Shown here: piece by piece, positions 1 to 64,000 of the stretch
How the letters are laid out: the number at the start of each line of letters is the position of its first letter
How positions within the stretch are numbered: the stretch's first letter is position 1
Assembly (NCBI GenBank): GCA_044892525.1
Contig: CM097887.1
Coordinates: 51,584,001-51,648,000, forward strand
Length of the DNA stretch: 64,000 bases
Direction of reading: 5' to 3'
From: Schmidtea polychroa
Taxonomy: Eukaryota
Position numbers and translations under genes: made by a program
The notes under the pieces: model-generated
The model's database searches: none
Told to the model about the DNA's origin: nothing
Seen by the model: only the letters and a program-made list of their open reading frames with translations

Positions 1-533
1 AGGTCATCAGCTTTTTTTCCACCTAAAGGGAAAAATCCAAGGAACATTTCTTTTACTTCAACTTTCCCATTGTGGGTTTTCACATATCTGATAACTTCAG
101 ACATCTGGTCAGTGTGTGATAAATCAGGTGTGCCGTCGAACACAATTCCAAAATACCTCGCAGTTTTTATATCCTTGACAAGATCTTCTTTACTTGATTT
201 GCCAGGACATTTAAAATTTGATTTTGCGTTTCTGGTGAAAGGTAAGATACGGATGCTTTTACTTTACAGGTAGTCCTCGTTAGTCTCAGTAGATGTTCTT
301 TCAGTACTCGGTCATATTTAGATTGCTCCAGATGCTCTGCAGATTGCATGTTAGCACCTTGACCCAGTTCTGCCTTTTAGTAATTTATTTATTTAACTAT
401 GATCAGTTATTCGCTTATGAAATACGACTGGACCGAGCAACGTCTGCTTTGTAAAATTTGCAATTTCTCATTTGGTGTTATGATGTCACCCGGTGTGGTC
501 CGCATCCCCCACGCCCGCCTAGCGTCGCCACTG
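1..533 (-). mobile_element. hAT transposon remnant (one terminus plus decayed transposase), continues past window start
   Basis: Minus-strand fragments read 'SYLSPETQNQILNVLANQVK' and 'KYFGIVFDGTPDLSHTDQMSEVIRYV', typical of hAT (DUF4371/ZMYM1-like) transposases. A CAGTGGCG... terminus ends at 533. Broken by stops and frameshifts. Confidence 0.8.
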
Positions 534-929
534 AAACCATGCCACCTGCCAGCTGCAATAACATTGAAATTATTGATTTCTGAATTCATAATAATCAAAT
601 TTCAAATTTATTTTAATGCAAGTTAGTTCATCAACCAAACTGAGTTTATTCATCTCCAAACTCACTTTCGTTTTATTTTCAATCATTCTGATACAATTAC
701 AGTTGATGCTATACAATAATTGAAATCAGTTCACAAACAACTCTTTCAATATATATTTATTGGAGGATTTTATTCGTCGTTGTACTTCTCTATATCTTCT
801 CTACATCATAAGTCATCAATAATATTTTAATATTGTACATTCTTTGAGTATTCTGAAAAATGTAAAATTCTTTAAATAAAAATTATACAATTTTAAAAAG
901 TTTTTATTTCATGAAGATTTCCATGTATC

Positions 930-1863
930 AAAAATTTAGATTAATTTTTTACTATGTGTTCGATTGTCATTATCGAGACATCTGTTGAGGCTCTTCCAAC
1001 CATAATTGATTCCGCAAATACCATGATGTAACACGTAACTTTCATAAATTGCCATAGTGCGAGATACAGGACAACTAGAGTCCAGAACGATACCCAAGGT
1101 TCGACCTGAAGCGTACAAAGAAAGAACTTCTTGAATTGCAAGTATTATATTTAGCTTTAATTAGTACTCGGATATCGTAGGATGTGGCAACTCTATAAAA
1201 CGGTATATTATCTTTTGCTGTCAAACGCGCGAGAACAGCTGGAAGTGAATCATCAACCTTTTTTATAAAGAAATTTGATATATTATTGTTTGTAGTACTA
1301 GCGATGACTTTGTTTGTAATTTGACTAGATGATGCCATATCACTCTCGTCATCTTTTCTCTTCAATAGATTAATTTTATGCTGAGATTTAAGATGGGCAT
1401 GCAAACCGCTAGTGCTACCACCAACACATTTAATCGGTTTCGCACAACTATTGCAGACGGCTTCATTCTTATTTGTTTCTTTGAAATAGGTCCATATTAA
1501 ATTTGTACGCATGATGGCTAAAATATTTTTTGGTTTTAAATAACGAATAAATTAGTATTTTTTGTATTACCTTACCTTTATTAAATTTTATGAGACGTTC
1601 TATTATATAAAAAAAAAATTGATATATTTATTATAAATTATATACTGCATATAATTATTAATTTTAAATATTAAATTCAACTATTTACTTATAAAATAGT
1701 ATGCACGGAACGGAACAAAACGATAAATATTGTATAATATAAAGTTTAAATTTTTACCGAAAAAACCGGTAAAAAATAATGAATTTACCGGTTTTTCGGA
1801 AATGAATTTTTTAGCAATTTACCGGTTAACCGGTAAATTGGTTAATCGGTATTGCAAGCCCTA
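930..1863 (-). mobile_element. Truncated hAT element with BED zinc-finger N-terminus
   Basis: ORF 1075-1512(-) begins 'IWTYFKETNKNEAVCNSCAKPIKCVGGSTSGLHAHLKSQH', a BED finger. The terminus TAGGGCTTGCAATACCG at 1863 is followed by subterminal ACCGG repeats (1758-1850). Confidence 0.8.
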
Positions 1864-2359
1864 ATTGCAACATACATCATTGATGCATTAAATGTCTCCT
1901 ACATTCAACGGCGCTTCGGTTAAAAGAACTGAAAGCTCTTCTGACGCAATTCCCATTTCATTGTGAAGCGTATAATGACCGATCCTTTTCATATCATCCA
2001 AATTTGTTTTAATGTCATGTTTAAACGTGTAGTTCAAAGTTAAATTATCTTTCATAGATTCAATATTATCATCAACATTGCCTTCATCGTAATCAGTAAC
2101 ATTTATTGATTCATGAATCCTTAGCACCTTAAAAATATCGAAAAGAACGTCTCCATCAGTTATTGAAGTTGCATTTGTAGCAAAAATCGATTTAAAATGA
2201 ACAAACATCTTGTTGTCTTTTTCGGAACTCATCATTTAGTCAATAGAAAGTAGGCAATTTTTGATTTTATTAATCTTTATTTTTATTTCATATTACAAAT
2301 TTTAAATAATTTTATTATTATAAATACTTATAGTATTTATAATAATTATTTAATTGATT

Positions 2360-2760
2360 TGACTACATAGCCCTCCGCCGAGGTCATGGAGTGACCTATT
2401 AGATTCTTGGAGATGGGCTGCTTTCAGTTTGTCTACCGATACTCGTAAAGTCCTCGTTGGTAATTGAATTTCAAATGTTTTAAAATCTGAACTTTGGCTA
2501 TTTACCCTATATCATCATATATACCATCATATACACTTCTTGATGGCGGTTCTTGATTCGGCTTTGAGCCACACGTGAGTAGATTCCTTCAGCTCGCTCG
2601 GTAGGAATGATTTCCAATTTTGATTTCTTTTCCTTCTGATTATGATATCACCAGGTAGCGTCCGTCAGTTCCAAAAACACTTTGGCTCGGTGATACATTT
2701 GTTCCTTCGGAGATGACATTGCGAAGTCCAAGTAGAATTGACGGTAAAAATGATAATTTG
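2360..2760 (-). mobile_element. Ty3/Gypsy 3' remnant: integrase C-terminus, PPT and probable LTR start
   Basis: Minus-strand fragments read 'ILLGLRNV', 'SFLPSELKESTHVWLK' and 'TFEIQLPTRTLRVSVDKLKAAHL' (Gypsy integrase C-terminal region). They are followed by purine tract GGCGGAGGG (2371-2379) and TGTAG starting at 2367. Confidence 0.65.
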
Positions 2761-3232
2761 ACAATGATTTACAGCAATTATAAATAATAAACAATTAAAA
2801 TTCACAAATTTCTTTCGTCATTTTCCTTAAATGAAAATGTACTTCGAGTACTAGCCTAGGAAATCTTTTCCAAGTTCATTTAAAACAAAAATTATTTGGT
2901 TAAAGATGGGTGTATCTTTTTCATATGGTATATTAATTTTTTCTATTCTTCCATAAATCTTATAGCCGATTGGCAGGTGTAATTGCTAATGAATTTTCAG
3001 CACGTAGGTGAGTTTGTATCTTATAAAATAATTTATTGAATTTTTAAAAATATTATTATAAGTGGTTTTTATATTTTGCAACGCGGTTTTATAAATTCGG
3101 ATATTGTAAAATTAGTGTGTGGCAATAACTCTTTTAGTCTACTGATCTTTCCATTTTAAGGAAATCAGCTAATACAAATTCTGGTTATAAAAGAATTTTG
3201 GCAAAAAGCATTTTATTAGTTATATTTTCAAT

Positions 3233-3237
<5 letters not shown>

Positions 3238-3268
<31 letters not shown>
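3238..3268. repeat. (AT)n microsatellite
   Basis: Directly visible dinucleotide run. Confidence 0.95.
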
Positions 3269-3270
<2 letters not shown>

Positions 3271-5496
3271 AAATTCATATATATCATTTTTTTGAAAAAA
3301 TTAAAATTAAAAACAATTAAAATTTAAGAAATCGTACATTGAAAAATATTTTTAAAAAGTTAAATAGCAATTTATTTTCCTAAAGAAAATTTAAAAAATA
3401 ATTACTAACTGATTTTTATTATAGATAAAAAAATTTCGATAATTTTAATTATTATTCATCTTCATTATATATTGTAAATCTGCAATTATTAACTAGTATT
3501 TTCCAAGGGGAATTTCATGTGAAATTTTTGTTAATATCATATTTTATAATGACAAAATTTCTAATAATTTTTTATATATTTTTGATATACTGAGGAGTCT
3601 TTAAATTAAACTCTTGGGAGATTATTAATGTTCGACGATAAATAGTGCCTTTTTATTGATATTTTAATTTTTTACATAGTTTAAAAACAAAGATAAATTA
3701 TTCTATTAATATAAATTTATTTTTGACAATTTATTTATTTTTGATTATTTATTTATTTATTAATTTATTTTTGACATTTGTTTAGATTAATTTCTTTTAT
3801 GATCTTAACCCAATTTTCAAATTTTAATTAAAAAAGTTAGTTGATTATCAAATTTCTGTAATTAAATATTTTAGGGTTTTCACAATCATTTATGCATTTT
3901 GTACAACTCTGTTACCGTGACGATTATCCTTACTATTGGTTAATATATGACAAATTTTAACCAATCAATTCTATTTAACGTTTATTTAACTTTGGAAGGT
4001 TTCATATCCAAAATGACCTCAAAATATTTAATTATTTTTAAAATATTATCATTTTATTATTTAATTATACATCTCTTTATGGAGAAATTTTATCTTCAAC
4101 TTTTTTGTCGCCTTCAATACCACATATTGAAAAAGAAAAATTTTAATAAATTATAATGATTACCAAAATTTAATTATTAATTATTATAAGTAATTGTTAT
4201 TGAACTTTTATGCTGAATTCATTGAAAAATTGTATATTTTGTTTTAATAAAGTAACATTTTGAATCAGAATTTTATGGCTAATAAATGGCATTTATTTTA
4301 TTCCGATTTTTATTTTTTCCTAGATTTTGAGCTGTAAAAAAATGAGTAAATTAAATGCGAAATAATCGCCTCTAACATAAGTTATGAGAAAAACAATTTC
4401 TGTTTATGTTTTAATAATGATTTGCCTTATCAAATTTTAAAAATATTATTTATCATCATGATGCTAGGTATTAGAAAGAAAGAAAGGTATTAGAAAGGTA
4501 TTAGAAAGAAAGCCCTTCATAGTACAACTAAATTCTTCTAGACTTTGACAGGTCCACCCTTACTAATTTCGATTGTGACTTTTTTCTGCGGAAGTTTATA
4601 TTTCTTCCATATTGAAATTTGCTGAGTGAATCCAAATGCGATTCTACAAATTAAAATATTAATTTTATTTGATTTTACTAAATCTATTTATGGAAAAATC
4701 ACAAATTTTTAAAAAAGAATGAGTTTAACTCGGACTTCTCGTAGTCTTTAATAAAATAACAAATTAAGTCTCCCAAAGAAAAATTCCTTATTAAATGTTA
4801 AACAATATTCTCTTTATAATCTTTCACTAAAAAAACAACTAACATCCTATTTCTTCGACAAAACGGACAAGTCTCCACTAAATTGTCAAATTTTAAAATA
4901 TTAAGAAATTTTTATCAATCATCGAAATTTCGATTCACAGAATCCCCGAAGTTTTCCAAAAGAAATTAATTCATTCTGATAGGATAATATGTACTTGTCA
5001 TATTTTGTTTTCATACCTGTCAACCAATCAATTGGTGTTTTTTAATAACAATAATTGATAGTTTGAACATTTTTTATTAATTAATTAATTTCTAATATTT
5101 AATTTGTATTCCAAGGAATAATCATAATTTCTATTTTCATGTTTCCATAATTTCTTCACGGTGAATATTGATTTTGTGCACTTTTATATAACCCATACAT
5201 GAAATATATAGCAATAATTTAGACAAGAATGGAAGAAAAATTATCATTATATATACGTCTTTTATCCATTGCACCTTTAGAGAGCAGATACAAATGCGTC
5301 TCTTGGATAGGCTAAGGATGATTAAAAATTGAAAGTTTGCGTATTTTCATTTTACTTCTGTCGGAAAACATATATTTATAATAAAAAAAATGACCAAAAT
5401 GAACTGAAAATTGTTGATTAAATACATTGCTTTCATTATATAAACTTTTCTTTAAATTAATAATAAAAAATTAATAATAAAAATAATAAAATTCAA

Positions 5497-5665
5497 TTAA
5501 AACAATTAAATGATAATTTAAGACTTGCTACGAAAAAAGTATTTAATGAAAAATTATTTTCGACTATAAAATTGAGATTGACAAGGACTATGTTATAGTC
5601 GAAAATATTTTCATTAAATACATTATTCGCCGCAAAAGGCCTAAATTATCACTTTATTGTTTTAA
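5497..5665. repeat. Imperfect foldback palindrome, MITE-like
   Basis: GTATTTAATGAAAAATTATTTTCGACTATAA pairs with TTATAGTCGAAAATATTTTCATTAAATAC, and the pairing extends outward to TTAAAACAAT/ATTGTTTTAA. Confidence 0.7.
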
Positions 5666-6240
5666 ATAATAAATGCTGCTACCAAGAAATCATCACTTTA
5701 TAAAAATTTCAATTATTTATAGATATCCCTAAATAAATAACTGAAAGAAATAATAAAATTTTACATTGTTAAGTCTTCAGAAAATTGACAAAAAAGAAGC
5801 CAAAATAAAAATTTAAATATTGCAAATGGTATAAAAAGAAATTTCCATTTTCAGTTTTATAATTGAAATGTGAAAAATTAAAAAAAACAGATAAGGAAAC
5901 AATTTCATTATTAATCACATTTCCTTAAATCTATTGACTAAAATAAAAAAAAACTGTTGATTATTTTTTTTGTTATAAAAAGTCAATTAAAAATTTTCGA
6001 TGTTGATAAAAGTCAGGGAAATAAATCGAAATTTCTATTTTAATTAATTCTTTTTCTATTTAATTATTCAATAAATTGGTGAATGGAGATCAAATGAAAA
6101 TGATTAGAAATTTCACTGGAGAAATTGTTTTAACTTTTACATTTTTAATTTAGAATAATGTACAAATATTTCTGATGAATTTGAAAGAAATTGACAGAAA
6201 TAGTTTACTGGGGAAATTAAGGGATTATTAAATATTTCAG

Positions 6241-6700
6241 AATGATTAATACGTTTCAAATACGCAGTAAATTGCGTTATACACCAAAGAAAAAAATCAA
6301 TAATCTTACATTATAGAAACATATCACACAAATGTTCTCATTGATAGTGCAATGAGATACACCTGACACTGTCAAAATCTAAAAAGTGGTAGTAAAATTA
6401 AATACTGCACACAAACACATCTAATAATAAAAACCACATGCAAACTTTCGATATATAGAAATGCGCCGCTGAGATACGTTTCTATAATAACTTTATTTTA
6501 GACAATTTTTAGAAAGAAAATAATCGCTGAAAATGTTTTTTAATATATTTTTATAGAAATTACGTTAAATTGTCGTGAAAATGACGAAACATCATCGTAG
6601 GAATTATTCTTGAGTAAAAATTAAGTAAAATATTTCTGATATTTGTTTTAGAAATATTTTAGAAAAATACATTTTCGTGATTGATTTAATTATTTGATTA
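6241..6700 (+). repeat. Dispersed repeat copy; inverted, diverged copy at ~62940-63290
   Basis: CATGCAAACTTTCGATATATAGAAATGCGCCGCTGAGATACGTTTCTATAATAA (~6438-6490) matches the reverse complement of ~63050-63105, with flanking similarity. Confidence 0.7.
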
Positions 6701-8499
6701 TAATTAAAAATATATCTGACTTACATTATATCAAAATAATTCTTAAATAAATTTCATAAAATTCCTAAAAAGGCTAAAAAGTAAGTTATTCGTAGATTTT
6801 AACTGCACTTTCATTTGGAAATCCAGTTGGTTATTTATTTTTAATGAAATTCATCGATGAAAAAAATTGTTCGCATTTATATTTCTAGTATTCAGATAAA
6901 CATTTTACAGTGATAGAATTATACATTATGACAAAAATATTCTTTCTTGTTGTCATACAATATATGTAAATCTAGATTTTATGATTTTTTAAGTATTTAT
7001 TAGAGTTGCTTTTTTTGAATTAGGAACAGCTGGTTCCCGACTCCTGGTATTTTGTGTGCTATTAGTTGAGATTTTACGGCGAGCACTTGATTAAAATCAT
7101 TTTAATATGTTTCTTTCGGTAAATTTTAGTTCCTTATTGTATCTGAAGAGATTTAGGGGTTCTGATAATTGAATAAATAAATCATGGAACAGGTTGCACC
7201 CGAGAATTATTAATATGAATATTATTCTGGTATCAATTGAACAATGATTCCGAGACCATCATTTGAAAGCGTTAATTGTTGAGTAAAGATATTTGGTATG
7301 TGGTAAAACAGAGTAACTAAAATGTTGCGGTTGAATTGTAGCAATTCCCATTGCCATTTGCTGCTGGCAATAATTAACGTTACGGAATACATTGTGATAA
7401 TGCTCCTTTTTGCACATTAAGATTAACTATAGTTCGTAGGAGCTGGTAGAAGTAAAGGTTTCGTCGTAGTAATACCATTAATAGTTTCTTTAAAATGGAC
7501 TAAATTAAGTTGAACATTATTATGATGATTGGTATATTTTCCATTTTTATTGCCTTTTAAATTTGCTTAAGAACTAAAATTCAAACCATTTTAGCAGGAA
7601 TTTTACGGAATTGTGCTTAGTAAAACTTCGCTAGAACAAGTCAATGAGTTGTTAACAATATTATTAAAATTACTAGCAATATCCTGTCAAAATAACGGCC
7701 TTTTTATGTTTGAATATCAGCTTTAACTAATTAGTTATTTTTATATCCTAACAGCATATAAATGAAAACACATAATTCTCTTATAATAGGTTATTTTTCT
7801 TTTCAAATTTTTATATAAAACAAATAATTAATAACTAATAATTATTTAGTATTCATTTTAAACCTCTAAATAGCGTTAGTCATACATTGTTACATGGGAA
7901 GTTATGTGTTTAGATTCTTAGTACAAATTGGTTTATTATTATCTCCATTATGAAGTGATTTTGTTGAATTGAAAATGGCGTTGTTCTTATTAAATTTTAT
8001 ACATTTCGATATATTTAATAAATACAAACGAGTTTGAACCGTTTCAAAGATTCATTTTAATCAAATTTGTAATATTACAGTTGTAAATTCAAGTCATTCA
8101 TAACAACTGCAACTTCAAACAAAACCAAACTCTTTCTCAAAATCACAGCGAATATGGTCATCATGTGGACTAGGTAGAGGTGATTTAGGTTTACCCGATT
8201 CGAATTCTGCGTAAAAATCTCACTTAATTTGGTAAAGAAGACTTGTCAAAGACATCTGGAATTTGGAATTATATCGCTTTCAACCAGAGTTTCATCACGT
8301 TTCTCCGACATAATTTCAGGTTTATGAGTCACGGGATTCAATTTTCTTTGGAACCAGTACGCTTTCCAAGTTATTATTGATTTGTAAAATGATAAATCCG
8401 CACGCACTTATTATAACTTAATTTGAATCAATACGGAATTAAAAATGAATATTTTCCGGGGGAAACTGGTATGAGCGGATGCTAAATAATGAGACGAGT

Positions 8500-9189
8500 T
8501 CAACTATAATAAAATAAAACCAATGGGGGTCCCTAAAAGAAATAAATTACAAAAAACAAAAATTAATTAAAAATTAATTAACTAATGGAGAACCCGAGCT
8601 AATGGGAAACCCGAGACAATGGAAAACCCGGGCGATTTGAGAGAACCTGAATTATCAATCAAATTAGGAAAGGCAATTAAATTAGCCGACTAAAATTAAA
8701 TTGGAACGAGCCGTCAAAGAAAAAGGGGCAATTTCCTTAAAGCGAATTAGAGCTACAAGAGGAAGCCCGGGGAAGTTAGATCCAGACTAATTTGTCAAAG
8801 TAAAATCAATTAAAAAATGGATATAAAAGCAACCGACAAGAAAACAGAATTTCCAGTTGGTCGAAGAAAAAGAAAACAAGAAGTTTAGCGAGAGCGACAA
8901 AGAAAACATTAAAATTAGTAGCAATTGAATAATCTAAATCGAACGTACCAGAAAGGGACAGCTTCCGTTGGAAGATCTATCCCTGCCTAAGATTTGTAGT
9001 TGTATTGAAAAGTGCAGACCAAAAATGGTTGTATCAAGTGTGGTGTAACTAAAGTGGTGTAACTTAAAGTGTAACTAAAGTGTAACTGTATCAGTTTTAA
9101 ATAAAGATTTTGTGTTGGGTCGTTTATTTATTTTGAAAAGAACACAAAGGAGTCAGACAGTAATACCGACTTGCACAAAATACCCAACA
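8500..9189 (+). mobile_element. 5'-truncated LTR related to the main Gypsy LTR family
   Basis: Shares AATTAATTAA-CTAATGG..AACCCGAG repeats, TTGGTCGAAG and GGAGTCAGA...CCGACTT...CAACA with the 23829-24669 LTR. Ends CCCAACA at 9189. No PBS follows and the 5' boundary is unclear. Confidence 0.7.
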
Positions 9190-11819
9190 ATAATAATAAT
9201 AATAACAGAAGAAAAGGAAGTAGAAGAAGACTAATATTGGAAAAAATCACAATAATAACGATAATAACAATGCTGGTAATAATTATGGTGTTAAAAATAA
9301 TAATACCCATAATAATGATGATAATATTTCTTTTGTCTATAAATAAAATGCAAATATTGTTGATAATATTATTTTGTCCAATCTTAACCAGTTGTTTGCA
9401 GTTCTCCTTAAGAATTTATTGATCTACTGTCATTTAAATAAAGAATAAAAGCTACATTTAACTCTAATCAAAATAGACTAATCAAATAAATTTTATTTGA
9501 AACGTTTGTTCTAGTGACTAATGTTAAAAATGTTATGAGATTTAAAAGCATTTAATATATTTTGGAGGTCATCATTGCTTGTACACAATAAGTATTAAGG
9601 TTAAAATGAAGGTGTTTTGATGAAAATTATATAACAAAAGTGTATTCAAAATATAAAAGAAATAGTTTTAGTATTCTGAAAAATATTTAAATATAATAAA
9701 CCCTTTTGGTAAATTTGAAAAGACGAGAAATCTATCATGCAATAACAATATTTGGGTTATATAGACAATATATTGTTCTCTTTCTTCCAAAGATTATCTA
9801 TGGACAAAGTAATATAACAAAGTCCTATGATATATTTCCACATAGAAGGCTACCTAAAACCCAAATTTACGTGATATAATTATCAAATCGTTAATTATAA
9901 TGAATAAGAAACTAAAATAAAAATTAGGAAAAACTTTTATTTTCCCGCGCGTGACTTATCTGAAAGAGAATATAAATCATTTTCTCAATTAAATAATTGA
10001 CATGGAAATATCTTGCAGTTAAAAATCAAATAATTTTTATATTATCATTTTTAATTATTCCAATAGCTGAAAGCTGAAACCTTTTTGTTGACTAATGAAA
10101 TAGTAAACACATTCTCCTTTTAGCAAAAAAAACACCTATTCAATTACCATTAGGGTACAGCAACGACTTTGAATCATATAATAGAACTAAGTAATTAAGT
10201 CATTTTATTTTGAGTCGGTAAACAATTCCCGCAACATATTAAATGAAATTTTGAGTTTTTTTGATTTGTGCCTATAGAAAAAGTAATACCTCTTTCTCAA
10301 ATTTGCGTCTTTGATTCAATTTGTCGCGACACTTGAAAAGTATTCTATCAAAACCTAAATATAGCTACGAAACTAAAGTAAGTAAAAAAAAAGTAAGTAA
10401 AAAAATTCAATCTACCAAGAAACTGATTTTGAAATTGACATTTGTAAAAGTATGATATTAATTTTCATTGTATTAATTATGTATTAAATTTGAAAATTAA
10501 ATATAAAAATAACAGTAAGATAAAATATTTTTGTTACCTACACGAGTTTATTTGAATGAAGTTGATAATATATATGTAGAATGTAAGAATTTTTAGTAAT
10601 GTTTTGCTCAATTTTTCTAAATTTGTATTGTTTGGAATTTGTTATAGCTCTTAGTTCACGTAAAAATGTTGAATATAACATTTTATAATAATGAAATAAT
10701 TCTTAAATAAAGTTTATGTAAAAATTTTAGTTTTTTATTTCGGTTGGGAACTGTAGTGCGTTGTTATTTTTATTATTATTATCATTTTTACTATTATTAT
10801 TATTATTATGTACTTTTGTAAATAAAAAACTATATAGTTCAATTCTCTATAGTAAGTTTTTACTATAGAGAATTACAAAAATCATTAATTCATTAAAAAT
10901 TTAAATACGGGTAAATATTATAAAAAACCTTCCATTACGAATCAAAAATTGAAAAACTAGGAATAAATACGAAGAATACTAAGGTTTCTTTTAATAAAGT
11001 TTCTAATAATAAAGTTGCTAATTTTATTATTATTGTTACTTTTTATTATCGTTGTACTGTAATATAATTTAATAACGCAACATACAATCACCCCAGCAGC
11101 CCCAATACAATTTTTAAAGGTGACGCCGCTGGGTACTACAGATTTCTCCAGAAATTCAAGTACACATCTTACATAACAAAACGATACATAAATCTCGTAA
11201 ACACACACATAATAAATAATAATAAAAATATAATCATAATAGGAACCAATCAGTAAAAACTGTATAAAATCACATAAAATATGACGTGTCGATTTGCGTC
11301 GGTTTATCGTGGAACCAATCTCGAAGCAAATCGAAGCTTGATTGCAGATGAGTACTGACCGACTCCAGAAAATGTTTAATTGTTTATTAAGCAATTCCAA
11401 ATGTAGCGGTTCTAAAAGCACCAATCTTATTAATCTGATGCTCACGGCGTTTCTACAAAAAAATTAAAACATTTATTAAAACAAAAACATCATTAATTTT
11501 TTTGATATTTCAAAGAAGATGAACTGAAATTAATCCCGTAAAATCGTTACAAAATCAGAAAATTATTAAAATTATTAACATTGTTACGATTCCTGGGCAA
11601 ATTTGGAAATTATAAATAATTGGCATTGAAATGAAAATTTGCGATTTGCCTTGAACCTATTAATATATAAACTCGTCTGACAAGAAGGGAGCATAAATTT
11701 TACAAATAAATTTTATAAAATGACAAATGCTTTCTTTCCAAATTATATCCGGTAATTATGGCAAAAATATATAATATTGTCTTTTGTAAAATAATGATCA
11801 TTATTATAAACATCATAAT

Positions 11820-12290
11820 CTAATATATTTACTGATTCATAGTCAAGCTTTTTAANNNNNNNNNNNNNNNNNNNNNNNNNNNNNNNNNNNNNNNNNNNNN
11901 NNNNNNNNNNNNNNNNNNNNNNNNNNNNNNNNNNNNNNNNNNNNNNNNNNNNNNNNNNNNNNNNNNNNNNNNNNNNNNNNNNNNNNNNTATGAATCAGTA
12001 AATATATCAAAAACATCGATATATTTACTGATTCATAGTCAAGCTTTTTATTAAATACAATGATAAAGAAATCAGTGATGAAATTGGAAAAAAAGTTCTT
12101 ATAATATTATTATTATTATTATTTATTAAAAAGCTTGTAGACTATGAATCAGTAAATATATCAAAAACATCGATATATTTACTGATTCATAGTCAAGCTT
12201 TTTATTAAATACAATGATAAAGAAATCAGTGATGAAATTGGAAAAAAAGTTCTTATAATATTATTATTATTATTATTATTATTATTGCAG
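11820..12290. repeat. ~154-bp tandem repeat whose units form a long hairpin; spans an assembly gap
   Basis: Units start at 11989 and 12143, and a partial unit precedes the gap. There is a perfect 23-bp stem (12140-12162 / 12172-12194) with a 9-nt loop. Confidence 0.8.
11856..11988. other. Assembly gap (N run)
   Basis: Run of n characters. Confidence 1.
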
Positions 12291-13047
12291 ATTATTTATG
12301 GTTATATTTCTTTTACATTAAATCGACTAAACAAAACTAGCAATTTATTTTTGTATAAATTTCTAGTTAATTTAGAAAATGATAAATTTAGATCTATTTC
12401 TCAACCGGAAATTAAAAATCGTAGATTTGTCCGTGATTTCTAAAATAAAAAATTAGATTTTCTATAATTATAATCATTATCATTATTATTAACGTAGATT
12501 GATTCCCAAAGAATGTGTGTGTGTGAATATGTGCTCCTGTGTGCATGTATGCTATTGTGTGTATGTACACTTCTGTGTGTGTATTTTTCGGTGACCGATT
12601 CATGTTTTTCTAATTTGTTTAAATACGAAATAACACGCAGTTGCACATTTTCAGATTTATTTTAAATATCAAATAATATTTTTCAATGTGAAAATAACCA
12701 ATTTTTTATTATGTCGATTAATTATTCAATTTCTATTTAAGGTATTATTAAAATAAAGCAAAATGTGAAATGAAACTTTTTAATAATATAATATATTTGT
12801 ATTATCTATAACTATAAAACACAAAAATTGACTGACAAAACTTATCTATATTTTTTAATTTATTCGAAACGAAAATCTGTAAATATTTCGTTATAACCAA
12901 ACATGGACTCGTCTAACACTAAAAATATACGACTTTAATGTGAGTTATTGAACCATTTACAAATCAATATGCTTTGGACCATAACTGAAGACGGGGGGTA
13001 GTTACCAACAGGCACTTCCTAGATAATCCTCAACAGTCAAACTAAAT

Positions 13048-13208
13048 CAGGGGTCTCAAACACGCGGCCCGCGGGCCGCATGCGGCCCGCAACAAAAAAA
13101 CAGATTTGTAATTTAACCAAACTTATTTAACAATTAAAATCATAATTGGCTGTATAAATTAAAACTTATCTTTTTAATTATTTTTATTTATACATATGAC
13201 GTTATACA

Positions 13209-13288
<80 letters not shown>

Positions 13289-13459
13289 TTAATAATAAAA
13301 AAATGTTTTTTAGTTTTGTTGAGTTTTTAATTAAATAAATATTAATGTCGGAGTTTCAGACTCCACATGTTCTGAAAAACAATTATTTATGTTGCTGCCC
13401 GCCGGCTCATAATACTAGTCTAATGCGGCCCGCAGGCCAGTTTGAGTTTGAAACCCCTG
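13048..13459. mobile_element. hAT (Charlie/Buster-type) MITE containing an (ATT)n microsatellite
   Basis: TIRs CAGGGGTCTCAAAC / GTTTGAAACCCCTG. 8-bp TSD AACTAAAT on both sides. GCGGCCCGC subterminal motifs. Confidence 0.92.
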
Positions 13460-14244
13460 AACTAAATGATTAAAATATATATGATGACCAATTATTTCCA
13501 ATCGAAAATTTAAAATTTTAGTTTATAAAATGAATTTTAATAAATTGAAACAAAAAGAAATAATTTATAGAGAATTATTATAAAAATATCTTATCAATTG
13601 TTGACAAATGGGGGAAAATTGGAAATGAATTATATAAAAAATTGATTGAAATTTTCATATTGATGCCTGTCAGCCGGAAAATTAAAATGAATTAAATAAT
13701 GGACAAAATGATACGGGTGTCATCTTTCAGATTAGAGTTTCTCAAAAATTTCTCCAGAGACAATAAATAAAATTTAATCAAATAAATATAAATTAAAATT
13801 CAACAGAAAATTTATTCAGAAAAAATAAATAATTTGTTGAAATATTTTTATTTTATTTTTTTCTGATTTTGATTAAGTTTATGCTAGACTATTAAATTTA
13901 GTTTTGATTTCAATTTGAAATGAAATTTGAATATAATAATATATAATATAATATATATCATTTTAATGTTAAAAAATAGTATTTGTCATTGAGTCTTTCA
14001 CATTGTACTATGACAGCTAAACTAATCCACCATTAGAAATTGCAGCGAGTATTACAACACACTTTATTCTTACTGAGTTAGTTATCCACCAATCAAATGA
14101 TAACAGTGACTGCGATTTCATTACAAATTTTAATTGTGTTTATATCAATTTGGAATTACAAGGTTAGTAAGTTTTTATACTCCTAGTTTTCAAAAACTGT
14201 AAATGTATTTATATATTTGATAAAAAAGTAATAATGGTTTAGAA

Positions 14245-15229
14245 CAGGGATGGGGAACCTGCAGCCTTTGGGCCGCAAGCGGCCTCCCGGAACTTCATGT
14301 GCGGCCTACGGAGCCTTATCCATGAATTTTGAGGATTTACAAATAAAAATACTTGTAAATATATACCGTACTGTACAATCATCCCGCCGAGTACAAAGAA
14401 CGAAATATAAAAGTCAATCATTCACACCCATAAATACAAAACGTCTGTAGACAAATAAATAAGATTATTGAGCACTCATTTGTGAAATGATGACTTATTT
14501 GCATCAATTTTTCGATTCAGAAATAATAAACATTTTCCAGAATATTTCGTACAGCTGCATTTTTCAAATCTGGAGACATGGTTTTAATTACCAACTGTAT
14601 ATAAACAAAAGATTTCGAATGAAATTAATTAATGTTAAAATACTTTATGACTGCGGCTCCATTTGAAGGCGACAAATTTCAATGTGGATTATGGAAATAA
14701 AAAGGTTCCCCACCCAGCGCCGTCTCTTCCATTGTGTTAACTGTGCTAAGCACAGGGGGCGCCTTGAGTGAAGGGGCGCCGTAAATTTTATAAAAGTCAT
14801 AAATTTGATAAAATTGAAAAAAAATTGAAAAATTATAAAAAAAACAAAATTAAAGAAAATCGAAAAAAAAATTAGTTTAATATACAAATTAAAATTTTAA
14901 ATATATGCAAAAATAATTATTATTTTTTGACATTTTTGTTTATAAGTTTTAAAACTTTAAAAAATTGAGAAGGAAATTTTGTAATAATCTAGTTATCCAC
15001 ATTTACGAATTAATTTTGAAATAAAAGGTGAAAAGAATATATTTTTTTATTACAATTTATAACTTTACATTTTTTAAAGATATCCCTGTAAAATAAAAAT
15101 GGAAAAGAAAAAATTATCCGGATGTGCTTGACATAATATATTTTTATAAAAATTGTTTTTTTAGGGGCGCGTTATAGTTTATAGCACAGGGGCGACAAAT
15201 TTCTAAAGACGCCGTTGTCCCCACCCCTG
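14245..15229. mobile_element. hAT MITE whose right TIR is interrupted by a second hAT element
   Basis: Left TIR CAGGGATGGGGAACCT. The right TIR AGGTTCCCCACCCCTG is split by the nested insertion. 8-bp TSD GTTTAGAA at 14237 and 15230. Confidence 0.88.
14715..15217. mobile_element. Nested non-autonomous hAT; deletion derivative of the 42482-43408 family
   Basis: TIRs CAGCGCCGTCT / AGACGCCGTTG. 8-bp TSD TCCCCACC at 14707 and 15218. Near-identical ends to the inverted copy at 42482-43408. Confidence 0.9.
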
Positions 15230-15237
15230 GTTTAGAA

Positions 15238-15755
15238 CCTTCGTTCTCATATTGTGTTCCGCGAAAAAATCAAATGTACAACCCAATTAAAAATTGTTTG
15301 AAAATTGTGAGGTGTTTTCAGCTGAGAATTAAATATTTCAAAATAATTTTAAATGATAAATAATTGACTATTTAAAATAATTTTTAAAAGCATTTTTAAA
15401 TTGAAATTTTTAAATTAAAAAAACCTTTTATTTTGAACCGAATTTAAAAAATAATTTAGAAGATGTGTTAGCAGCTTCTAATAAAAATAAAAATCAATTT
15501 AAAATAAAATTTACACGTACCATTCGGTTTTTATTGAATAAAAATATCTTTCGGGTTAAAATTACTTGGAAACATAAAATATTATCGCAGTTATGGAGTG
15601 TTTTTCAGAACATTATTTTTTTATTGCTCTTTTTGTTTCAAAAAGGTTAGCAACCCGTGCCCCTGTTTTAAAGTTTATGCTGTATTGTAGATGTTCCGCC
15701 TAAAGATAAATCAGAATTCAGTGTTCCCCGACTTCAAAAAGTTTGAGAATCAAGG
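15238..15755. mobile_element. hAT-type MITE inserted at the same GTTTAGAA site
   Basis: Imperfect TIRs CCTTCGTTCTCA / TGAGAATCAAGG, flanked by GTTTAGAA at 15230 and 15756. Confidence 0.7.
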
Positions 15756-18210
15756 GTTTAGAAAATTGATATCTGAATGATTACAATTGTTTTTAGTAAA
15801 ATAGAAAGCAAAATTGTAAACCTATATTATTTCAAAAAATTGTTCAATTGTAGTAGGTTTAACATCTGACTGATCTTTGTTTGAAATATTTTGGAATATC
15901 GATTTAAATTGTATTGTAGTTATGATATTGTTGAGTTATTATAGTTAAAGTTAGTGCTGACTCGCACTGTCGAGCTCTTTGTCTCTAATCTCAAATAAGA
16001 CCTAACAGAATACTATATTAAATGTCAACAAGTTTCTACACGAAGTTGTCAATTACATTAGTTTTCGCACTGCATTCTTCTAGAAAAATCAAATGAAGCA
16101 AGTGATCTTAACGGAGACCGTCTTTTTATCAGATTTCAATACGATTTTTCCCTTTTACAAATTTTGACTTGGGTTTTCCCAATTGGTAATAAATTATTTA
16201 TTTATTTTTATTTAATTTATATTTATTGATTTTATTTTTCTGGGGCCCTTATTGATTTTATTTTATTATGTTCATGTTAATTTTGAATTTTGTAAGTTTT
16301 GGCATTTTTTATTTGCACATTTAAAATTTATTTTGAGCTACTTTAGACGAACTCCAAAAATATCAACAAACTTGAGTATATTGTTAGGATTATTATCTTT
16401 ACTCAAGAACACTAGAAGTTCAATAATAACTCAATAACCGATAAAATATTCATTTCATTTGTATAATGAAACCCCACAACCTTATTATTTGATGTAGCCT
16501 GATGGTAGAGTCAGCGTTCTATTTTTTGTTTTCCATGAGTTGCATCGCGAAGGAAATGCCTTTCAAAATTTTGGGTAATTTACAAAAATGTTATGGGAAT
16601 CATAGATTTAAATGAATATTTAAATTAATAATAATAATTAACATAAATAATGTGAATTGGTTAGCATAGTATATTCCATATTTAGGATATTCTCTTGGTC
16701 TCAAATGATCATTAAGAATTTTTGGTAAATTAAATTTGACTAAATTAAAATAAATTACTAAAAATAGCAATATAATATAATAAAAAACAAAATGTTACTT
16801 AATCCATTAGTTACTGTAATCCCCAAATGGAGATTAGTATATTTTTCAGTTCTAATTTTAAAAGATGATATCACTGGACACTTGCAGTTGGTAGATTTTA
16901 GCAACTTATCATTTTCCAGTCACAGTCGCTTGAACACGTGGTTTTATACTGTGAATGTCACATACTATATAATTCATCAATATTAAAGTAATTTTAAAAA
17001 AAATATTAATTTTAAAAATCTGGGAAGTAATGTGTTAATATAATAAATTTAAATTATCGGTTAGGTTTGTATGTTAATTAATTACTGTTGTAGTGTATTA
17101 TTAAATTTTTTTAAATTTTTTTTGTGAATTGTAATTAAAATAATAATGTATGGTTACTTTTATTATTATGTACTGTATGTAAAAAAAAACTAGAAAAACT
17201 ATATAGTGATAATTTACTATAGTGAATTATTACTATAGAAAGATTTAAAACACAAATAAAAAATCCATAAAATTAATTAATATAAAAAGAAGCAGAAAGC
17301 TAACCAAAATTTCAAAGGGAAACTGAGTAACCTACAATCGTAAAAGGAAATTAAAGAAAAATAAGAACTATTTTTTCTATTTTATCTGTTTGAAATTTTT
17401 TTTATTTTGTGTATATGAATTATTGTAAGTTATATTTTAATTGATCTTAATTAAGTTATCTAATCTTTTCATTGTTATTTATTTTTTTATATTACACATC
17501 AAATACAAACACCCAGTTTGTTTTGAGACAAGTTTTACTGGTGACTCTTCTGGGTTCTTCAAATTTTCCTTATCCAGCATATATAACACGTATATACATT
17601 GACGATAACATAATAACTATATATAATTATAACACGTATATACCTAAGAGTTCATAACAACTATATTCAATCCAATTGTCTCGATATCTAACTAGTGACT
17701 CTATTGGGTTCAATAAATTTCTTATAAAACTTATCATTATTCAATTTGAAAAATATGAAGTCAACATACGTGAAGAAACATAATTGAAACAAATTGTATT
17801 CGAGTAAAACTTTCAATTATAAAATAATTCTTTTTTTAATATTAATTATAAATGATGCTGTAATTTTTAAAATTGATTTTTTTTTCAAATTTTTTTTATA
17901 ATTTGTTAGAAATAATTTTTTCAAAAAGAACAGTCATCGACTAAGCAAAAGGGAAAGATATTGCATTTAAAAGATCAGTTATGATTCGTATAAGATTAAA
18001 GAGGATTGATTTTTATATTAAAAATTCTTTTTGAATTATATATATAGTAAAGACTTAAAATTATTACTCACTTAATTTATATGATTTTTAATTATTGTTA
18101 TTAATTATTGATTATTATTTATACAAAATTAAAATTTAAAATAACCACTTTGATCTAGTCATTGACTTTTGATGTGATTTATTGTCCGCGTGTTACCATT
18201 TTTAACTCTA

Positions 18211-18227
18211 TATTATTGTTATTATTA

Positions 18228-18294
<67 letters not shown>
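18211..18294. repeat. (ATT)n microsatellite
   Basis: Directly visible trinucleotide run. Confidence 0.95.
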
Positions 18295-19179
18295 TAATAA
18301 AATTAATTATAAAAAAATTTGTAATTTTTTATTAATGTTAAAATAATTATTTTATTTAATTAATAAATATTTTAAATTGTAAGTTTATTAATTTTTCATA
18401 GTTTTTTATTTACGCACTTAAGAAATTTGAAAGAAATTTTATATAATTAAGAATTTTAAATAGAAAAATGCATTGAACTGTCTAATAATTATAATAAAAT
18501 TGATATTTTCTCCCATTTCCTGAATGTGTATTTGTTTCATTTGTCAAATCATAGGGGTTGGAGTAAATTACGAAATTAAAGAAATTTAAACAAATAAATT
18601 TATCATAACAGACTTGTATCCTCCTGGGACTCATTCCGTTCATAGATTATGAGCTTGTTAAATAATTTTCATCTAAATTACCCAACAAAATACGAATCAT
18701 TTATTTTTAATTTATTTTGTCGAATTTATGAAAATTATCAAATTACTCTCAGCTGCTTAATGCTATATTTTATCCAATTTTTCCTGCCGTCTATTATTTA
18801 TTGCAGAACTCAAATGGGAAATTTGCAAGTTTCACTGTTATAATTTATTTATTGTTTAACTAGACTTTCCTAATAAAGATATTGAGGTGAATTATTAATA
18901 AATAATTTGTTCAGTGGCATCTCCAACTACTTTCTTGTATAGTTTAGCTATAAATTAAATATACGAAATATTCTAAATGAAATTTTCTCTTTTAATAAAT
19001 CGGAAGAATTGAAGCTTATTAAATTCCATTGCAAAGAATTGTGTATTGCATTTGAGTTTTATGTGTTTAAATCAAAGAAAAATAATGGGATTTTAATAAA
19101 ATATTATATTTATTATATAAATATTTGTTAATTAAATAATATTTAGTGAGCTCGCTGAACCATATGCTTACTTGTTAAG

Positions 19180-19620
19180 GTCATTGGAGGCCAAGGTCAT
19201 TTAAGGGTCAAAATGTCGTTTTAAGGTCTGAAAGTCGATTTAAATGTCAAAATATAAGGCCAAGGTTGATTTAGAGTCATTCAAAAGTTGAGAGGATCAG
19301 TTAATGGTTTAAATGATGATTAAAGAGTAAAGATTTAAGGGTAAGTTAGATTTAAGAGTCTCTTATAAGTCAGGTTAGGTTAAGTTGATTTAGAGTTATT
19401 TTATGATAAAAATGTAGGTTTGGGGGAAGAAATGATGGTTAAAGCAAGCTCGATTTAGACTCATTATAGGGTAGACAAGATGGATCTCTTAGGTAAAGGA
19501 TATTGATTAATAGTCAAACTTTAAGAGTAATGTAGATACAAGGTACGTAATGGGTCAGGTTGGGTTAGATTACTTCTTTGAAAGATTGAAATTGTGGGTT
19601 AACAGGTTATAAATAGTAGT
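19180..19620 (+). repeat. Degenerate ~18-20 bp tandem repeat (AAGGTC..TTTAAG-like); related copy at ~55190-55950
   Basis: Recurrent AGGTC/GTCGATTTA/GATTTAGAGTC words. GGTAAGTTAGATTTAAGAG at ~19340 matches GGTAAGTTAAATTTAAGAG at ~55924. Confidence 0.55.
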
Positions 19621-20239
19621 ACTCTTAACCAACTTAACACAAAATTTAAATAAAAAACAAAATTGACCTACTAAAATTTTCATCTAAAAACACCAATGCA
19701 CTATTTGCTATCGATAACTAACAAAAACAAATACTTTTTGTAAGCACCAAGGATGGAACTAAATTTCAATCAACACATGCTTTTATTTCCCTAAATATTA
19801 TCTCTATTTACACTGATATCGAAACATACTACTGACAGTTAAAGATTATCGTGTTTTACAGTTAAATAAGTCAAATATTCAATGTCTGCTGAAAATCATC
19901 AAGTGGGACTACTATTTCATGAGAATAACAGAATATTAGAGGTTGGGGGAAAATCAAACATGTTTACTGTGATTAATACTATCAAAATTATAAGACCACC
20001 GCAACCCTTCCAACTATCAAATAACCATGCTTTTATAATGAGAATAATTGATAATCAACTTCTTAACAGTCGAATTAATACCTGAAAAACCGGTCCAAAA
20101 AATCCATATTTTTTTATTATATTTTATGAAAGAATAAGTTATTTGGATGTAAGTGATAAGCAAATGTCAACAAAATGTTTATTATTTACTGAAAAAATAT
20201 TTCTTTTGACCAGTAAATTTCTCAATGGATTTGCCGAAT

Positions 20240-20700
20240 CAGTGCCGGCTCAGCAGCTGTGGCGCCCTGTGCACATATAAATTTTTCCACCCCAATTATT
20301 TTTTAAACTTTTTAATAATAAAAATACTGGGGAAAATGTATGAATATATTTATTTAAAATTTAAGAGTTATTTATATTTTTATTCAATATTTAAGAGTTC
20401 ATTAAATCCATTAACAATAAAATCATAATTTAGTAATCCTATCTTCAAGAAATTTCCAAATCATAAGATATGCTTACTGCTCTTGGTATGTTGATTTAAA
20501 AACTAATCTTTCGAGCGTTTATAGGAGCAAACCTGACAATTAATTCCTACTCATTTAAATTTTTGGATATTTCACGTTCAATTGACAAAGTGGCCAGGAC
20601 ATCTATTCGTTCTTGTCTCATTGTAGAGCGTATATAGGTTTTAATTAGTTTTAATTTAGAAAATGTCCTTTCAGCACTAGCTACTGATAATTATTTTGTT
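20240..20700 (-). mobile_element. hAT remnant with C-terminal dimerisation domain
   Basis: Minus strand reads 'SVASAERTFSKLKLIKTYIRSTMRQERIDVLATLSIEREI'. A CAGTGCCGG terminus with GGCGCCC subterminal motif lies at 20240. Confidence 0.8.
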
Positions 20701-20908
20701 TTCCAAAACTTTGGGTGATGGCTCTATTTAATTATTCGATAGAGGAATGAATAGTTATATAAAAGTAAGTGACACTTTTGGGCAAATACCAGTTGGCCGA
20801 AGAGATGAAACTACGATATCATGATAAAAAAGGCTTAGAATTGTTAATTAAAATTGGTGAGAAGAGAAAAATCATTGCCAAATCTGATAGAAGCGTTTCT
20901 CCTTAGGG

Positions 20909-21868
20909 CAGTGGTTTCCGACCCGGGAGGCGCGGTCTATGGCTAGGGGAGGCGCCAAAACTTTTGTGTAAAAAATAGTTTTCATACCATAATTATTATT
21001 TCGTCATTTTTAGCACTTCGAGTTTAAAATTACCAAATAAAAATAACAAAATTTAAACTCTTTTACACAATAACAAGAAATGTCAAATTCCAGGCATTCT
21101 TTACCTTTAAACATCAAGATAAAAGAAAATAACTATATATATAAAGAAATATATAAAATCACTCTACATTTTGATCTTCCGAGCAGCTTACACAAATTAC
21201 CGCATGAAACGCATACTGTCGAATATTTTCTGTTAAGATTTCGAGGGCAAGGTATGCAACTTTCTATGGCTGGTCGAACTTCATTTTGAGATTGTTCTTG
21301 TAAAATATTGTTACTATGAAGTGCATAATATGTCGGCGTTGTGTTCGTGTGAGGGTTTGTATAATACTTCTATATTTCATGTAGTCATCAAAAATAGAAA
21401 AATCTAATGTTTTGAGATATTTTTTCTAGGTTTTATAAATATTTTCAAGCAAAAAAAAATACGTAATCGGTCGCGTGGGGTGGTAACAAGCCCACGCGCA
21501 AACAAAAATCTGCTCTACTCAGGCGTCGTGTGAAAACTCAGCCGTGCATATATTGCAAAGTGTGTACTTGTTATTTAAGCAGCTACTGAGACATACACAC
21601 CTGTAACTTAAATAATTAAAATTTTATGTCGGTTTTTTAAGCTCCGGCCTTTAAAGATCCCACGCGACCGACGATGTAAGAAAAATGTTCGTATGTTATA
21701 GCAAAACCTTGTTTATATTCTGTTAATTGTAGTTTTAATTTTTATGTAATAAAGTTATTATTGTTTAAAACGTGTTTATATTATTATATATATTAAAATA
21801 AAGATGGAGAGGTGCCAAGAAAAAATTTTGTGGGGGAGGCGCGGTAGCATAAAGGTTGGAAAACGCTG
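20909..21868. mobile_element. Non-autonomous hAT (Charlie/Buster-type)
   Basis: TIRs CAGTGGTTTCCGACC / GGTTGGAAAACGCTG. 8-bp TSD CCTTAGGG on both sides. Confidence 0.88.
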
Positions 21869-22219
21869 CCTTAGGGTAATATGCTTTCAATTGTTATTAA
21901 AAATTGCAGTAAAAGTAATCGAGAACTTTGATTTCATGAAAATAACAGAACATGAATAAATAGAACATAAAGTAGATTAAATGATAAAACAGAACTGCGA
22001 CTAAACAGAACATGGAAAAAACATTTAAATATTTGAGTAAATAATATTAAAATTATGAATCAGTTACTTTACAAGACAAAATTAATAAAAGGATAAAATT
22101 TTGACTTTACAGGAAATTTTTAAAAAAATCTTTTAAATGCCATTTGAAGAGTTTTGGTTAGTTTTAGCTCTTTTCAGCAAATCTTTCGTGATGTTATCCA
22201 GAAATACTGTATAAAATTA

Positions 22220-23170
22220 TTGCAGGTTGGCCATTTGACGTAAAAACTTTAATTTATCCTCTATTCTAGTAATCCTGAACAACTAGTGTCGAATACTATT
22301 TTTTTAATTTCTGGGTGACTTATTTGAACATTGTCTAATATTCGTCGCTGAAAAGCTATGTATTCTCTCAATCCTTCGAATAGACTCCAAATGCTTGGGT
22401 GACTGCAGTGGAACAACGAGTTTAAAGCGTTGTGAAAGCCCTCACAACAATTTGTAGTTCTCAGTAGCAGCATCAAAATGATTCCAATTTTGAATTGGAA
22501 AGAGAGGTGATCTTCCTGGAACTCCTTCAATATAAATTGAATAGAAATATGTGAGCATTTCATTGTATTGATTTTCATTCGGAAATGTGTCTGCGAGTTG
22601 GTTAAAAACAGTTCTCATGTCTTGTACTGTCTCTAAAGTTCCATCTCCATAAATCACATATTTTGCTAACTCCGACAGAATATCAGGATTTCCAATTGCT
22701 CGTATTCTTTCTATGTCATCAGTTCCCGTATCATATAAAATGAGGTCAGCATATTTACTTGGTATAAAAAAATTTGTTTTAGTTGAATTTGGAATGTGAC
22801 TCGTTTTTTTATAATTAAAAAGACTTCGAGTAAGTGAAGATTGTTTTGGTAAATGTTCCAAAATATCCATATTTATTTCTGCTTAGACATTTCCCATGAC
22901 ATTCCAAGGAGTTGTACCAACACACTTCATTTGCTGTTTTATCATAGTCTTCAAACTGTTTGCTTGTGCCTTTTGAGGATTTGAATCATGTCAATGATGT
23001 GGGATATTTCCAAAAATATTTTCTTTATTTGTCTTCAAGAATGCTTTACACTTGGTATGAAAATAATCTCTGCATCTCCATGTAATCACTCGACTCGTAT
23101 TTGTTCTGTACTTTGTATATTTATATCCGTGGTACAGTAGGACTAGTCATCCTTTCTTCGTGTTAATTGA
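22220..23170 (-). mobile_element. Mutator-like (MULE) transposase remnant with FLYWCH finger, internally deleted
   Basis: 'LLYHGYKYTKYRTNTSRVITWRCRDYFHTKCKA' (FLYWCH-like), 'VIYGDGTLETV' (first catalytic D region) and 'RTTNCCEGFHNALNSLFHCSHPSIWSLFEGL' (MULE C-terminal motif). Frameshifted. Confidence 0.8.
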
Positions 23171-23828
23171 AATTATGACTTCTTTTAAAAAGAATTTAAA
23201 AATTTTTTTAATTGTTATTATTCAACATTATTTTAACAAGCATATGTGTTTTATGCAAATAATTATATATTTAAATGTTTTTTCAAGGTTCTGTTATGTC
23301 ACAGTTTTGTTCTTGCAATTGTCTTTTATATTATCTTCGGTTTTGTCCCGTTTCCGAGAACTTCGTATCAAATGTATTAACATTTAATAAAGTGTTTTCT
23401 GTTGGATATTATCTTAATAATTGAGATAAAGAGCACGTAGAGTAAAAGTCAGTACCGACTTTAACAAAAATAACCCAACAATTGGAACATATTTATAATT
23501 TATAATGTAGTGTATTTCGAATATTAATGACTCAAAACTGCATTACAGATGCAATTTAATACATGAGTAATATCAGATCCTATAGTGAGCTCGGTTTGAA
23601 ACATGTTTACGGTCACTAACAAATTGAAATCATAAGATCAAACATATCTAACCACCACGACTCATTTCTATATTCAATCAACCGATAACCATGCTTTACT
23701 GATGATACTGACAGATTTCCACAAGTTCTTATCCCAATTACTTTTGGTTTGCTAATTCTATCGTGACCATTATTATTTAAAATATTAATAAATTTTATAA
23801 TATTTTACTAATATATATATATATATAT

Positions 23829-24669
23829 TGTTGGGGTTAGAGCAAAAACAAAATAAATTTCACATGGTACCAGAAAGCAGAACAAAAATTGGTAAAATCA
23901 ATATAAGTACAAAATTAATTAAAATTTAATGAAAATTAAAAATCAATATTGAACGGGGGTATCGGGTATGGTTGAATGCCAAATTGTTAGACGAGGTTAG
24001 AAAGCATAATAAAAATGTAATAGGGTGATCATAGAAAAACTTAATAAGGAAAAACAAATTAATTAAAATTAATTAATCTGTAATGGAAAGCCCGAGCCAA
24101 TGGAAAGCCCGAGCCAATGGAAAGCCCGAGCCAATGGAAAGCCCGAGCCCATGGGAAACCCGAGCACTGAAGAAAACCCGATGCGCAGTGAGACCCGAGA
24201 CACCAGATAAGGTAATAATAGTTCGATTTATAATTTCAGGGTAAACAAATTAAAATAATTATCAAACCTTTCAATATTAACTTAGGGTGCCCGGGGAAAC
24301 AATTAATTTGAATTTGCTAGATAATTGGCCTCTTAGACACATTATAAAAGGAGAGCTTAGAAATGAGCAAGCCGCCATTTGGTCGAAGAGAAAAAGGAAA
24401 AAGCTAAACAGAAAATCCAGCAAGGACAAGTCAAAAGAGGAAATTTGTGAATTATAAAGAAGCTAGACTCGTACAAGAAAAGGTAATTGCCCCTTGGGTT
24501 CTATACCTTAACGAGACAAATTTGAATTGAGAAAAAGGTGCAAATAGTGACAAATTGTAATTGTGATAAAAATCAAATAAAGTTATTTTGTGTTGAGTTT
24601 CCATTGATTTGGTAAAATAAGAGCACGAGGAGTCAGAGAAAGGACCGACTTACAAATAAAAACTCAACA
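23829..24669 (+). repeat. 5' LTR (841 bp)
   Basis: Begins TGTTGGG and ends CTCAACA (terminal inverted repeat). The first ~340 bp are near-identical to 37727-38040. AATAAA at ~24577. Internal 17-bp tandem repeat. Confidence 0.95.
24082..24166 (+). repeat. 17-bp tandem repeat within the LTR (AATGGAAAGCCCGAGCC x4 plus one degenerate unit)
   Basis: Directly visible. The 3' LTR has only 2 units plus the degenerate one. Confidence 0.95.
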
Positions 24670-24672
24670 TTT

Positions 24673-24690
24673 TGGTGAGCCCGACGTGAT
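24673..24690 (+). promoter_or_regulatory. Primer-binding site complementary to tRNA-Trp
   Basis: TGGTGAGCCCGACGTGAT lies 3 nt after the LTR end. It differs by one base from TGGTGACCCCGACGTGAT, the complement of the vertebrate tRNA-Trp(CCA) 3' end. Confidence 0.88.
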
Positions 24691-25095
24691 CAAGTCGGCA
24701 GTGGATATTGTGGAAAAGTGAAAAGATAAAATTTAATATAATTGAAAGTTGAATATAATTGCCGAGATATAAAGTTGAAATTAAATTTGTTAAAGAGAAA
24801 TTAAATTGAAAAAGAAAAAAAAAGAGAAATTGAACAAATTGTGCAGTTGAAATAAAAGAGTGAAAGTTAACAAAATTTAAAAGATATTAAAATAAAGTTG
24901 TGGAAAAGTTTCAAAAATTTATAAAAACTATTATTGGAAATTAATTCAAAATTAAAACAAAAGGTAAAGTTAAAAATTGTAATTTTTTAAAATTTAGACG
25001 AGAAACAGTTGTCCAAGAGAAATTATACAATCTGAGAAGTAAAAAACACTTGGAAAATATGGACGAGCAACTCAAATATCAATGAACAAATCCCA

Positions 25096-25437
25096 GTGTC
25101 TACTACTCAAGCGAACAATGGAAATGATTATGCCAGTTGTCAAAAATTACCAGTTGAGCAATATGGAGGAGATCCAGTCGAATTTGTTGACTTTATGGCA
25201 GATTATTACATGTATGCTACAGCTTATGGATGGAGCCAAGCAACTATGGTACAACGCCTACCATTATATTTAAAAGGAGCTGCGCGAGAGGCTTGGCAAC
25301 AGATTGATAAACGACCTATAGCAAATGATTGGACAAGATTGAAAGATGCGTTGGCAGCCAAGTTGATCGGAGGAGATATAAAGAGAATGATGCGTAAAAG
25401 TTTTACAGTCGAGTGCAAAAGCCCGATGAATCTATAA
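25096..25437 (+). CDS. gag: Gag N-terminal/capsid segment; frameshifts into the next ORF at ~25395
   Basis: 'FVDFMADYYMYATAYGWS...LPLYLKGAAREAW...WTRLKDAL' is a retrotransposon capsid motif. Restoring one A in CGTAAAAG joins it to 'FYSRVQKPDESISEF'. Confidence 0.88.
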   Translation: MSTTQANNGNDYASCQKLPVEQYGGDPVEFVDFMADYYMYATAYGWSQATMVQRLPLYLKGAAREAWQQIDKRPIANDWTRLKDALAAKLIGGDIKRMMRKSFTVECKSPMNL

Positions 25438-27284
25438 GTGAGTTTGCTTATCATTTAACTACTCTTGCAGAGAAAGCGTTCGAAGTAAAGCCAGATCAAG
25501 AAGAAGTGGCAAAGCAAGTCAAAGAATTACTTCAGGACCAATTTTTGACAGGAGTCAAGAAAGAAATCAAAAAGGCTTTGTGTTTTGTTGATTTTACAAA
25601 TTTTGATGACTTGATTAGAAAAGCCATGAGAATTGAAATGAATCTTAAAACGACTCAGTCAAAGGCGGAATCATTTGCGATTATCAATGAGCCTAGAGAT
25701 AGATATATAACCCCAGTCAGCGATAACTTGCTTCAAAGATCAACCAGTCCATCTCCCAAGTTCAGAGTGAAATTTGAACCAAGAAAGTCAACAGACAGTC
25801 CAAATGAGGAAAGAGAAAGAACTCTTCAATGCAGTCATTGCCAGAGAATAGGTCATCACATAAATCAATGCTGGTTTAAAAATAACATTCGAAGAAGCCC
25901 TAGTCTGGTTCAGTGTGATTACTGTCAAAGAAAAGGACATAGCAATAGCCAATGTTGGTTCAAAAATAACGAACAACGTAGTCCAAAGGGAATGCGGTCA
26001 GAATGGTTGAAAAGTAATGGTGGTAAAAGTTTTAACAGAACGAATATCAGTAACCAGAGAACTAATGATAACATACAATGCTATAATTGTGGAAGGAAAG
26101 GACATGTCACTCGAAATTGTTTTGCAAGATCCAGATCTCCATCAACATCACCCTCACCGCAAAGAGACAGAGTTAACCTACAAGGCCAAATCCAATGTCA
26201 TTCCTGTAGAGGCTATGGACATATGGCTAGATCTTGTCCAAAGAGTAATAATATATTTCAAAGGCCGATATTAAAGAAGACGAGATTTCAGAAAGACAAA
26301 TCGCAATCTGACAATATAGCTTTTGCGCAAACAGATGATTTTAACGAGAGGATTGAAAATGAGATAAAGCAGATGAGTAGACGCTTGGATCGATTAATGT
26401 GCAAATTCGAATCTGACGAAGAATTGAGTAACCACATGATTTATGAGTCGCAATCAGAAGGATCAGAGACAGATTCTAAAGAGAAATTGGATAAAGAAGA
26501 CATAGAAAGAGAAAAAGTAACAATGATTATGCTGAGGATCAACAAATTTATTGAAGAGAGAGCAACAGAAACATCTAAAGTAATCTCATCGCTAAAGGAA
26601 TATAGTCAAATGACACTGAGCATACGAAAATTGAAAAATGAAATTGAGTTATGTGCCGATTATTATGATACAAATTTAAAAGACGAAAAGGAAATTGAAA
26701 ATGTGATGAAAATATTTGGAAAAACGTATCGAGAAAGTACATGGTTAGATTTTATGTTAATTAATGTTTTAGATGAAAAGGAGAAAGATGTAGCTTGCAT
26801 TCGGTGTGAAGTAGGAGATTGTGTAGAGGATTTAAAGAATAGATCAGAAGAAAATAATGGGAAACAGATAATAGAATTGAAGTTTAAAAATCGATGCTTA
26901 CGCAATGATGAGTTTTTAATTGATTGTGGTTTTATACCAGGAAATAAAAATAAAGTGGAGATAGCAAAAATGACAAGATGTTATGAAAATGTAAAAAGTG
27001 ATCTACAGAAAATTGTAAATGAGCTGAGAGAAGCTTTTGATGAGTGGAATAAAAATGCAATTGATGAAAAGTTGAAATTGGTAGAGGAAACGGAATTTGA
27101 CGAAAATAGTAAATTAGAAATTGTAAATGTAGTACGTCCATACATATATAAAAACTCGAAATATAAAGAAATATTAAAAGGTTTATTACGAAAATTTGGA
27201 AAAGAGATTAGAGAGACCAGGATAGAATTGAAACCATTTGTAATAGCATTAGATTATAAAAATGAAGGAAAACAGAGTATATAG
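25413..27284 (+). CDS. gag: Gag capsid C-terminus, four CCHC zinc knuckles and an uncharacterised helical extension
   Basis: 'QKPDESISEFAYHL...DQFLTGV'. Knuckles CSHCQRIGHHINQC, CDYCQRKGHSNSQC, CYNCGRKGHVTRNC and CHSCRGYGHMARSC (25830-26237). About 350 further aa follow with no recognised domain. Confidence 0.88.
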   Translation: MQKPDESISEFAYHLTTLAEKAFEVKPDQEEVAKQVKELLQDQFLTGVKKEIKKALCFVDFTNFDDLIRKAMRIEMNLKTTQSKAESFAIINEPRDRYITPVSDNLLQRSTSPSPKFRVKFEPRKSTDSPNEERERTLQCSHCQRIGHHINQCWFKNNIRRSPSLVQCDYCQRKGHSNSQCWFKNNEQRSPKGMRSEWLKSNGGKSFNRTNISNQRTNDNIQCYNCGRKGHVTRNCFARSRSPSTSPSPQRDRVNLQGQIQCHSCRGYGHMARSCPKSNNIFQRPILKKTRFQKDKSQSDNIAFAQTDDFNERIENEIKQMSRRLDRLMCKFESDEELSNHMIYESQSEGSETDSKEKLDKEDIEREKVTMIMLRINKFIEERATETSKVISSLKEYSQMTLSIRKLKNEIELCADYYDTNLKDEKEIENVMKIFGKTYRESTWLDFMLINVLDEKEKDVACIRCEVGDCVEDLKNRSEENNGKQIIELKFKNRCLRNDEFLIDCGFIPGNKNKVEIAKMTRCYENVKSDLQKIVNELREAFDEWNKNAIDEKLKLVEETEFDENSKLEIVNVVRPYIYKNSKYKEILKGLLRKFGKEIRETRIELKPFVIALDYKNEGKQSI

Positions 27285-27337
27285 AAGAACATTGGTGTAC
27301 CAAGGTTGGTAAATTACGAAAGAGAGCCGCTGAAAGA

Positions 27338-27856
27338 TTGGGAAAGGATGGAATTATTCAATTGATATTTAAAAGTGAAGAATTAGGTGACGATGAATAT
27401 TTATACGATTGTGGGTTTATACCTCAAGAATTAGATGAAGACGGATATTTATGTTCAGATACAGGATATTCAATAAATTGTGTAATAGTAATCAAAAATC
27501 AGATATCAAATAAAGTATATGAGTCCGACAGGTCAAATAATGAGATAGAAAGGGATGATGAAAATGAAAGAAGAGTTGAAAATGAAGGTGTACTAGATAA
27601 CAAGGACATAGGAACTAATGATAAAGATAAAAGTATAATAACAGAAGTATTAAAGGAAGGGCAAGTAACCAAAAGTGAAATGAATAGTGAAATAAAGACA
27701 AAAAAGCCTAGAACTTTGTATGAAATTAAAAAGAGCCGGGTGAAGTCAGAATTAGAAGTTGATGAGACAAAAAAGTTATTAAAGAATTTAGTTAAAATAG
27801 TATATCCAATGTTCGAAATAAAAGTGGATACAAGTGCGAATTGGGAGACACAGTGA
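27338..27856 (+). CDS. Accessory segment with the second 'DExLxDCGFIP' repeat; probably a frameshifted continuation of the gag ORF
   Basis: 'IIQLIFKSEELGDDEYLYDCGFIP' parallels 'IIELKFKNRCLRNDEFLIDCGFIP' at 26868-26939. Adding one A at ~27270 joins the two frames. Confidence 0.65.
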   Translation: MGKDGIIQLIFKSEELGDDEYLYDCGFIPQELDEDGYLCSDTGYSINCVIVIKNQISNKVYESDRSNNEIERDDENERRVENEGVLDNKDIGTNDKDKSIITEVLKEGQVTKSEMNSEIKTKKPRTLYEIKKSRVKSELEVDETKKLLKNLVKIVYPMFEIKVDTSANWETQ

Positions 27857-27884
27857 ATGGAATGGAAAAGAAACTTCCTAGTGT

Positions 27885-29627
27885 ATGCAGAGATTTGTTG
27901 AAAATGATGACTTTTGTAATAGAGGAGTCATGAAAACTTTGACGAAAAATGGAATTGATAAAGAAGTAGTACTAACAAGCTTAACATATGCAGTTTTAGA
28001 GATAGGAGCTCATAAGAAAATGGAATCAGATGAATTAGAGAATTTGATAGATGCAGCTGCTCGAGTTTTAAATGAATATTTAATGAATTGGATAAAAAGG
28101 AATGGAGGTTGGGTCAAAGTGGTAAAAGTGCTTACGATAAATAAAAATAACAAAATTAATATACCTCATAAATCGCTAAACGGGAGAGTTAGCTCAATAT
28201 TGAGAAAAACGATGGTATTTCCATGGGTAATGTTTATGATAATTGTTTTGTGCGCAATAATTACTCAGACAACCTGTATGACTGCATATGATTGTTCACA
28301 AACGGAAATGGGAAAAATTTATTCGGTAGTAGATATGTCAGAATGTTCGGATGTATACCCGAGAAAACTAAAGATTGAAAAAGATGTAAAATATCATGTA
28401 TATCAAGAATCTGATTTAAGACGAACGAAAGTTCGAGAATGTATAGTTAAACATACTACATTTATATTTTATTGTGGGAAGTGGAGCCATACTTCATTGA
28501 TAAAGATGTATACAATCCCAAGGCCAGTGGAAGTTATGCCAGAAAATTGTTTAGCAGCTTTTCAAACAGAAGAATTGAAAATAAGTTCGGAAATTAAACT
28601 GAAGGCAAAAATAAATCATAGGACGAGAGAAACGGTGGTTACGAAGGGATTAATGAAGCAAGACGGAGATTGTGAAGGGGAACCGTACAAAGTCAGTGGT
28701 AAGATTATTCAAAAAGCAGTGGTGATAGAAGAATATCTAACGGAATTGAGAGAATTTGAAGGAGCTTTTGATGATGATACGGGGAAGTTACAGACCCACC
28801 CATTTTGTAATATGAAACACAATAACTGTCAAACGGGGGAATCAATTCTTGTTTATGAAGTAAGAACTAATGTATGTAACTTAGCGCATTTAAAAACGAT
28901 GAATTTCAAAGAAATTAGTGGAGAGCAGTTTAGGGAAAGGCCTGACAATATTAATGTAAATTATGGAGTAAATATGACAATCAGATCAACGCCCGTTTGG
29001 ACAAGAAAAACAGCGACTGTATTAATGTCAATAATTCCGATGGACGCCATGCGTTTTATATTAAAGGAAGTTACCAATAAATGTGGTCAGACGGTATACT
29101 CCACAAATTACAAAGGAGTTTACGTATCAACAGTAATAGTACAGGAAGCTAAAACTAGAATTCATACGGGGGATATTAAATTAACCCACTATTTTAACAA
29201 TAAAATTGATTACTTATTTCATTATAGTCAGAACACCATGGACAATATCTATCGAGAAATGATCTTAAATAATTGTAAATTAAATAAAGAAATACTTCGA
29301 AATCGAATGGCAATGGCCATCACCAACCCAAATTTGGTTGCACCCATGTTAATGTCAGAAAATGGAGTGTTTGCGAGAATCTTCGGAGAAGCTTTATACA
29401 GTTATAAATGTAAGGAAGTGTCAGTAAAAATAATGAAATACGAAAAATGTACTAATGAATTGCCAGTTAGCGTCGATGGGAAGATACGATTTATGGAACC
29501 AATAACACGGATATTACTTGAAGAAAACATAAAACCAAAATTACTCCAGTGCAATAGATTGCTAGCCCCGTTATACCGTTTGGCACCAGATTCTTGGATA
29601 GCATTACCCGATCACCGGATAAGTTAG
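27885..29627 (+). CDS. env: Bcl-2-like domain, hydrophobic signal/TM segment and chuvirus-like envelope glycoprotein ectodomain
   Basis: aa 51-80 'LENLIDAAARVLNEYLMNWIKRNGGWVKVV' match helix 6/BH2 of the Bcl-2 family. aa 110-131 are hydrophobic. The ectodomain begins 'TAYDCS...YSVVDMSEC...ECIVKHTTFIFYCGKWSHTS...NC...KQDGDCEG', the cysteine pattern of chuvirus-type glycoproteins. Confidence 0.82.
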   Translation: MQRFVENDDFCNRGVMKTLTKNGIDKEVVLTSLTYAVLEIGAHKKMESDELENLIDAAARVLNEYLMNWIKRNGGWVKVVKVLTINKNNKINIPHKSLNGRVSSILRKTMVFPWVMFMIIVLCAIITQTTCMTAYDCSQTEMGKIYSVVDMSECSDVYPRKLKIEKDVKYHVYQESDLRRTKVRECIVKHTTFIFYCGKWSHTSLIKMYTIPRPVEVMPENCLAAFQTEELKISSEIKLKAKINHRTRETVVTKGLMKQDGDCEGEPYKVSGKIIQKAVVIEEYLTELREFEGAFDDDTGKLQTHPFCNMKHNNCQTGESILVYEVRTNVCNLAHLKTMNFKEISGEQFRERPDNINVNYGVNMTIRSTPVWTRKTATVLMSIIPMDAMRFILKEVTNKCGQTVYSTNYKGVYVSTVIVQEAKTRIHTGDIKLTHYFNNKIDYLFHYSQNTMDNIYREMILNNCKLNKEILRNRMAMAITNPNLVAPMLMSENGVFARIFGEALYSYKCKEVSVKIMKYEKCTNELPVSVDGKIRFMEPITRILLEENIKPKLLQCNRLLAPLYRLAPDSWIALPDHRIS

Positions 29628-29690
29628 AACTCCAGATAAATTGGAATTAATCATTTAGAATATTTAGTGAACTTTACATCCCTAAATTAA

Positions 29691-30206
29691 ATGGCACAAC
29701 TAGGTTTCTACGCAAGCGAGGATATAGAAGAAGCTCAAAGAAATTTATTATTTCCATCAAAGAAAGAACGGGTGATATCAGAAATGATTGATACAATATT
29801 ACCAAACGGAGAAAGTAAGGTTAATTATGAATATCTCCTAACGCCAGATCATTTCAAAAAAGCAACGTACAAAACGATGGAAAAGATTTGGGGAAAATTT
29901 ATGTTCTTAGGACAAGCGTGTGCTGGTTTGATTGGCATCTATGTGATCGTAGTAACAATAAAGGTGATACTATCTCAAATTTTATCTGCTCATAGAATAT
30001 ATATAATATCCGGATGGTCATGGAAAATAATTATTGGTTGTATTCCGTTTATAGCAAGATTTTTTATTAATCATCATCAATATAAAGAAATGGCGAATGT
30101 GAGAGCACAGAGAGCACTTTGTGTGAATCGAGGGACAGAAATAGTGGCAATAACAACAACAATGACAATGGCAGAAACGAGCAAATGTATTTTAGAAAAG
30201 AAATAA
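29691..30206 (+). CDS. env: Envelope glycoprotein C-terminal part with transmembrane segments
   Basis: Same frame as 27885-29627, after a short disrupted stretch. Hydrophobic 'FMFLGQACAGLIGIYVIVVTIKVILSQIL' and 'IYIISGWSWKIIIGCIPFIARFFI'. Confidence 0.75.
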   Translation: MAQLGFYASEDIEEAQRNLLFPSKKERVISEMIDTILPNGESKVNYEYLLTPDHFKKATYKTMEKIWGKFMFLGQACAGLIGIYVIVVTIKVILSQILSAHRIYIISGWSWKIIIGCIPFIARFFINHHQYKEMANVRAQRALCVNRGTEIVAITTTMTMAETSKCILEKK

Positions 30207-31873
30207 TGAAAAGCGAGGTAAAACCAGAGTCACGGTGCCTACTAGAACAGATGCCAAAACATAAAGGAATCGACACTCTCTCAAAATGGTATACACCGGT
30301 ATTCCTTCCAACAGCACCAGCATATCCAAGTGCAAGGCTAAAAGAAATGAAACCAGTAGAACATATTAAACGAGAAGCCGAAAAGATTGAACCAACAAGT
30401 GCTGAAATAGAACGGAAAAACATGCTCGGATTACCATGTAGTTATGCGTTGATGACAATAGGAAATAGAGGCAAACAACCTCGAACAAATATACTATTTA
30501 ACGAGAGAAAGGTCAAAGCCTTGTTAGATTCCGGTTCCAGTCATACTATAGTGTCAGATAAACTGTTGACAAGGGAAGAGAGAGCAAAGATGAAACCAAC
30601 GAATAAAATTATTAAATCAATGTCTCACAATGTACTGAATATAATCGGGAAGCTAGAAGTCAAATTAATTATTGGTAACCAAGAAATAACACATTATGTG
30701 TCAGTAATGAGTAAAAGCCCTGTTGAATGTCTAATTGGTATGGATGTTATGGAGCAACTGCGAGGAATTGCGCTGGATCTGACAACAGGAAAATTAATAA
30801 AGGGACAATTATATACAGTTGCAAATAAAGCAAGAGAAGTTGTTTTAAATCAAACGTTGGAAATACCAGCAAGAAGCGAAATAATATGTTATGCTAGTGT
30901 AGCAAACACGTCAGATGACGAATGTGTTTTCGAACCCAGTCGAAAACTAGTAGAGAAATACGAATTGCCAATGTGCGACGATATAGTACAAGTAAAAGAT
31001 CAGGCAGTGCCAGTGAGAATGGCTAATCTTAGCACAAAATCTATCCAAATGAAACCTAACAAGAAGTTAGGAAAGTTAATGAAATTTAAAACAGAACAAG
31101 CCCAAAAATTACCGAGAAACATTAAAATTTATAGAAAACCACAAGTGACGAGCAACGATTTGACAGAAGCACAAAAACAACAGTTTATGGCATTATTAAA
31201 AAGGTACAAAAGAGTGTTTGCAAAGCACGAGTATGATTTGGGACTTACCCAGGTGATCGAACATGAGATACCACTACTCGATGAAACTCCTATTAAATTA
31301 CGACCGTATAGAATCCCTTATATACATCAAGAGGAAAGTGATAGACAGATAAAAGCGATGAAAGAGTTTGACATAATAAGAGACAGTTCATCACCATTCT
31401 CATCCTCAATAGTAGTAGTCAAAAAGAAAGACGGTGATTTACGGTTTTGTGTGGATTATCGAAAATTGAATCAGGCTACAAGAAAAGACACCTACCCTTT
31501 GCTAGTTCCACAGGAAATGTTTGATCAAATGGGAGAAGTACAATTCTTCACAGTAATCGATTTGAATAAGGGATATAATCAATTTAAAGTAAAAGAAGAA
31601 GATAGAAGGAAAACGGCATTTTCAGACGGTAAAGGTTTGTACGAATTCAATGTGTTACCATTTGGCTTAACGGGAGCACCAGTGACGTTCCAGCGAGGTA
31701 TGAATTTTGTGTTAAGAGACATCCCACACGCACTAGTTTATATTGATGATATAATAATATTTTCGAATAACTTTCAGGAACATTTGGAAGATGTAGAAAC
31801 AGTATTCCAAAAATTGTTAAAGGCGAATTTAAAAATAAACCCTCAAAATGTGAGTGGGGGATATCTGAGGTAG
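30119..31873 (+). CDS. pol: Aspartic protease and reverse transcriptase (frameshift near the RT end)
   Basis: 'ALLDSGSSHTIVS' (PR, D at 30527). RT motifs 'LRFCVDYRKLN', 'IDLNKGYNQ', 'PFGLTGAPVTFQR' and 'YIDDIIIFS'. One A is missing in CCTCAAAATG (~31848). Confidence 0.95.
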   Translation: MCESRDRNSGNNNNNDNGRNEQMYFRKEIMKSEVKPESRCLLEQMPKHKGIDTLSKWYTPVFLPTAPAYPSARLKEMKPVEHIKREAEKIEPTSAEIERKNMLGLPCSYALMTIGNRGKQPRTNILFNERKVKALLDSGSSHTIVSDKLLTREERAKMKPTNKIIKSMSHNVLNIIGKLEVKLIIGNQEITHYVSVMSKSPVECLIGMDVMEQLRGIALDLTTGKLIKGQLYTVANKAREVVLNQTLEIPARSEIICYASVANTSDDECVFEPSRKLVEKYELPMCDDIVQVKDQAVPVRMANLSTKSIQMKPNKKLGKLMKFKTEQAQKLPRNIKIYRKPQVTSNDLTEAQKQQFMALLKRYKRVFAKHEYDLGLTQVIEHEIPLLDETPIKLRPYRIPYIHQEESDRQIKAMKEFDIIRDSSSPFSSSIVVVKKKDGDLRFCVDYRKLNQATRKDTYPLLVPQEMFDQMGEVQFFTVIDLNKGYNQFKVKEEDRRKTAFSDGKGLYEFNVLPFGLTGAPVTFQRGMNFVLRDIPHALVYIDDIIIFSNNFQEHLEDVETVFQKLLKANLKINPQNVSGGYLR

Positions 31874-32406
31874 TCTATGTTGGTCAAATTATATCCCGAA
31901 GTGGATTACAGCCAAACCCCGAAAATGTAGAAAAAATTAAAAATTATCCAATTCCAAAAAATGTAGATCATGTTAGACAATTTCTCGGATTAGCCAGTTA
32001 TTATAGAAAATTCATTAAACATTTTGCGCATGTAGCACAACCCTTGAACATATTATTAAAAAAGCAGACTCAATTTAAATGGACAAAAACACAACAGGAA
32101 GCGTTCGAATCGCTGAAAGAAAGTTTGATTAAAAAACCAATATTAAGATGTCCAAATTTTAAAATACCATTTATCCTAATGACAGATGCGAGCAATTTTG
32201 CGTTGGGCGCAGTGCTAGGACAACGGGTTGAAGGAGAAAGAGATCATGTCATCGCATATGCGAGTAAAACTTTGAAACCGCATGAAAAGAATTATTCTAC
32301 GATTGAAAAAGAAACGTTGGCATTAGTTAATGGAATAACTACATTTCAACAGTATTTAGTTGGAAGAAGATTTGTTGTCTTTACGGACCATAACCCTTTA
32401 CAATGA
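31850..32406 (+). CDS. pol: RT thumb/connection and RNase H; ends at a premature TGA (W codon) before integrase
   Basis: 'QFLGLASYYRKFI', 'LMTDASNFALGAVLGQ', 'NYSTIEKETLAL' and 'TDHNPLQ*LMKH'. In frame with ORF 32410. Confidence 0.92.
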
Positions 32407-32409
32407 CTT

Positions 32410-34596
32410 ATGAAGCATAGAGATTCAGCAAGTAAGTTGATTAGATGGTCAATTGCACTACAGGAATATGATTTTGAAATTAAATACCGTACGGGTAAAT
32501 CAAATGCAAATGCAGACACACTGTCGAGAATCCCTGAAGAAAATAATAATAATGATGAAAAAACGAACTATAATGATACAATATTTATGGTAATTAAATC
32601 AGCAAATAATATAAAGGAATTACAATATGATCAAGAAAATAATGAGGAACTAAATCAATTACGGAAAAATGCAGTAACAATTAAAAAGGAGAGTGATTGG
32701 AAACATATTGTTGAGGAAAAACATAAATATATTATCCACGAGGGTTTATTAAAATGTGTAAAAAATGAAAATTTACTAATTATAGTTCCAGCAAAACATC
32801 GAGAAACATTATTGTTGATTTACCACGATGGAGCACTAGGAGGGCATTTATCAGCTCGAAAAACATTATCAAGATTGAAATTGAAGTATTATTGGGAGAC
32901 AATGGAACAAGATGTCAAACAACGGTGCCATACTTGTAGAGTATGCTTGACAAGACGAAATACAGGAAGGAAAATAAAAGTTCCACTAAGACCTATGCCG
33001 GTGCCAGCAGCGCCAATGGAAATGACAGCAATGGACATTGTCGGTCCATTGCCGGAAACAATAAATGGCAATAAATATATTGTTGTATTTTGCGACTATC
33101 TAACTAAATGGCCAGAAGCATATGCCATGCAAAATCAAAAGGCAGAAACAGTTGCAAAAATTTTAGTAGAAAACATTATTTTCCGATATGGAGCACCAGA
33201 TAAATTACTTACAGATCAAGGAACGAATTTTCAAAGTGAATTATTTAGTTCGATATCGGAGCTATTTGGTATATTAAAACTTAGTACATCACCATATCAT
33301 CCACAAACAGATGGCCTAGTAGAAAGGTTTAACGGAACATTAATTAATATGATATCATCTCATGTGAATCGAAAACAAAGAGATTGGGATTTATTTATCA
33401 AACCATGTTTATTCGCATATCGAAATGCAGTTAATGAAAGCACTGGTGAAACACCCTTTTATCTTATGTATCTACGGCGAAATAATATGCCAATTGATTT
33501 GAAATTTCAAACACCTATATTGCAGTATATGGATACATCCGATTATAAAGTAATTATGCATGAGAGATTACAGTCAGTGTGGGCTCAAGCTGGTTTAAAA
33601 ATAAGACATAGCCAGGAAACGTATAAAAAATCCTACGACAGGAAAGCACATGCTCATAATATTAATATAGGAGATTTAGTCTATGTGAATAAACCAGAAC
33701 CAGAAAAGGGCTTGTCACCAAAGTTACAACGACCGTTTAAAGGACCGTATATTGTATGTGATACAACAGAAACCAACCTGAAATTACGTCCACAAAATAA
33801 TAAAAAGGCTGGGACAATTATAGTTCATGCTAATCGTTGTAAGAAAGTGCCGGCAATGGAGAGTGATAGATATCCGTTAACATCGAAAAAGAACAAATCA
33901 GTAGAAGAAAAAGTGGTCAAGCAAAAAGTTATTAAAAACCCAGTACCCTTAGGATATACCACTAAGGTCTTATTAATAACAACAATAATGCTACTAAATG
34001 TTTTGGGAACAAATGCAGGTCGATCTTTTCCAAAGTATGCAATAAAAAGGGTCCCATTATTGGAGAAAATTCATATATATTCAACATGTACCCAAATAGT
34101 ATGGTTTTATCTGCGTGGGTCAACGGAAGAAATAGAAATAAGTAATTTATTAAATCACTTTGACCCACCTGTAAAGTTGAATTTCAATAAAAATATTTTC
34201 GTGGCTCGTCAATTAACAATCAATTATGAATACCCTTGGCAAATAACAGAGTTACTATTTCAAAATAATAATACAAAAATTCGTAATATAATCCAAATTG
34301 AAATATTAACAAAAGATTTAAACAGTCTGGTTTCAATAGAACCAGTAGTGAATGGAATCGACGTATATTGGGAACCCCACGAATCCAAAAAAGTGAAATT
34401 AATCTTCCAAAATAATATTATCGATACATTAAACATCAGAAAACCCTTTGTCCATTATAATAATTTAAAATTAAATCAAACGTATGATATCGTTGTGCAA
34501 TATTATGAAAAGCTTTTGCGTGAAAATGGTACCGAAATCGATAACCAGTGGGTAAAAATTGATTCTATTCGACAATCCACAAAATTGGAAAATTAA
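32410..34596 (+). CDS. pol: Integrase (HHCC, DDE, GPY) fused in frame to a signal-like hydrophobic segment and an FN3-like ectodomain
   Basis: 'YHDGALGGHL...CHTCRVC', 'MDIVGP', 'TDQGTNF', 'VERFNGTL' and 'RPFKGPY'. Then 'VLLITTIMLLNVLGTNAG' (33967-34020) and 'GIDVYWEP...NNLKLNQTYDIVVQ'. Confidence 0.9.
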   Translation: MKHRDSASKLIRWSIALQEYDFEIKYRTGKSNANADTLSRIPEENNNNDEKTNYNDTIFMVIKSANNIKELQYDQENNEELNQLRKNAVTIKKESDWKHIVEEKHKYIIHEGLLKCVKNENLLIIVPAKHRETLLLIYHDGALGGHLSARKTLSRLKLKYYWETMEQDVKQRCHTCRVCLTRRNTGRKIKVPLRPMPVPAAPMEMTAMDIVGPLPETINGNKYIVVFCDYLTKWPEAYAMQNQKAETVAKILVENIIFRYGAPDKLLTDQGTNFQSELFSSISELFGILKLSTSPYHPQTDGLVERFNGTLINMISSHVNRKQRDWDLFIKPCLFAYRNAVNESTGETPFYLMYLRRNNMPIDLKFQTPILQYMDTSDYKVIMHERLQSVWAQAGLKIRHSQETYKKSYDRKAHAHNINIGDLVYVNKPEPEKGLSPKLQRPFKGPYIVCDTTETNLKLRPQNNKKAGTIIVHANRCKKVPAMESDRYPLTSKKNKSVEEKVVKQKVIKNPVPLGYTTKVLLITTIMLLNVLGTNAGRSFPKYAIKRVPLLEKIHIYSTCTQIVWFYLRGSTEEIEISNLLNHFDPPVKLNFNKNIFVARQLTINYEYPWQITELLFQNNNTKIRNIIQIEILTKDLNSLVSIEPVVNGIDVYWEPHESKKVKLIFQNNIIDTLNIRKPFVHYNNLKLNQTYDIVVQYYEKLLRENGTEIDNQWVKIDSIRQSTKLEN

Positions 34597-35178
34597 CCAA
34601 ATCGTATTATTTTACAATATAATAATCAAAAATGGATAGCCACACGACAAGCGATAACCAATAAAAAAGTGGAAATTTACTATTGCGGAAAACTGCAAGC
34701 TACATTGCAAGGTAATATTACATCTAAAATATTAATATTTCAGCAAATACGTTCAAAGTCAACTTCAAAAATTGTGATTGTAAAAATTAATTATTATCAA
34801 CGTGCTTTTCATCCCGATCAATGGAAAATCGTTCTAGTGGAAAGTAAATCTATTCGAGTACAATTTGACACAATTGAGGCTGAAAGCTCAAAATACATGT
34901 ACAATTCATCAACCAATGTGATTAATCAACTCATAAATGACATTAATTCTTCTTTTATTAATGGAAACCAAATTCCAAGAAACAAAACTACATTCTCATT
35001 ATCAAATGATTTTAAAAATACTTATGTTATTTTGTCATCTATCATCATCAGTGTGACACCATTTTCCATTATCATTCTTCTCACTCTACTGATTTACTTT
35101 CAAAGACTTAACAGACAATATGAATGTCAATCCAAGATCTCAAAACCTTGGATTGTCTACGAGGAAACATGGGTTTAG
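34597..35178 (+). CDS. C-terminal half of a type I membrane protein (ectodomain, TM, short tail ending ETWV); in frame with integrase after one TAA
   Basis: Same frame as 32410-34596 and open from 34597. TM 'VILSSIIISVTPFSIIILLTLLIYF' (~35026-35100). Tail 'KPWIVYEETWV*'. Confidence 0.72.
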   Translation, partial: PNRIILQYNNQKWIATRQAITNKKVEIYYCGKLQATLQGNITSKILIFQQIRSKSTSKIVIVKINYYQRAFHPDQWKIVLVESKSIRVQFDTIEAESSKYMYNSSTNVINQLINDINSSFINGNQIPRNKTTFSLSNDFKNTYVILSSIIISVTPFSIIILLTLLIYFQRLNRQYECQSKISKPWIVYEETWV

Positions 35179-35470
35179 TGAGATACATTTATTTTGCATG
35201 CAATTATGATATTATAATAGTACTGTATTAGTAGTAACTTTTATTTTATGATAGTTGTAAAATTTGCACCTTTCAATCAAAGAGAAATATGATTGGCTAA
35301 GAGGGATAGAAAAAAAAATATGAACACAAAATTTTATGGGAAAGAAAATTTAACAACTGTACATAAGGGGTCGTAAAAATAATTAAAATCAGTTTAATTA
35401 GTTAAATCAAAGAAAATAAAATCTTTCAAAATTAAATAGGTAAATTTTTATTAATATTTATTATTTATAC

Positions 35471-35519
35471 AGTGATCACCAAGGCAGTGCCCCTGGGGTA
35501 CTCTCCCGTGTTGATCACT
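35471..35519 (+). promoter_or_regulatory. GC-rich stem-loop upstream of the 3' ORF (function unknown)
   Basis: AGTGATCA pairs with TGATCACT and encloses AGTGCCC-CTG-GGGTACT, in otherwise very AT-rich intergenic DNA. Confidence 0.45.
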
Positions 35520-35562
35520 TCAATCTTAAAATCTAACAAATTTAATAGTGAATATTTCAGTA

Positions 35563-36989
35563 ATGGAACAAATCCAATGGACAAGAGCAATTTATGACGG
35601 ATATTTGAAGATGCACCGCAACCACGTGAGACAAGATGCCATCGCCATCAATGACAACCGGAAAATACCAAACTACTTGAGGGTGGATGACAGAAAATGA
35701 AAACCCGAATTTTTAAAGTGAGCCGGAAATCGGTGAAAATAATAGAAGAAGATGAAATCAAGGATGGAAATGAGTACATGCTACACGTGATCAAAGGGAA
35801 AGTGGAGGTGATAGACGACGGACAAAAAGTCTTTTGGGAATTACACCAAGGATCATCGTGGAAACTGCAGAAAGAAACCTTGAGGAAGAAGTTGAGAGCA
35901 TCCAATGAAGATTCAAGAGTTGTTTTGGAAACACGAATCCCGAACGAGGAAAATGAAATTCCACAAACCACTTCAAAATTGCCAGATGATCCAACAATGC
36001 TTCCAATTACTACAGAAATGCTGAAAAGAAGATTGTCATTTATTCGAAGGGAAATGAGTCTGGAGGAGATACGGAACCAAATCGTGTTTATTGATGCAGA
36101 ATATGGAACATCAGAAAATAATAAAATGATTCCGTTGTCAATAGCGATGATGAGTTACGAAGGAAAAATAATTAAAAATTCATATTTGACACCAAGAGGA
36201 AGATTGCGTCATTTCAATTCCAGCATTCATGGTATCACAGAGATTGCCAGTAGAAACCAATGCGACCAGTATACGGAGATGCGAAAAGTTCAAAAACTAA
36301 CTGTTGGAAAAATTTTAATGGGACATGATCTTCATGCAGAATCGGAACATTTGAAAATCTGGACAAATCAATTGTACGGAATTAGGGATCTAGCAACAGC
36401 ACAGGCACTCCAACTGAAAGGAATAACAAGGAGAGGAGAATTCTTTTAACTCAAAACAGTGGTTGAAGAAATATTTGGAGAACAAACACAAACTGGTATT
36501 CACTCAGCATTGGAAGATGTCAAAAATGTACGGAGAGTGTACAGGAAAATTGAGAATTTATGGGAAGATGATGTAAAAATCCAGAAAATAGTCCCGTCAA
36601 AGAAATATTCTTTGGCAGAATATCAAAACCTTTATGCGGTGGACAAAGTACCAACAACGAGTGGAACATACTTCGAGATAGTTGAACAAGTCGATCTAAC
36701 AATTGAAGAACAAATGGAAATTGACGAAGCACCGTTGAAATGGGCAACTGAAGAATATTTGGATCCGATCAATGAAAGCCTCGAAATGATAATAAGTTTA
36801 TCTATTCACAGAATTCCGGCATCATTTGAACATGGGCCTATTCTTCATTTAGAGGATAGAAAAAGAAAATCAACAACAAAAATCGAAGCCAGCGAGTCCA
36901 TCATGGTGAATGGAATAGTCTATTATCGGGAGAAAACATATATCCGCTACAAGAGTGAGGCGGGAAAAATAGAATTGAAGATTGATTGA
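35563..36989 (+). pseudogene. 3' accessory ORF with an ISG20/REX4-like DEDDh 3'-5' exonuclease (ORFs 35697-36449 and 36459-36989, in frame, one TAA between them)
   Basis: ExoI 'IVFIDAEYG' (36081), 'YLTPRGRLRHFNSSIHGITE', ExoII-like 'KILMGHDLHAE', 'IRDLAT' and ExoIII '*LKTVVEEIFGEQTQTGIHSALEDV' (36501-36518). Probable frameshifted N-terminus from the ATG at 35563. Confidence 0.85.
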
Positions 36990-37277
36990 TTATTGTTTAT
37001 ATATTTATTATTATTATTATTATTATTATTGTTTATATATATATATATATCATGATTAATAAAAACTTTCCCTCGTCTTATATATATTTTGGCGTCCCAT
37101 CCCATAATTGAATATTGAATTAAATAAATTAAATAAATAAAATAATCAAAATGAATAAATGAATAAATAAATAAAATAATCAAATAAAACAATTAAATAG
37201 TAACAAAAAAAATTAAATAACCAAACGTAACTATTATTGTCAGTATTGTAGTTAAAATTAGTATTATTAGCATTTAT

Positions 37278-37538
37278 NNNNNNNNNNNNNNNNNNNNNNN
37301 NNNNNNNNNNNNNNNNNNNNNNNNNNNNNNNNNNNNNNNNNNNNNNNNNNNNNNNNNNNNNNNNNNNNNNNNNNNNNNNNNNNNNNNNNNNNNNNNNNNN
37401 NNNNNNNNNNNNNNNNNNNNNNNNNNNNNNNNNNNNNNNNNNNNNNNNNNNNNNNNNNNNNNNNNNNNNNNNNNNNNNNNNNNNNNNNNNNNNNNNNNNN
37501 NNNNNNNNNNNNNNNNNNNNNNNNNNNNNNNNNNNNNN
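37278..37538. other. Assembly gap (N run) in the element's 3' UTR, flanked by ATT-rich simple sequence
   Basis: Run of n characters. Confidence 1.
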
Positions 37539-37712
37539 GTTACTATTATCATATTATTATTTCACTATTATTACTATTATTATTAATTCACTGCTATTAT
37601 TAGTGATACTATTATTATAAAATTATTATAAAATATCATTATGGTATTGAGAATACTCTACCATCTTAATAAATAATTAATAATTGAATAGATTCGAGGA
37701 CGAATCTTAATT

Positions 37713-37724
37713 AAAAGGGGGAGA
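37713..37724 (+). promoter_or_regulatory. Polypurine tract
   Basis: AAAAGGGGGAGA, 2 nt before the 3' LTR start TGTTGGG. Confidence 0.92.
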
Positions 37725-37726
37725 TA

Positions 37727-38040
37727 TGTTGGGGTTAGAGCAAAAACAAAATAAATTTCACATGGTATCAGAAAGCAGAACAAAAATTGGTAAAATCAAT
37801 ATAAGTACAAAATTAATTAAAATTTAATGAAAATTAAAAATCAATATTGAACGGGGGTATCGGGTATGGTTGAATGCCAAATTGTTAGACGAGGTTAGAA
37901 AGCATAATAAAAATGTAATAGGGTGATCATAGAAAAACTTAATAAGGAAAAACAAATTAATTAAAATTAATTAATCTGTAATGGAAAGCCCGAACCAATG
38001 GAAAGCCCGAGCCCATGGGAAACCCGAGCACTGAAGAAAA
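37727..38040 (+). repeat. 3' LTR, truncated after ~314 bp
   Basis: Near-identical to 23829-24176, apart from two substitutions I can see and two fewer 17-bp units. Identity stops abruptly at 38040. Confidence 0.92.
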
Positions 38041-38064
38041 ATTCATAATCACTGATTATATTAG

Positions 38065-39524
38065 TGTTGGGCTAAGAATGATGCGAGATCTGAATAAAAC
38101 TTCGTAATGAAAAGTAATTAAATAACTAAATGAGTAAGAGTAATCCAAAATAATTGGTAGAAGGTCGAGACGAAGCCTTAAACCACAGAAATTTCAATTA
38201 TTTATAATTAAGCTGTACAAGAAACATAAAGTCATAAAAATATCCTGAAAGTAGACACAGCCCAGCAATAATAATCAGGTTACCCAAAAGGTGAGACTGA
38301 GATAAAAAGCGATAGCTTTGGCAAGCAGGAAAAGAGAAAAACCACCAAAATAAAAAATAAAAATCAACCAATCAAATTGATTGAGATCAAAATTAAAAAT
38401 AAATGAATAAAACTATCAAAACGCAAGGGTGTGACCGAATCATATTTTCTAAGCTTCAAGAAAAAAATCTACAAAAGGCCGACGTCTCGGCAGACTACCA
38501 CCACTCATTTACAACAAAAAGAAACCGAGTTTTAAAAAGTTATACTTTATTCAACAGTTATGAAATTGTTGAGGTTTTAAAAGAAAATTATTTAAATATA
38601 TAGTTCAGATTAAAATGAAAACCGAAATTGAATGGCGGTCAAGCAGAGAAGTAATGGCAAAGAAAGATATGATAAAAACAGAACTATAAAAGGGTACAAT
38701 CAGACATGAAATGGAAAAATGCGCAAACCTGAGGAAAGGTAACTAAGTGAAAAGTTATCGAAATTGAAGCTGGAAAACTGGAGAGGGGTAGATTAGGGGA
38801 TGGTGAAGAAAACAGTGAGCAAGAAATTGTTAGAAAATGTTTAGAAAGGGTCGTAAAGCAGACAAATATGAAAAAACGTAAAATATTAATTAATTAATTA
38901 ATTGGTTAATGGGAAACCCGAACTAAGGGGAAGTCCGAGCGATGAAGAAACCCCGAGCACGGCAATCTGGAAGGGTAAACAAACGAGGAATTCAGAGGGT
39001 AATTATCCAAACAACCGGATAAAAGAGGGTAAACAAAAGAAAGGGAATTACTTAAAGGCTCAACAGAAATAACTAATTAGAGAATGATATCTAAGGAAGT
39101 CAAAACCAATTAGGTCAAAAACGGAGCAATCACAACAATTATGGGAGTATATATGGAAACTCAAAATTCATATAATCGGCGGTAGCCTTAGGTAGGGAAG
39201 AAGAAACAGACGATAGGAGTTCGAGGAATAAAATAAAAGAAGAAAAAGAATTATAAGAATCGAGGAGTCGGAAAGCAATATTAAAGGAGTTCGGATCAGA
39301 GAGAGGAATCAAACAAAAAGGTGAAACTTATTTTTAAATCGTCCAGAGCGGAGTTCGATCGGAAATTGTAAGAAAATTGTGGTTAACTAGAAGTGTCGTT
39401 ATTTATCGAGAATTGTAAATTTTCTATAAAAAAAATATACGTTGGGAGTTTGTGTTTATTAATTTTTGGAACACGTGGAGTCAGAGTAACCAACAGTTGA
39501 TTTTTGGTATCATAAAACCAAACA
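38065..39524 (+). mobile_element. Diverged LTR of a related Gypsy family
   Basis: Begins TGTTGGG. Contains AATTAATTAATT..TAATGGGAAACCCGAA (~38900) and a GGAGTCAGAG..CAACA-type end. The end is ambiguous (39495 or 39524) and no TSD was found. Confidence 0.6.
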
Positions 39525-40010
39525 AAATGTACATAATGAGTGGAATAGAGAAAAATCTCGACAAAAAAATAAACGGGAAAATTCGGTTATAAATAATAAA
39601 ATGTGAAATATGGACAATAGCAAAGCAGGGCGTAATACCTTCTATGGTCAGTCTGTGAATCCAGAGGCGTGTCAGGGCATTAGGAGTCCCTAAAATTAGG
39701 CTTGTCTTTCGCTGGCGACCACCCACTAATGTACAGCACCACCCTCGCTTGCAACGGTTGCCTTGCGGATTTATCAATAGTTATGCGGTATTGCGAAACG
39801 GAAAAGGAGGTGGAATAAATTACCACTATCAAAGGGAGCAAGGAAATGGTTTTTCCCCAAATCGTGGTGTCAATCCTGAAAAAGTAAAAAGATTTTGACA
39901 TAAAATGTATTCAATTTTGGTGTAAATAAAGTTATTTTGTTGGTATTGGAATCTTATTTACTTAATTATTGAATAAGGAGAGTCGTATTGAGAGCTAATT
40001 CCAGTCAACA
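39525..40010 (+). mobile_element. Fragment ending like a third LTR
   Basis: AATAAAGTTATTTTGT (also in the main LTR), followed by GGAGAGTC...GTCAACA ending at 40010. Confidence 0.4.
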
Positions 40011-40099
40011 AAATTAATGATATCCCAATAAATGTTACAACGCTAACATTAAAAATAATTAATTGTTTAAATATTAAATAGTACAGATGAATCCGCTTA

Positions 40100-41566
40100 C
40101 AGGGTTTTAAGTTGTATTTTGACAAGCATAATATATTTTTTGACAATATTAACCAGATAATAAACAATATTAAATCTATTATTGACAATATATACTAAAT
40201 TAATAACAAAAAAAGCTTTATTAATGACATTATAAATATATTTTTAGACATTCTATGCATGGCTCGACAAATAAATCAATTTCCTGCTTCCATAGCAAAT
40301 AATACAGAAATAGTAGTCGAAAGTGATAACACTGCCGAACCAGCTATCCGTAACACTTTTCGAGTACAACGAAGAAATAATACAATTTCAAATGCTGATA
40401 GAGATCGTGTTATTACAGCATACGATGACGGGACTTCAATAGTTGATATTTCTCGAATTTTATCAATAAAAAGAACTACAATTTATGGTATTTTGAAGAA
40501 GTACCATAACACTGGAGTGGTGGAAGCTGATAAGAGAGGCGGCGATCATCCACTAAAATTGACAGAGGATCAAAAAAATCAAGTAAAAGAGTGGGTTGAT
40601 AATAACTGCCAATTATCGTTGAAAGTTTTAGCGGAAAAGGTATTTACAGAGTTTCAAATTAGAATATCCACAACTTATGTATATAATTTATTATCTCGTT
40701 TTCATTATTCAATGAAAAGACTTCATTTAATTCCAGAGAGAAGAAATTCAACAGAAGTAATTGAAACCAGAAAAGAATATGCACTTAAATTCTCTTCTAT
40801 ACTAAGTATATATTCAGAACAAGAATTAATATTTATTGATGAGGTGGGATTCAACGTTTCTATGAGAACAACAAGAGGAAGATCACAAATAGGCACTCCT
40901 GCAACATTAAATGTACCGACCATACGATCAAGAAATATATCTATAGCATGTGCAATGAACAAAAATGGGTTATTGTTTTATAAATCTTTTAATCGGGCCC
41001 TCAATAAAGAGAAGTTTATCGAATATATAACAGAGCTAAAGGAAGTTTTAATTGATAAAGAGATTCACAGATGCGTAATCATAATGGATAATGTTAAGTT
41101 CCATAAAAGTCCTGAAGTGCTTAGCGCTATAAATAATGAAAATACAACTGTAAAATTTCTTCCGCCGTACTCAACTTTTCTCAATCCTATTGAGAACATG
41201 TTCAGCAAGTGGAAGGAAATCACCAAAAGAACCAACACCAGAAATGAAGATGATCTTATGCGAGCAATTGAAAATGGAAGTACCCTAATATCTTCACAAG
41301 ACTGTAGTAATTATGTGCGAAATATGTGGTCATATATACCAAGATGTATTGAGGGAGAAATTATTCTTAATTAAATGTCACTTAATTTTTTTGTCATTAC
41401 ATTTTTTGTAATATATTACATTAATATATGTATTATTGTCATTTATATTATTTAAATTGGCATTTATTTTATTAATATTGTCATTAATGTATTTAACATT
41501 GTCAAAGATTATATTAAAATATTCAAAAAATATGTTATGTTTGTCATAATACGACTTGAAACCCTG
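40100..41566 (+). mobile_element. Tc1/IS630-like DNA transposon, full length
   Basis: 44-bp TIRs (CAGGGTTT...) with 5 mismatches, TA on both sides and repeated TGACAA/TTGTCA subterminal motifs. Confidence 0.92.
40259..41374 (+). CDS. DD34E transposase, intact 371 aa ORF
   Basis: HTH 'TSIVDISRILSIKRTTIYGILKKY', 'FIDEVGF' and 'IIMDNVKFH...FLPPYSTFLNPIEN'. I count 34 residues between the second D and E. Confidence 0.93.
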   Translation: MARQINQFPASIANNTEIVVESDNTAEPAIRNTFRVQRRNNTISNADRDRVITAYDDGTSIVDISRILSIKRTTIYGILKKYHNTGVVEADKRGGDHPLKLTEDQKNQVKEWVDNNCQLSLKVLAEKVFTEFQIRISTTYVYNLLSRFHYSMKRLHLIPERRNSTEVIETRKEYALKFSSILSIYSEQELIFIDEVGFNVSMRTTRGRSQIGTPATLNVPTIRSRNISIACAMNKNGLLFYKSFNRALNKEKFIEYITELKEVLIDKEIHRCVIIMDNVKFHKSPEVLSAINNENTTVKFLPPYSTFLNPIENMFSKWKEITKRTNTRNEDDLMRAIENGSTLISSQDCSNYVRNMWSYIPRCIEGEIILN

Positions 41567-42481
41567 TAATATATTTATTATTGTTATTTATTATTATTAT
41601 GCATTTGTCATCTATTTATTCAAATCGCTACTTTCGAATGGGGATATTAGAAATAATTCAACTTAATCTCATTACAAGAGAGAATATAAGAGAAATTTTC
41701 TAAATTTATTTCTATTTTAATGAATTGCATAGCTAATTAAGATCAGTTGGGATCATATTATGACAGTACTGAAGGAGAAAGGAAATATAAATTAATTTTC
41801 TTCCAAAAAAAATCTAATTATAAATGAAATCAAAAATAATCAAATTAAAATTTATTTATGGAATATTATAATTGAGAAACGAAATTGTGAAACTTGAAAT
41901 TTCCATGCCTATAATTTTATATCCTACTTTCGAGGATGCTAATCAGCCACCGTTAACCATTTTAATTCAATTAGAAAGGGTGGTCGAATTTACTCCTATC
42001 ATTTTACGCCTGATTCTGAGATGCTTGTTTAATTAATTCGCATTGGTCAAAGGACTTTATTGTCATATAAATTGATGCAAATATCCCTCTATCCGGTCAA
42101 ATTTGAAGCGGAGAAAGAAGAAAATGATTGGTGAATAACTGAGAAGTATAAATTGGAGCGTGTCGAGAAATCAAAGACCATAAAAATATACTTTAAAATT
42201 TCTGGTTGATAAACGAAAGACATTTGAAAAAAATAAAATAAAAGATTGAAAGTTTTCCAAAAGTAAATAAAGAATGGTAAAATATTCCATTTGCAGAATC
42301 ATCTCATTACTGAATTTCATAACCTATTTGTCCTTGTTGACATGTACGACGTAGCGCTGTAATTACTTATTATTTATTTATAAATTGTGGAGCTCGGTAA
42401 TATATTTTATGTTGTAAATAATGATATCGGTTCATTGCGATTATATTGAATAAATCACCTACAAGGACAAGCTCTTCTAAC

Positions 42482-43408
42482 CAAAGGCGTCTTTAGAAAT
42501 TTTTCGCCCATGTGCTATAAACTATAATGCGCCCCTAAAAAAACAATTTTTACAAAAATATATTATGTTTATTAATAATATTACACATTATTACATATAC
42601 ATATATTAATATTATATATTATATCATTTTATTTCAATGACTAGGATAACAAACGAACAAAAACAAACAATAAAAAATTAATATTAAATTAACATTAGCT
42701 TAAAAAAATTCAACAGTCTAATGTTTTCTTTAAACAAAAACATTAAGAAAAAAATAAATTTCTTTCAAACATAAATATCAAAATATAACATTAAATAGAA
42801 TTACATGTATAATGAAGAAAAACGATTACAATATTTTTTTCTTTCTAGATTTATTTCTTGCAAAACTATCAACTATTTCTTCACAGTCGTTACTTTCAAA
42901 AAATTCAGACTCAATGGCTAATATACTTAAATTATTAAATTTTTCTTGTCGCAAGGAAGAACGAAGATGATTTTTTAATCTTTTTAGAAGCACATCCGGA
43001 TAATTTTTTCTTTTCCATTTTTATTTTACAAGGGTATCTTTAAAAAAATGTAAAGTTATAAATTGTAATAAAAAAAATATATTCTTTTCACCTTTTATTT
43101 CAAAATTAATTCGTAAATGTGGATAATAAATGTGGATTATTACAAAATTTTCTTCTCAATTTTTTAAAGTTTTAAAATTTATAAACAAAAATGTCAAAAA
43201 ATAACAATTATTTTTGCATATATTTAAAATTTAATTTATTTATTAAACTAATTTTTTTTCGATTTTCTTTAATTTTGTTTTGTTTATAATTTTTCAATTT
43301 ATTTTTCAATTTTATCAAATTTATGGCTTTTATAAAATTTATGGCGCCCCTTCACTCACGGCGCCCCCTGTGCTTAGCACAGTTAGCACACTGAAAGAGA
43401 CGGCGCTG
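42482..43408 (-). mobile_element. Internally deleted hAT with dimerisation-domain remnant
   Basis: TIRs CAAAGGCGTCT / AGACGGCGCTG. 8-bp TSD CTTCTAAC. Minus strand reads 'LKKIKNHLRSSLRQEKFNNLSILAIESE'. Confidence 0.9.
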
Positions 43409-43941
43409 CTTCTAACCTTATAAAATTTGGATAATTATTATTAGCCAATCGACTTTTCCAAACGAGTTACTTGTCAATAAATGCTTTCCGCTTCCTTCCG
43501 GTATTTAAAATAACCTTTGTGTGATTTTTTTGGAGGTGACATTGTGTTGTGACACAAGTTCTTGATAAAGTATATTGAAAATGAATTTGTAACACTACTT
43601 ATGAAATTTATATTTAAGTTGTCATTATTTTTTTCCAATTTAAAAAAAAATATAAATTGTTAAAATTATAAATAATAAATAAAAATTAATAATTTTGTTT
43701 ATAAAAAGGGTTAAAACGATTTTTTGAGTGGCGCTTTCTTTTAATAATCATTAAAACTATTTAAGTTATCTCATCAACATTCAAAATAAAAGAAAATTAC
43801 ATAATGAAAATTACATACATAAAATTGACATTGTGTAATGAGTTTGACATTATTACGTAATATTTTCTAAGTGCGAAATCAATATTTATCGACATTTTTC
43901 AATACAGTGCGGTAGTTTCAGCTGCAACGTATAATTGTTAA

Positions 43942-44157
43942 CCCTTTAACGCACATACCCAAGCATAACTCGGGTAAATGTTAATGGCATCCCCGAGAGA
44001 GACTCGGGTATACAAAATATAAAGTTTTGTTTAAGATTCACTAACGATTATATCTCAGGTAGTGTAATAAATTTATTGACAGTTGATATAATAATTATCA
44101 ATAATAATAAAAAATGATTTTTTTTGCCGTTGTATAAAAAAACCGTGTGTTAAGGGG
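43942..44157. mobile_element. piggyBac-type MITE
   Basis: TTAA on both sides. Imperfect TIRs CCCTTTAACGCAC / GTGTGTTAAGGGG. Confidence 0.75.
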
Positions 44158-44549
44158 TTAATAAAATAAAGCATTCGTCATAGTTAATTCAATTTTTATT
44201 CATTAACTCCTTGGAACTAGTTATATAAAATATCCTTTGCAACACAGATTTTTGGAATTAATTAATTAAACAATTAAGCAATTAATTAAACAAATAGTAT
44301 TTTAAATTAAATTAACTATATTCATTTAATGAAGTGATTAGTAAATTACAATTTTCTGATTAGTATTTATTTTGTTAGAAATTATTAATATTTTAAATTT
44401 TATTAAAAATTATTTATTTAACTGTTAATTTTTCGATTTTAACTTGAAATCTAAAAGTATCTAAATTCCCGTCTTTACTTCATTTGATAATCTATTAGAT
44501 CAGTGTTTCTCAAACTTTTTACGTAAAGTACCCTTTTATTATGCAAATA

Positions 44550-46817
44550 CACCTATCCCCCGATTTACACGGTACTTGTTTTACACGTTTTCGCTTTTAC
44601 ACGGTTTTTCAAATAAGTTTTTTTTTGTTTTTATCGCACTCTACTAAATGCTACTGTGTTAGAACACGTGCGCTGTGTACACATCTCACGGGGAATCCCT
44701 AGCTTATGTGCTGACTTGCTGCACATGCACACTGTGTCTGTATTTCTTCGCATAAAATTAAAGTTTTAAAGTTTAAAGTGAGTGCATAATTTAGATTACA
44801 TATTATAAATTAACATAAATTAAAAACAATTATAGGCTTATAATGTCGAAAGAAGTTAAAAGAAAAGTTATTTCTTTAGAAACTAAAATCGAAATTTTGG
44901 ATCGCTTACGAAAGGGAGGTAGAGTAGTAGATGTTGCAAAATCATATAGCATGAACGAAGCTACAATAAGAACTATTAGAACAAATGAAAACACAATTAG
45001 AAAGAGTGTTGCAGCTGGCAATACCACGAGTATGGGCACAACATCATACACCAGAAATATCGCAATGGAAAAAATGGAGAAAGCGTTAATGCTTTGGATA
45101 GTACCCCTTGATACGGCCGCTAAAACAAATAAAGCAGTACGAATTTACGAAAAAATTGTAGAGCAATTCCCATCTTCTTCTTCAACTGAAAAGAAGCCAA
45201 ATTTTTTGGCAAGTCATGGCTGGTTCAAAAGATTTAAAATAAGACATTCTTTACACAGCTTAACATTAAAAGGTGAACTGGCTTCTGGCGACGTAGATGC
45301 AGCCCAAGAATATCCAGCAAATTTTGGAGAAATTATTAACGACAATTCATACACCTCTGATCAGCTTTTCAATGCTGATGAGTCAGGGTTATTCTGGAAA
45401 AAAATGCCTGAAAGGACTTATGTCTCAAAATTTCATAAATCGGCTAGTGGTCATAAAGCAGCAAAAGATCGCATAACAATTCTTTTCTGTAGCAATGCTT
45501 CAGGAGATTATATTATGAAACCATTAGTGATTAACAAATCAAAAGTGCCCCGTGCCTTTAAAGGAGTAAACATCAAAAATCTTCCCGTTTATTGGAGGGC
45601 TAATAAGAAAGCGTGGGTTACTGCTGCAATGTTGACTGAATGGTCTCATGAATGTTTTATCCCAGATGCCAAAAAATATTTAGGTTCAAAGGGATTGCCT
45701 TTTAAAGTGCTTTTGTTAATTGACAATGCGCCGGGTCACCCACAAGATCTAGAATATGAGAACTTTGAAGTAAAATTTTTACCAAAAAATAAAACTTCAT
45801 TATTACAACCATTGGACCAAGGCATAATTTCTACTTTTAAAGCTTTGTACATAAAACGAGCCTTTACATATATTTTGGAACAAATGGAGAAAAATGAATC
45901 TTTAACAGTTATTAGTGCTTGGAAAAATTTTACAATAATAGACTGTGTGAAGCATATCGCCTTATCATACACTGCGATTAAGCAAACAACGCTCAATAGC
46001 TGTTGAAAAAATTGTGGCCAAATGTAGTCAAAAATGAACATTCCATTTCAACGTTAAATGATGAATATTCGCAGATAGTACAGATGGCGCATTCATTGGA
46101 CGGAGAAGGTTTTGATGATTTTACTGATGATGATATCGCAGAGTTAATGGCTGATAAAGAACTAAGTGAGGATGATTTAGTTAACTTAGTTTGCGAAAGT
46201 GAGTCTGAAAAATCTGATGAAGAGGAATTAGTACCAGTAACATTCACTGCTAAAGTCATCCGCGAAGGACTCGCATTGGGGAGAAAGCTGGGTAATCATT
46301 TTATACAAAATGACACAAACGTAGAAAGGGCTTTACGATTCCAACGTGACATAAATCGCTGCTTGGCTCAATAAGAAGAAGTTTACAAAGATCTTACAAA
46401 AAATTCGAAGCAATTGTTAATAACCGATTTTATTACCACCTCTCAGAATGTAAATATTTCTGCTTCAAACATCGAATCGGCACAAATAACTTCGAGTGAT
46501 GAAAATGAATTCCAACCTTCGATTCCGAAAAAAAGAATGAGAGTAATTTCTGATAGTGATGAAGGATAATAAAACACCTTTGGTTTTATTTTTTGTTCTT
46601 CTGTTTAATGTATTGTAATTAAATAAAAAAACAGTGTTTCCGTAATATATTACATATTTTAACCTGTCAATGCATTTTATTTTTATTTCTGTGTACTCCT
46701 AAAAATATTGAAAAAAATCACAACTGTTAAATAGCAAAATTATGCATTTTCTGCAAGCTTTTCGATTTACACGGTTTTCTCAGGAACGTATCTACCGTGT
46801 AAATCGGGGGATAGGTG
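44550..46817 (+). mobile_element. Tigger/pogo-family DNA transposon nested in the Buster element
   Basis: Perfect 23-bp TIRs CACCTATCCCCCGATTTACACGG. TA TSD. Confidence 0.94.
44843..46571 (+). pseudogene. Tigger-like (CENP-B HTH plus DDE_1) transposase, disrupted
   Basis: 'KRKVISLETKIEILDRL', 'ASHGWFKRFK', 'FNADESGLFWKKMP', 'LLIDNAPGHP' and 'LQPLDQGII'. There is a 1-bp deletion at ~46005 (C-W-K-K-L-W-P) and a premature TAA at 46372. Confidence 0.9.
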
Positions 46818-48532
46818 TATAACTAAAACAACAATTTTTACAACTAACAATAACTTTTTATTAGTTTTTTTTATATATAAAAAATAAAAAATTAATGGCT
46901 ACAATGAGCCTGTTTGGCTGCAGCTAGAAGCTCAATCCTTGGCTTAATGGTGCTGCAAGCTAAAATTAAATCATTTTCAGGACATGTCCTATTTCGAATT
47001 TTATTTTTTTAATTCCGTTAAAACGGAAAAACTAGCCTCACACAAATACGTTGTTGGAAATGGTAAAAGTTCTATGAGAGCTGCATTTCTCAATTCGATG
47101 TATTCATTTTTAATTTTTTGCAAAAAAGTTGACACAATTTTTTCCATTTTCACTGTGGAATCCACAGAAAGCTCCATTAAGTTTTTCTTTCATGACAATT
47201 GAAATTCCGGCTTCTTCAATAAATTTATCATTGAAGGGATTTATAACACAAAGATTTTTATTATATATTTTATTTTTATTATATATATTTTTAAATATAT
47301 TGTTCGAAAATTAATTCTAAATTTTTTAAATGTGTGATTATTGTCCATTTCAAATTTTCACTTAAAACAATTTCATTTTATTCTATAAAGTTAATAAGCT
47401 GTGGAAATCATGTAAAATTTCCATTTTTTACCACATTTGTCTTCCACAACAATATTTTTTTCTTGAATGTATTTACTTTATCACGTGTTCTGAATATATT
47501 TGAATTAACTCTCTGTAATTGAAGATTTAGGTCGTTATGTTTATCGAAAACACCACAGAGATATGCCAATTTACAAAGCAATATTTCGTTTTCGAAATAT
47601 TGTGCATAATCGGAGTTTATTTCTCTTAGGAACATGACAATCTCTGCTCTTAGTGTAAAAACTCGATTCAATGCTTTTCCACGTGACAGCCAGCGAATCT
47701 CTGCGTGAAGTAATAATGTAGTGAAAATAGATCCCATATCAAGGCATAAAAAAGGCGCGAATTCAGCGATCTTGATTTTATTAAGTTTACTACTTTAACA
47801 CTTATTTTTAAGACAGAATTTAAATCTTCATTTAATTGCTTCGCAGCTAATACTTTTCGATGTATAATACAATCCACTTTATTGAAGAATTCACACGTTG
47901 TATTCGAGACTTAAGTCCACTTTTGTGACCTAACATAGATGCTGCTCCATCTGTGCAGACTGACACACACTATTTCCATGATAAACCATTTTTTTCAATT
48001 TGTTCAGGTCTGGTGATTTCCCCAAAATTGTAATTAGGTTAGCAAATAATCACACCAAATGTAATATTTTCTGCAAAAAGATTTTGAAAGCACTATTGAT
48101 ATTATTTCGTAGCAAAGAAGTTTATAACACAAACTCAACGTGCAGAAACGTTCAATGACAGCGTATCATTACAAAATATTTTTTATATTTAAAAAAATAT
48201 ATATTCTTAATCTACCCGTTACATATTAAATCACATTCTTCGTAATTTTATTTAATTTTTCCATTTTTGCATGAATTTACAATTTTCTTAGCAAAAATAT
48301 TTTTTCTAATATTATTTTATTGAAGTGCCCTTAACATTTGTACGCGTACCCCACTTTGAGAAACACTGTATTATATGACTGCAAATTTTCATGAAAAACA
48401 AAAATGTAAATTGGTATAAGTTCTCAAGAAATTTTCAGTATAATCACCAATAAACCCTCGTATCGTAAATTTCCAAGTATCAAAGACAAGTATCAAAGAC
48501 TAAGGCCACCACATTCTCAAACAAAATTCACC

Positions 48533-49360
48533 GGAATAATCCTATTACACACTGTTTAATTAAGAACAAACTGTTTTAATTTATTATTTAATATTAATTT
48601 AATATTTAACCAAATTATTTATTTAAAATAAAAATGCCGCGAATCCAAAATATAACAAAACTTACGGAATTAATATACAACGATGAAGAGCTAATTGCAA
48701 CCAGATTTAAATCCGACAGTCTTTATGATGACTTGAAAAAATCCAAACTTGAAGTATTAGAATTTGTGGCTAGCTTAGGACTTATTAAAAATACCATGGA
48801 TTGTGAAATGTGCAATGCACACATGAAGTTAGTAAAAGCGAAAAGGCTAGTTGATGGTTATGTGTGGAGCTGCACACTCCCATGCCGAAAATCAACTTCT
48901 GTGCGATTCGACTCAATATTTTTCGATAGCAAGTTACCGCTAAAAGATTTGTTGATGACTATATTTTTTTGGTCAAAAAATCAACAACAAGATGAAATTT
49001 CTAATGATTTGACTTTAAATAAAAATACATTGGTCGAAAAATGTAAAGATCTTCGTGAATTGTGTGCGATGGGTTTGGAGGGATTCAACGATGTATTGGG
49101 GGGTATTGATGCGGACGGATCGAAAAAATTATATTTAGCGGGTTATTTAAGTGAGTTTTTGTTTCGTCGGAAGTGTGATAAGTTTAAGGTCTTCAATGAG
49201 ATTCTGCTGGTCATCCGGAAATGGTGGTAAATTATATTTAGGTTATTACTTGTGTATTATAATTTATAATTTGTATTATAATTTGCAATAAATATTAAAA
49301 CAGTTTGTTTTAAATAAAACAGTTTGTTTTTAATTAAACAGTTTATAATAGGATTATGCC
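48533..49360 (+). mobile_element. Merlin (IS1016/ISXO2-related) element, internally deleted
   Basis: TIRs GGAATAATCCTATTA.../...TAATAGGATTATGCC. 8-bp TSD AATTCACC on both sides. Confidence 0.88.
48634..49230 (+). CDS. Merlin transposase lacking the catalytic core (in-frame deletion)
   Basis: Zn ribbon 'CEMCNAHM...DGYVWSC..PCRKSTSVR.DSIF' and an HTH, then a direct jump from 'VLGG' to the C-terminal 'YLSEFLFRR'. Confidence 0.75.
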   Translation: MPRIQNITKLTELIYNDEELIATRFKSDSLYDDLKKSKLEVLEFVASLGLIKNTMDCEMCNAHMKLVKAKRLVDGYVWSCTLPCRKSTSVRFDSIFFDSKLPLKDLLMTIFFWSKNQQQDEISNDLTLNKNTLVEKCKDLRELCAMGLEGFNDVLGGIDADGSKKLYLAGYLSEFLFRRKCDKFKVFNEILLVIRKWW

Positions 49361-51921
49361 AATTCACCTTAAACCTTTGGTGAATGAAATTTAATATGTA
49401 AAAACTTTTGAATGTAATTAATAAATCTTTTTGATGGTGTTCCTTATTTATTTATATAAGTGACCAAAGTTGAAAATTTGAAACCTCAACAAGATATTTC
49501 AGATGAAAATTTTATCTAATTAACAGACGTTATTCGTAAAATTAAACATATATAAAAAATTAAAAATTAAAAAAAAACTCTTTTTCAAAGGGTGGAAAAC
49601 TCGATGAGATATTGACATAATGAATTGACAAATTTAAAATAATATATTTGTTTCATGAAAGTTTTTTGATTTTCAAAAAAACATTTCAATTGAAAAAGTA
49701 AGAGAATTTATGAGAGGAATTTCAACATAATTTACCTCATTAATTCAGTTTATATCGTCAATTTTCTAAATTAATCCAAAATGAGAAAAAGGCGATTAAA
49801 ATATGAAATTTAATGAATTTAATTTATTTTGAAAAAATTAATTATATTAAATTAAAATAACAAAATTTATTAAAAATTTTATATTATCTGAAAAAACATC
49901 TTCTTTCAGGATAACCAAATACAAAATTACTCTAAAAGGTTAATAAACCATTCAAACATATATTACAAAATTATAAAAATTTAGTTGAAATTTTTAAAAA
50001 GTTTATTGAAATAAACTTTTTAAAAATCGAATTAAATCGAATTTATTATTTAAAAAAAATAAATTCGATTTTTGGCATTTCTAATTTAATGATACAATTT
50101 AAATTTAAAATGTTGATTCCAAAACTATCACTACAAATGGATTAGAAAAATATGGATAAATAACTTCACGTGAAGCATTGATGAATAGGCTCACTAAAAA
50201 TGAAATGAAATAAAAATACAGTTTTTTGTATATATTTGAGATTCACACAAGATTTTTGTAGTTACAACATTTATCAGGAAGTATGTTATGTATTCCTAAT
50301 GAACATAATCTTTAGAAAGAAAAACTTTATTAATGACTTCTTAAAATGGTTATGTAGGGGTTATTTCAAGGGTTTCTGGAGAATTTTCAAAGTTGAGAAC
50401 CGCTGTATTAGATAAATAGTTAACTATGATCCATTTTTGACTGTATTGGGTTATTGCTAATGTGTTTAAGAAAATTAATAATTGAATAATGAACTCGTAA
50501 TTTGTTGAATTTTCATAATTTTCGTAATTTATAAGGAACTTGAGCTATACCTAAATATAAGAATTTATTGCTAAAATTTTTTAAAACTATTAGGGGTAAG
50601 AATTTCTACAAAGTTATTTTTTTATTTTTTGTTACAATAAAGTGAGCTCTTTCAAAAAAGAGGTATAGAGAAGTAAGTCAATGTAGTGTTCTAATGGACT
50701 TACTTCCATCTACTATCATTATCCATAAAATGTATATACAAAATAAAAACATAGACCATTACTTTAATGGATATGTTACAAAGAATTCAATAAATGGACT
50801 AGATTTCCTTGTTTTCTTAATACTTAAAGAGAAAAGTTCTTGTAAGCTTTGCTAAATAACTATACCTTAGTAAACATGAGAAGTTAGCAAAAAAAAGTTA
50901 AATCAAAAGCGTATTTGGATTTACTCAATTGGATCTACCTGTCAAATTGTCAATATGCGAACATGTTCGGAAATGCCCACCGAAACATGTCGTGATCAGA
51001 CCGATCCCAAATCCCTATATCCAAACAATTGCTAATCCTGCTTATCAAAATACCAGCCTTAAAAAACCACGATTAACGATTGAACTTTTGCTTGATCGTC
51101 TGAAGATGTTTCAAATAAAAGCTTTAGAAAAAATAAGGTTGAGAATCTCTCCCCTTCGGTCTTAATCTGTCAGTTGGATTTATTAAAATAAAATTTGGTT
51201 TTTTGTTATTTTACAACCTATTTCTTATAACTTTCAATGACACAATTAACTTAAAGTGAATACTTTTTTAAAATAAATATAAAGTATTATGAGAAGTTTT
51301 TCATAAGCTGTTGCAAAATAAGGTTCGAGGCTCATTTTTATTACCAAACCGATAAACCTTTAATAGAACTGTTCTATTGTTCAAAATGTTATGGTTATTC
51401 CTCAAATTGTGAGATTAAGAACTAAAAGAAAATCATGACTATAGCTAGTATTTCAACAATTTTAGTTCAGTCTATATAGTCAAAACACGAAACTCGTGCA
51501 AGCCAAACTCGTGAAATCATTTAATTATCCAAAGAATAATATCGTTTAGCTGAATAAGTTAACCACGTTTACTACTTCATTATCGATGAAATTTCTTTTA
51601 ATGCAAGGTTAACTTGCAAATGAGGAAAGATACTAGCGAAACCAGTTATAATTCCAAAAAGTACGAGCTCAGAGCGTAAAAAAATTACATAATGTTATCC
51701 AAAGAATAATATCGTTCATTTCCGGTAACAGATATCAAGCTGGTTTGAATTTGGATAAATCAAGTTTTTGACAAACCTATTTCGAAGACGAGTTAAATTT
51801 TGAAATTCATCCATTCAAAATGACATTATACTTATTTGTCTTTTAGTTTTGAATATAAATCTTAAAACTAAAATCATTAAATACTACATTAAAATAATAC
51901 TTAGGGGATTTATCCGCTATG

Positions 51922-52251
51922 AGGCCGTCCATAAAGTACGGCACGCTATTTTTGATCATTTTGAACATCCTTCCTCCCAATGTCACAGATCTCGGACCCG
52001 TTCCATCCCATGTCACAAACTCTCACAAATCTCGGGCCCCTCCACTAAAGTACATCACACTTTCAAGAAAAATGTTTTTTAATTAACACCTAATTAAAAT
52101 TAGTTCTAAATATTTTACTAAAATAATTAGAAAAAAATTTTTTAATGTTTGACGTCACACATAGCTTGAACCGCCACCTCCACCTGTCATAACCATCACA
52201 TTTTCTTACACACCCCTCCCTGGAGAGTGACGTACTTTATGGAGTGCACCT
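51922..52251. mobile_element. MITE with TCCATAAAGTACG TIRs (PIF/Harbinger-like)
   Basis: TCCATAAAGTACGGCAC pairs with GTGACGTACTTTATGGA. The superfamily assignment is tentative. Confidence 0.6.
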
Positions 52252-52777
52252 AAACTATTACTCTTCAAATCAATAAATTATGTTAATGTTTAATAAATAT
52301 TAATAATAATAAATAATCAATATTATTCCGAATAGTAAAAAAATAAAAATTGAAAAGTTTATTTAAATTACAAACAACATTTTAATGGTCTTCATAATCT
52401 TCTAAAATCGATTCTAAATGAGCATTTGATTTCAATTTTACTTTCCTCTTTCGTTTGTTTCCACTGGGACGTTTCAAGAGATTCGTGTTAGATATTTGAC
52501 TGACTCCACTGATTATACCAAATTCATGATGCTTTAGAAATTCTTCAATTTTTTGATTGGGAACCGTATCGACATTTATTGTATGGAATATCTGACGAAA
52601 GCGATCTAAATTGTGAACTTAAGATAAAAATTTGTTCACTTAATTATAATTTGATCTTTTTAATAATAATAATCTTTATAATGAATTTCCTTTTTGAAAG
52701 CCATCTTACTTCAGTGTTAAGTAACAGCCTAATGTGGCCCGCATTTTGTTCTTCACAAAATAATTTGAAGAGACGCT

Positions 52778-53489
52778 AGTAGTATGATGTAAGGACTCCA
52801 ACCCACTTTCAAGGTCATCCCAATGTCCAGATCAAATAAAGGTCAATTGAATCATTTTATTTAATTCTATTTAATTTTTAATTTTAGTAATTAATTATTT
52901 TATTGTTTTTATTTTAATTACTTACTTCAGTTAATTTTTAATTTATTACATTTAATTAATTATTTTATTAATATTTTATTTTAATTACTTACGTTATTTA
53001 ATTAATTTTTTTTGGTTTATCTCTTAATAAATTTTAATTATTATTAATATTATTATATTACTTTTTTTTCTGAAAAATTAATGCTCTTTCTATTTAAAAT
53101 TATCACAGCTTTATTTTATAATAATTCTAATAATTACTAATTAAAATTTTGTAAAAATTGAAATATTATTGTTAGAATATATGAAATGTAAATGTAAGAT
53201 AATAATAATAAAATAATAAAATATTAATAAATAAATATAATAATAATAATTAAAATTTATTAAGAGATAAACCTAAAATAAAATTAATTAAATAACGTAA
53301 GTAATTAAAAATTAACTAAAGTAAGTAATTAAAATAAAAACAATAGAATAATTAATTAATAAAATTAAAAATTAAATAGAAGAAATTAAATAAAATTAAA
53401 AAAAAAATAAAATGATTCAATTGACCTATATCTGATCTGGACATTTGGATGATCTTGAAAGTGGGTTGGAGTCCTTACATCATACTACT
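52778..53489. mobile_element. 712-bp foldback made almost entirely of long TIRs, with Maverick/Polinton-like termini
   Basis: ~280-bp inverted repeats starting AGTAGTATG and ending CATACTACT. 6-bp direct repeat GACGCT on both sides (52772, 53490). Confidence 0.75.
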
Positions 53490-53599
53490 GACGCTGACAT
53501 TTGGTACTAGTTTTTATCTTTTTGATACACTTTGATACACGGAATTTAGTACCTTATTTAGAATAGGCGAAATGTTTTTTCACTACCAAGTTTACCCTG

Positions 53600-54092
53600 T
53601 GAATAATACAATACACCACAGTCATTTCTGGATTCTTGTCTTTCATTAATTTTAAGCAACCTTTTTCTTGCCCATCATATTGGGAGCACCATCTGCAGCA
53701 CAAGATATTATATTTTTTACAGGTATATTTTTAATATCTAAGTGTTCTTTTAGCTTATTAAATATATATTTGGAGGTAGTGGTGCTTTCTAATGATTTGC
53801 AGAATAAAATGTCTTCGTCAAATTCACCTTTATCAATATACTTTACGTAAGCTAGCAACAAGGCTTCACTGTCTCTCAAAGTTCATTTTTCCATTTGTAG
53901 TGAAAATTCTCATGTTTTCAACATTTTCAATCAATTCGTCTATTCTTTGTTACGAGTGTAGCCAAATTAAGTAGCTGTCAAACTTCGATAATCAGTATTG
54001 CTAGTATTCAAAAATAACGGTCGATGAAATTGCTGCATGCACGTAGACGTATCCCACCTCTGAGGCGTCATGCCCCACCGTGGGAAACACTG
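53600..54092 (-). mobile_element. Buster-type hAT remnant (one end plus transposase fragment)
   Basis: 'LLAYVKYID...EDILFCKSL...IISCAADGAPNMMGKK'. Terminus CAGTGTTTCCCA at 54092. Confidence 0.8.
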
Positions 54093-55305
54093 GAAGAAAA
54101 TTTGATATAAATAGCCATCAATAAATCATTTGTTATGAAAAATTTTATTAGTTATCAATAAATTATCTCTTCACAATAAATCTTAATTACTATCAATTCA
54201 TATCAATCATATTCAACTATTTTAGAATTTCTATAACATTTTTTGAAAATAATTTTCTTCTAACCCAAAGAATTTTTCAAATCTTTTAAATGTGTAAAAT
54301 GAATACCATGAAGTAATCTTCCAAATAAATTTTCTTTAGTTGAAAAATAAATTCGGAATTCTAAGGTTTAATGATTTTCGCAGATTTCAACTAGTTGAAA
54401 AGGAATTAGGAATTTTATTTAATTGAAGAAATTAAAGACTGGAACCAAACTTTCAATCTGTTTCAGTGTAACAAAGCGAATGGAACATGGATAAAATCTG
54501 ACGAAGAACTGTGATAATTCACTAATGGTGTCTATATCAAGACAAAATTATGAAACAAGACCAACAATCAAAAACTACATACGTCAAAAAAGTCATCAAT
54601 TATAAAATCCATAAATAAGCGCGCCCTAAAATATTTGGGATTTTTAAAAGAATGGAAAAAATATGAGCCACATATGTGCATCGATTGGACGACTTTCAGC
54701 ATACCACATCTCCCCTCGGTTATCACTCTGATATTTTAAGAAACGCAAGTCTAAACTGAGAATTATAGTTTATTCGTCAAATAGTCATCTAATAGTTATA
54801 ATGAAAAGTTAATCGAATTAAGCCAGGGGGCTTCCATGTGATTTGATAAATTGGAAAATGATATAAAATTTTAGAATTAATTTTTCAAATGAAGACTATA
54901 ATCACAAAACCCTGGGAAAAATGCCTATATAAATTAATTGATAAAATTTTAGGAGAAATTCTGGAAAATTGTAGTTTTGGAATTTTCGGTGATTTATAAA
55001 ATCTAATTAGAAAAAAAGAATTTATTTGAGGTATATTTTATATTTGAATTGTAATTTGAAAATTTTTTAAATTTATTAATTGAAATTCATTTTTTATTTA
55101 TGAAAACTTGATAGAAACAAGGATTATGTTTCATTAAAATATCGTAACAGAACTCATTTTACGAAAGATTAGTACATACCCCAATCAACGTCAATGTCAT
55201 CTTAAGTCATAATAAAATTCAAAAGGTCGTTTTAAAGCCAAAGAAGTTGATGAAAAGACCAAGCTCTATTTTAAGTCATTCAAGGGTTGGAATTATGGTT
55301 TAAGG

Positions 55306-55917
55306 CAGCCCTGGATTTACAAATAGACACACTAGGTACAAGCTTAGGGCGGCAAATTTAAGGGGTGGTAAAAAATTAACATGTAATCGATAAATAAAAT
55401 TTCAAATTTTTAAAATAAAATTTCAAATTTTTAAAAAAAAATTTTTCGTTTCTCTAGGATTAAATATTTTAAAAATGAATGTATAGAAAATGTTTATAAT
55501 GTCAATTCTTCATTTTAAACAGCTTTTACTGAAAAGTGATATATCTGAATATGAAATAAGCATCGCAAATCAGTACAATTTTTTATTTATAAAAAAATAT
55601 AATAACGTTTTCGAAATTTGGAAATCAAGTTCTGCTGAAAGATCCTTTTCTTGTTTAAAAAGAATAAAAAGCTATCTTCGTTCACAAATGAAATAAACAA
55701 AATTAAATTACATTTCGATTATGCACATCAAACACGAAGTTTTAGAGAAAATTGAGTTTGAAGAGATAATTAATACATTTGTAAATCAAAAAATTAGAAA
55801 GAAAATATAAATATATTAAAATCATTAAATAATACAAAATTCTTTTTATTTAAATTCAAATTACACTAAAATTATTATAAAGTGCCTAGGGGCGGCACAT
55901 TATTAAATCCGCCGCTG
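55306..55917 (+). mobile_element. Non-autonomous hAT with dimerisation-domain remnant
   Basis: TIRs CAGCCCTGGATTTA / TAAATCCGCCGCTG. 8-bp TSD GTTTAAGG. 'SSAERSFSCLKRIKSYLRSQM'. Confidence 0.88.
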
Positions 55918-56314
55918 GTTTAAGGTAAGTTAAATTTAAGAGACAGTATTCTCTCGCTAAAAAATTCAGTGCTGCAGTGTATAACAGGTTTATTTTTCAA
56001 AATCACACTATAGTATCTTAGGCCTCAGGATTTTTTGTACATAGAATCCAGCTCTCGTTAAAAATCCTAAATATTTTTTAGGTTTCGGATATTTTGTGTA
56101 GGAATTTATGTTAATATATTTTGAAGAATCCAGGTCTTATGATAAATTAGGGTAATAATTTAGAAAGTAGAGTAAATTTAAGTAATAATTCAAAATAAGT
56201 AAAAAATTTTAAATCGAATTTAAGAATCGATGTCCACTCAAAATTTTAAAAAAGTAAAGAAATTTTTATGAAATAAATTTTTGTGAATAATAATAATAAT
56301 AATAGTAATAGTAA

Positions 56315-56485
56315 GTACCTACAACCAGTTACTAACCATTTAGTTATAACCACCAGATAGCAACAACTAGGTGTACTAACAACCGGTTAAAATAACCAAA
56401 TACTAATGACCAAGTACCAACAACCAGTTACTAAGTACTTACAAACAAATATTAATAACCAAGTACTAACAACCAAGTACCAACC
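56315..56485 (+). repeat. Degenerate minisatellite (TACTAACAACCAAG-like)
   Basis: About 10 imperfect copies are visible. Confidence 0.65.
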
Positions 56486-57219
56486 TATTTTCATTATGTA
56501 AGCAACTTCATTCACTACACAACCCTTTCTATTCACTAAGCATCATATTCTATATTCTATACTACCTACTAATGTAGGATAATGGATGTAAGAAACCATT
56601 GTCTGATGAAGATTTACATTACTAGCTTCGTAATTTATTACAGTAACTAAATATATCGGAACAACAGTTAATTTATTCGAATTAAATAAATGTATAAAAA
56701 ATTATGGACAAATAGGAAATATCATAATAGAGTTACGAACAATTATGTTTTACTCAATCAATTAAATAATAGCGAGTTGGATTTCCCAATGAAGCTCTGC
56801 AATATTTGCAAGTTCGAAGAACAAAAAACTGATTGACAATTAATGTATTTGGATATTATAGTAGTAATGTGGGAAACAATGAAGATGACGATGATGGTAT
56901 GGCTTTTAAGCACCCTCATTAGGATATTATCTACCAAATAAAAATAATAGGGGTTACACCTATTTATTTATTATTGTTGGAGGAACGTGAAAACTTCCAC
57001 TATGAAAGTGTAGAATTCACGTTTAAGTTAAAACGGAAAATTGATAATAAACATTTAAATTAATAATTAAACCAGCATTGAAATCAACATCAAAATTAAA
57101 AGAAAAGCCTCGAAGATGTTTGTTTCAATATTACGAAAAAAACGCAGTTTTGTGAATAGAATAGATTTTATAATTTTTTAATGGATACCGAAAATGAATT
57201 TTATGTCGTTGCTGCTAAC

Positions 57220-64000: not shown

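Follow-up and report, generated by a model that had tools for sequence, protein, structure and literature searches.

A compact Ty3/Gypsy element family of Schmidtea polychroa encodes a chuvirus-type envelope glycoprotein, a predicted second membrane protein and a putative ISG20-like exonuclease

The window analyzed here is a stretch of 64,000 nucleotides of Schmidtea polychroa (assembly GCA_044892525.1, contig CM097887.1, positions 51,584,001 to 51,648,000), and all features described below lie on its forward strand. The element begins with a 5′ LTR (23829..24669) that has TG...CA ends and contains 17-bp tandem repeats at 24082-24165. It is followed by an 18-base primer-binding site (24673..24690) complementary to the 3′ end of tRNA-Trp(CCA). 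The matching tRNA is the genome's own, and the pattern matches a tandem tRNA array, for which ARAGORN showed eight tRNA-Trp genes in 2.5 kb. At the other end, a polypurine tract (37713..37724) precedes a 3′ LTR truncated after 314 bases (37727..38040), the missing remainder of which was absent from the 64-kb window and from the next stretch. Therefore, the target duplication is unreadable at this copy. The two LTRs of the window copy show five differences over 303 aligned bases, and the LTR-to-LTR length is 13.9 kb. Members of this family have transposed: in the sister subfamily B, 4-bp target duplications were present in all seven copies tested at both ends (eight were fetched), and the LTR pairs of these seven copies had 0-2 mismatches over 850-901 bases. 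The TG...CA LTRs, the tRNA primer site, the polypurine tract, the target duplications of the sister-subfamily copies and the PR-RT-RH-IN order of pol found with Pfam are those of Ty3/Gypsy (Metaviridae) elements. In addition, a gB/chuvirus-type env lies between gag and pol, which is the layout of the GAG-ENV-POL errantiviruses of HSV/gB type. The window element most likely represents a Ty3/Gypsy element of GAG-ENV-POL errantivirus type that was recently active, here in a broken copy.

The original prediction placed gag, a chuvirus-like glycoprotein, PR-RT-RH-IN and three extra domains in one LTR-bounded unit, and this anatomy is confirmed, with the folds of the extra domains supported to differing degrees. 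The gag region (25036..26300), which a frame change breaks in the window copy, has four CCHC knuckles as counted in natural copies (zinc knuckle, Pfam E = 2.4e-7 in a search of 11 window ORFs). Two weak ubiquitin-like repeats follow at approximately 26700..27460 (RAD23 UBL, E = 0.013); 17 of the 22 matches listed for the repeat were ubiquitin-like proteins. The next domain (27750..28130) is Bcl-2-like. Its Pfam match (E = 4.9e-4) is below the cut-off, its conserved BH2-type end matches Bcl-xL (E = 6e-5), and the NWGR signature of BH1 is absent from it. The next region (28190..30110) consists of a hydrophobic leader and then the chuvirus/gB-type envelope glycoprotein, which matches the Monjiviricetes fusion glycoprotein (PF24664, Pfam E = 1.7e-58 and 1.2e-20) and has a membrane anchor near 29900-29995. 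Protease, reverse transcriptase, RNase H and integrase were identified with Pfam at 30450..33900 and are broken in the window copy.

In frame after the integrase, a second membrane protein is predicted (33931..35178), with a signal-like segment at its start, then two or three domains of beta-sandwich type (FN3/Ig-like), a transmembrane helix and a tail that ends in E-T-W-V. A class I PDZ-type C-terminus, [ST]-x-[VIL], follows the membrane helix in subfamilies A, B and C and in P0003 and P0005, and is absent from P0002. The form [ST]-x-V is kept down to about 20% identity among the post-integrase homologues. By its sequence pattern, the tail is a candidate class I PDZ-binding motif.

A separate ORF2 (35563..36989) encodes a weak cupin-like N-terminal domain, an exonuclease domain of the ISG20/ISG20L2 DEDDh type (~36080-36570) and a further C-terminal part. 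The cupin-like domain and the two ubiquitin-like repeats had been missed by the original prediction. The DnaQ fold of the exonuclease is closest to ISG20. In the D-E-D-H-D site, the first D, the E, the H and the last D are kept; in an alignment of eight sequences, seven have E in place of the D of the second motif and one has lost it. Among the folds originally proposed for the extra domains, DEDDh is firmly supported and FN3/Ig-like moderately, and the apparent Bcl-2 likeness depends on the BH2 end, without NWGR.

Between 25.0 and 35.18 kb, ORF1 of the window copy contains eight breaks. At five of them the frame changes, at one it is interrupted and resumes unchanged, and the other two are single stops. 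They were compared with ten copies of subfamily A, to which the window copy belongs; for these, one duplicate was dropped and a single member of a tandem pair was taken. Counting the sister copies that cover each position, the eight breaks are open in 4/6, 9/10, 10/10, 7/10, 8/10, 9/9, 9/9 and 7/7 copies. The two breaks in ORF2 are likewise open in 3/4 and 4/4 copies. The step from ORF1 to ORF2 is open in none of four. Since the breaks are mostly open in sister copies and the ORF1-to-ORF2 step is closed, the intact element has two ORFs and the window copy has decayed; part of its breaks could be assembly errors. Long single frames also occur naturally. With the post-integrase region as bait, the best 150 of 1,188 candidates were scored, corresponding to 60 rows of subfamily A and 90 rows of subfamily B (62-64%). 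An open frame of 3,419 aa was found in two subfamily A rows, both in one tandem pair, and frames of 3,413-3,565 aa in 19 subfamily B rows (21 of 150 rows together). These natural frames support the single polyprotein that had been estimated at about 3,300 aa.

The family is young and high-copy. A Bcl-2/env DNA bait matched all 40 scored rows at 96-100% (best 40 of 855 candidates), and the rows scored with an exonuclease bait (best 150 of 983 candidates) fell into two groups, 39 with 85-100% and 111 with 70-73%. A third subfamily, C, was found using a distant homologue as bait and has the same domain order as A and B; all three subfamilies examined carry the cargo. We calculated pN/pS pairwise from one natural copy per subfamily, with bootstrap intervals. 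Between A and B, the ratios were 0.04 for RT, 0.15 for IN, 0.16 for env, 0.26 for the exonuclease, 0.48 for the post-integrase ectodomain, 0.50 for the Bcl-2-like domain and 0.74 for the post-integrase stalk and tail. Every bootstrap interval was below 1, some barely. With pS at 0.5-0.8, these ratios understate selection because synonymous sites are near saturation. Each domain, including all the cargo, is therefore under purifying selection. One may still ask whether the extra domains are functionless passengers or locus-specific insertions, as the cargo evolves faster than RT (the Bcl-2-like domain reaches a pN/pS of 0.7 against subfamily C) and a degenerate relative, L071, has lost the nuclease residues. 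However, the domain order is the same in three subfamilies, the frames are kept even though synonymous sites are near saturation, and the tail and most active-site residues are conserved. This explanation is largely refuted and we regard it as very improbable; the cargo is part of the element, as originally proposed.

The core layout (gag-Ubl-BCL2-env before pol) is already in print. PMC6431247 (Arkhipova and Yushenova 2019) describes planarian Burro elements with gag, CCHC, Ubi2/SUMO-like, BCL2-like and mononegavirus-like env parts in frame before PR-RT-RH-IN, proposes that they are proviruses meddling with apoptosis, and cites the literature on the giant Burro/GYPSM1 Gypsy elements, including Grohme 2018 and Jurka 2007. 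In the window family, too, gag and pol enclose a BCL2-like domain and then env within one frame. However, Burro elements exceed 30 kb with an ORF1 of 4,873-5,140 aa, whereas the window family is not giant, at 14 kb with an ORF1 of 3,419-3,437 aa. MATH, BIR, ankyrin and dUTPase domains gave no Pfam match among the 11 window ORFs, while Pfam does find MATH and BIR in giant copies of the same genome. These copies were retrieved with a BIR bait (best 150 of 309 candidates scored), and three loci were examined. At two of them, gag, a Bcl-2-like domain, env and pol are all present; the sequence fetched for the third shows the element from pol on only. The single upstream frame that was scanned does contain MATH. 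Their RT is about 47% and their env 33-35% identical to those of the window element. Their ORF1, too, closes with a module that runs from a signal to a transmembrane segment, here with the tail T-L-V (two hydrophobic segments after the integrase in all three loci, an A-T-L-V end in two), and no homology was detected between the giant and the compact module (hhalign 0.4%). The 3′ ORFs of the giant copies are TRAF- and IAP-like, in contrast to the exonuclease of the window family, and no exonuclease was found in ORFs of at least 200 aa at the three giant loci.

Among the closest published systems are the GAG-ENV-POL gB-type errantiviruses of flatworms described in PMC13524379 (Chary and Hayashi, eLife 2026). 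Among them, Smed_errantivirus_1 and _2 are of HSV/gB type, with 45 and 215 copies and spans of about 14.8 kb. Both share with the window family a gB/chuvirus-type glycoprotein and the position of env between gag and pol, and by hand count 82 of 100 env residues are identical between Smed_errantivirus_1 and the window copy. The table of that paper gives no tRNA type for either element, whereas the window family has a tRNA-Trp primer site. Its main text has no match for fibronectin, exonuclease, bcl, ubiquitin, PDZ or DEDD. A DEDDy ORF3 is reported in the Juno and Vesta LTR elements of bdelloid rotifers (PMC5408684, Rodriguez et al. 2017). As described there, these Gypsy-like elements resemble the window family in that an accessory ORF on the 3′ side encodes an exonuclease of the DEDD family, with a DEED variant in both. 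However, the rotifer enzyme is RNase D-like DEDDy and its ORF replaces env, whereas ORF2 of the window encodes a DEDDh domain like that of ISG20/ISG20L2 behind a cupin-like N-terminus and coexists with env. A chuvirus-type glycoprotein is also reported in mosquito BEL/Pao elements (PMC7642597; the passage is also in PMC13524379). The glycoprotein is shared, the superfamily and the host differ, and no window-type cargo appears in the description given in PMC7642597. Judging from titles and abstract openings, with Repbase, GyDB and Grohme 2018 outside the search, we found no published account of a post-integrase FN3/PDZ-tail protein or of an ISG20-type ORF. The original prediction had named an architecture already on record as a ground for refutation, and for the core this applies: its novelty was overstated. 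An accessory DEDD exonuclease as such has its precedent in rotifers; the post-integrase protein, whose tail is conserved, and the cupin-like/ISG20-type ORF2 appear to be undescribed.

On balance, we favor an errantivirus-type element in which the capsid, the envelope and the enzymes derive from a single frame together with a second membrane protein. In this reading, the element likely passes from cell to cell in enveloped particles, its cargo likely keeping the producer cell alive and steering where budding occurs. Its polyprotein would be threaded through the ER membrane with four crossings, as are those of enveloped RNA viruses. Gag, the two ubiquitin-like repeats and the Bcl-2-like domain would be cytosolic, with the env leader also serving as the tail anchor of the Bcl-2-like domain. 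Env would be luminal, PR-RT-RH-IN cytosolic and the FN3-like part luminal again, and the last residues may dock on PDZ scaffolds of the host, at junctions or at one cell surface. Cleavage by the element protease and the host signal peptidase would release the capsid, an anchored Bcl-2-like protein, the fusion glycoprotein, the enzymes and an FN3-like surface protein. ORF2 may act as a Mg-dependent 3′-5′ exonuclease that trims element RNA or host-defence RNA, the substrate being a guess.

Alternatively, the element could be a purely intracellular retrotransposon, in which Env and the FN3-like protein target Gag/Pol to ER or junction membranes, or hand the RNP directly to a cell in contact, no free infectious particles being made. 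The PDZ-type tail suits junction targeting. Moreover, all the parts lie in one frame and Env is therefore not made apart from Gag and Pol, and large protein libraries contain very few distant homologues, so that there is no sign of wide horizontal spread. However, between subfamilies env (pN/pS 0.16-0.22) is conserved to the same degree as integrase, and it retains 17-18 cysteines, as a functional fusion protein would; we consider a purely intracellular life unlikely. A benefit to the host, which would tolerate the family for stress protection or antiviral defence through the Bcl-2-like and ISG20-like activities, seems more improbable still. The exonuclease is closest to ISG20, described as an antiviral RNase in mammals, and PMC6338049 proposes a host-defence role for accessory domains. 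However, the copies that carry the cargo are mobile, have young LTRs and number in the hundreds, in contrast to a single fixed locus, and Burro elements are reported to be silenced by PIWI, rising in differentiated cells on knockdown (PMC8532177).

Returning to the errantivirus-type reading, PMC6431247 raises the question of whether Burro-like elements are true planarian viruses. More tentatively, and as a possibility that we would not call probable, planarian GAG-ENV-POL elements may be complex endogenous viruses in which a single polyprotein gives rise to a pair of surface proteins. One would be a fusogen of gB type, the other a host-like adhesion protein with FN3 domains and a PDZ-binding tail that aims budding at cell junctions. 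Different ectodomains would have refilled the post-integrase slot in the compact and the giant lineages with the tail kept, the ISG20-like nuclease would counter small-RNA defence, and somatic cells weak in PIWI would be the source from which the elements reach stem cells. The window family would extend the idea of the accessory-gene-rich complex retrovirus to an invertebrate lineage of Metaviridae. It is compact, young and high-copy, and with a second surface protein under selection, a conserved PDZ-type tail and a nuclease resembling ISG20 it provides separate domains for individual assay. More distant relatives P0007-P0009 have env and show no Bcl-2 or FN3-like part, and the ubiquitin-like repeat is present in P0007 and P0008; the lineage is modular.

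Three BIR-bearing loci of the genome under study (L099-L112) carry giant Burro-like elements, in which a signal-to-transmembrane module lies 3' of the integrase. The C-terminal end of this post-integrase module is A-T-L-V in two of the three loci, and homology between the module at these loci and that of the compact Gypsy family was not detectable. Among the 3' ORFs of the giant elements are TRAF-like (zinc finger and MATH) and IAP-like (BIR and RING) ones, followed by three more ORFs. In the distant relatives P0007 and P0008, gag and pol flank env, and several aspartic-protease-like domains in tandem stand in place of the Bcl-2 and FN3-like parts.

Two near-identical copies of subfamily A, to which the window element belongs, are arranged in tandem with one LTR common to both (L067-L070). 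The insertion site of this pair is a TA run, as at the 5' end of the window element. A fourth lineage (L071-L073) is degenerate, and its exonuclease ORF has lost the active-site residues. In one copy of this lineage, the Bcl-2-like part and env leader almost directly adjoin the FN3-like region, as if env-pol had been deleted. Another family copy (L020:4390-8546) is broken near the integrase end by an inserted polymerase-like gene, which is joined in frame to the integrase and which we take to resemble a Polinton-type protein-primed polymerase gene.

The tRNA-Trp pattern complementary to the element's primer-binding site (window 24673-24690) had 856 matches across the genome. About two-thirds of the first 100 matches listed fall in a single array (L089, G000:C4 near 55.02 Mb), in which tRNA-Trp(CCA) genes are repeated in tandem every 284 bp.

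The window also contains two transposase-like ORFs (40199-41374 and 44819-46374), presumably of Tc1/mariner and Tigger/pogo types. Window positions 57712-59780, 63562-63998, 8582-8630 and 38891-38951 hold fragmentary sequence from a further Gypsy-like element, as well as portions of related LTRs that have diverged and that share the 17-bp repeat of the element described here.

Follow-up and report, generated by a model that had tools for sequence, protein, structure and literature searches.

The planarian retroelement Burro, also called GYPSM1, is reportedly owed to Jurka 2007 and Grohme et al. 2018. As set out in the Burro section of PMC6431247, Burro comprises giant gypsy-like LTR elements of planarians (>30 kb, 4,873 aa), in which one ORF carries Gag, a Ubi2/SUMO-like domain, a BCL2-like motif, an Env related to mononegavirus fusion proteins, and protease-RT-RNase H-integrase. 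The in-frame BCL2-Env-protease layout is thus not new, and that section makes no mention of BH1 loss, a signal sequence, or topology. A continuous gag-env-pro-pol ORF is likewise ascribed to nematode endogenous retroviruses in the part of PMC13524379 that cites Sacco et al. 2022. Divergent Bcl-2 folds are also found in poxviruses: according to PMC4358236 and PMC11209288, A49, A52, B14, and K7 bind no BH3, and M11, F1, and N1 do. Vaccinia A49 keeps the fold, leaves BH3 unbound, and blocks NF-kB instead (PMC4358236).

The 64,000-nucleotide stretch of DNA analyzed here (the window) contains one copy of a multi-copy Ty3/gypsy element with the one-frame order Gag-Ubl-Bcl2-Env-Pol (Table 1). Its assignment is based on the LTRs, the PR-RT-RH-IN order, and a gB-type Env in frame between Gag and protease; a nematode (NERV) identity, first guessed from gene order, was dropped after Env matched planarian elements. 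Of 3,128 candidates for the 5' LTR in the genome, 40 were scored, and 39 of them were matches elsewhere at 90-95%. The primer-binding-site-like stretch presumably resembles a tRNA-Trp 3' end. In sister copies, uninterrupted frames of 3,419 and 3,437 codons pass through the Bcl-2-like domain, and its N- and C-terminal halves share a frame in 22 of 30 loci. Sister copies also gave E 1.6e-87 for Env against PF24664 and E 1.2e-7 for the accessory ORF against ISG20L2 (7yw5). For the ubiquitin/SUMO-like repeats, every score was below cut-off: sister family 2 gave E 0.007 and P0003 E 0.03 against Pfam ubiquitin, and family 3 gave E 0.12 against Rad60-SLD. Like the C-terminal extension of the window's polyprotein, the C-terminal part of P0015 bears two hydrophobic segments.

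Table 1 Features of the element in the window, with positions in window coordinates
Feature	Position	Strand	Basis or remark
5' LTR, 841 bp	23829..24669	+	first 303 bases = 37727-38029 at 98.4%
Primer-binding-site-like stretch	24673..24689	+	begins TGG, 3 nt past LTR
gag: Retrotrans_gag region and four CCHC zinc knuckles (25830-26237)	25036..26740	+	Pfam PF03732, PF00098
Two weak ubiquitin/SUMO-like repeats, motif cores 26868-26933 and 27353-27418	26750..27430	+	shared motif
Acidic low-constraint linker	27494..27688	+	22% identity, dN/dS 0.80, families 1 vs 2
Bcl-2-like domain, N-terminal half; amphipathic helices, putative helix 1-3 equivalents	27689..27884	+	
Bcl-2-like domain, C-terminal half; BH1 equivalent IDKEV 27954-27968, core helices 5-6, BH2 28089-28112	27885..28130	+	
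FCNRGVMKTL	27912-27941	+	frame 27882-29627
IDKEVVL	27954-27974	+	frame 27882-29627
LIDAAARV	28044-28067	+	frame 27882-29627
WIKRNGGW (BH2)	28089-28112	+	frame 27882-29627
Internal Env signal sequence: basic n-region, h-region 28212-28262	28203..28277	+	predicted signal-peptidase cut 28277/28278
Env, gB-type/Monjiviricetes fusion glycoprotein	28278..30100	+	PF24664 E 1.7e-58 and 1.2e-20
pol: protease 30473-30763, RT 31418-31846, RNase H 32080-32379, integrase 32785-33303	30473..33303	+	Pfam
Polyprotein C-terminal extension, two more hydrophobic segments	33950..35178	+	ORF translations; in-frame stop at 34594
Accessory ORF, ISG20-like 3'-5' exonuclease	35691..36989	+	in-frame stop at 36447
3' LTR, ends early at ~314 bases	37727..38040	+	purine tract immediately upstream

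Judged by its sequence, the copy in the window is defective and should not yield the protein. In addition to the stops in Table 1, its frame breaks near 25062 and 25395 in gag, near 27270 in the ubiquitin/SUMO-like region, and near 29617 and 29653 in Env, whose C-terminal membrane helix lies at ~29916-29972, while pol has a deletion near 30111-30119, a frame break near 31837, and an in-frame stop at 32404. Relative to sister copies, one-base frame breaks near 27832 and 27884 fall inside the Bcl-2-like domain itself. Contigs from four runs (three studies) span the region and, in agreement with the family form, lack the three local gaps of the window, a comparison that leaves these gaps as either private mutations or assembly errors. 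The expression look-up listed no RNA record bearing the sequence.

All strings quoted in the initial annotation lie in the plus-strand frame 27882-29627, and the Bcl-2-like domain proposed there is borne out: sequence comparison identifies it almost certainly as a Bcl-2 homologue. Pfam PF00452 matched the window's domain with E 5.3e-5, although the score of 24.1 bits is under the gathering cut-off of 31.4 bits; a sister copy scored 26.6 bits, one family-3 copy 32.2, and P0001 31.4, and 16 of 19 aligned rows matched at E<=0.1. With a host-only Bcl-2 profile, the sister-copy domain reached 38.5 bits versus a shuffle maximum of 10.6 (0/1,000 shuffles as good), and a PDB search with a profile built from the retroelement copies alone placed Bcl-xL at the top (E 1e-8). 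Homology is significant across BH1-BH2, the C-terminal half to which the hhalign profile-profile match is confined. The N-terminal half forms helices of computed amphipathicity; BH4/BH3-bearing helices 1-2, if present, would lie outside the hhalign coverage, and in sister copies the Pfam alignment extends into this half to PF00452 profile positions 1-5. Upstream helices had been suggested for the frameshifted 27750-27885 region, where the N-terminal half does lie, but the domain starts earlier, at ~27689. Burro rows had no PF00452 match at all and scored 11.4 bits on the host profile versus a shuffle maximum of 9.7. ESM Atlas leads were all below 0.9; those of family 1 pointed to clusters of the Bcl-2 clan and those of family 3 to unrelated clusters of bacteria. 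Chance resemblance or an inert relic could account for the sub-cut-off score and for the designed helical repeats that stood above Bcl-2 in a single-sequence PDB search, which we discarded as composition matches. However, such an origin is largely refuted by the profile, shuffle, and PDB results and by dN/dS values far under 1 next to a linker that evolves almost neutrally, and is very improbable.

A retroelement-profile search of 1.84 billion representatives returned seven matches, namely five retroelement-like proteins (two of them, P0001 and P0007, without context), one cellular Bcl-2 (P0004), and one repeat artefact (P0005), which was dropped. When the Bcl2+Env alignment was searched against 5.8 billion proteins, two were found among 7,913 candidates; the domain occurred within longer proteins in 0 of 1,095 candidates of a 5.8-billion-protein search, which is weak evidence. 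The sole cellular match, P0004, which we take to be Bax-like, also lacks WG in BH1, as would suit a Bax-like membrane-permeabilizing module that aids particle exit from the cell or ER. Such a role is nevertheless most unlikely, as the N-terminal half shows no conspicuous BH3-type motif and a constitutive fused pore former would harm the cells on which the element depends.

Comparing the two BH motifs, BH2 is intact as annotated. WIKRNGGW is identical in 30/30 fetched loci and IDKEVVL in 27/30, counts that are biased upward because these loci are the best 30 matches to the query. Across families, the pattern W-x(4-5)-GGW is kept, with GGW in 17 of 19 rows and QGW and GGL in the remaining two. 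The replacement of the BH1 NWGR by DKEV also holds, since DKEV pairs column by column with the NWGR of Bcl-2 exons from host genes of the same genome. The BH1 Trp is present in 0/19 rows and the Gly in 1/19; the Gly position is occupied by Asp/Glu in 16/19 rows and by Asn in 2/19, and the window's family has K, E, and V in place of W, G, and R. Any one of W144A, G145E, and R146A is enough to abolish Bax binding in human Bcl-2 (PMC6825947, entries of its Table 1), and mouse Boo, with SWSQ, bound no pro-apoptotic partner (PMC5691656). By analogy with these mutants, with Boo, and with A49, the loss of the BH1 Trp/Gly would favor a non-classical function. BH1 is altered in the cellular proteins P0004, L044, and L110 as well, so the change may be older than the capture of the domain.

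These substitutions bear directly on whether the domain could be a functional anti-apoptotic viral-type Bcl-2, in line with the vBcl-2 of the initial annotation, with a rebuilt M11/F1-like groove sequestering host Bak/Bax/Bok at the ER or after protease release. BH2 and the helix-5 aromatic residue are retained in nearly all rows, Arg/Lys occupies the BH1 Arg position in 10/19, and the BH3 peptide binding of M11 and F1, divergent in sequence as they are (PMC4358236 and PMC11209288), offers a precedent. Related Burro1 guards planarian stem cells from apoptosis via its IAP part, according to the passage of PMC13465017 citing Lee et al. 2026. The ORFs of the window's element and of its two sister families yielded no BIR, so the domain would be their only known anti-death cargo. 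We consider this function possible but rather doubtful, because the window's family has replaced all three BH1 residues, where each such change alone ends Bax binding in Bcl-2, and because the anchor is a cleaved ER signal instead of a mitochondrial tail.

Comparison across copies indicates purifying selection on the domain. dN/dS was 0.09-0.35 in five within-family pairs, with every bootstrap range below 1, and between families 1 and 2, for which dS is close to saturation, it was 0.11 in the N-terminal half and 0.25 in the C-terminal half versus 0.80 in the adjacent linker. Every env-bearing family examined (7/7), the giant Burro type among them, carries the domain, always directly before the Env signal, with RT identity down to 52%. 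In the tree, a 98/98 branch sets the 13 retroelement rows apart from the rest, and the sequences point to an apparent single shared origin. No host row fell inside or clearly beside the retroelement clade; the best host exon on the retroelement profile was L042/L114 (35.8 bits, among nine stretches scanned), and no donor was identified among those nine stretches and the tree rows. A host pair of two-Ubl and Bcl-2-like genes was not found as a candidate donor, the ubiquitin search giving at least 150 strong matches.

The fixed position in 7/7 families, the 1:1 ratio with Gag by construction, and steady purifying selection while functional BH1 residues were lost could also describe a structural part of the particle with its signaling role gone, a matrix-like helical module by which the Gag precursor would be kept at the ER membrane carrying Env and capsid assembly linked to Env. 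This is unlikely: P0008/P0015, the one Gag-Env-Pol relative of non-planarian type retrieved, has no Bcl-2-like domain, implying that the layout works without it, and conservation between families 1 and 2 is 57% in the domain, versus 76% in the Gag core and 82% in Env. We give a similarly small chance to a broader proposal, that all gypsy families of planarians with a gB-type envelope owe their Bcl-2 fold to a single ancient capture, after which it lost its death-regulating groove and became a matrix-like virion module, linking the entire Gag precursor to the ER by way of the Env signal remnant. If true, a Bcl-2 fold would be in use as a structural particle protein.

The topology differs from that first proposed. 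Rather than being fused to the env leader, the domain is the final cytosolic module of the Gag half in the continuous Gag-to-Pol frame of sister copies. The hydrophobic segment placed about 27 aa past BH2 is present but starts 33 codons after the last BH2 Trp. The PF24664 match starts at this segment in P0002, P0003, and P0006, and the (-3,-1) rule is obeyed at the predicted cut in 13/13 rows versus 0-7/13 at six neighboring sites. These rows include a Gag-Env relative without Bcl-2, and the segment is thus Env's ancestral signal. Of the dual role suggested for it, the signal sequence stands and the captured Bcl-2 tail does not; the domain lacks a C-terminal tail anchor of its own, and the Env signal segment could serve as an anchor after the cut. 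As the domain lies within a continuous frame, cleavage would leave a membrane-anchored product, as had been claimed, but one consisting of a ~1,070-residue Gag-Ubl-Bcl2 precursor and not a free vBcl-2; the further cut needed to free it was not located. The strict stoichiometry with Env holds at 1:1 and is equally true of Gag and Pol. Overall, Gag-Ubl-Bcl2 is very probably anchored to the ER by the Env signal remnant, on the cytosolic face.

Our tentative preference, held somewhat short of an even chance, is that the captured, divergent Bcl-2-like domain is an ER-tethered scaffold that tunes host survival or stress signaling via a remodeled surface and not by classical NWGR-type BH3 capture. 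Gag, the two Ubl-like repeats, and the Bcl-2-like domain would be made in the cytosol, after which the first hydrophobic segment would start the ER import of Env and be cut at its luminal end. The Env C-terminal helix would then halt transfer and put PR-RT-IN back in the cytosol, while the signal remnant would anchor Gag-Ubl-Bcl2 until the element's protease perhaps frees the domain, a likely protein-binding scaffold on the cytosolic face of the ER. Counting against the scaffold are the Pfam score under cut-off, the half-domain hhalign match, the weak Burro rows, BH3 binding by M11/F1, and the Arg/Lys in 10/19 rows.

The window's element resembles Burro in carrying Ubl (only weak here) and BCL2-like modules between Gag and Env, and a Burro-type copy in the same genome (L075-L076) shares its Bcl2-signal-Env junction, and the Bcl-2-like domains of the two group together. 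However, that copy carries MATH, BIR, and ankyrin, whereas neither these nor dUTPase were detected in the ORFs of the window's element and two sister families. The window's element has an exonuclease ORF instead, and its RT is only 53% identical to that of Burro. Measuring ~14.2 kb between the start of its 5' LTR and the truncated 3' LTR, with ~13 kb internal and a sister ORF of 3,419 codons, it is not Burro proper (>25 kb internal, with MATH, BIR, and ankyrin). The initial annotation had called the arrangement rare for a retroelement, which is true across retroelements, but it was already published for planarian Burro (PMC6431247). Four points had no mention in the literature searched, outside of which lie Grohme 2018 and Lee 2026: the domain is common to compact families and giant Burro, it is apparently of one origin, its BH1 Trp/Gly are lost throughout, and the conserved signal-peptidase site would leave Gag ER-anchored through it. 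As the Burro1 IAP part is reported to protect stem cells, it becomes a testable question, accessible in a model animal, whether a second host-derived death-pathway module of planarian elements protects likewise or became structural.

Smed_errantivirus_1 (PMC13524379) shares the gene order and Env type of the window's element, and 81 of the first 100 Env residues are identical by an eye count; at ~19% Env divergence it is a relative and not the same element. 'Bcl-2' has 0 matches in the text of that paper and 'Bcl' 0 in seven supplementary files. Like the nematode endogenous retroviruses, as described in the part of PMC13524379 noted above, the window's element has Env in frame between gag and pol. 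Finally, by analogy, the poxviral proteins A49, A52, B14, K7, M11, F1, and N1 are cases of a selfish replicator keeping a host Bcl-2 fold whose BH motifs have degenerated. Those, however, are stand-alone genes of DNA viruses, whereas the domain described here is a module of a Gag-Env-Pol polyprotein with a recognizable BH2.

The Bcl-2-like domain sits within an LTR retroelement of an AT-rich host genome of 781 Mb. Pfam matches follow the order gag with zinc knuckles, PF24664 fusion glycoprotein, protease, reverse transcriptase (RT), RNase H, and integrase, and the Env is a Monjiviricetes-type fusion glycoprotein (PF24664, E 1.7e-58). The element is a Ty3/gypsy retroelement with env placed between gag and pol. 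Scoring 150 of 1,426 candidates from a genome search gave at least 48 full-length matches at 89–100% (the window counted), at least about 89 matches at 55–58%, and at least 13 partial or intermediate matches. While the window copy is broken, its family is intact, and several sister copies have open frames of 3,419–3,437 codons. Because the frame from the whole domain into the start of Env is open in sister copies (22 of 30 fetched loci in our own test), the domain can be delimited as the final cytosolic module in the Gag half, preceded by two weak ubiquitin-like repeats and then an acidic linker.

Positions of features in the window and at related loci of the same genome
Feature	Position	Remark
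LTR-like fragments	8437-8633; 63562-63998	
5' LTR	23829-24669	
Frame breaks relative to an open sister copy	near 25062, 25395, 27270, 27832, 27884, 29617, 29653, 30111-30119, 31837	
Bcl-2-like domain	~27689 to 28130	
PF00452 match	27882-28280	
h-region of hydrophobic segment	28212-28262	17 residues
In-frame stops	32404, 34594, 36447	
Extension past integrase	33950-35178	hydrophobic segment, about 350 residues, final membrane helix
Accessory 3' ORF	35691-36989; L062:1106-2563	ISG20/ISG20L2-like exonuclease, E 1.2e-7
3' LTR	start 37727, abrupt end ~38040	98.4% identity to 5' LTR over 303 bases
IS630/Tc1-like transposase ORF	40199-41374	name assigned by eye
Tigger-like ORF	44819-46374	name assigned by eye
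Decayed second gypsy element	57712-59780	
Two copies of the window's family (L061-L062)	G000:C3:53.22-53.24 Mb	head to tail, 13.5 kb apart
Canonical NWGR Bcl-2 exon copies (L031-L037)	G000:C4:89.9-90.8 Mb	seven, near-identical, within 0.9 Mb
Tandem near-ubiquitin frames (examples)	G000:C1:15640804, C1:18609205, C2:81673564	
TRAF-like ORF, then BIR-RING ORF, in a Burro-type copy	L076:6853-9608	zf-TRAF + MATH; 392 aa

The polyprotein runs on past the integrase, and this extension is possibly a second surface protein; the C-terminal end of P0015, a Gag-Env-Pol relative, likewise bears two hydrophobic segments. Pfam returned no match for the accessory 3' ORF. Elsewhere in the genome, long open frames, some reaching about 1,400 codons, occur at many scattered sites and hold two tandem near-ubiquitin units, which suggests another mobile family, one with di-ubiquitin.

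The strings quoted in the initial annotation are all present in the window, and the feature is real, but its interpretation was right only in part. PF00452 does match the domain (E 5.3e-5), but at 24.1 bits it falls below the cut-off of 31.4 bits. A PDB search with the single sequence gave a weak result: designed repeats ranked first, and Bcl-2 proteins followed at E 0.03 and above. When profiles of retroelement sequences only were searched against PDB, Bcl-2-family chains alone were found among the 60 matches listed (including fusions and the schistosome protein 3qbr, which carried no family name); the top match was Bcl-xL, at E 2.5e-7 and 1.1e-8. Four retroelement domains scored 38.5, 48.4, 25.0, and 11.4 bits on a seven-sequence cellular Bcl-2 profile, and for each, 0 of 1,000 shuffles reached the observed score. 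Profile-profile comparison gave probabilities of 94.7% and 95.8%, limited to BH1-BH2. ESM Atlas leads were all below 0.9; for family 1 they pointed to the Bcl-2 clan, for family 3 to unrelated clusters. Although this last outcome counts against homology, the three stronger tests (retroelement profiles, shuffles, and profile-profile comparison) agree in pointing to it.

The replacement of NWGR at BH1 was confirmed. Among 19 BH1 rows, which include near-copies, Trp is present at the NWGR columns in none; the Gly position is taken by Asp or Glu in 16, by Asn in two, and by Gly itself in one, and the Arg column holds Arg or Lys in ten and Val or Met in nine, the window's family among the latter. 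Some cellular proteins (P0004, L044, and L110) have an altered BH1 as well. In human Bcl-2, any one of the substitutions W144A, G145E, and R146A is enough to abolish Bax binding (PMC6825947, Table 1). Mouse Boo, with SWSQ at BH1, binds no pro-apoptotic partner (PMC5691656). Vaccinia A49 has a Bcl-2 fold without BH3 binding, whereas M11, F1, and N1 bind BH3 despite their divergence (PMC4358236 and PMC11209288). Taken with these mutant, Boo, and poxviral precedents, the BH1 changes argue against a classical groove and would still be compatible with a rebuilt one. True BH3 capture through such a rebuilt groove seems unlikely.

The hydrophobic segment after the domain opens with a basic n-region, continues as the h-region, and closes with a short c-region of polar residues. 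In 13 of 13 rows, a cut placed three residues ahead of the Tyr/Phe in Env's first xDC motif fits the established (-3,-1) small-residue rule for signal-peptidase cuts (Asn being accepted at -3 in one), compared with 0–7 of 13 for the six neighbouring sites. Because the PF24664 match begins at this segment and P0008/P0015, a relative without the Bcl-2-like domain, has the same segment and site, the segment is predicted to be Env's own internal signal. Under standard topology rules, cleavage would leave Gag-Ubl-Ubl-Bcl2, about 1,070 residues long, anchored at the cytosolic face of the ER, with Env on the luminal side; Pol would be brought back to the cytosol by the second helix of Env. The predicted cut and topology thus make the suggested double use of the segment, as signal and anchor, plausible. 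However, the product would be this long Gag-Ubl-Ubl-Bcl2 chain and not the free membrane-anchored vBcl-2 proposed initially, and the strict 1:1 ratio with Env would be equally true of Gag and Pol. Our leading, tentative reading is an ER-tethered Bcl-2-fold scaffold whose remodelled surface would influence signalling in host survival or stress. A matrix-like structural role is doubtful, and a pore former is highly improbable.

The domain is under constraint, though the core genes are more strongly constrained. Pairwise NG86 dN/dS between families 1 and 2 is 0.11 in its N-half and 0.25 in its BH1-BH2 half, at a near-saturated domain dS of 1.2–2.7, compared with 0.80 in the adjacent linker, 0.07 in Env, 0.07 in the Gag core, and 0.01 in RT; identity is 57% in the domain, 76% in the Gag core, 82% in Env, and 94% in RT. 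Five less divergent pairs gave 0.35, 0.34, 0.15, 0.19, and 0.09, with every bootstrap range below 1, so that dN/dS across copies, a comparison already envisaged by the initial annotation, is well below 1 in all pairs (0.09–0.35). That the domain is a relic or a chance match we hold to be very improbable.

The domain lies directly ahead of the Env signal in seven of seven env-bearing families examined in this genome (L061, L063, L098, L106, L105, L065, and the Burro-type L075), drawn from the best candidates of genome searches, so further families may exist; in the five whose RT was compared, identity is as low as 52%. Public assemblies hold five further such domains (P0001, P0002, P0003, P0006, and P0007), the Env junction being visible in three. 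In a 25-row tree, which is unrooted, has long branches, and includes P rows recruited by a retroelement profile, a branch with 98/98 support sets all 13 retroelement rows off from the Bcl-2 rows of the host and of Mavericks. Because of these features of the tree, a single capture is graded as likely and not more firmly. The phylogeny thus separates the domain from host Bcl-2 but gave no donor gene, either in the tree or among host stretches scored on the retroelement profile.

Maverick/Polinton-like DNA elements of the same genome bear a Bcl-2 gene of their own (L088, L089, and L093, alike at 98.8–99.7% over 7.5–8.4 kb; L090, L091, and L092). The gene comes in an intron-split type and an intronless type; the latter encodes 152 aa, scores above the Pfam cut-off, and shares 42% identity with host exon L042. 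Both types adjoin a TBP-like ORF and are accompanied by genes for pPolB or integrase and ATPase. Bcl2 in adintoviruses has already been published (PMC8502044).

Six Schmidtea GAG-ENV-POL elements are catalogued in PMC13524379, among them Smed_errantivirus_1, whose Env shares 81 of 100 residues with that of the window (counted by eye); the paper makes no mention of Bcl-2. This Env similarity, together with the Burro-type elements of the genome, points to a dugesiid planarian as the probable host. Burro-type elements occur in the same genome as the window, where BIR has at least 150 matches (150 of 309 candidates scored), and the anti-apoptotic effect of Burro1 has been ascribed to its BIR-RING part (PMC13465017). 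Burro itself is described as having a single ORF that encodes Gag, MATH, a Ubi2/SUMO-like domain, BCL-2, Env, and protease, its Env being akin to mononegavirus fusion proteins and its BCL2-like motif attributed to Grohme et al. 2018 (PMC6431247). With BCL-2 before Env in a single ORF, Burro has the layout of the window's family, and the window's domain is a further case of this layout already in print.

Follow-up and report, generated by a model that had tools for sequence, protein, structure and literature searches.

How is an envelope glycoprotein that lies between gag and the protease of a Gypsy element expressed, where does it come from, and what would such an order mean for the way in which the polyprotein meets a membrane? 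These questions are raised by a window of Schmidtea polychroa DNA (the whole stretch analyzed, 64,000 nucleotides of contig CM097887.1), in which positions 23829 to ~38040 are a decayed Burro-like GAG-ENV-POL Gypsy LTR element of 14 kb belonging to an abundant family.

Layout and reading frame of the element

The features of the window copy, all on the forward strand, are as follows.

23829..24669 (+): 5' LTR, TG...CA, 841 bp, with a (TA)n run just upstream
24673..24689 (+): primer-binding site, adjoining the 5' LTR
25063..26261 (+): gag, with capsid (Retrotrans_gag) and CCHC knuckles; frame break near 25400-25437
26319..27463 (+): helical region and ubiquitin-like domain in two units (Ubl 26772-26951 and 27275-27463); frame break near 27270
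27719..28127 (+): Bcl-2-like domain with a BH2-like motif at its end; frame changes near 27820-27890
28188..28280 (+): internal env signal/anchor segment, with basic residues, a hydrophobic core, and small residues at -3/-1
28281..29861 (+): env ectodomain, chuvirus-type (predicted class III, gB-like), Cys-rich, assigned by Pfam and fold match; env-frame stops at 29625-27, 29637-39, and 29688-90
29862..30101 (+): env membrane-proximal region, transmembrane (TM) anchor, and a weaker hydrophobic stretch; break to pol at ~30086-30206
30470..33792 (+): pol, with protease 30470-30799, reverse transcriptase (RT) 31217-31908, RNase H 32086-32418, and integrase 32776-33792; RT frame break at ~31810-31860, RNase H stop at 32404
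33946..35178 (+): predicted second type I membrane protein in the pol frame, with signal 33946-34017, three FN3 domains predicted at 34018-34872, a TM segment, and the tail E-T-W-V; stop at 34594 inside the predicted FN3 region
35563..36989 (+): ORF2, with an ISG20/ISG20L2-like DEDDh exonuclease at 36051-36578; frame break near 35700, stop at 36447
37727..38040 (+): 3' LTR, truncated after ~310 nt, with a polypurine tract just upstream

Assignment to Ty3/Gypsy (Metaviridae) follows from the order protease-RT-RNase H-integrase with Gypsy-type domains, from the TG...CA LTRs, primer-binding site, and polypurine tract of the window copy, and from target-site duplications in sister-family copies, that of the window copy being unreadable with its 3' LTR truncated. 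The 5' LTR and the 3' LTR piece are 98% identical over 307 nt. We take the primer-binding site to be tRNA-Trp-like, and an identical sequence lies behind the 5' LTR in five copies of a sister family. In five copies of that family, the LTR pairs are 99.7-99.9% identical and flanked by 4-bp target duplications; these are 5 of 10 copy pairs examined, the duplication being unreadable in the other 5; the sister family spread recently. At loci L015 and L016 (L031/L032), copies 13,500 bp apart have identical env scores and one LTR in common, and the pair is either a tandem pair or an assembly duplicate.

The remainder of the window contains other repetitive DNA. Beyond the 3' LTR break, positions 38040-40000 hold different LTR-like DNA with 17-nt repeats (38891-38951), and similar repeats occur at 8584-8661 and, inverted, at 63920-63998. 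Three ORFs of 391, 395, and 206 aa (40199-41371, 44819-46003, and 48610-49227) look DNA transposase-like by eye, inverted repeats are present at 48533/49312 and 52778-53489, and pieces of a separate, divergent Gypsy protease and RT lie at 58337-59777.

Frame breaks interrupt gag, the Ubl region, the Bcl-2-like domain, env, the env-protease linker, RT, and ORF2 of the window copy, and stops fall in RNase H, the post-integrase part, and ORF2, so that the full polyprotein cannot be made from it. Related copies are better preserved. A genome search with the window env gave 2938 candidates, of which 90 were scored, and 19 of these 90 env matches are held by open frames of 3413-3442 aa. Two such frames carry gag, CCHC knuckles, both Ubl units, the Bcl-2-like domain, env, protease, RT, RNase H, and integrase in one frame, and in overlapping stretches of two such frames the frame runs on past the integrase to a C-terminal tail. 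Every one of the 30 closest env loci has a Bcl-2 match upstream, and 28 have a protease match downstream. Of the 28 of these loci evaluated for frame sharing, 15 have the env TM segment and protease in one stop-free frame, and 9 have the Bcl-2-like domain, env, and protease in one.

The uninterrupted copies and closest loci bear out the gag-env-pol order in one frame that a sequence-only reading of the window had proposed, and both the domain order and the single frame are observed. That reading missed the Bcl-2-like domain (27719-28127) just upstream of the leader. Its suggestion of a frameshift at the overlap of ~30090-30206 did not hold up: the break (~30086-30206) is found only in damaged copies, the 19 matches noted above sit in single open frames, and the overlap represents damage because intact copies keep the env TM segment and protease in one frame. 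We accordingly reject a programmed frameshift from env to pol. We likewise reject env as a separately inserted element, a possibility that the same reading had named as one to check, since env in close copies has no termini of its own and its Bcl-2 and protease flanks are kept across loci.

Several domains around env were assigned by weaker matches. Pfam ubiquitin matched the Ubl region with E values of 0.08 in one sister family and 2e-4 in another, both under the curated cut-off. PF00452 matched the Bcl-2-like domain at E 5e-4 in the window and 2e-5 in an uninterrupted copy, also under the curated cut-off, and matches of this domain to BOK/Bcl-2 in the PDB were weak. A conserved insert of ~115 aa without a Pfam match occupies the protease-RT interval (30800-31144), the position at which Burro has a dUTPase-like domain (PMC6431247).

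A predicted class III fusogen in a probably membrane-threaded polyprotein

Env shows its leader, the quoted sequence motifs, a Cys-rich ectodomain, and a TM region as first described, with the protease following at 30470-30799. By hydropathy, one of the "TM segments" reported behind the ectodomain is a strong TM segment, and the others amount to only a weaker hydrophobic stretch. The identification as a chuvirus-like glycoprotein was confirmed by Pfam PF24664 (Monjiviricetes_fusion), which matches both env pieces (E 1.7e-58 and 1.2e-20) far more strongly than chance would allow, and by structure prediction. A monomer model built from 117 sequences (pLDDT 91, pTM 0.71) has a gB/G-like multidomain fold with a 48-residue central helix. 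Compared with predicted models of viral proteins, it matched chuvirus or chu-like G best (Tacheng tick virus 4, E 1.7e-38; TM-scores of 0.57-0.69 for ranks 1-5), in line with that reading as far as viral proteins go. Rhabdo-like G models were also matched, and herpesvirus gB, again as predicted models, first appeared at rank 24 (E 3.5e-15, TM-score 0.26). A phmmer search of env against PDB sequences gave no match at E 10. Env is predicted to be a class III viral fusogen.

Between two families of the host genome, env is 82% identical with a pS of 0.72 and a dN/dS of about 0.04, a rough ratio with dS near saturation, which points to strong purifying selection on env. In the same two families, dN/dS came to 0.19 in the Bcl-2-like domain, 0.14 and 0.35 in the two Ubl units, and 0.29 in the post-integrase ectodomain. 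Saturation of dS affected the capsid, RT, RNase H, and exonuclease comparisons.

Hydropathy scans of two families showed one peak on each side of the ectodomain and none in the protease-RT-RNase H-integrase core. Inspection by eye places a hydrophobic leader ahead of the env start in each of the five families and in 12 listed database proteins, and a BH2-like motif lies ~45-75 residues ahead of the env start in all five families. From these features, it is reasonable to infer that the polyprotein would be threaded through the ER membrane. We propose that the polyprotein of ~3400 aa is probably processed in the ER to give three products: Gag held by a membrane anchor, a predicted class III fusogen still attached to Pol, and a second surface protein. 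Gag-Ubl-Ubl-Bcl2 would be synthesized in the cytosol until the first hydrophobic segment starts translocation and signal peptidase cuts after it. Because the BH2-like motif sits so close ahead of env, the leader would stay behind as the tail anchor of the Bcl-2-like domain and keep Gag on the membrane; a C-terminal tail anchor is the usual build of Bcl-2 proteins. The ectodomain would fold and trimerize in the lumen, and the env TM segment would halt transfer, such that protease-RT-RNase H-integrase would be made in the cytosol as a tail of env and then be freed from it by the element's own protease. A second signal behind the integrase would direct the three FN3 domains into the lumen, and the last TM segment would keep a short PDZ-type tail on the cytosolic side. 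Env would leave the cell on budding particles and fuse these with further cells of the animal, stem or germ cells among them.

Some hydropathy results count against this model. The weaker hydrophobic stretch behind the env TM segment exceeds the threshold in two database homologues (P0013 and P0018), and should it cross the membrane, Pol would end up on the lumenal side and the model would fail as written. The second signal passes the threshold in three of five families; it falls under the threshold in the window family's own copy, and both signals do so in a Burro1-like family.

A 1:1:1 ratio of Gag, Env, and Pol is unlike that of other retroelements, and given this ratio, extra RNAs or early termination may exist. 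An unusual equimolar output, together with a Met just ahead of the hydrophobic leader in four of the five families, would suit a version of the same element in which a distinct spliced or subgenomic RNA supplies most of the Env (or Gag) and the single frame is used chiefly for Pol. We consider this version unlikely, as the Met is missing in the fifth family and is not conserved in most database homologues, and as the frame is open on both sides of env in families only ~40% identical in env, which would be needless if Env were made separately. Three runs guessed to be RNA yield contigs that cover the element, and no GT..AG joint is listed for them; these contigs have no bearing on expression or splicing.

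Env may alternatively act as a cell-cell fusogen or as an adhesion or scaffold protein that is not on budded particles, with capsids crossing between fused or connected cells. The receptor-like build of the second membrane protein (FN3 array, TM segment, and PDZ-type tail) would fit cell junctions, and the entry mechanism of gB-type elements is described as unknown by Chary and Hayashi (PMC13524379). Gag, however, is predicted to be tied to the same membrane as Env, which fits budding, and we regard this alternative as quite unlikely next to cleavage of a single polyprotein in the ER followed by budding with Env.

Ancestry of env and relation to known elements

A sequence search with env matched 1353 representatives at E 0.001. 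The closest relatives are long proteins with 29-44% identity, in which env is followed by protease in 11 of the 14 scanned, and 3 of 10 stand-alone matches looked up are named viral glycoproteins with 24-27% identity. Polyprotein-embedded envs are 29-82% identical, versus 24-27% for the named chuvirus G proteins. A quick, unrooted tree places the polyprotein-embedded envs on one side of a branch (SH-aLRT 99), apart from the three named chuvirus G proteins. Of its 55 rows, five are families of this genome and 50 were taken from 153 database proteins, and 32 carry no label; the rows were drawn from top matches, and an unrooted tree gives neither donor nor direction. Taken together, the comparisons suggest that env was inherited within a deep clade of polyprotein-embedded envs, and Chary and Hayashi argue for ancient inheritance (PMC13524379). 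The claim of an independent capture from a negative-strand RNA virus is left unsupported by this placement, and it is very improbable that this Gypsy lineage recently captured a chuvirus G on its own and reads into pol by a programmed frameshift: chuvirus G proteins are the closest named relatives but fall in the lower identity range and group apart, and the frameshift is absent from 15 of 28 close copies.

Among the database homologues, P0013 is a 2627-aa env-pol polyprotein of the same kind that is annotated as a Flavobacteriaceae MAG protein and is likely animal DNA in a bacterial bin. Five others (P0009, P0010, P0011, P0012, and P0018) apparently have at least two protease-like units behind env.

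The gag-env-pol order, which had been put forward as unusual, is not new. Arkhipova and Yushenova (2019) described planarian Burro with Ubl, BCL2, and env in frame in the gag-protease interval and with matches of its env to mononegavirus fusion proteins (PMC6431247), and Chary and Hayashi (2026) reported GAG-ENV-POL elements with gB-type env in flatworms, nematodes, and bryozoans (PMC13524379). Like flatworm HSV/gB-type errantiviruses, the window element has env between gag and pol and an ectodomain with hydrophobic segments on either side. Its nearest catalogued counterpart, Smed_errantivirus_1 (Platyhelminthes_Rhabditophora), shares the GAG-ENV-POL order and the HSV/gB-type env and is a multicopy element of 45 copies with a region of ~14.8 kb (PMC13524379). 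Counted by eye, 199 of 251 residues (79%) of env domains I-II are identical between the two; their sequences differ, in keeping with a sister family or with the version found in a congener. A single polyprotein, Bcl-2, fibronectin, PDZ, and exonuclease all go unmentioned in the main text of that article, although its figures may differ. According to the same article, the nematode noncanonical ERVs of Sacco et al. (2022) also have env ahead of pol and belong to a different host-associated clade.

With the planarian Burro / GYPSM1 elements, the window element shares a single ORF with Ubl, a BCL2-like domain, and in-frame env. In contrast to the giant size of Burro (>30 kb, with an ORF1 of ~4900 aa), the window family measures 14 kb and ~3420 aa, its scanned parts gave no match to the Burro MATH, BIR, and ankyrin domains, and it has an exonuclease ORF2. 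The window element thus works like Burro but is not Burro1. After smedwi-2 RNAi, BURRO1 levels go up according to PMC8532177. A Burro1-like 4791-aa family with MATH, BIR, and ankyrin domains is present in the host genome. Downstream of its ORF1 (L093:1528-7973) lie ORFs with a TRAF zinc finger and MATH and with BIR and RING (IAP-like), along with two further ORFs largely without assigned domains. Chuviridae/Monjiviricetes G proteins (Tacheng tick virus 4, Lishi spider virus 1, and Wufeng shrew chuvirus 2) and the chuvirus-like envs of BEL/Pao elements share the Pfam family and predicted fold of env. Unlike env, chuvirus G is a stand-alone protein of ~660 aa with an N-terminal signal peptide, outside any Gag-Pol frame. 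The window element is therefore a sister family of a catalogued element, with a known and well-conserved layout; as such, it adds one copy to a layout in print since 2019, with a catalogue from 2026, and carries little weight alone.

The exonuclease and the membrane protein behind the integrase

The ORF2 exonuclease matches ISG20L2 at E 1.3e-11. Two families have its acidic and His motifs intact, a third has them altered, and one copy of a fourth family contained no exonuclease ORF. The N-terminal portion of ORF2 has no assignment.

Between integrase and ORF2, a TM segment and a tail ending in [ST]-x-[VL], which we take to be a class I PDZ-binding motif, close the frame in all five families (3419, 3437, 3334, 3058, and 4791 aa). 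Loci with this TM segment and tail in addition to the window are L032, L034, L074, L095, L071, and L092. Three database polyproteins that reach that far have at least two hydrophobic segments behind the integrase without a [ST]-x-[VL] tail. A structure model of the post-integrase protein was built from only four sequences, with a pLDDT of 73 for the best version against 40-52 for four others. It resembles tandem FN3 arrays at E 5e-9 with a whole-chain TM-score of about 0.25. ESM Atlas gave fn3 at 0.92 with a recognition of 1497, under its reliability mark, and Pfam gave no fn3 match. No homologue was found at E 1 among 1176 candidates, all of them proteins of 195-622 aa. Neither the main text of PMC13524379 nor section 7 of PMC6431247 describes this membrane protein; figures, Grohme 2018, Sacco 2022, or Repbase may mention it.

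The post-integrase protein may be an attachment partner of the fusogen. Extending this idea, we tentatively suggest a flavivirus-like plan, which is possible though doubtful, with four ER crossings, an env signal that doubles as the Bcl-2-like tail anchor, and the FN3 protein as attachment or sorting partner of a gB-type fusogen, as gD, gH, and gL are for herpesvirus gB. If true, this plan would give a Gypsy element an entry machine of two glycoproteins. A question in the literature is how gB-type elements get into cells when they lack the helper glycoproteins that herpesviruses have. The conserved post-integrase protein is a concrete candidate, and as planarians permit RNAi and imaging, the question of entry is testable in these animals.

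Follow-up and report, generated by a model that had tools for sequence, protein, structure and literature searches.

The segment at 33960-35178 of the window (the whole stretch of 64,000 nucleotides that was analysed) is the conserved last unit of a single polyprotein, encoded by an envelope-bearing Ty3/gypsy element, most likely of a planarian. We propose that this module leaves the polyprotein as a type I membrane glycoprotein bearing three FN3 domains and that its PDZ tail likely anchors it at cell contacts, aiding the fusion protein's transfer of particles to neighbouring cells. To this reading as a whole, with release, PDZ anchoring and transfer role included, we assign a probability of about one half.

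The module is part of a single open reading frame

Intact copies of the element have one ORF of 3,300-3,440 aa in the order Gag, Bcl-2-like domain, Env, PR-RT-RH-IN, module. Two family-A copies had 3419 aa, and 17 of the 44 family-B matches listed had 3413-3442 aa (107 of 1347 candidates scored). Because gag, the Bcl-2-like domain, env, pol and the module form one ORF, the module is fused in frame to the integrase. The window copy is laid out as follows.

23829-24670, + strand: 5' LTR (TG...CA), from repeat D3; aligns over 843 columns with the full 3' LTR of L072, a natural copy
24673-24690, + strand: primer-binding site (sequence after the LTR), which we take to resemble a tRNA-Trp PBS
25036-27284, + strand: gag with CCHC zinc knuckles, start of the polyprotein, frameshifted in this copy (Pfam zf-CCHC, E 2e-7)
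27924-28112, + strand: Bcl-2-like domain (PF00452 at E 5e-4, short of the curated cut-off; an intact copy gives E 1e-4)
28210-30110, + strand: first internal signal peptide, followed by env, a fusion glycoprotein of the HSV-gB/chuvirus type with TM (PF24664, E 2e-58 and 1e-20; hydropathy)
30470-33850, + strand: pol, with protease, RT, RNase H and integrase (H2C2, core, GPY/F; Pfam); frameshift near 31837, stop at 32404
33851-33960, + strand: basic linker after the integrase (RYxLRSK...KNPxPxxY), conserved across families in alignments
about 33961-34020, + strand: second internal signal peptide (hydropathy, flanks, small residues at the presumed -3/-1 positions)
34060-34311, + strand: predicted FN3-like domain 1 (model; hhalign against the host FN3 profile, E 1e-3; VIA Z 9.8 together with domain 2)
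34312-34593, + strand: predicted FN3-like domain 2 (hhalign E 1e-4; VIA Z 8.4 to entry 2rb8)
34594-34596, + strand: premature stop, seen in this copy alone (shared by 0 of 29 others)
34597-34857, + strand: putative FN3-like domain 3, the weakest supported (beta-strand domain in the model; homologous to domain 2)
34858-35022, + strand: S/T/N-rich stalk (13-34% identity between lineages; pLDDT <50)
35023-35097, + strand: transmembrane helix (hydropathy 2.6-3.1 in families A, B, C and F)
35098-35178, + strand: cytoplasmic tail of 26 aa ending E-T-W-V-stop (class I PDZ-binding consensus at 35164-35175)
35691-36989, + strand: accessory ORF, separate from the polyprotein, with motifs of a DEDDh-like exonuclease; here it has a frameshift near 35694 and a stop at 36447
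37712-38040, + strand: polypurine tract, followed by the 3' LTR, into which other sequence breaks after its first ~310 bp

The LTRs, PBS and PPT and the pol order PR-RT-RH-IN place the element in Ty3/gypsy (Metaviridae); the LTR spacing gives a length of ~14.7 kb. Its gB/chuvirus-type env between gag and pol is that of the GAG-ENV-POL HSV/gB-type Platyhelminthes errantiviruses. In an intact copy, PF24664 was matched at E 3e-87 between zf-CCHC and the protease, within one ORF. These elements also carry ubiquitin-like domains, and their accessory ORF matched PF00929 in family B (E 9e-5, just under the cut-off), with no match in family A.

An earlier note on this DNA had read the segment as a receptor-like type I membrane protein fused in frame to the integrase, with one TAA interrupting the frame. 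Positions 33901-35178 indeed form one frame, continuous with the integrase ORF at 32407-34596, whose sole internal stop is the TAA at 34594 (translated with X at the break). The note's suggestion that this TAA might be read through was rejected: the stop occurred in 0 of 29 other copies and is hence private damage. The polyprotein ORF of the window copy has at least 14 breaks in all, this one included. Module stops numbered 17 among the 23 non-duplicate family-A copies (23 of 30 loci used, seven duplicates dropped), all of them private. The env of the window copy is also broken, near 29620-29690. This decayed copy cannot make the module protein.

The module runs from an internal signal peptide through three FN3 domains, a stalk and a TM to a short tail. 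Four hydrophobic segments were found in the polyprotein by hydropathy, in the order signal, TM, signal, TM. The peak of the second signal was 1.8-1.9 in families B, C and F and below the 1.6 threshold in family A. The signal-like segment (hydrophobic at 33961-34017), the TM helix and the short ETWV-ending tail of the earlier note are all present, and the type I topology is supported. The sequons that it had listed (NQT, NGT, NIT, NKT) were joined by NNT and two NSS. The basic linker is a candidate viral-protease site. No conserved Met precedes the second signal in the family alignments. Among the 15 listed joints of four contig sets on 24200-37000, no GT..AG joint led into the module, a result that weighs neither way (78 further joints lay outside that listing).

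The ectodomain is predicted to adopt an FN3 fold

The fold was assessed with an AlphaFold2 model, that is a predicted and not a solved structure, and with Foldseek. Of the ~330 aa that had been called beta-rich, ~265 aa form three beta-sandwich domains in the model, as claimed, and ~55 aa belong instead to the low-confidence stalk; pLDDT was mostly 72-90 across residues 31-300. The top Foldseek rows were FN3 arrays, the best with E 2.3e-9 (fibronectin). Domains 1-2 aligned to a two-domain fibronectin FN3 segment over 166 residues (VIA Z 9.8, rmsd 4.7 Å), and domain 2 alone to entry 2rb8 over 82 residues (rmsd 2.9 Å). In the model, domains 1-2 match the FN3 fold, a seven-strand beta-sandwich superposing on FN3 structures. 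Domain 2 holds the FN3-like motif noticed earlier, IDVYWEP...NNLKLNQTYDIVV, and an NGT sequon retained in all seven genomic families of the alignment. Domain 3 is related to domain 2 (E 4e-6); its match to host FN3 was not significant (E 0.13), and few VIA rows reach it.

Pfam fn3 (PF00041) exceeded its curated cut-off in none of the 10 aligned members (fn3_2 gave E 0.69 for the metagenome protein P0006), and the best PDB match by sequence, with E only 0.3-0.4, was to the C-terminal domain of PPP1R29, presumably an FN3 domain. Whole-model TM-scores were low (0.15-0.35). Atlas neighbours were FN3 type I membrane proteins (0.86-0.89), which is a lead only. In a viral structure library, where many rows were unnamed, the named top rows were FN3/Ig proteins, phage tail proteins and herpesvirus gC. 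None of the 10 aligned members had a Pfam fusion-protein match. Because FN3 domains serve many roles, the fold does not by itself show adhesion.

The fusion is ancient and the module is conserved between families

The module was found fused to the integrase in families A, B, C, D, F and G and in P0006, which comprises integrase plus module, with 19% identity in the module; P0005 likewise begins in the integrase C-terminus. A seventh related family was retrieved without its integrase, and the fusion was seen in all families with integrase retrieved. The ectodomain dN/dS was 0.29 (A-B), 0.21 (A-F) and 0.12 (D-G), values quoted for these pairs only, dS being saturated for most others. By these ratios, the module is under purifying selection between families. 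The capture is, on the evidence of the trees, ancient and not recent, because the integrase and ectodomain trees share the same ingroup topology, the latter being ~six times longer. Beyond the A-B pair, the ectodomains are only 18-43% identical, with three domains of constant size, conserved core residues and the sequon in all lineages, family G included. Within family A, the ectodomain N/S was 0.37-0.54 for shared and 0.55 for private changes and the integrase N/S 0.05-0.08 (small counts throughout); the ectodomain residues show no clear recent constraint by this measure, unlike the integrase.

A single-sequence homologue search gave 0 matches among 2919 candidates, profile searches yielded P0003-P0007 only, and none of 62 pattern matches in metagenome contigs was confirmed. 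The earlier note had also envisaged a host donor gene. Of 90 host fn3 matches, the 30 best supplied 855 ORFs; compared with the element profile, none of these reached E<=1e-3 (best E 0.009), so that these 30 loci offered no donor. In genome searches with P0003, P0004 and P0005, which scored 102-150 of 700-882 candidates, element copies crowded the results, and a donor may yet lie elsewhere in the genome.

The C-terminus carries a class I PDZ-type motif

T-x-V/L-COOH was present in 8 of the 9 lineages with a complete end (ETWV, ETFV, ETRL, ETTV, ETFV, ETWV, STLV, VTQV), while the rest of the tail is only 5-39% identical between lineages; 28 of the 30 best copies end ETWV-stop. For comparison, [ST]-x-[VIL] ends 98 of 2761 random reading frames (3.5%), the nine lineages being related and not independent draws. 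A predicted FN3 fold, a conserved tail and presence in relatives, the three points on which the earlier note had let its reading depend, were all found. Family G, which has an intact 3346-aa ORF, ends RTPNYVHRQ in L098 and L114, without a PDZ motif (in L113 the stop comes two codons sooner); at least one successful family therefore does without the motif. The family-C tail has QPPSY, which we take to be a PPxY, late-domain-like motif.

Judged by its sequence, the tail qualifies as a candidate class I PDZ ligand, with S/T-x-V/L/I at a predicted free cytosolic C-terminus. Because Env sits inside the polyprotein, the module is the only unit whose C-terminus is set by the stop. Among viral proteins, rabies G (ETRL) and HPV E6 carry class I PDZ-binding motifs. 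In the parts of two papers covered, the optimum found by phage display for Scribble and Erbin is matched by ETWV: the peptide RSWFETWV binds human Scribble PDZ1-4 with KD 0.6-12.6 μM (PMC10952772), and WETWV is an Erbin PDZ ligand (PMC2553845). The tail would thus be a near-optimal Scribble/Erbin-type motif and is a candidate ligand. Scribble is targeted by many viruses via C-terminal motifs (PMC2553845).

Relation to known systems

The element is already known; the module is its new part, as far as the literature searched goes. Smed_errantivirus_1/_2 (Chary and Hayashi, eLife, PMC13524379) share the gag-env-pol order, the gB-type env and a length of ~14-15 kb. Compared by eye, the env stretch of family C is all but identical to the row of Smed_errantivirus_2, and the env of the window's family and of family B roughly 75-85% identical to the Smed_errantivirus_1 row. 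In the portions of that paper covered, a post-integrase membrane protein is undescribed for these viruses; in its main text, the terms fibronectin, immunoglobulin, accessory, single ORF, in-frame, Bcl and exonuclease each occur 0 times, and 'receptor' stands in the references only. Burro/GYPSM1, the giant gypsy group of planarians (Arkhipova and Yushenova, PMC6431247), is likewise one polyprotein, with Gag, ubiquitin-like and BCL2-like domains, an in-frame env between gag and pol, and PR-RT-RH-IN. Burro ORFs, however, have 4,873-5,140 aa in elements of up to ~30 kb and include MATH, BIR, ankyrin and dUTPase, whereas the present element has an ORF of ~3,400 aa in ~14.7 kb, in which Pfam finds none of these four; the parts of the Burro description covered give no FN3, TM or PDZ unit behind the integrase. 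The module was absent from the literature searched on these elements (titles and abstract openings); the figures and supplements of Grohme et al. 2018 and Repbase entries may annotate the region.

Animal FN3 type I proteins with C-terminal PDZ motifs (adhesion and guidance receptors, receptor phosphatase ectodomains, FNDC5-like proteins) share the tandem FN3 domains, stalk, single TM and short tail. The module differs from them in its ~10-13% identity in structural alignments, in being intronless and in being made from a viral polyprotein; none of them was identified as an orthologue. HTLV-1 Tax, with ETEV (PMC10952772, in part), has the same E-T-x-V/L-COOH; unlike such viral motifs, the present one, a candidate ligand by sequence, lies on a second, probably non-fusogenic glycoprotein of a retroelement. 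In the parts covered of bioRxiv 10.1101/2025.03.14.642691, sORF2 of Drosophila MDG1-group retrotransposons is also an extra TM protein of an LTR element serving cell-to-cell spread but, unlike the module, is a short FAST-like fusogen replacing Env. The planarian nidovirus PSCNV (PMC6211748, in part) also encodes its polyprotein in a single ORF, is predicted to have it processed by signal peptidase and contains fibronectin-type domains, yet is unrelated, and these domains are of type II, not type III.

The entry of retroviruses and errantiviruses is generally ascribed to a single env product. An adhesion-like second glycoprotein, co-inherited with the integrase, would be a concrete candidate for the attachment of gB-type errantiviruses, which are not known to have herpes-like helpers, and would imply a flavivirus-like, signal-peptidase-processed polyprotein in an LTR element. 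The planarian, amenable to RNAi and with known tissue-specific transposon activation (PMC8532177, in part), makes the idea of an attachment glycoprotein testable in the whole animal.

Proposed role and alternatives

On insertion into the ER, Env and the FN3 array would enter the lumen, Gag and Pol staying on the cytosolic side. Signal peptidase would cleave after the second signal, and the viral protease might free the integrase in the conserved basic linker, so that Gag, Env, Pol and the module protein would be made in equal amounts. The product is predicted to bear three tandem FN3 domains on a glycosylated stalk. Its T-x-V/L C-terminus could bind class I PDZ scaffolds of the Scribble/Erbin/Dlg type, and its ectodomain may serve in attachment or adhesion, accessory to the gB-like fusogen. 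Tentatively, and with less confidence than the reading above, these elements may be two-glycoprotein viruses that, in the manner of herpes- or paramyxoviruses, divide entry between two proteins, a gB-type fusogen and an attachment protein made of FN3 domains. Alternating internal signal peptides would allow both to be cut from one polyprotein, and the PDZ tail would aim particle transfer at polarised junctions, possibly into stem or germ cells.

We considered the possibility that the protein manipulates the host and takes no direct part in entry. On the surface of the cell that makes it, it would mimic a receptor or act as a decoy, capturing a ligand or occupying PDZ polarity scaffolds, and would alter survival, signalling or immunity in concert with the Bcl-2-like and exonuclease cargo. 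This reading is somewhat unlikely. The Bcl-2-like and ubiquitin-like domains and DEDDh-like ORF of the same elements, the cytokine-receptor FN3 chains among structural and Atlas neighbours, the viral targeting of Scribble and the long ectodomain tree would all suit it. Yet the tail is too short for signalling except via motifs, WSxWS, a motif of cytokine receptors, is absent from the family alignment, and the single ORF would yield the protein 1:1 with Gag and Env, as for a structural part.

Less probable still is a device for assembly or targeting only. Its tail, through the PDZ motif or, in family C, PPxY, would direct budding to a single membrane domain, its second signal would tether Pol to the membrane for packaging, and its FN3 array would serve mostly as a spacer or glycan shield. 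Over long distances no feature is kept better than the tail motif, and both QPPSY and the low ectodomain identity beyond A-B are consistent with such a device, but the constancy of domain size, core residues and sequon, even in family G, which lost the tail motif, argues against a mere spacer. We find it quite improbable that the protein blocks superinfection by occupying or masking the receptor used by related elements: surface type I topology and the many co-existing families with divergent ectodomains would be compatible, but in retroviruses this is normally the role of Env itself. A neutral passenger, that is a functionless captured host fragment with the TAA as real integrase end, might account for the weak constraint within family A but is refuted by the conservation between families, as seen in dN/dS, the fusion still open at 19% identity and the conserved terminal motif, the TAA being private.

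The 3' part was, as had been noticed, more T/C-rich than pol, though mildly: T, C and G were 0.33, 0.19 and 0.11 in stalk, TM and tail versus 0.27, 0.16 and 0.19 in the integrase. Base composition was rejected as a sign of recent capture, the module being as old as the family split; the T/C richness would fit the residues of the stalk and TM.

The module in its element

The element that carries the module (signal peptide, three predicted FN3 domains, stalk, TM and short tail, 33961-35178) is bounded by two LTRs:

23829-24670, + strand, 5' LTR of Ty3/gypsy element
from 37727, + strand, 3' LTR, interrupted

Between them lie a PBS, the internal region and a PPT, and Pfam gives the order gag zinc knuckles, weak Bcl-2 domain, Monjiviricetes-type fusion glycoprotein, protease, RT, RNase H and integrase. 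Copies are numerous (536 DNA candidates in the 781-Mb genome, 40 of them scored) and fall, with their relatives, into families A-G, the window copy belonging to A. The env resembles those of published planarian elements: in the portion of PMC13524379 consulted, comparison by eye gave roughly 75-80% identity between the window family and Smed_errantivirus_1, and near-identity between family C and Smed_errantivirus_2. A planarian is accordingly the most likely host.

Elements of this type have been published, as GAG-ENV-POL errantiviruses (PMC13524379) and as Burro polyproteins with an in-frame env (PMC6431247). The sections consulted make no mention of an FN3, TM or PDZ unit behind the integrase, and none of the papers listed in literature searches points to one. 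The module is real and conserved and belongs to a known element family, in which it seems to be unpublished.

In-frame fusion to the integrase

When the break is read as X, a single frame runs through 33901-35178: the integrase end, a hydrophobic stretch, a beta-rich region with seven sequons, a TM helix and, last, a tail of 26 aa that closes with ETWV. Every sequence detail given for the module in the earlier note was recovered on re-reading this interval; the composition shift that it described was present, though mild. Readthrough of the TAA at 34594, also raised there, is rejected, since among the 30 best copies this stop is confined to the window copy.

Stops around the integrase-module junction are each private to one copy, and seven of the 30 best copies (three independent sets once duplicates were merged) have a frame without stops that extends from the RNase H region to ETWV inclusive. 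Intact single ORFs were found in families A (3419 aa), B (3413-3442 aa in 17 of the 44 matches listed), C (3334 aa), D (3329 aa) and G (3346 aa). In one natural 10-kb stretch, gag, Bcl-2, env, PR, RT, RH and IN share a single frame, and an overlapping stretch runs on into the module. Because the junction stops are private and intact copies have a single ORF reaching the module, the proposed in-frame fusion is the normal state.

The window copy itself is decayed: its polyprotein ORF has nine indels that shift the frame and five listed stop positions, some of them created by the frameshifts, and its accessory ORF has two breaks. Its LTRs differ at 5 of 303 bases in their common part (23829-24131 and 37727-38029) despite about 16 coding breaks; perhaps it was already defective when it was copied.

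Fold of the ectodomain

AlphaFold2, run on a 10-row alignment, predicted three beta-sandwich domains (residues 34-117, 118-211 and 212-299; pLDDT mostly 72-90), followed by a stalk without order and then a TM helix. Foldseek placed tandem FN3 arrays at the top, with fibronectin 12-14 at E 2.3e-9 and further rows from neogenin, Tie2, CD45 and PTPRD; whole-chain TM-scores were low, probably because inter-domain angles differ. VIA aligned domains 1-2 with Z 9.8 (rmsd 4.7 Å, 166 residues) and domain 2 with Z 8.4 (2.9 Å, 82 residues), barely covering domain 3. When profiles were compared with 28 FN3 stretches of the host, domains 1, 2 and 3 reached E 1e-3, 1e-4 and 0.13, with reversed and integrase controls at 0.13-0.38; domains 2 and 3 match one another (E 4e-6). 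The FN3-like fold suggested from sequence is supported for domains 1-2, with the weakest support for domain 3. A Pfam search of the module did not detect FN3. Atlas neighbours with assigned families were FN3 membrane proteins (0.86-0.89), a lead only, and named neighbours in a viral library were FN3/Ig proteins, phage tail proteins and herpes gC. No host donor gene was found when the element profile was compared with ORFs from the 30 best of 90 host fn3 matches.

Spread and divergence

The module was found in all seven genomic families (E having been fetched without its integrase) and in metagenome proteins, of which P0006 has integrase and complete module at 19% identity and P0005 begins in the integrase end. 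Identity to family A is 66-89% in the integrase, 18-59% in the ectodomain, 13-34% in the stalk and 5-39% in the tail minus its last four residues. Ectodomain dN/dS (NG86) was 0.29 for A-B, 0.21 for A-F and 0.12 for D-G, against 0.07 for the A-B integrase; most other family pairs were saturated. Six-family integrase and ectodomain trees are concordant except for the joining point of the outgroup, the ectodomain tree being about sixfold longer.

In family A, where removal of duplicates left 23 of 30 loci, 17 of 17 module stops are private. Ectodomain N/S ratios were 0.37-0.54 for shared and 0.55 for private changes, the integrase comparison value being 0.05-0.08. Replacements are thus not clearly depleted among shared changes, which counts against strong recent constraint on residues.

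Families E and F (L100, L102) have nearly identical ectodomains (dS 0.03) but differ clearly in stalk, TM and tail (WLETFV vs RLETWV), suggesting that the membrane-proximal part was exchanged or changes fast.

C-terminal motif

The class I PDZ-type C-terminus pointed out earlier is kept in other copies: 28 of the 30 best end in ETWV-stop, one has a stop within the motif and one is extended by one residue. Related ends occur in families B (ETFV), C (ETRL), D (ETTV), E (ETFV) and F (ETWV) and in metagenome proteins P0004/P0006 (STLV) and P0003 (VTQV), though family G lacks a PDZ motif. At random frame ends, [ST]-x-[VIL] occurred in 98 of 2761 cases. As the lineages share ancestry, the motif has been conserved while the sequence around it diverged, and the eight ends do not count as separate origins. 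According to the parts of the reports consulted, phage display identifies ETWV as the optimal ligand of the PDZ domains of Erbin and Scribble (PMC2553845; PMC10952772), and RSWFETWV binds Scribble PDZ domains with a KD of 0.6-12.6 μM (PMC10952772, Table 1).

Family G (L098, L113, L114), with its short tail and intact ORF, is a sister of family D. The family C tail (L073:5047-6192) reads QPPSYYETRL, a PPxY-like motif plus ETRL; some copies have QPPSYSYYETRL.

Possible function

Apart from a Bcl-2 core helix, the hydropathy profile, which for family D covered part of the sequence, has four segments: a signal ahead of env, the TM of env, a second signal behind integrase and the last TM. The second signal is weakly hydrophobic in family A; small residues occupy the likely -3/-1 positions behind it in all lineages, and the lineage alignment has no conserved Met ahead of it. 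Such a polyprotein would be threaded co-translationally, Gag and Pol staying cytosolic, and cleaved by signal peptidase, while the viral protease would free integrase within the conserved basic linker. This would yield a type I glycoprotein with FN3 domains, in a 1:1 ratio to Gag and Env. Since the Env C-terminus is buried in the polyprotein, the last unit alone has a stop-defined C-terminus that might bind PDZ domains.

The most likely role, with a probability of about 0.5, is that the module mediates attachment or adhesion where PDZ proteins organise cell contacts, supporting the gB-like fusogen. Host manipulation or a decoy function is a distinctly weaker candidate, and a role confined to assembly targeting through the tail is less probable still. 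A superinfection block seems improbable, and a mere passenger very much so.

Other cargo and neighbouring sequences

A Bcl-2-like domain (27924-28112) immediately precedes the env signal peptide, with a weak ubiquitin-like match upstream (family B, E 0.07; family C, E 6e-4); both domains are also described in Burro elements. A separate accessory ORF of ~490 aa with DEDDh-like exonuclease motifs occurs in families A and B (window 35691-36989; L061:3959-5446); at this position family C has only an ~85-aa ORF, coiled-coil-like in appearance, and no DEDDh-like ORF.

The 3' LTR ends after ~310 bp. The next ~2 kb (38040-40010) are LTR-like but of a different sequence, which terminates in TCAACA and part of which shows 70-77% similarity to sequence in family C and G loci. 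Further copies of a 17-bp LTR tandem unit at 8584-8661, 38891-38951 and 63920-63998 suggest that related families have left additional LTRs, or solo LTRs, there. Elsewhere in the genome (G000:C3:53229283-53247575), two family-A matches that score identically, each with a 3419-aa ORF, are separated by 13.5 kb and may form a tandem array with a common LTR. An apparently intact Tc1/mariner-IS630-like transposase (DDE_3, E 9e-27) occupies 40199-41374, and inverted repeats at ~42.5-43.4 kb pair with 14.7-15.2 kb.
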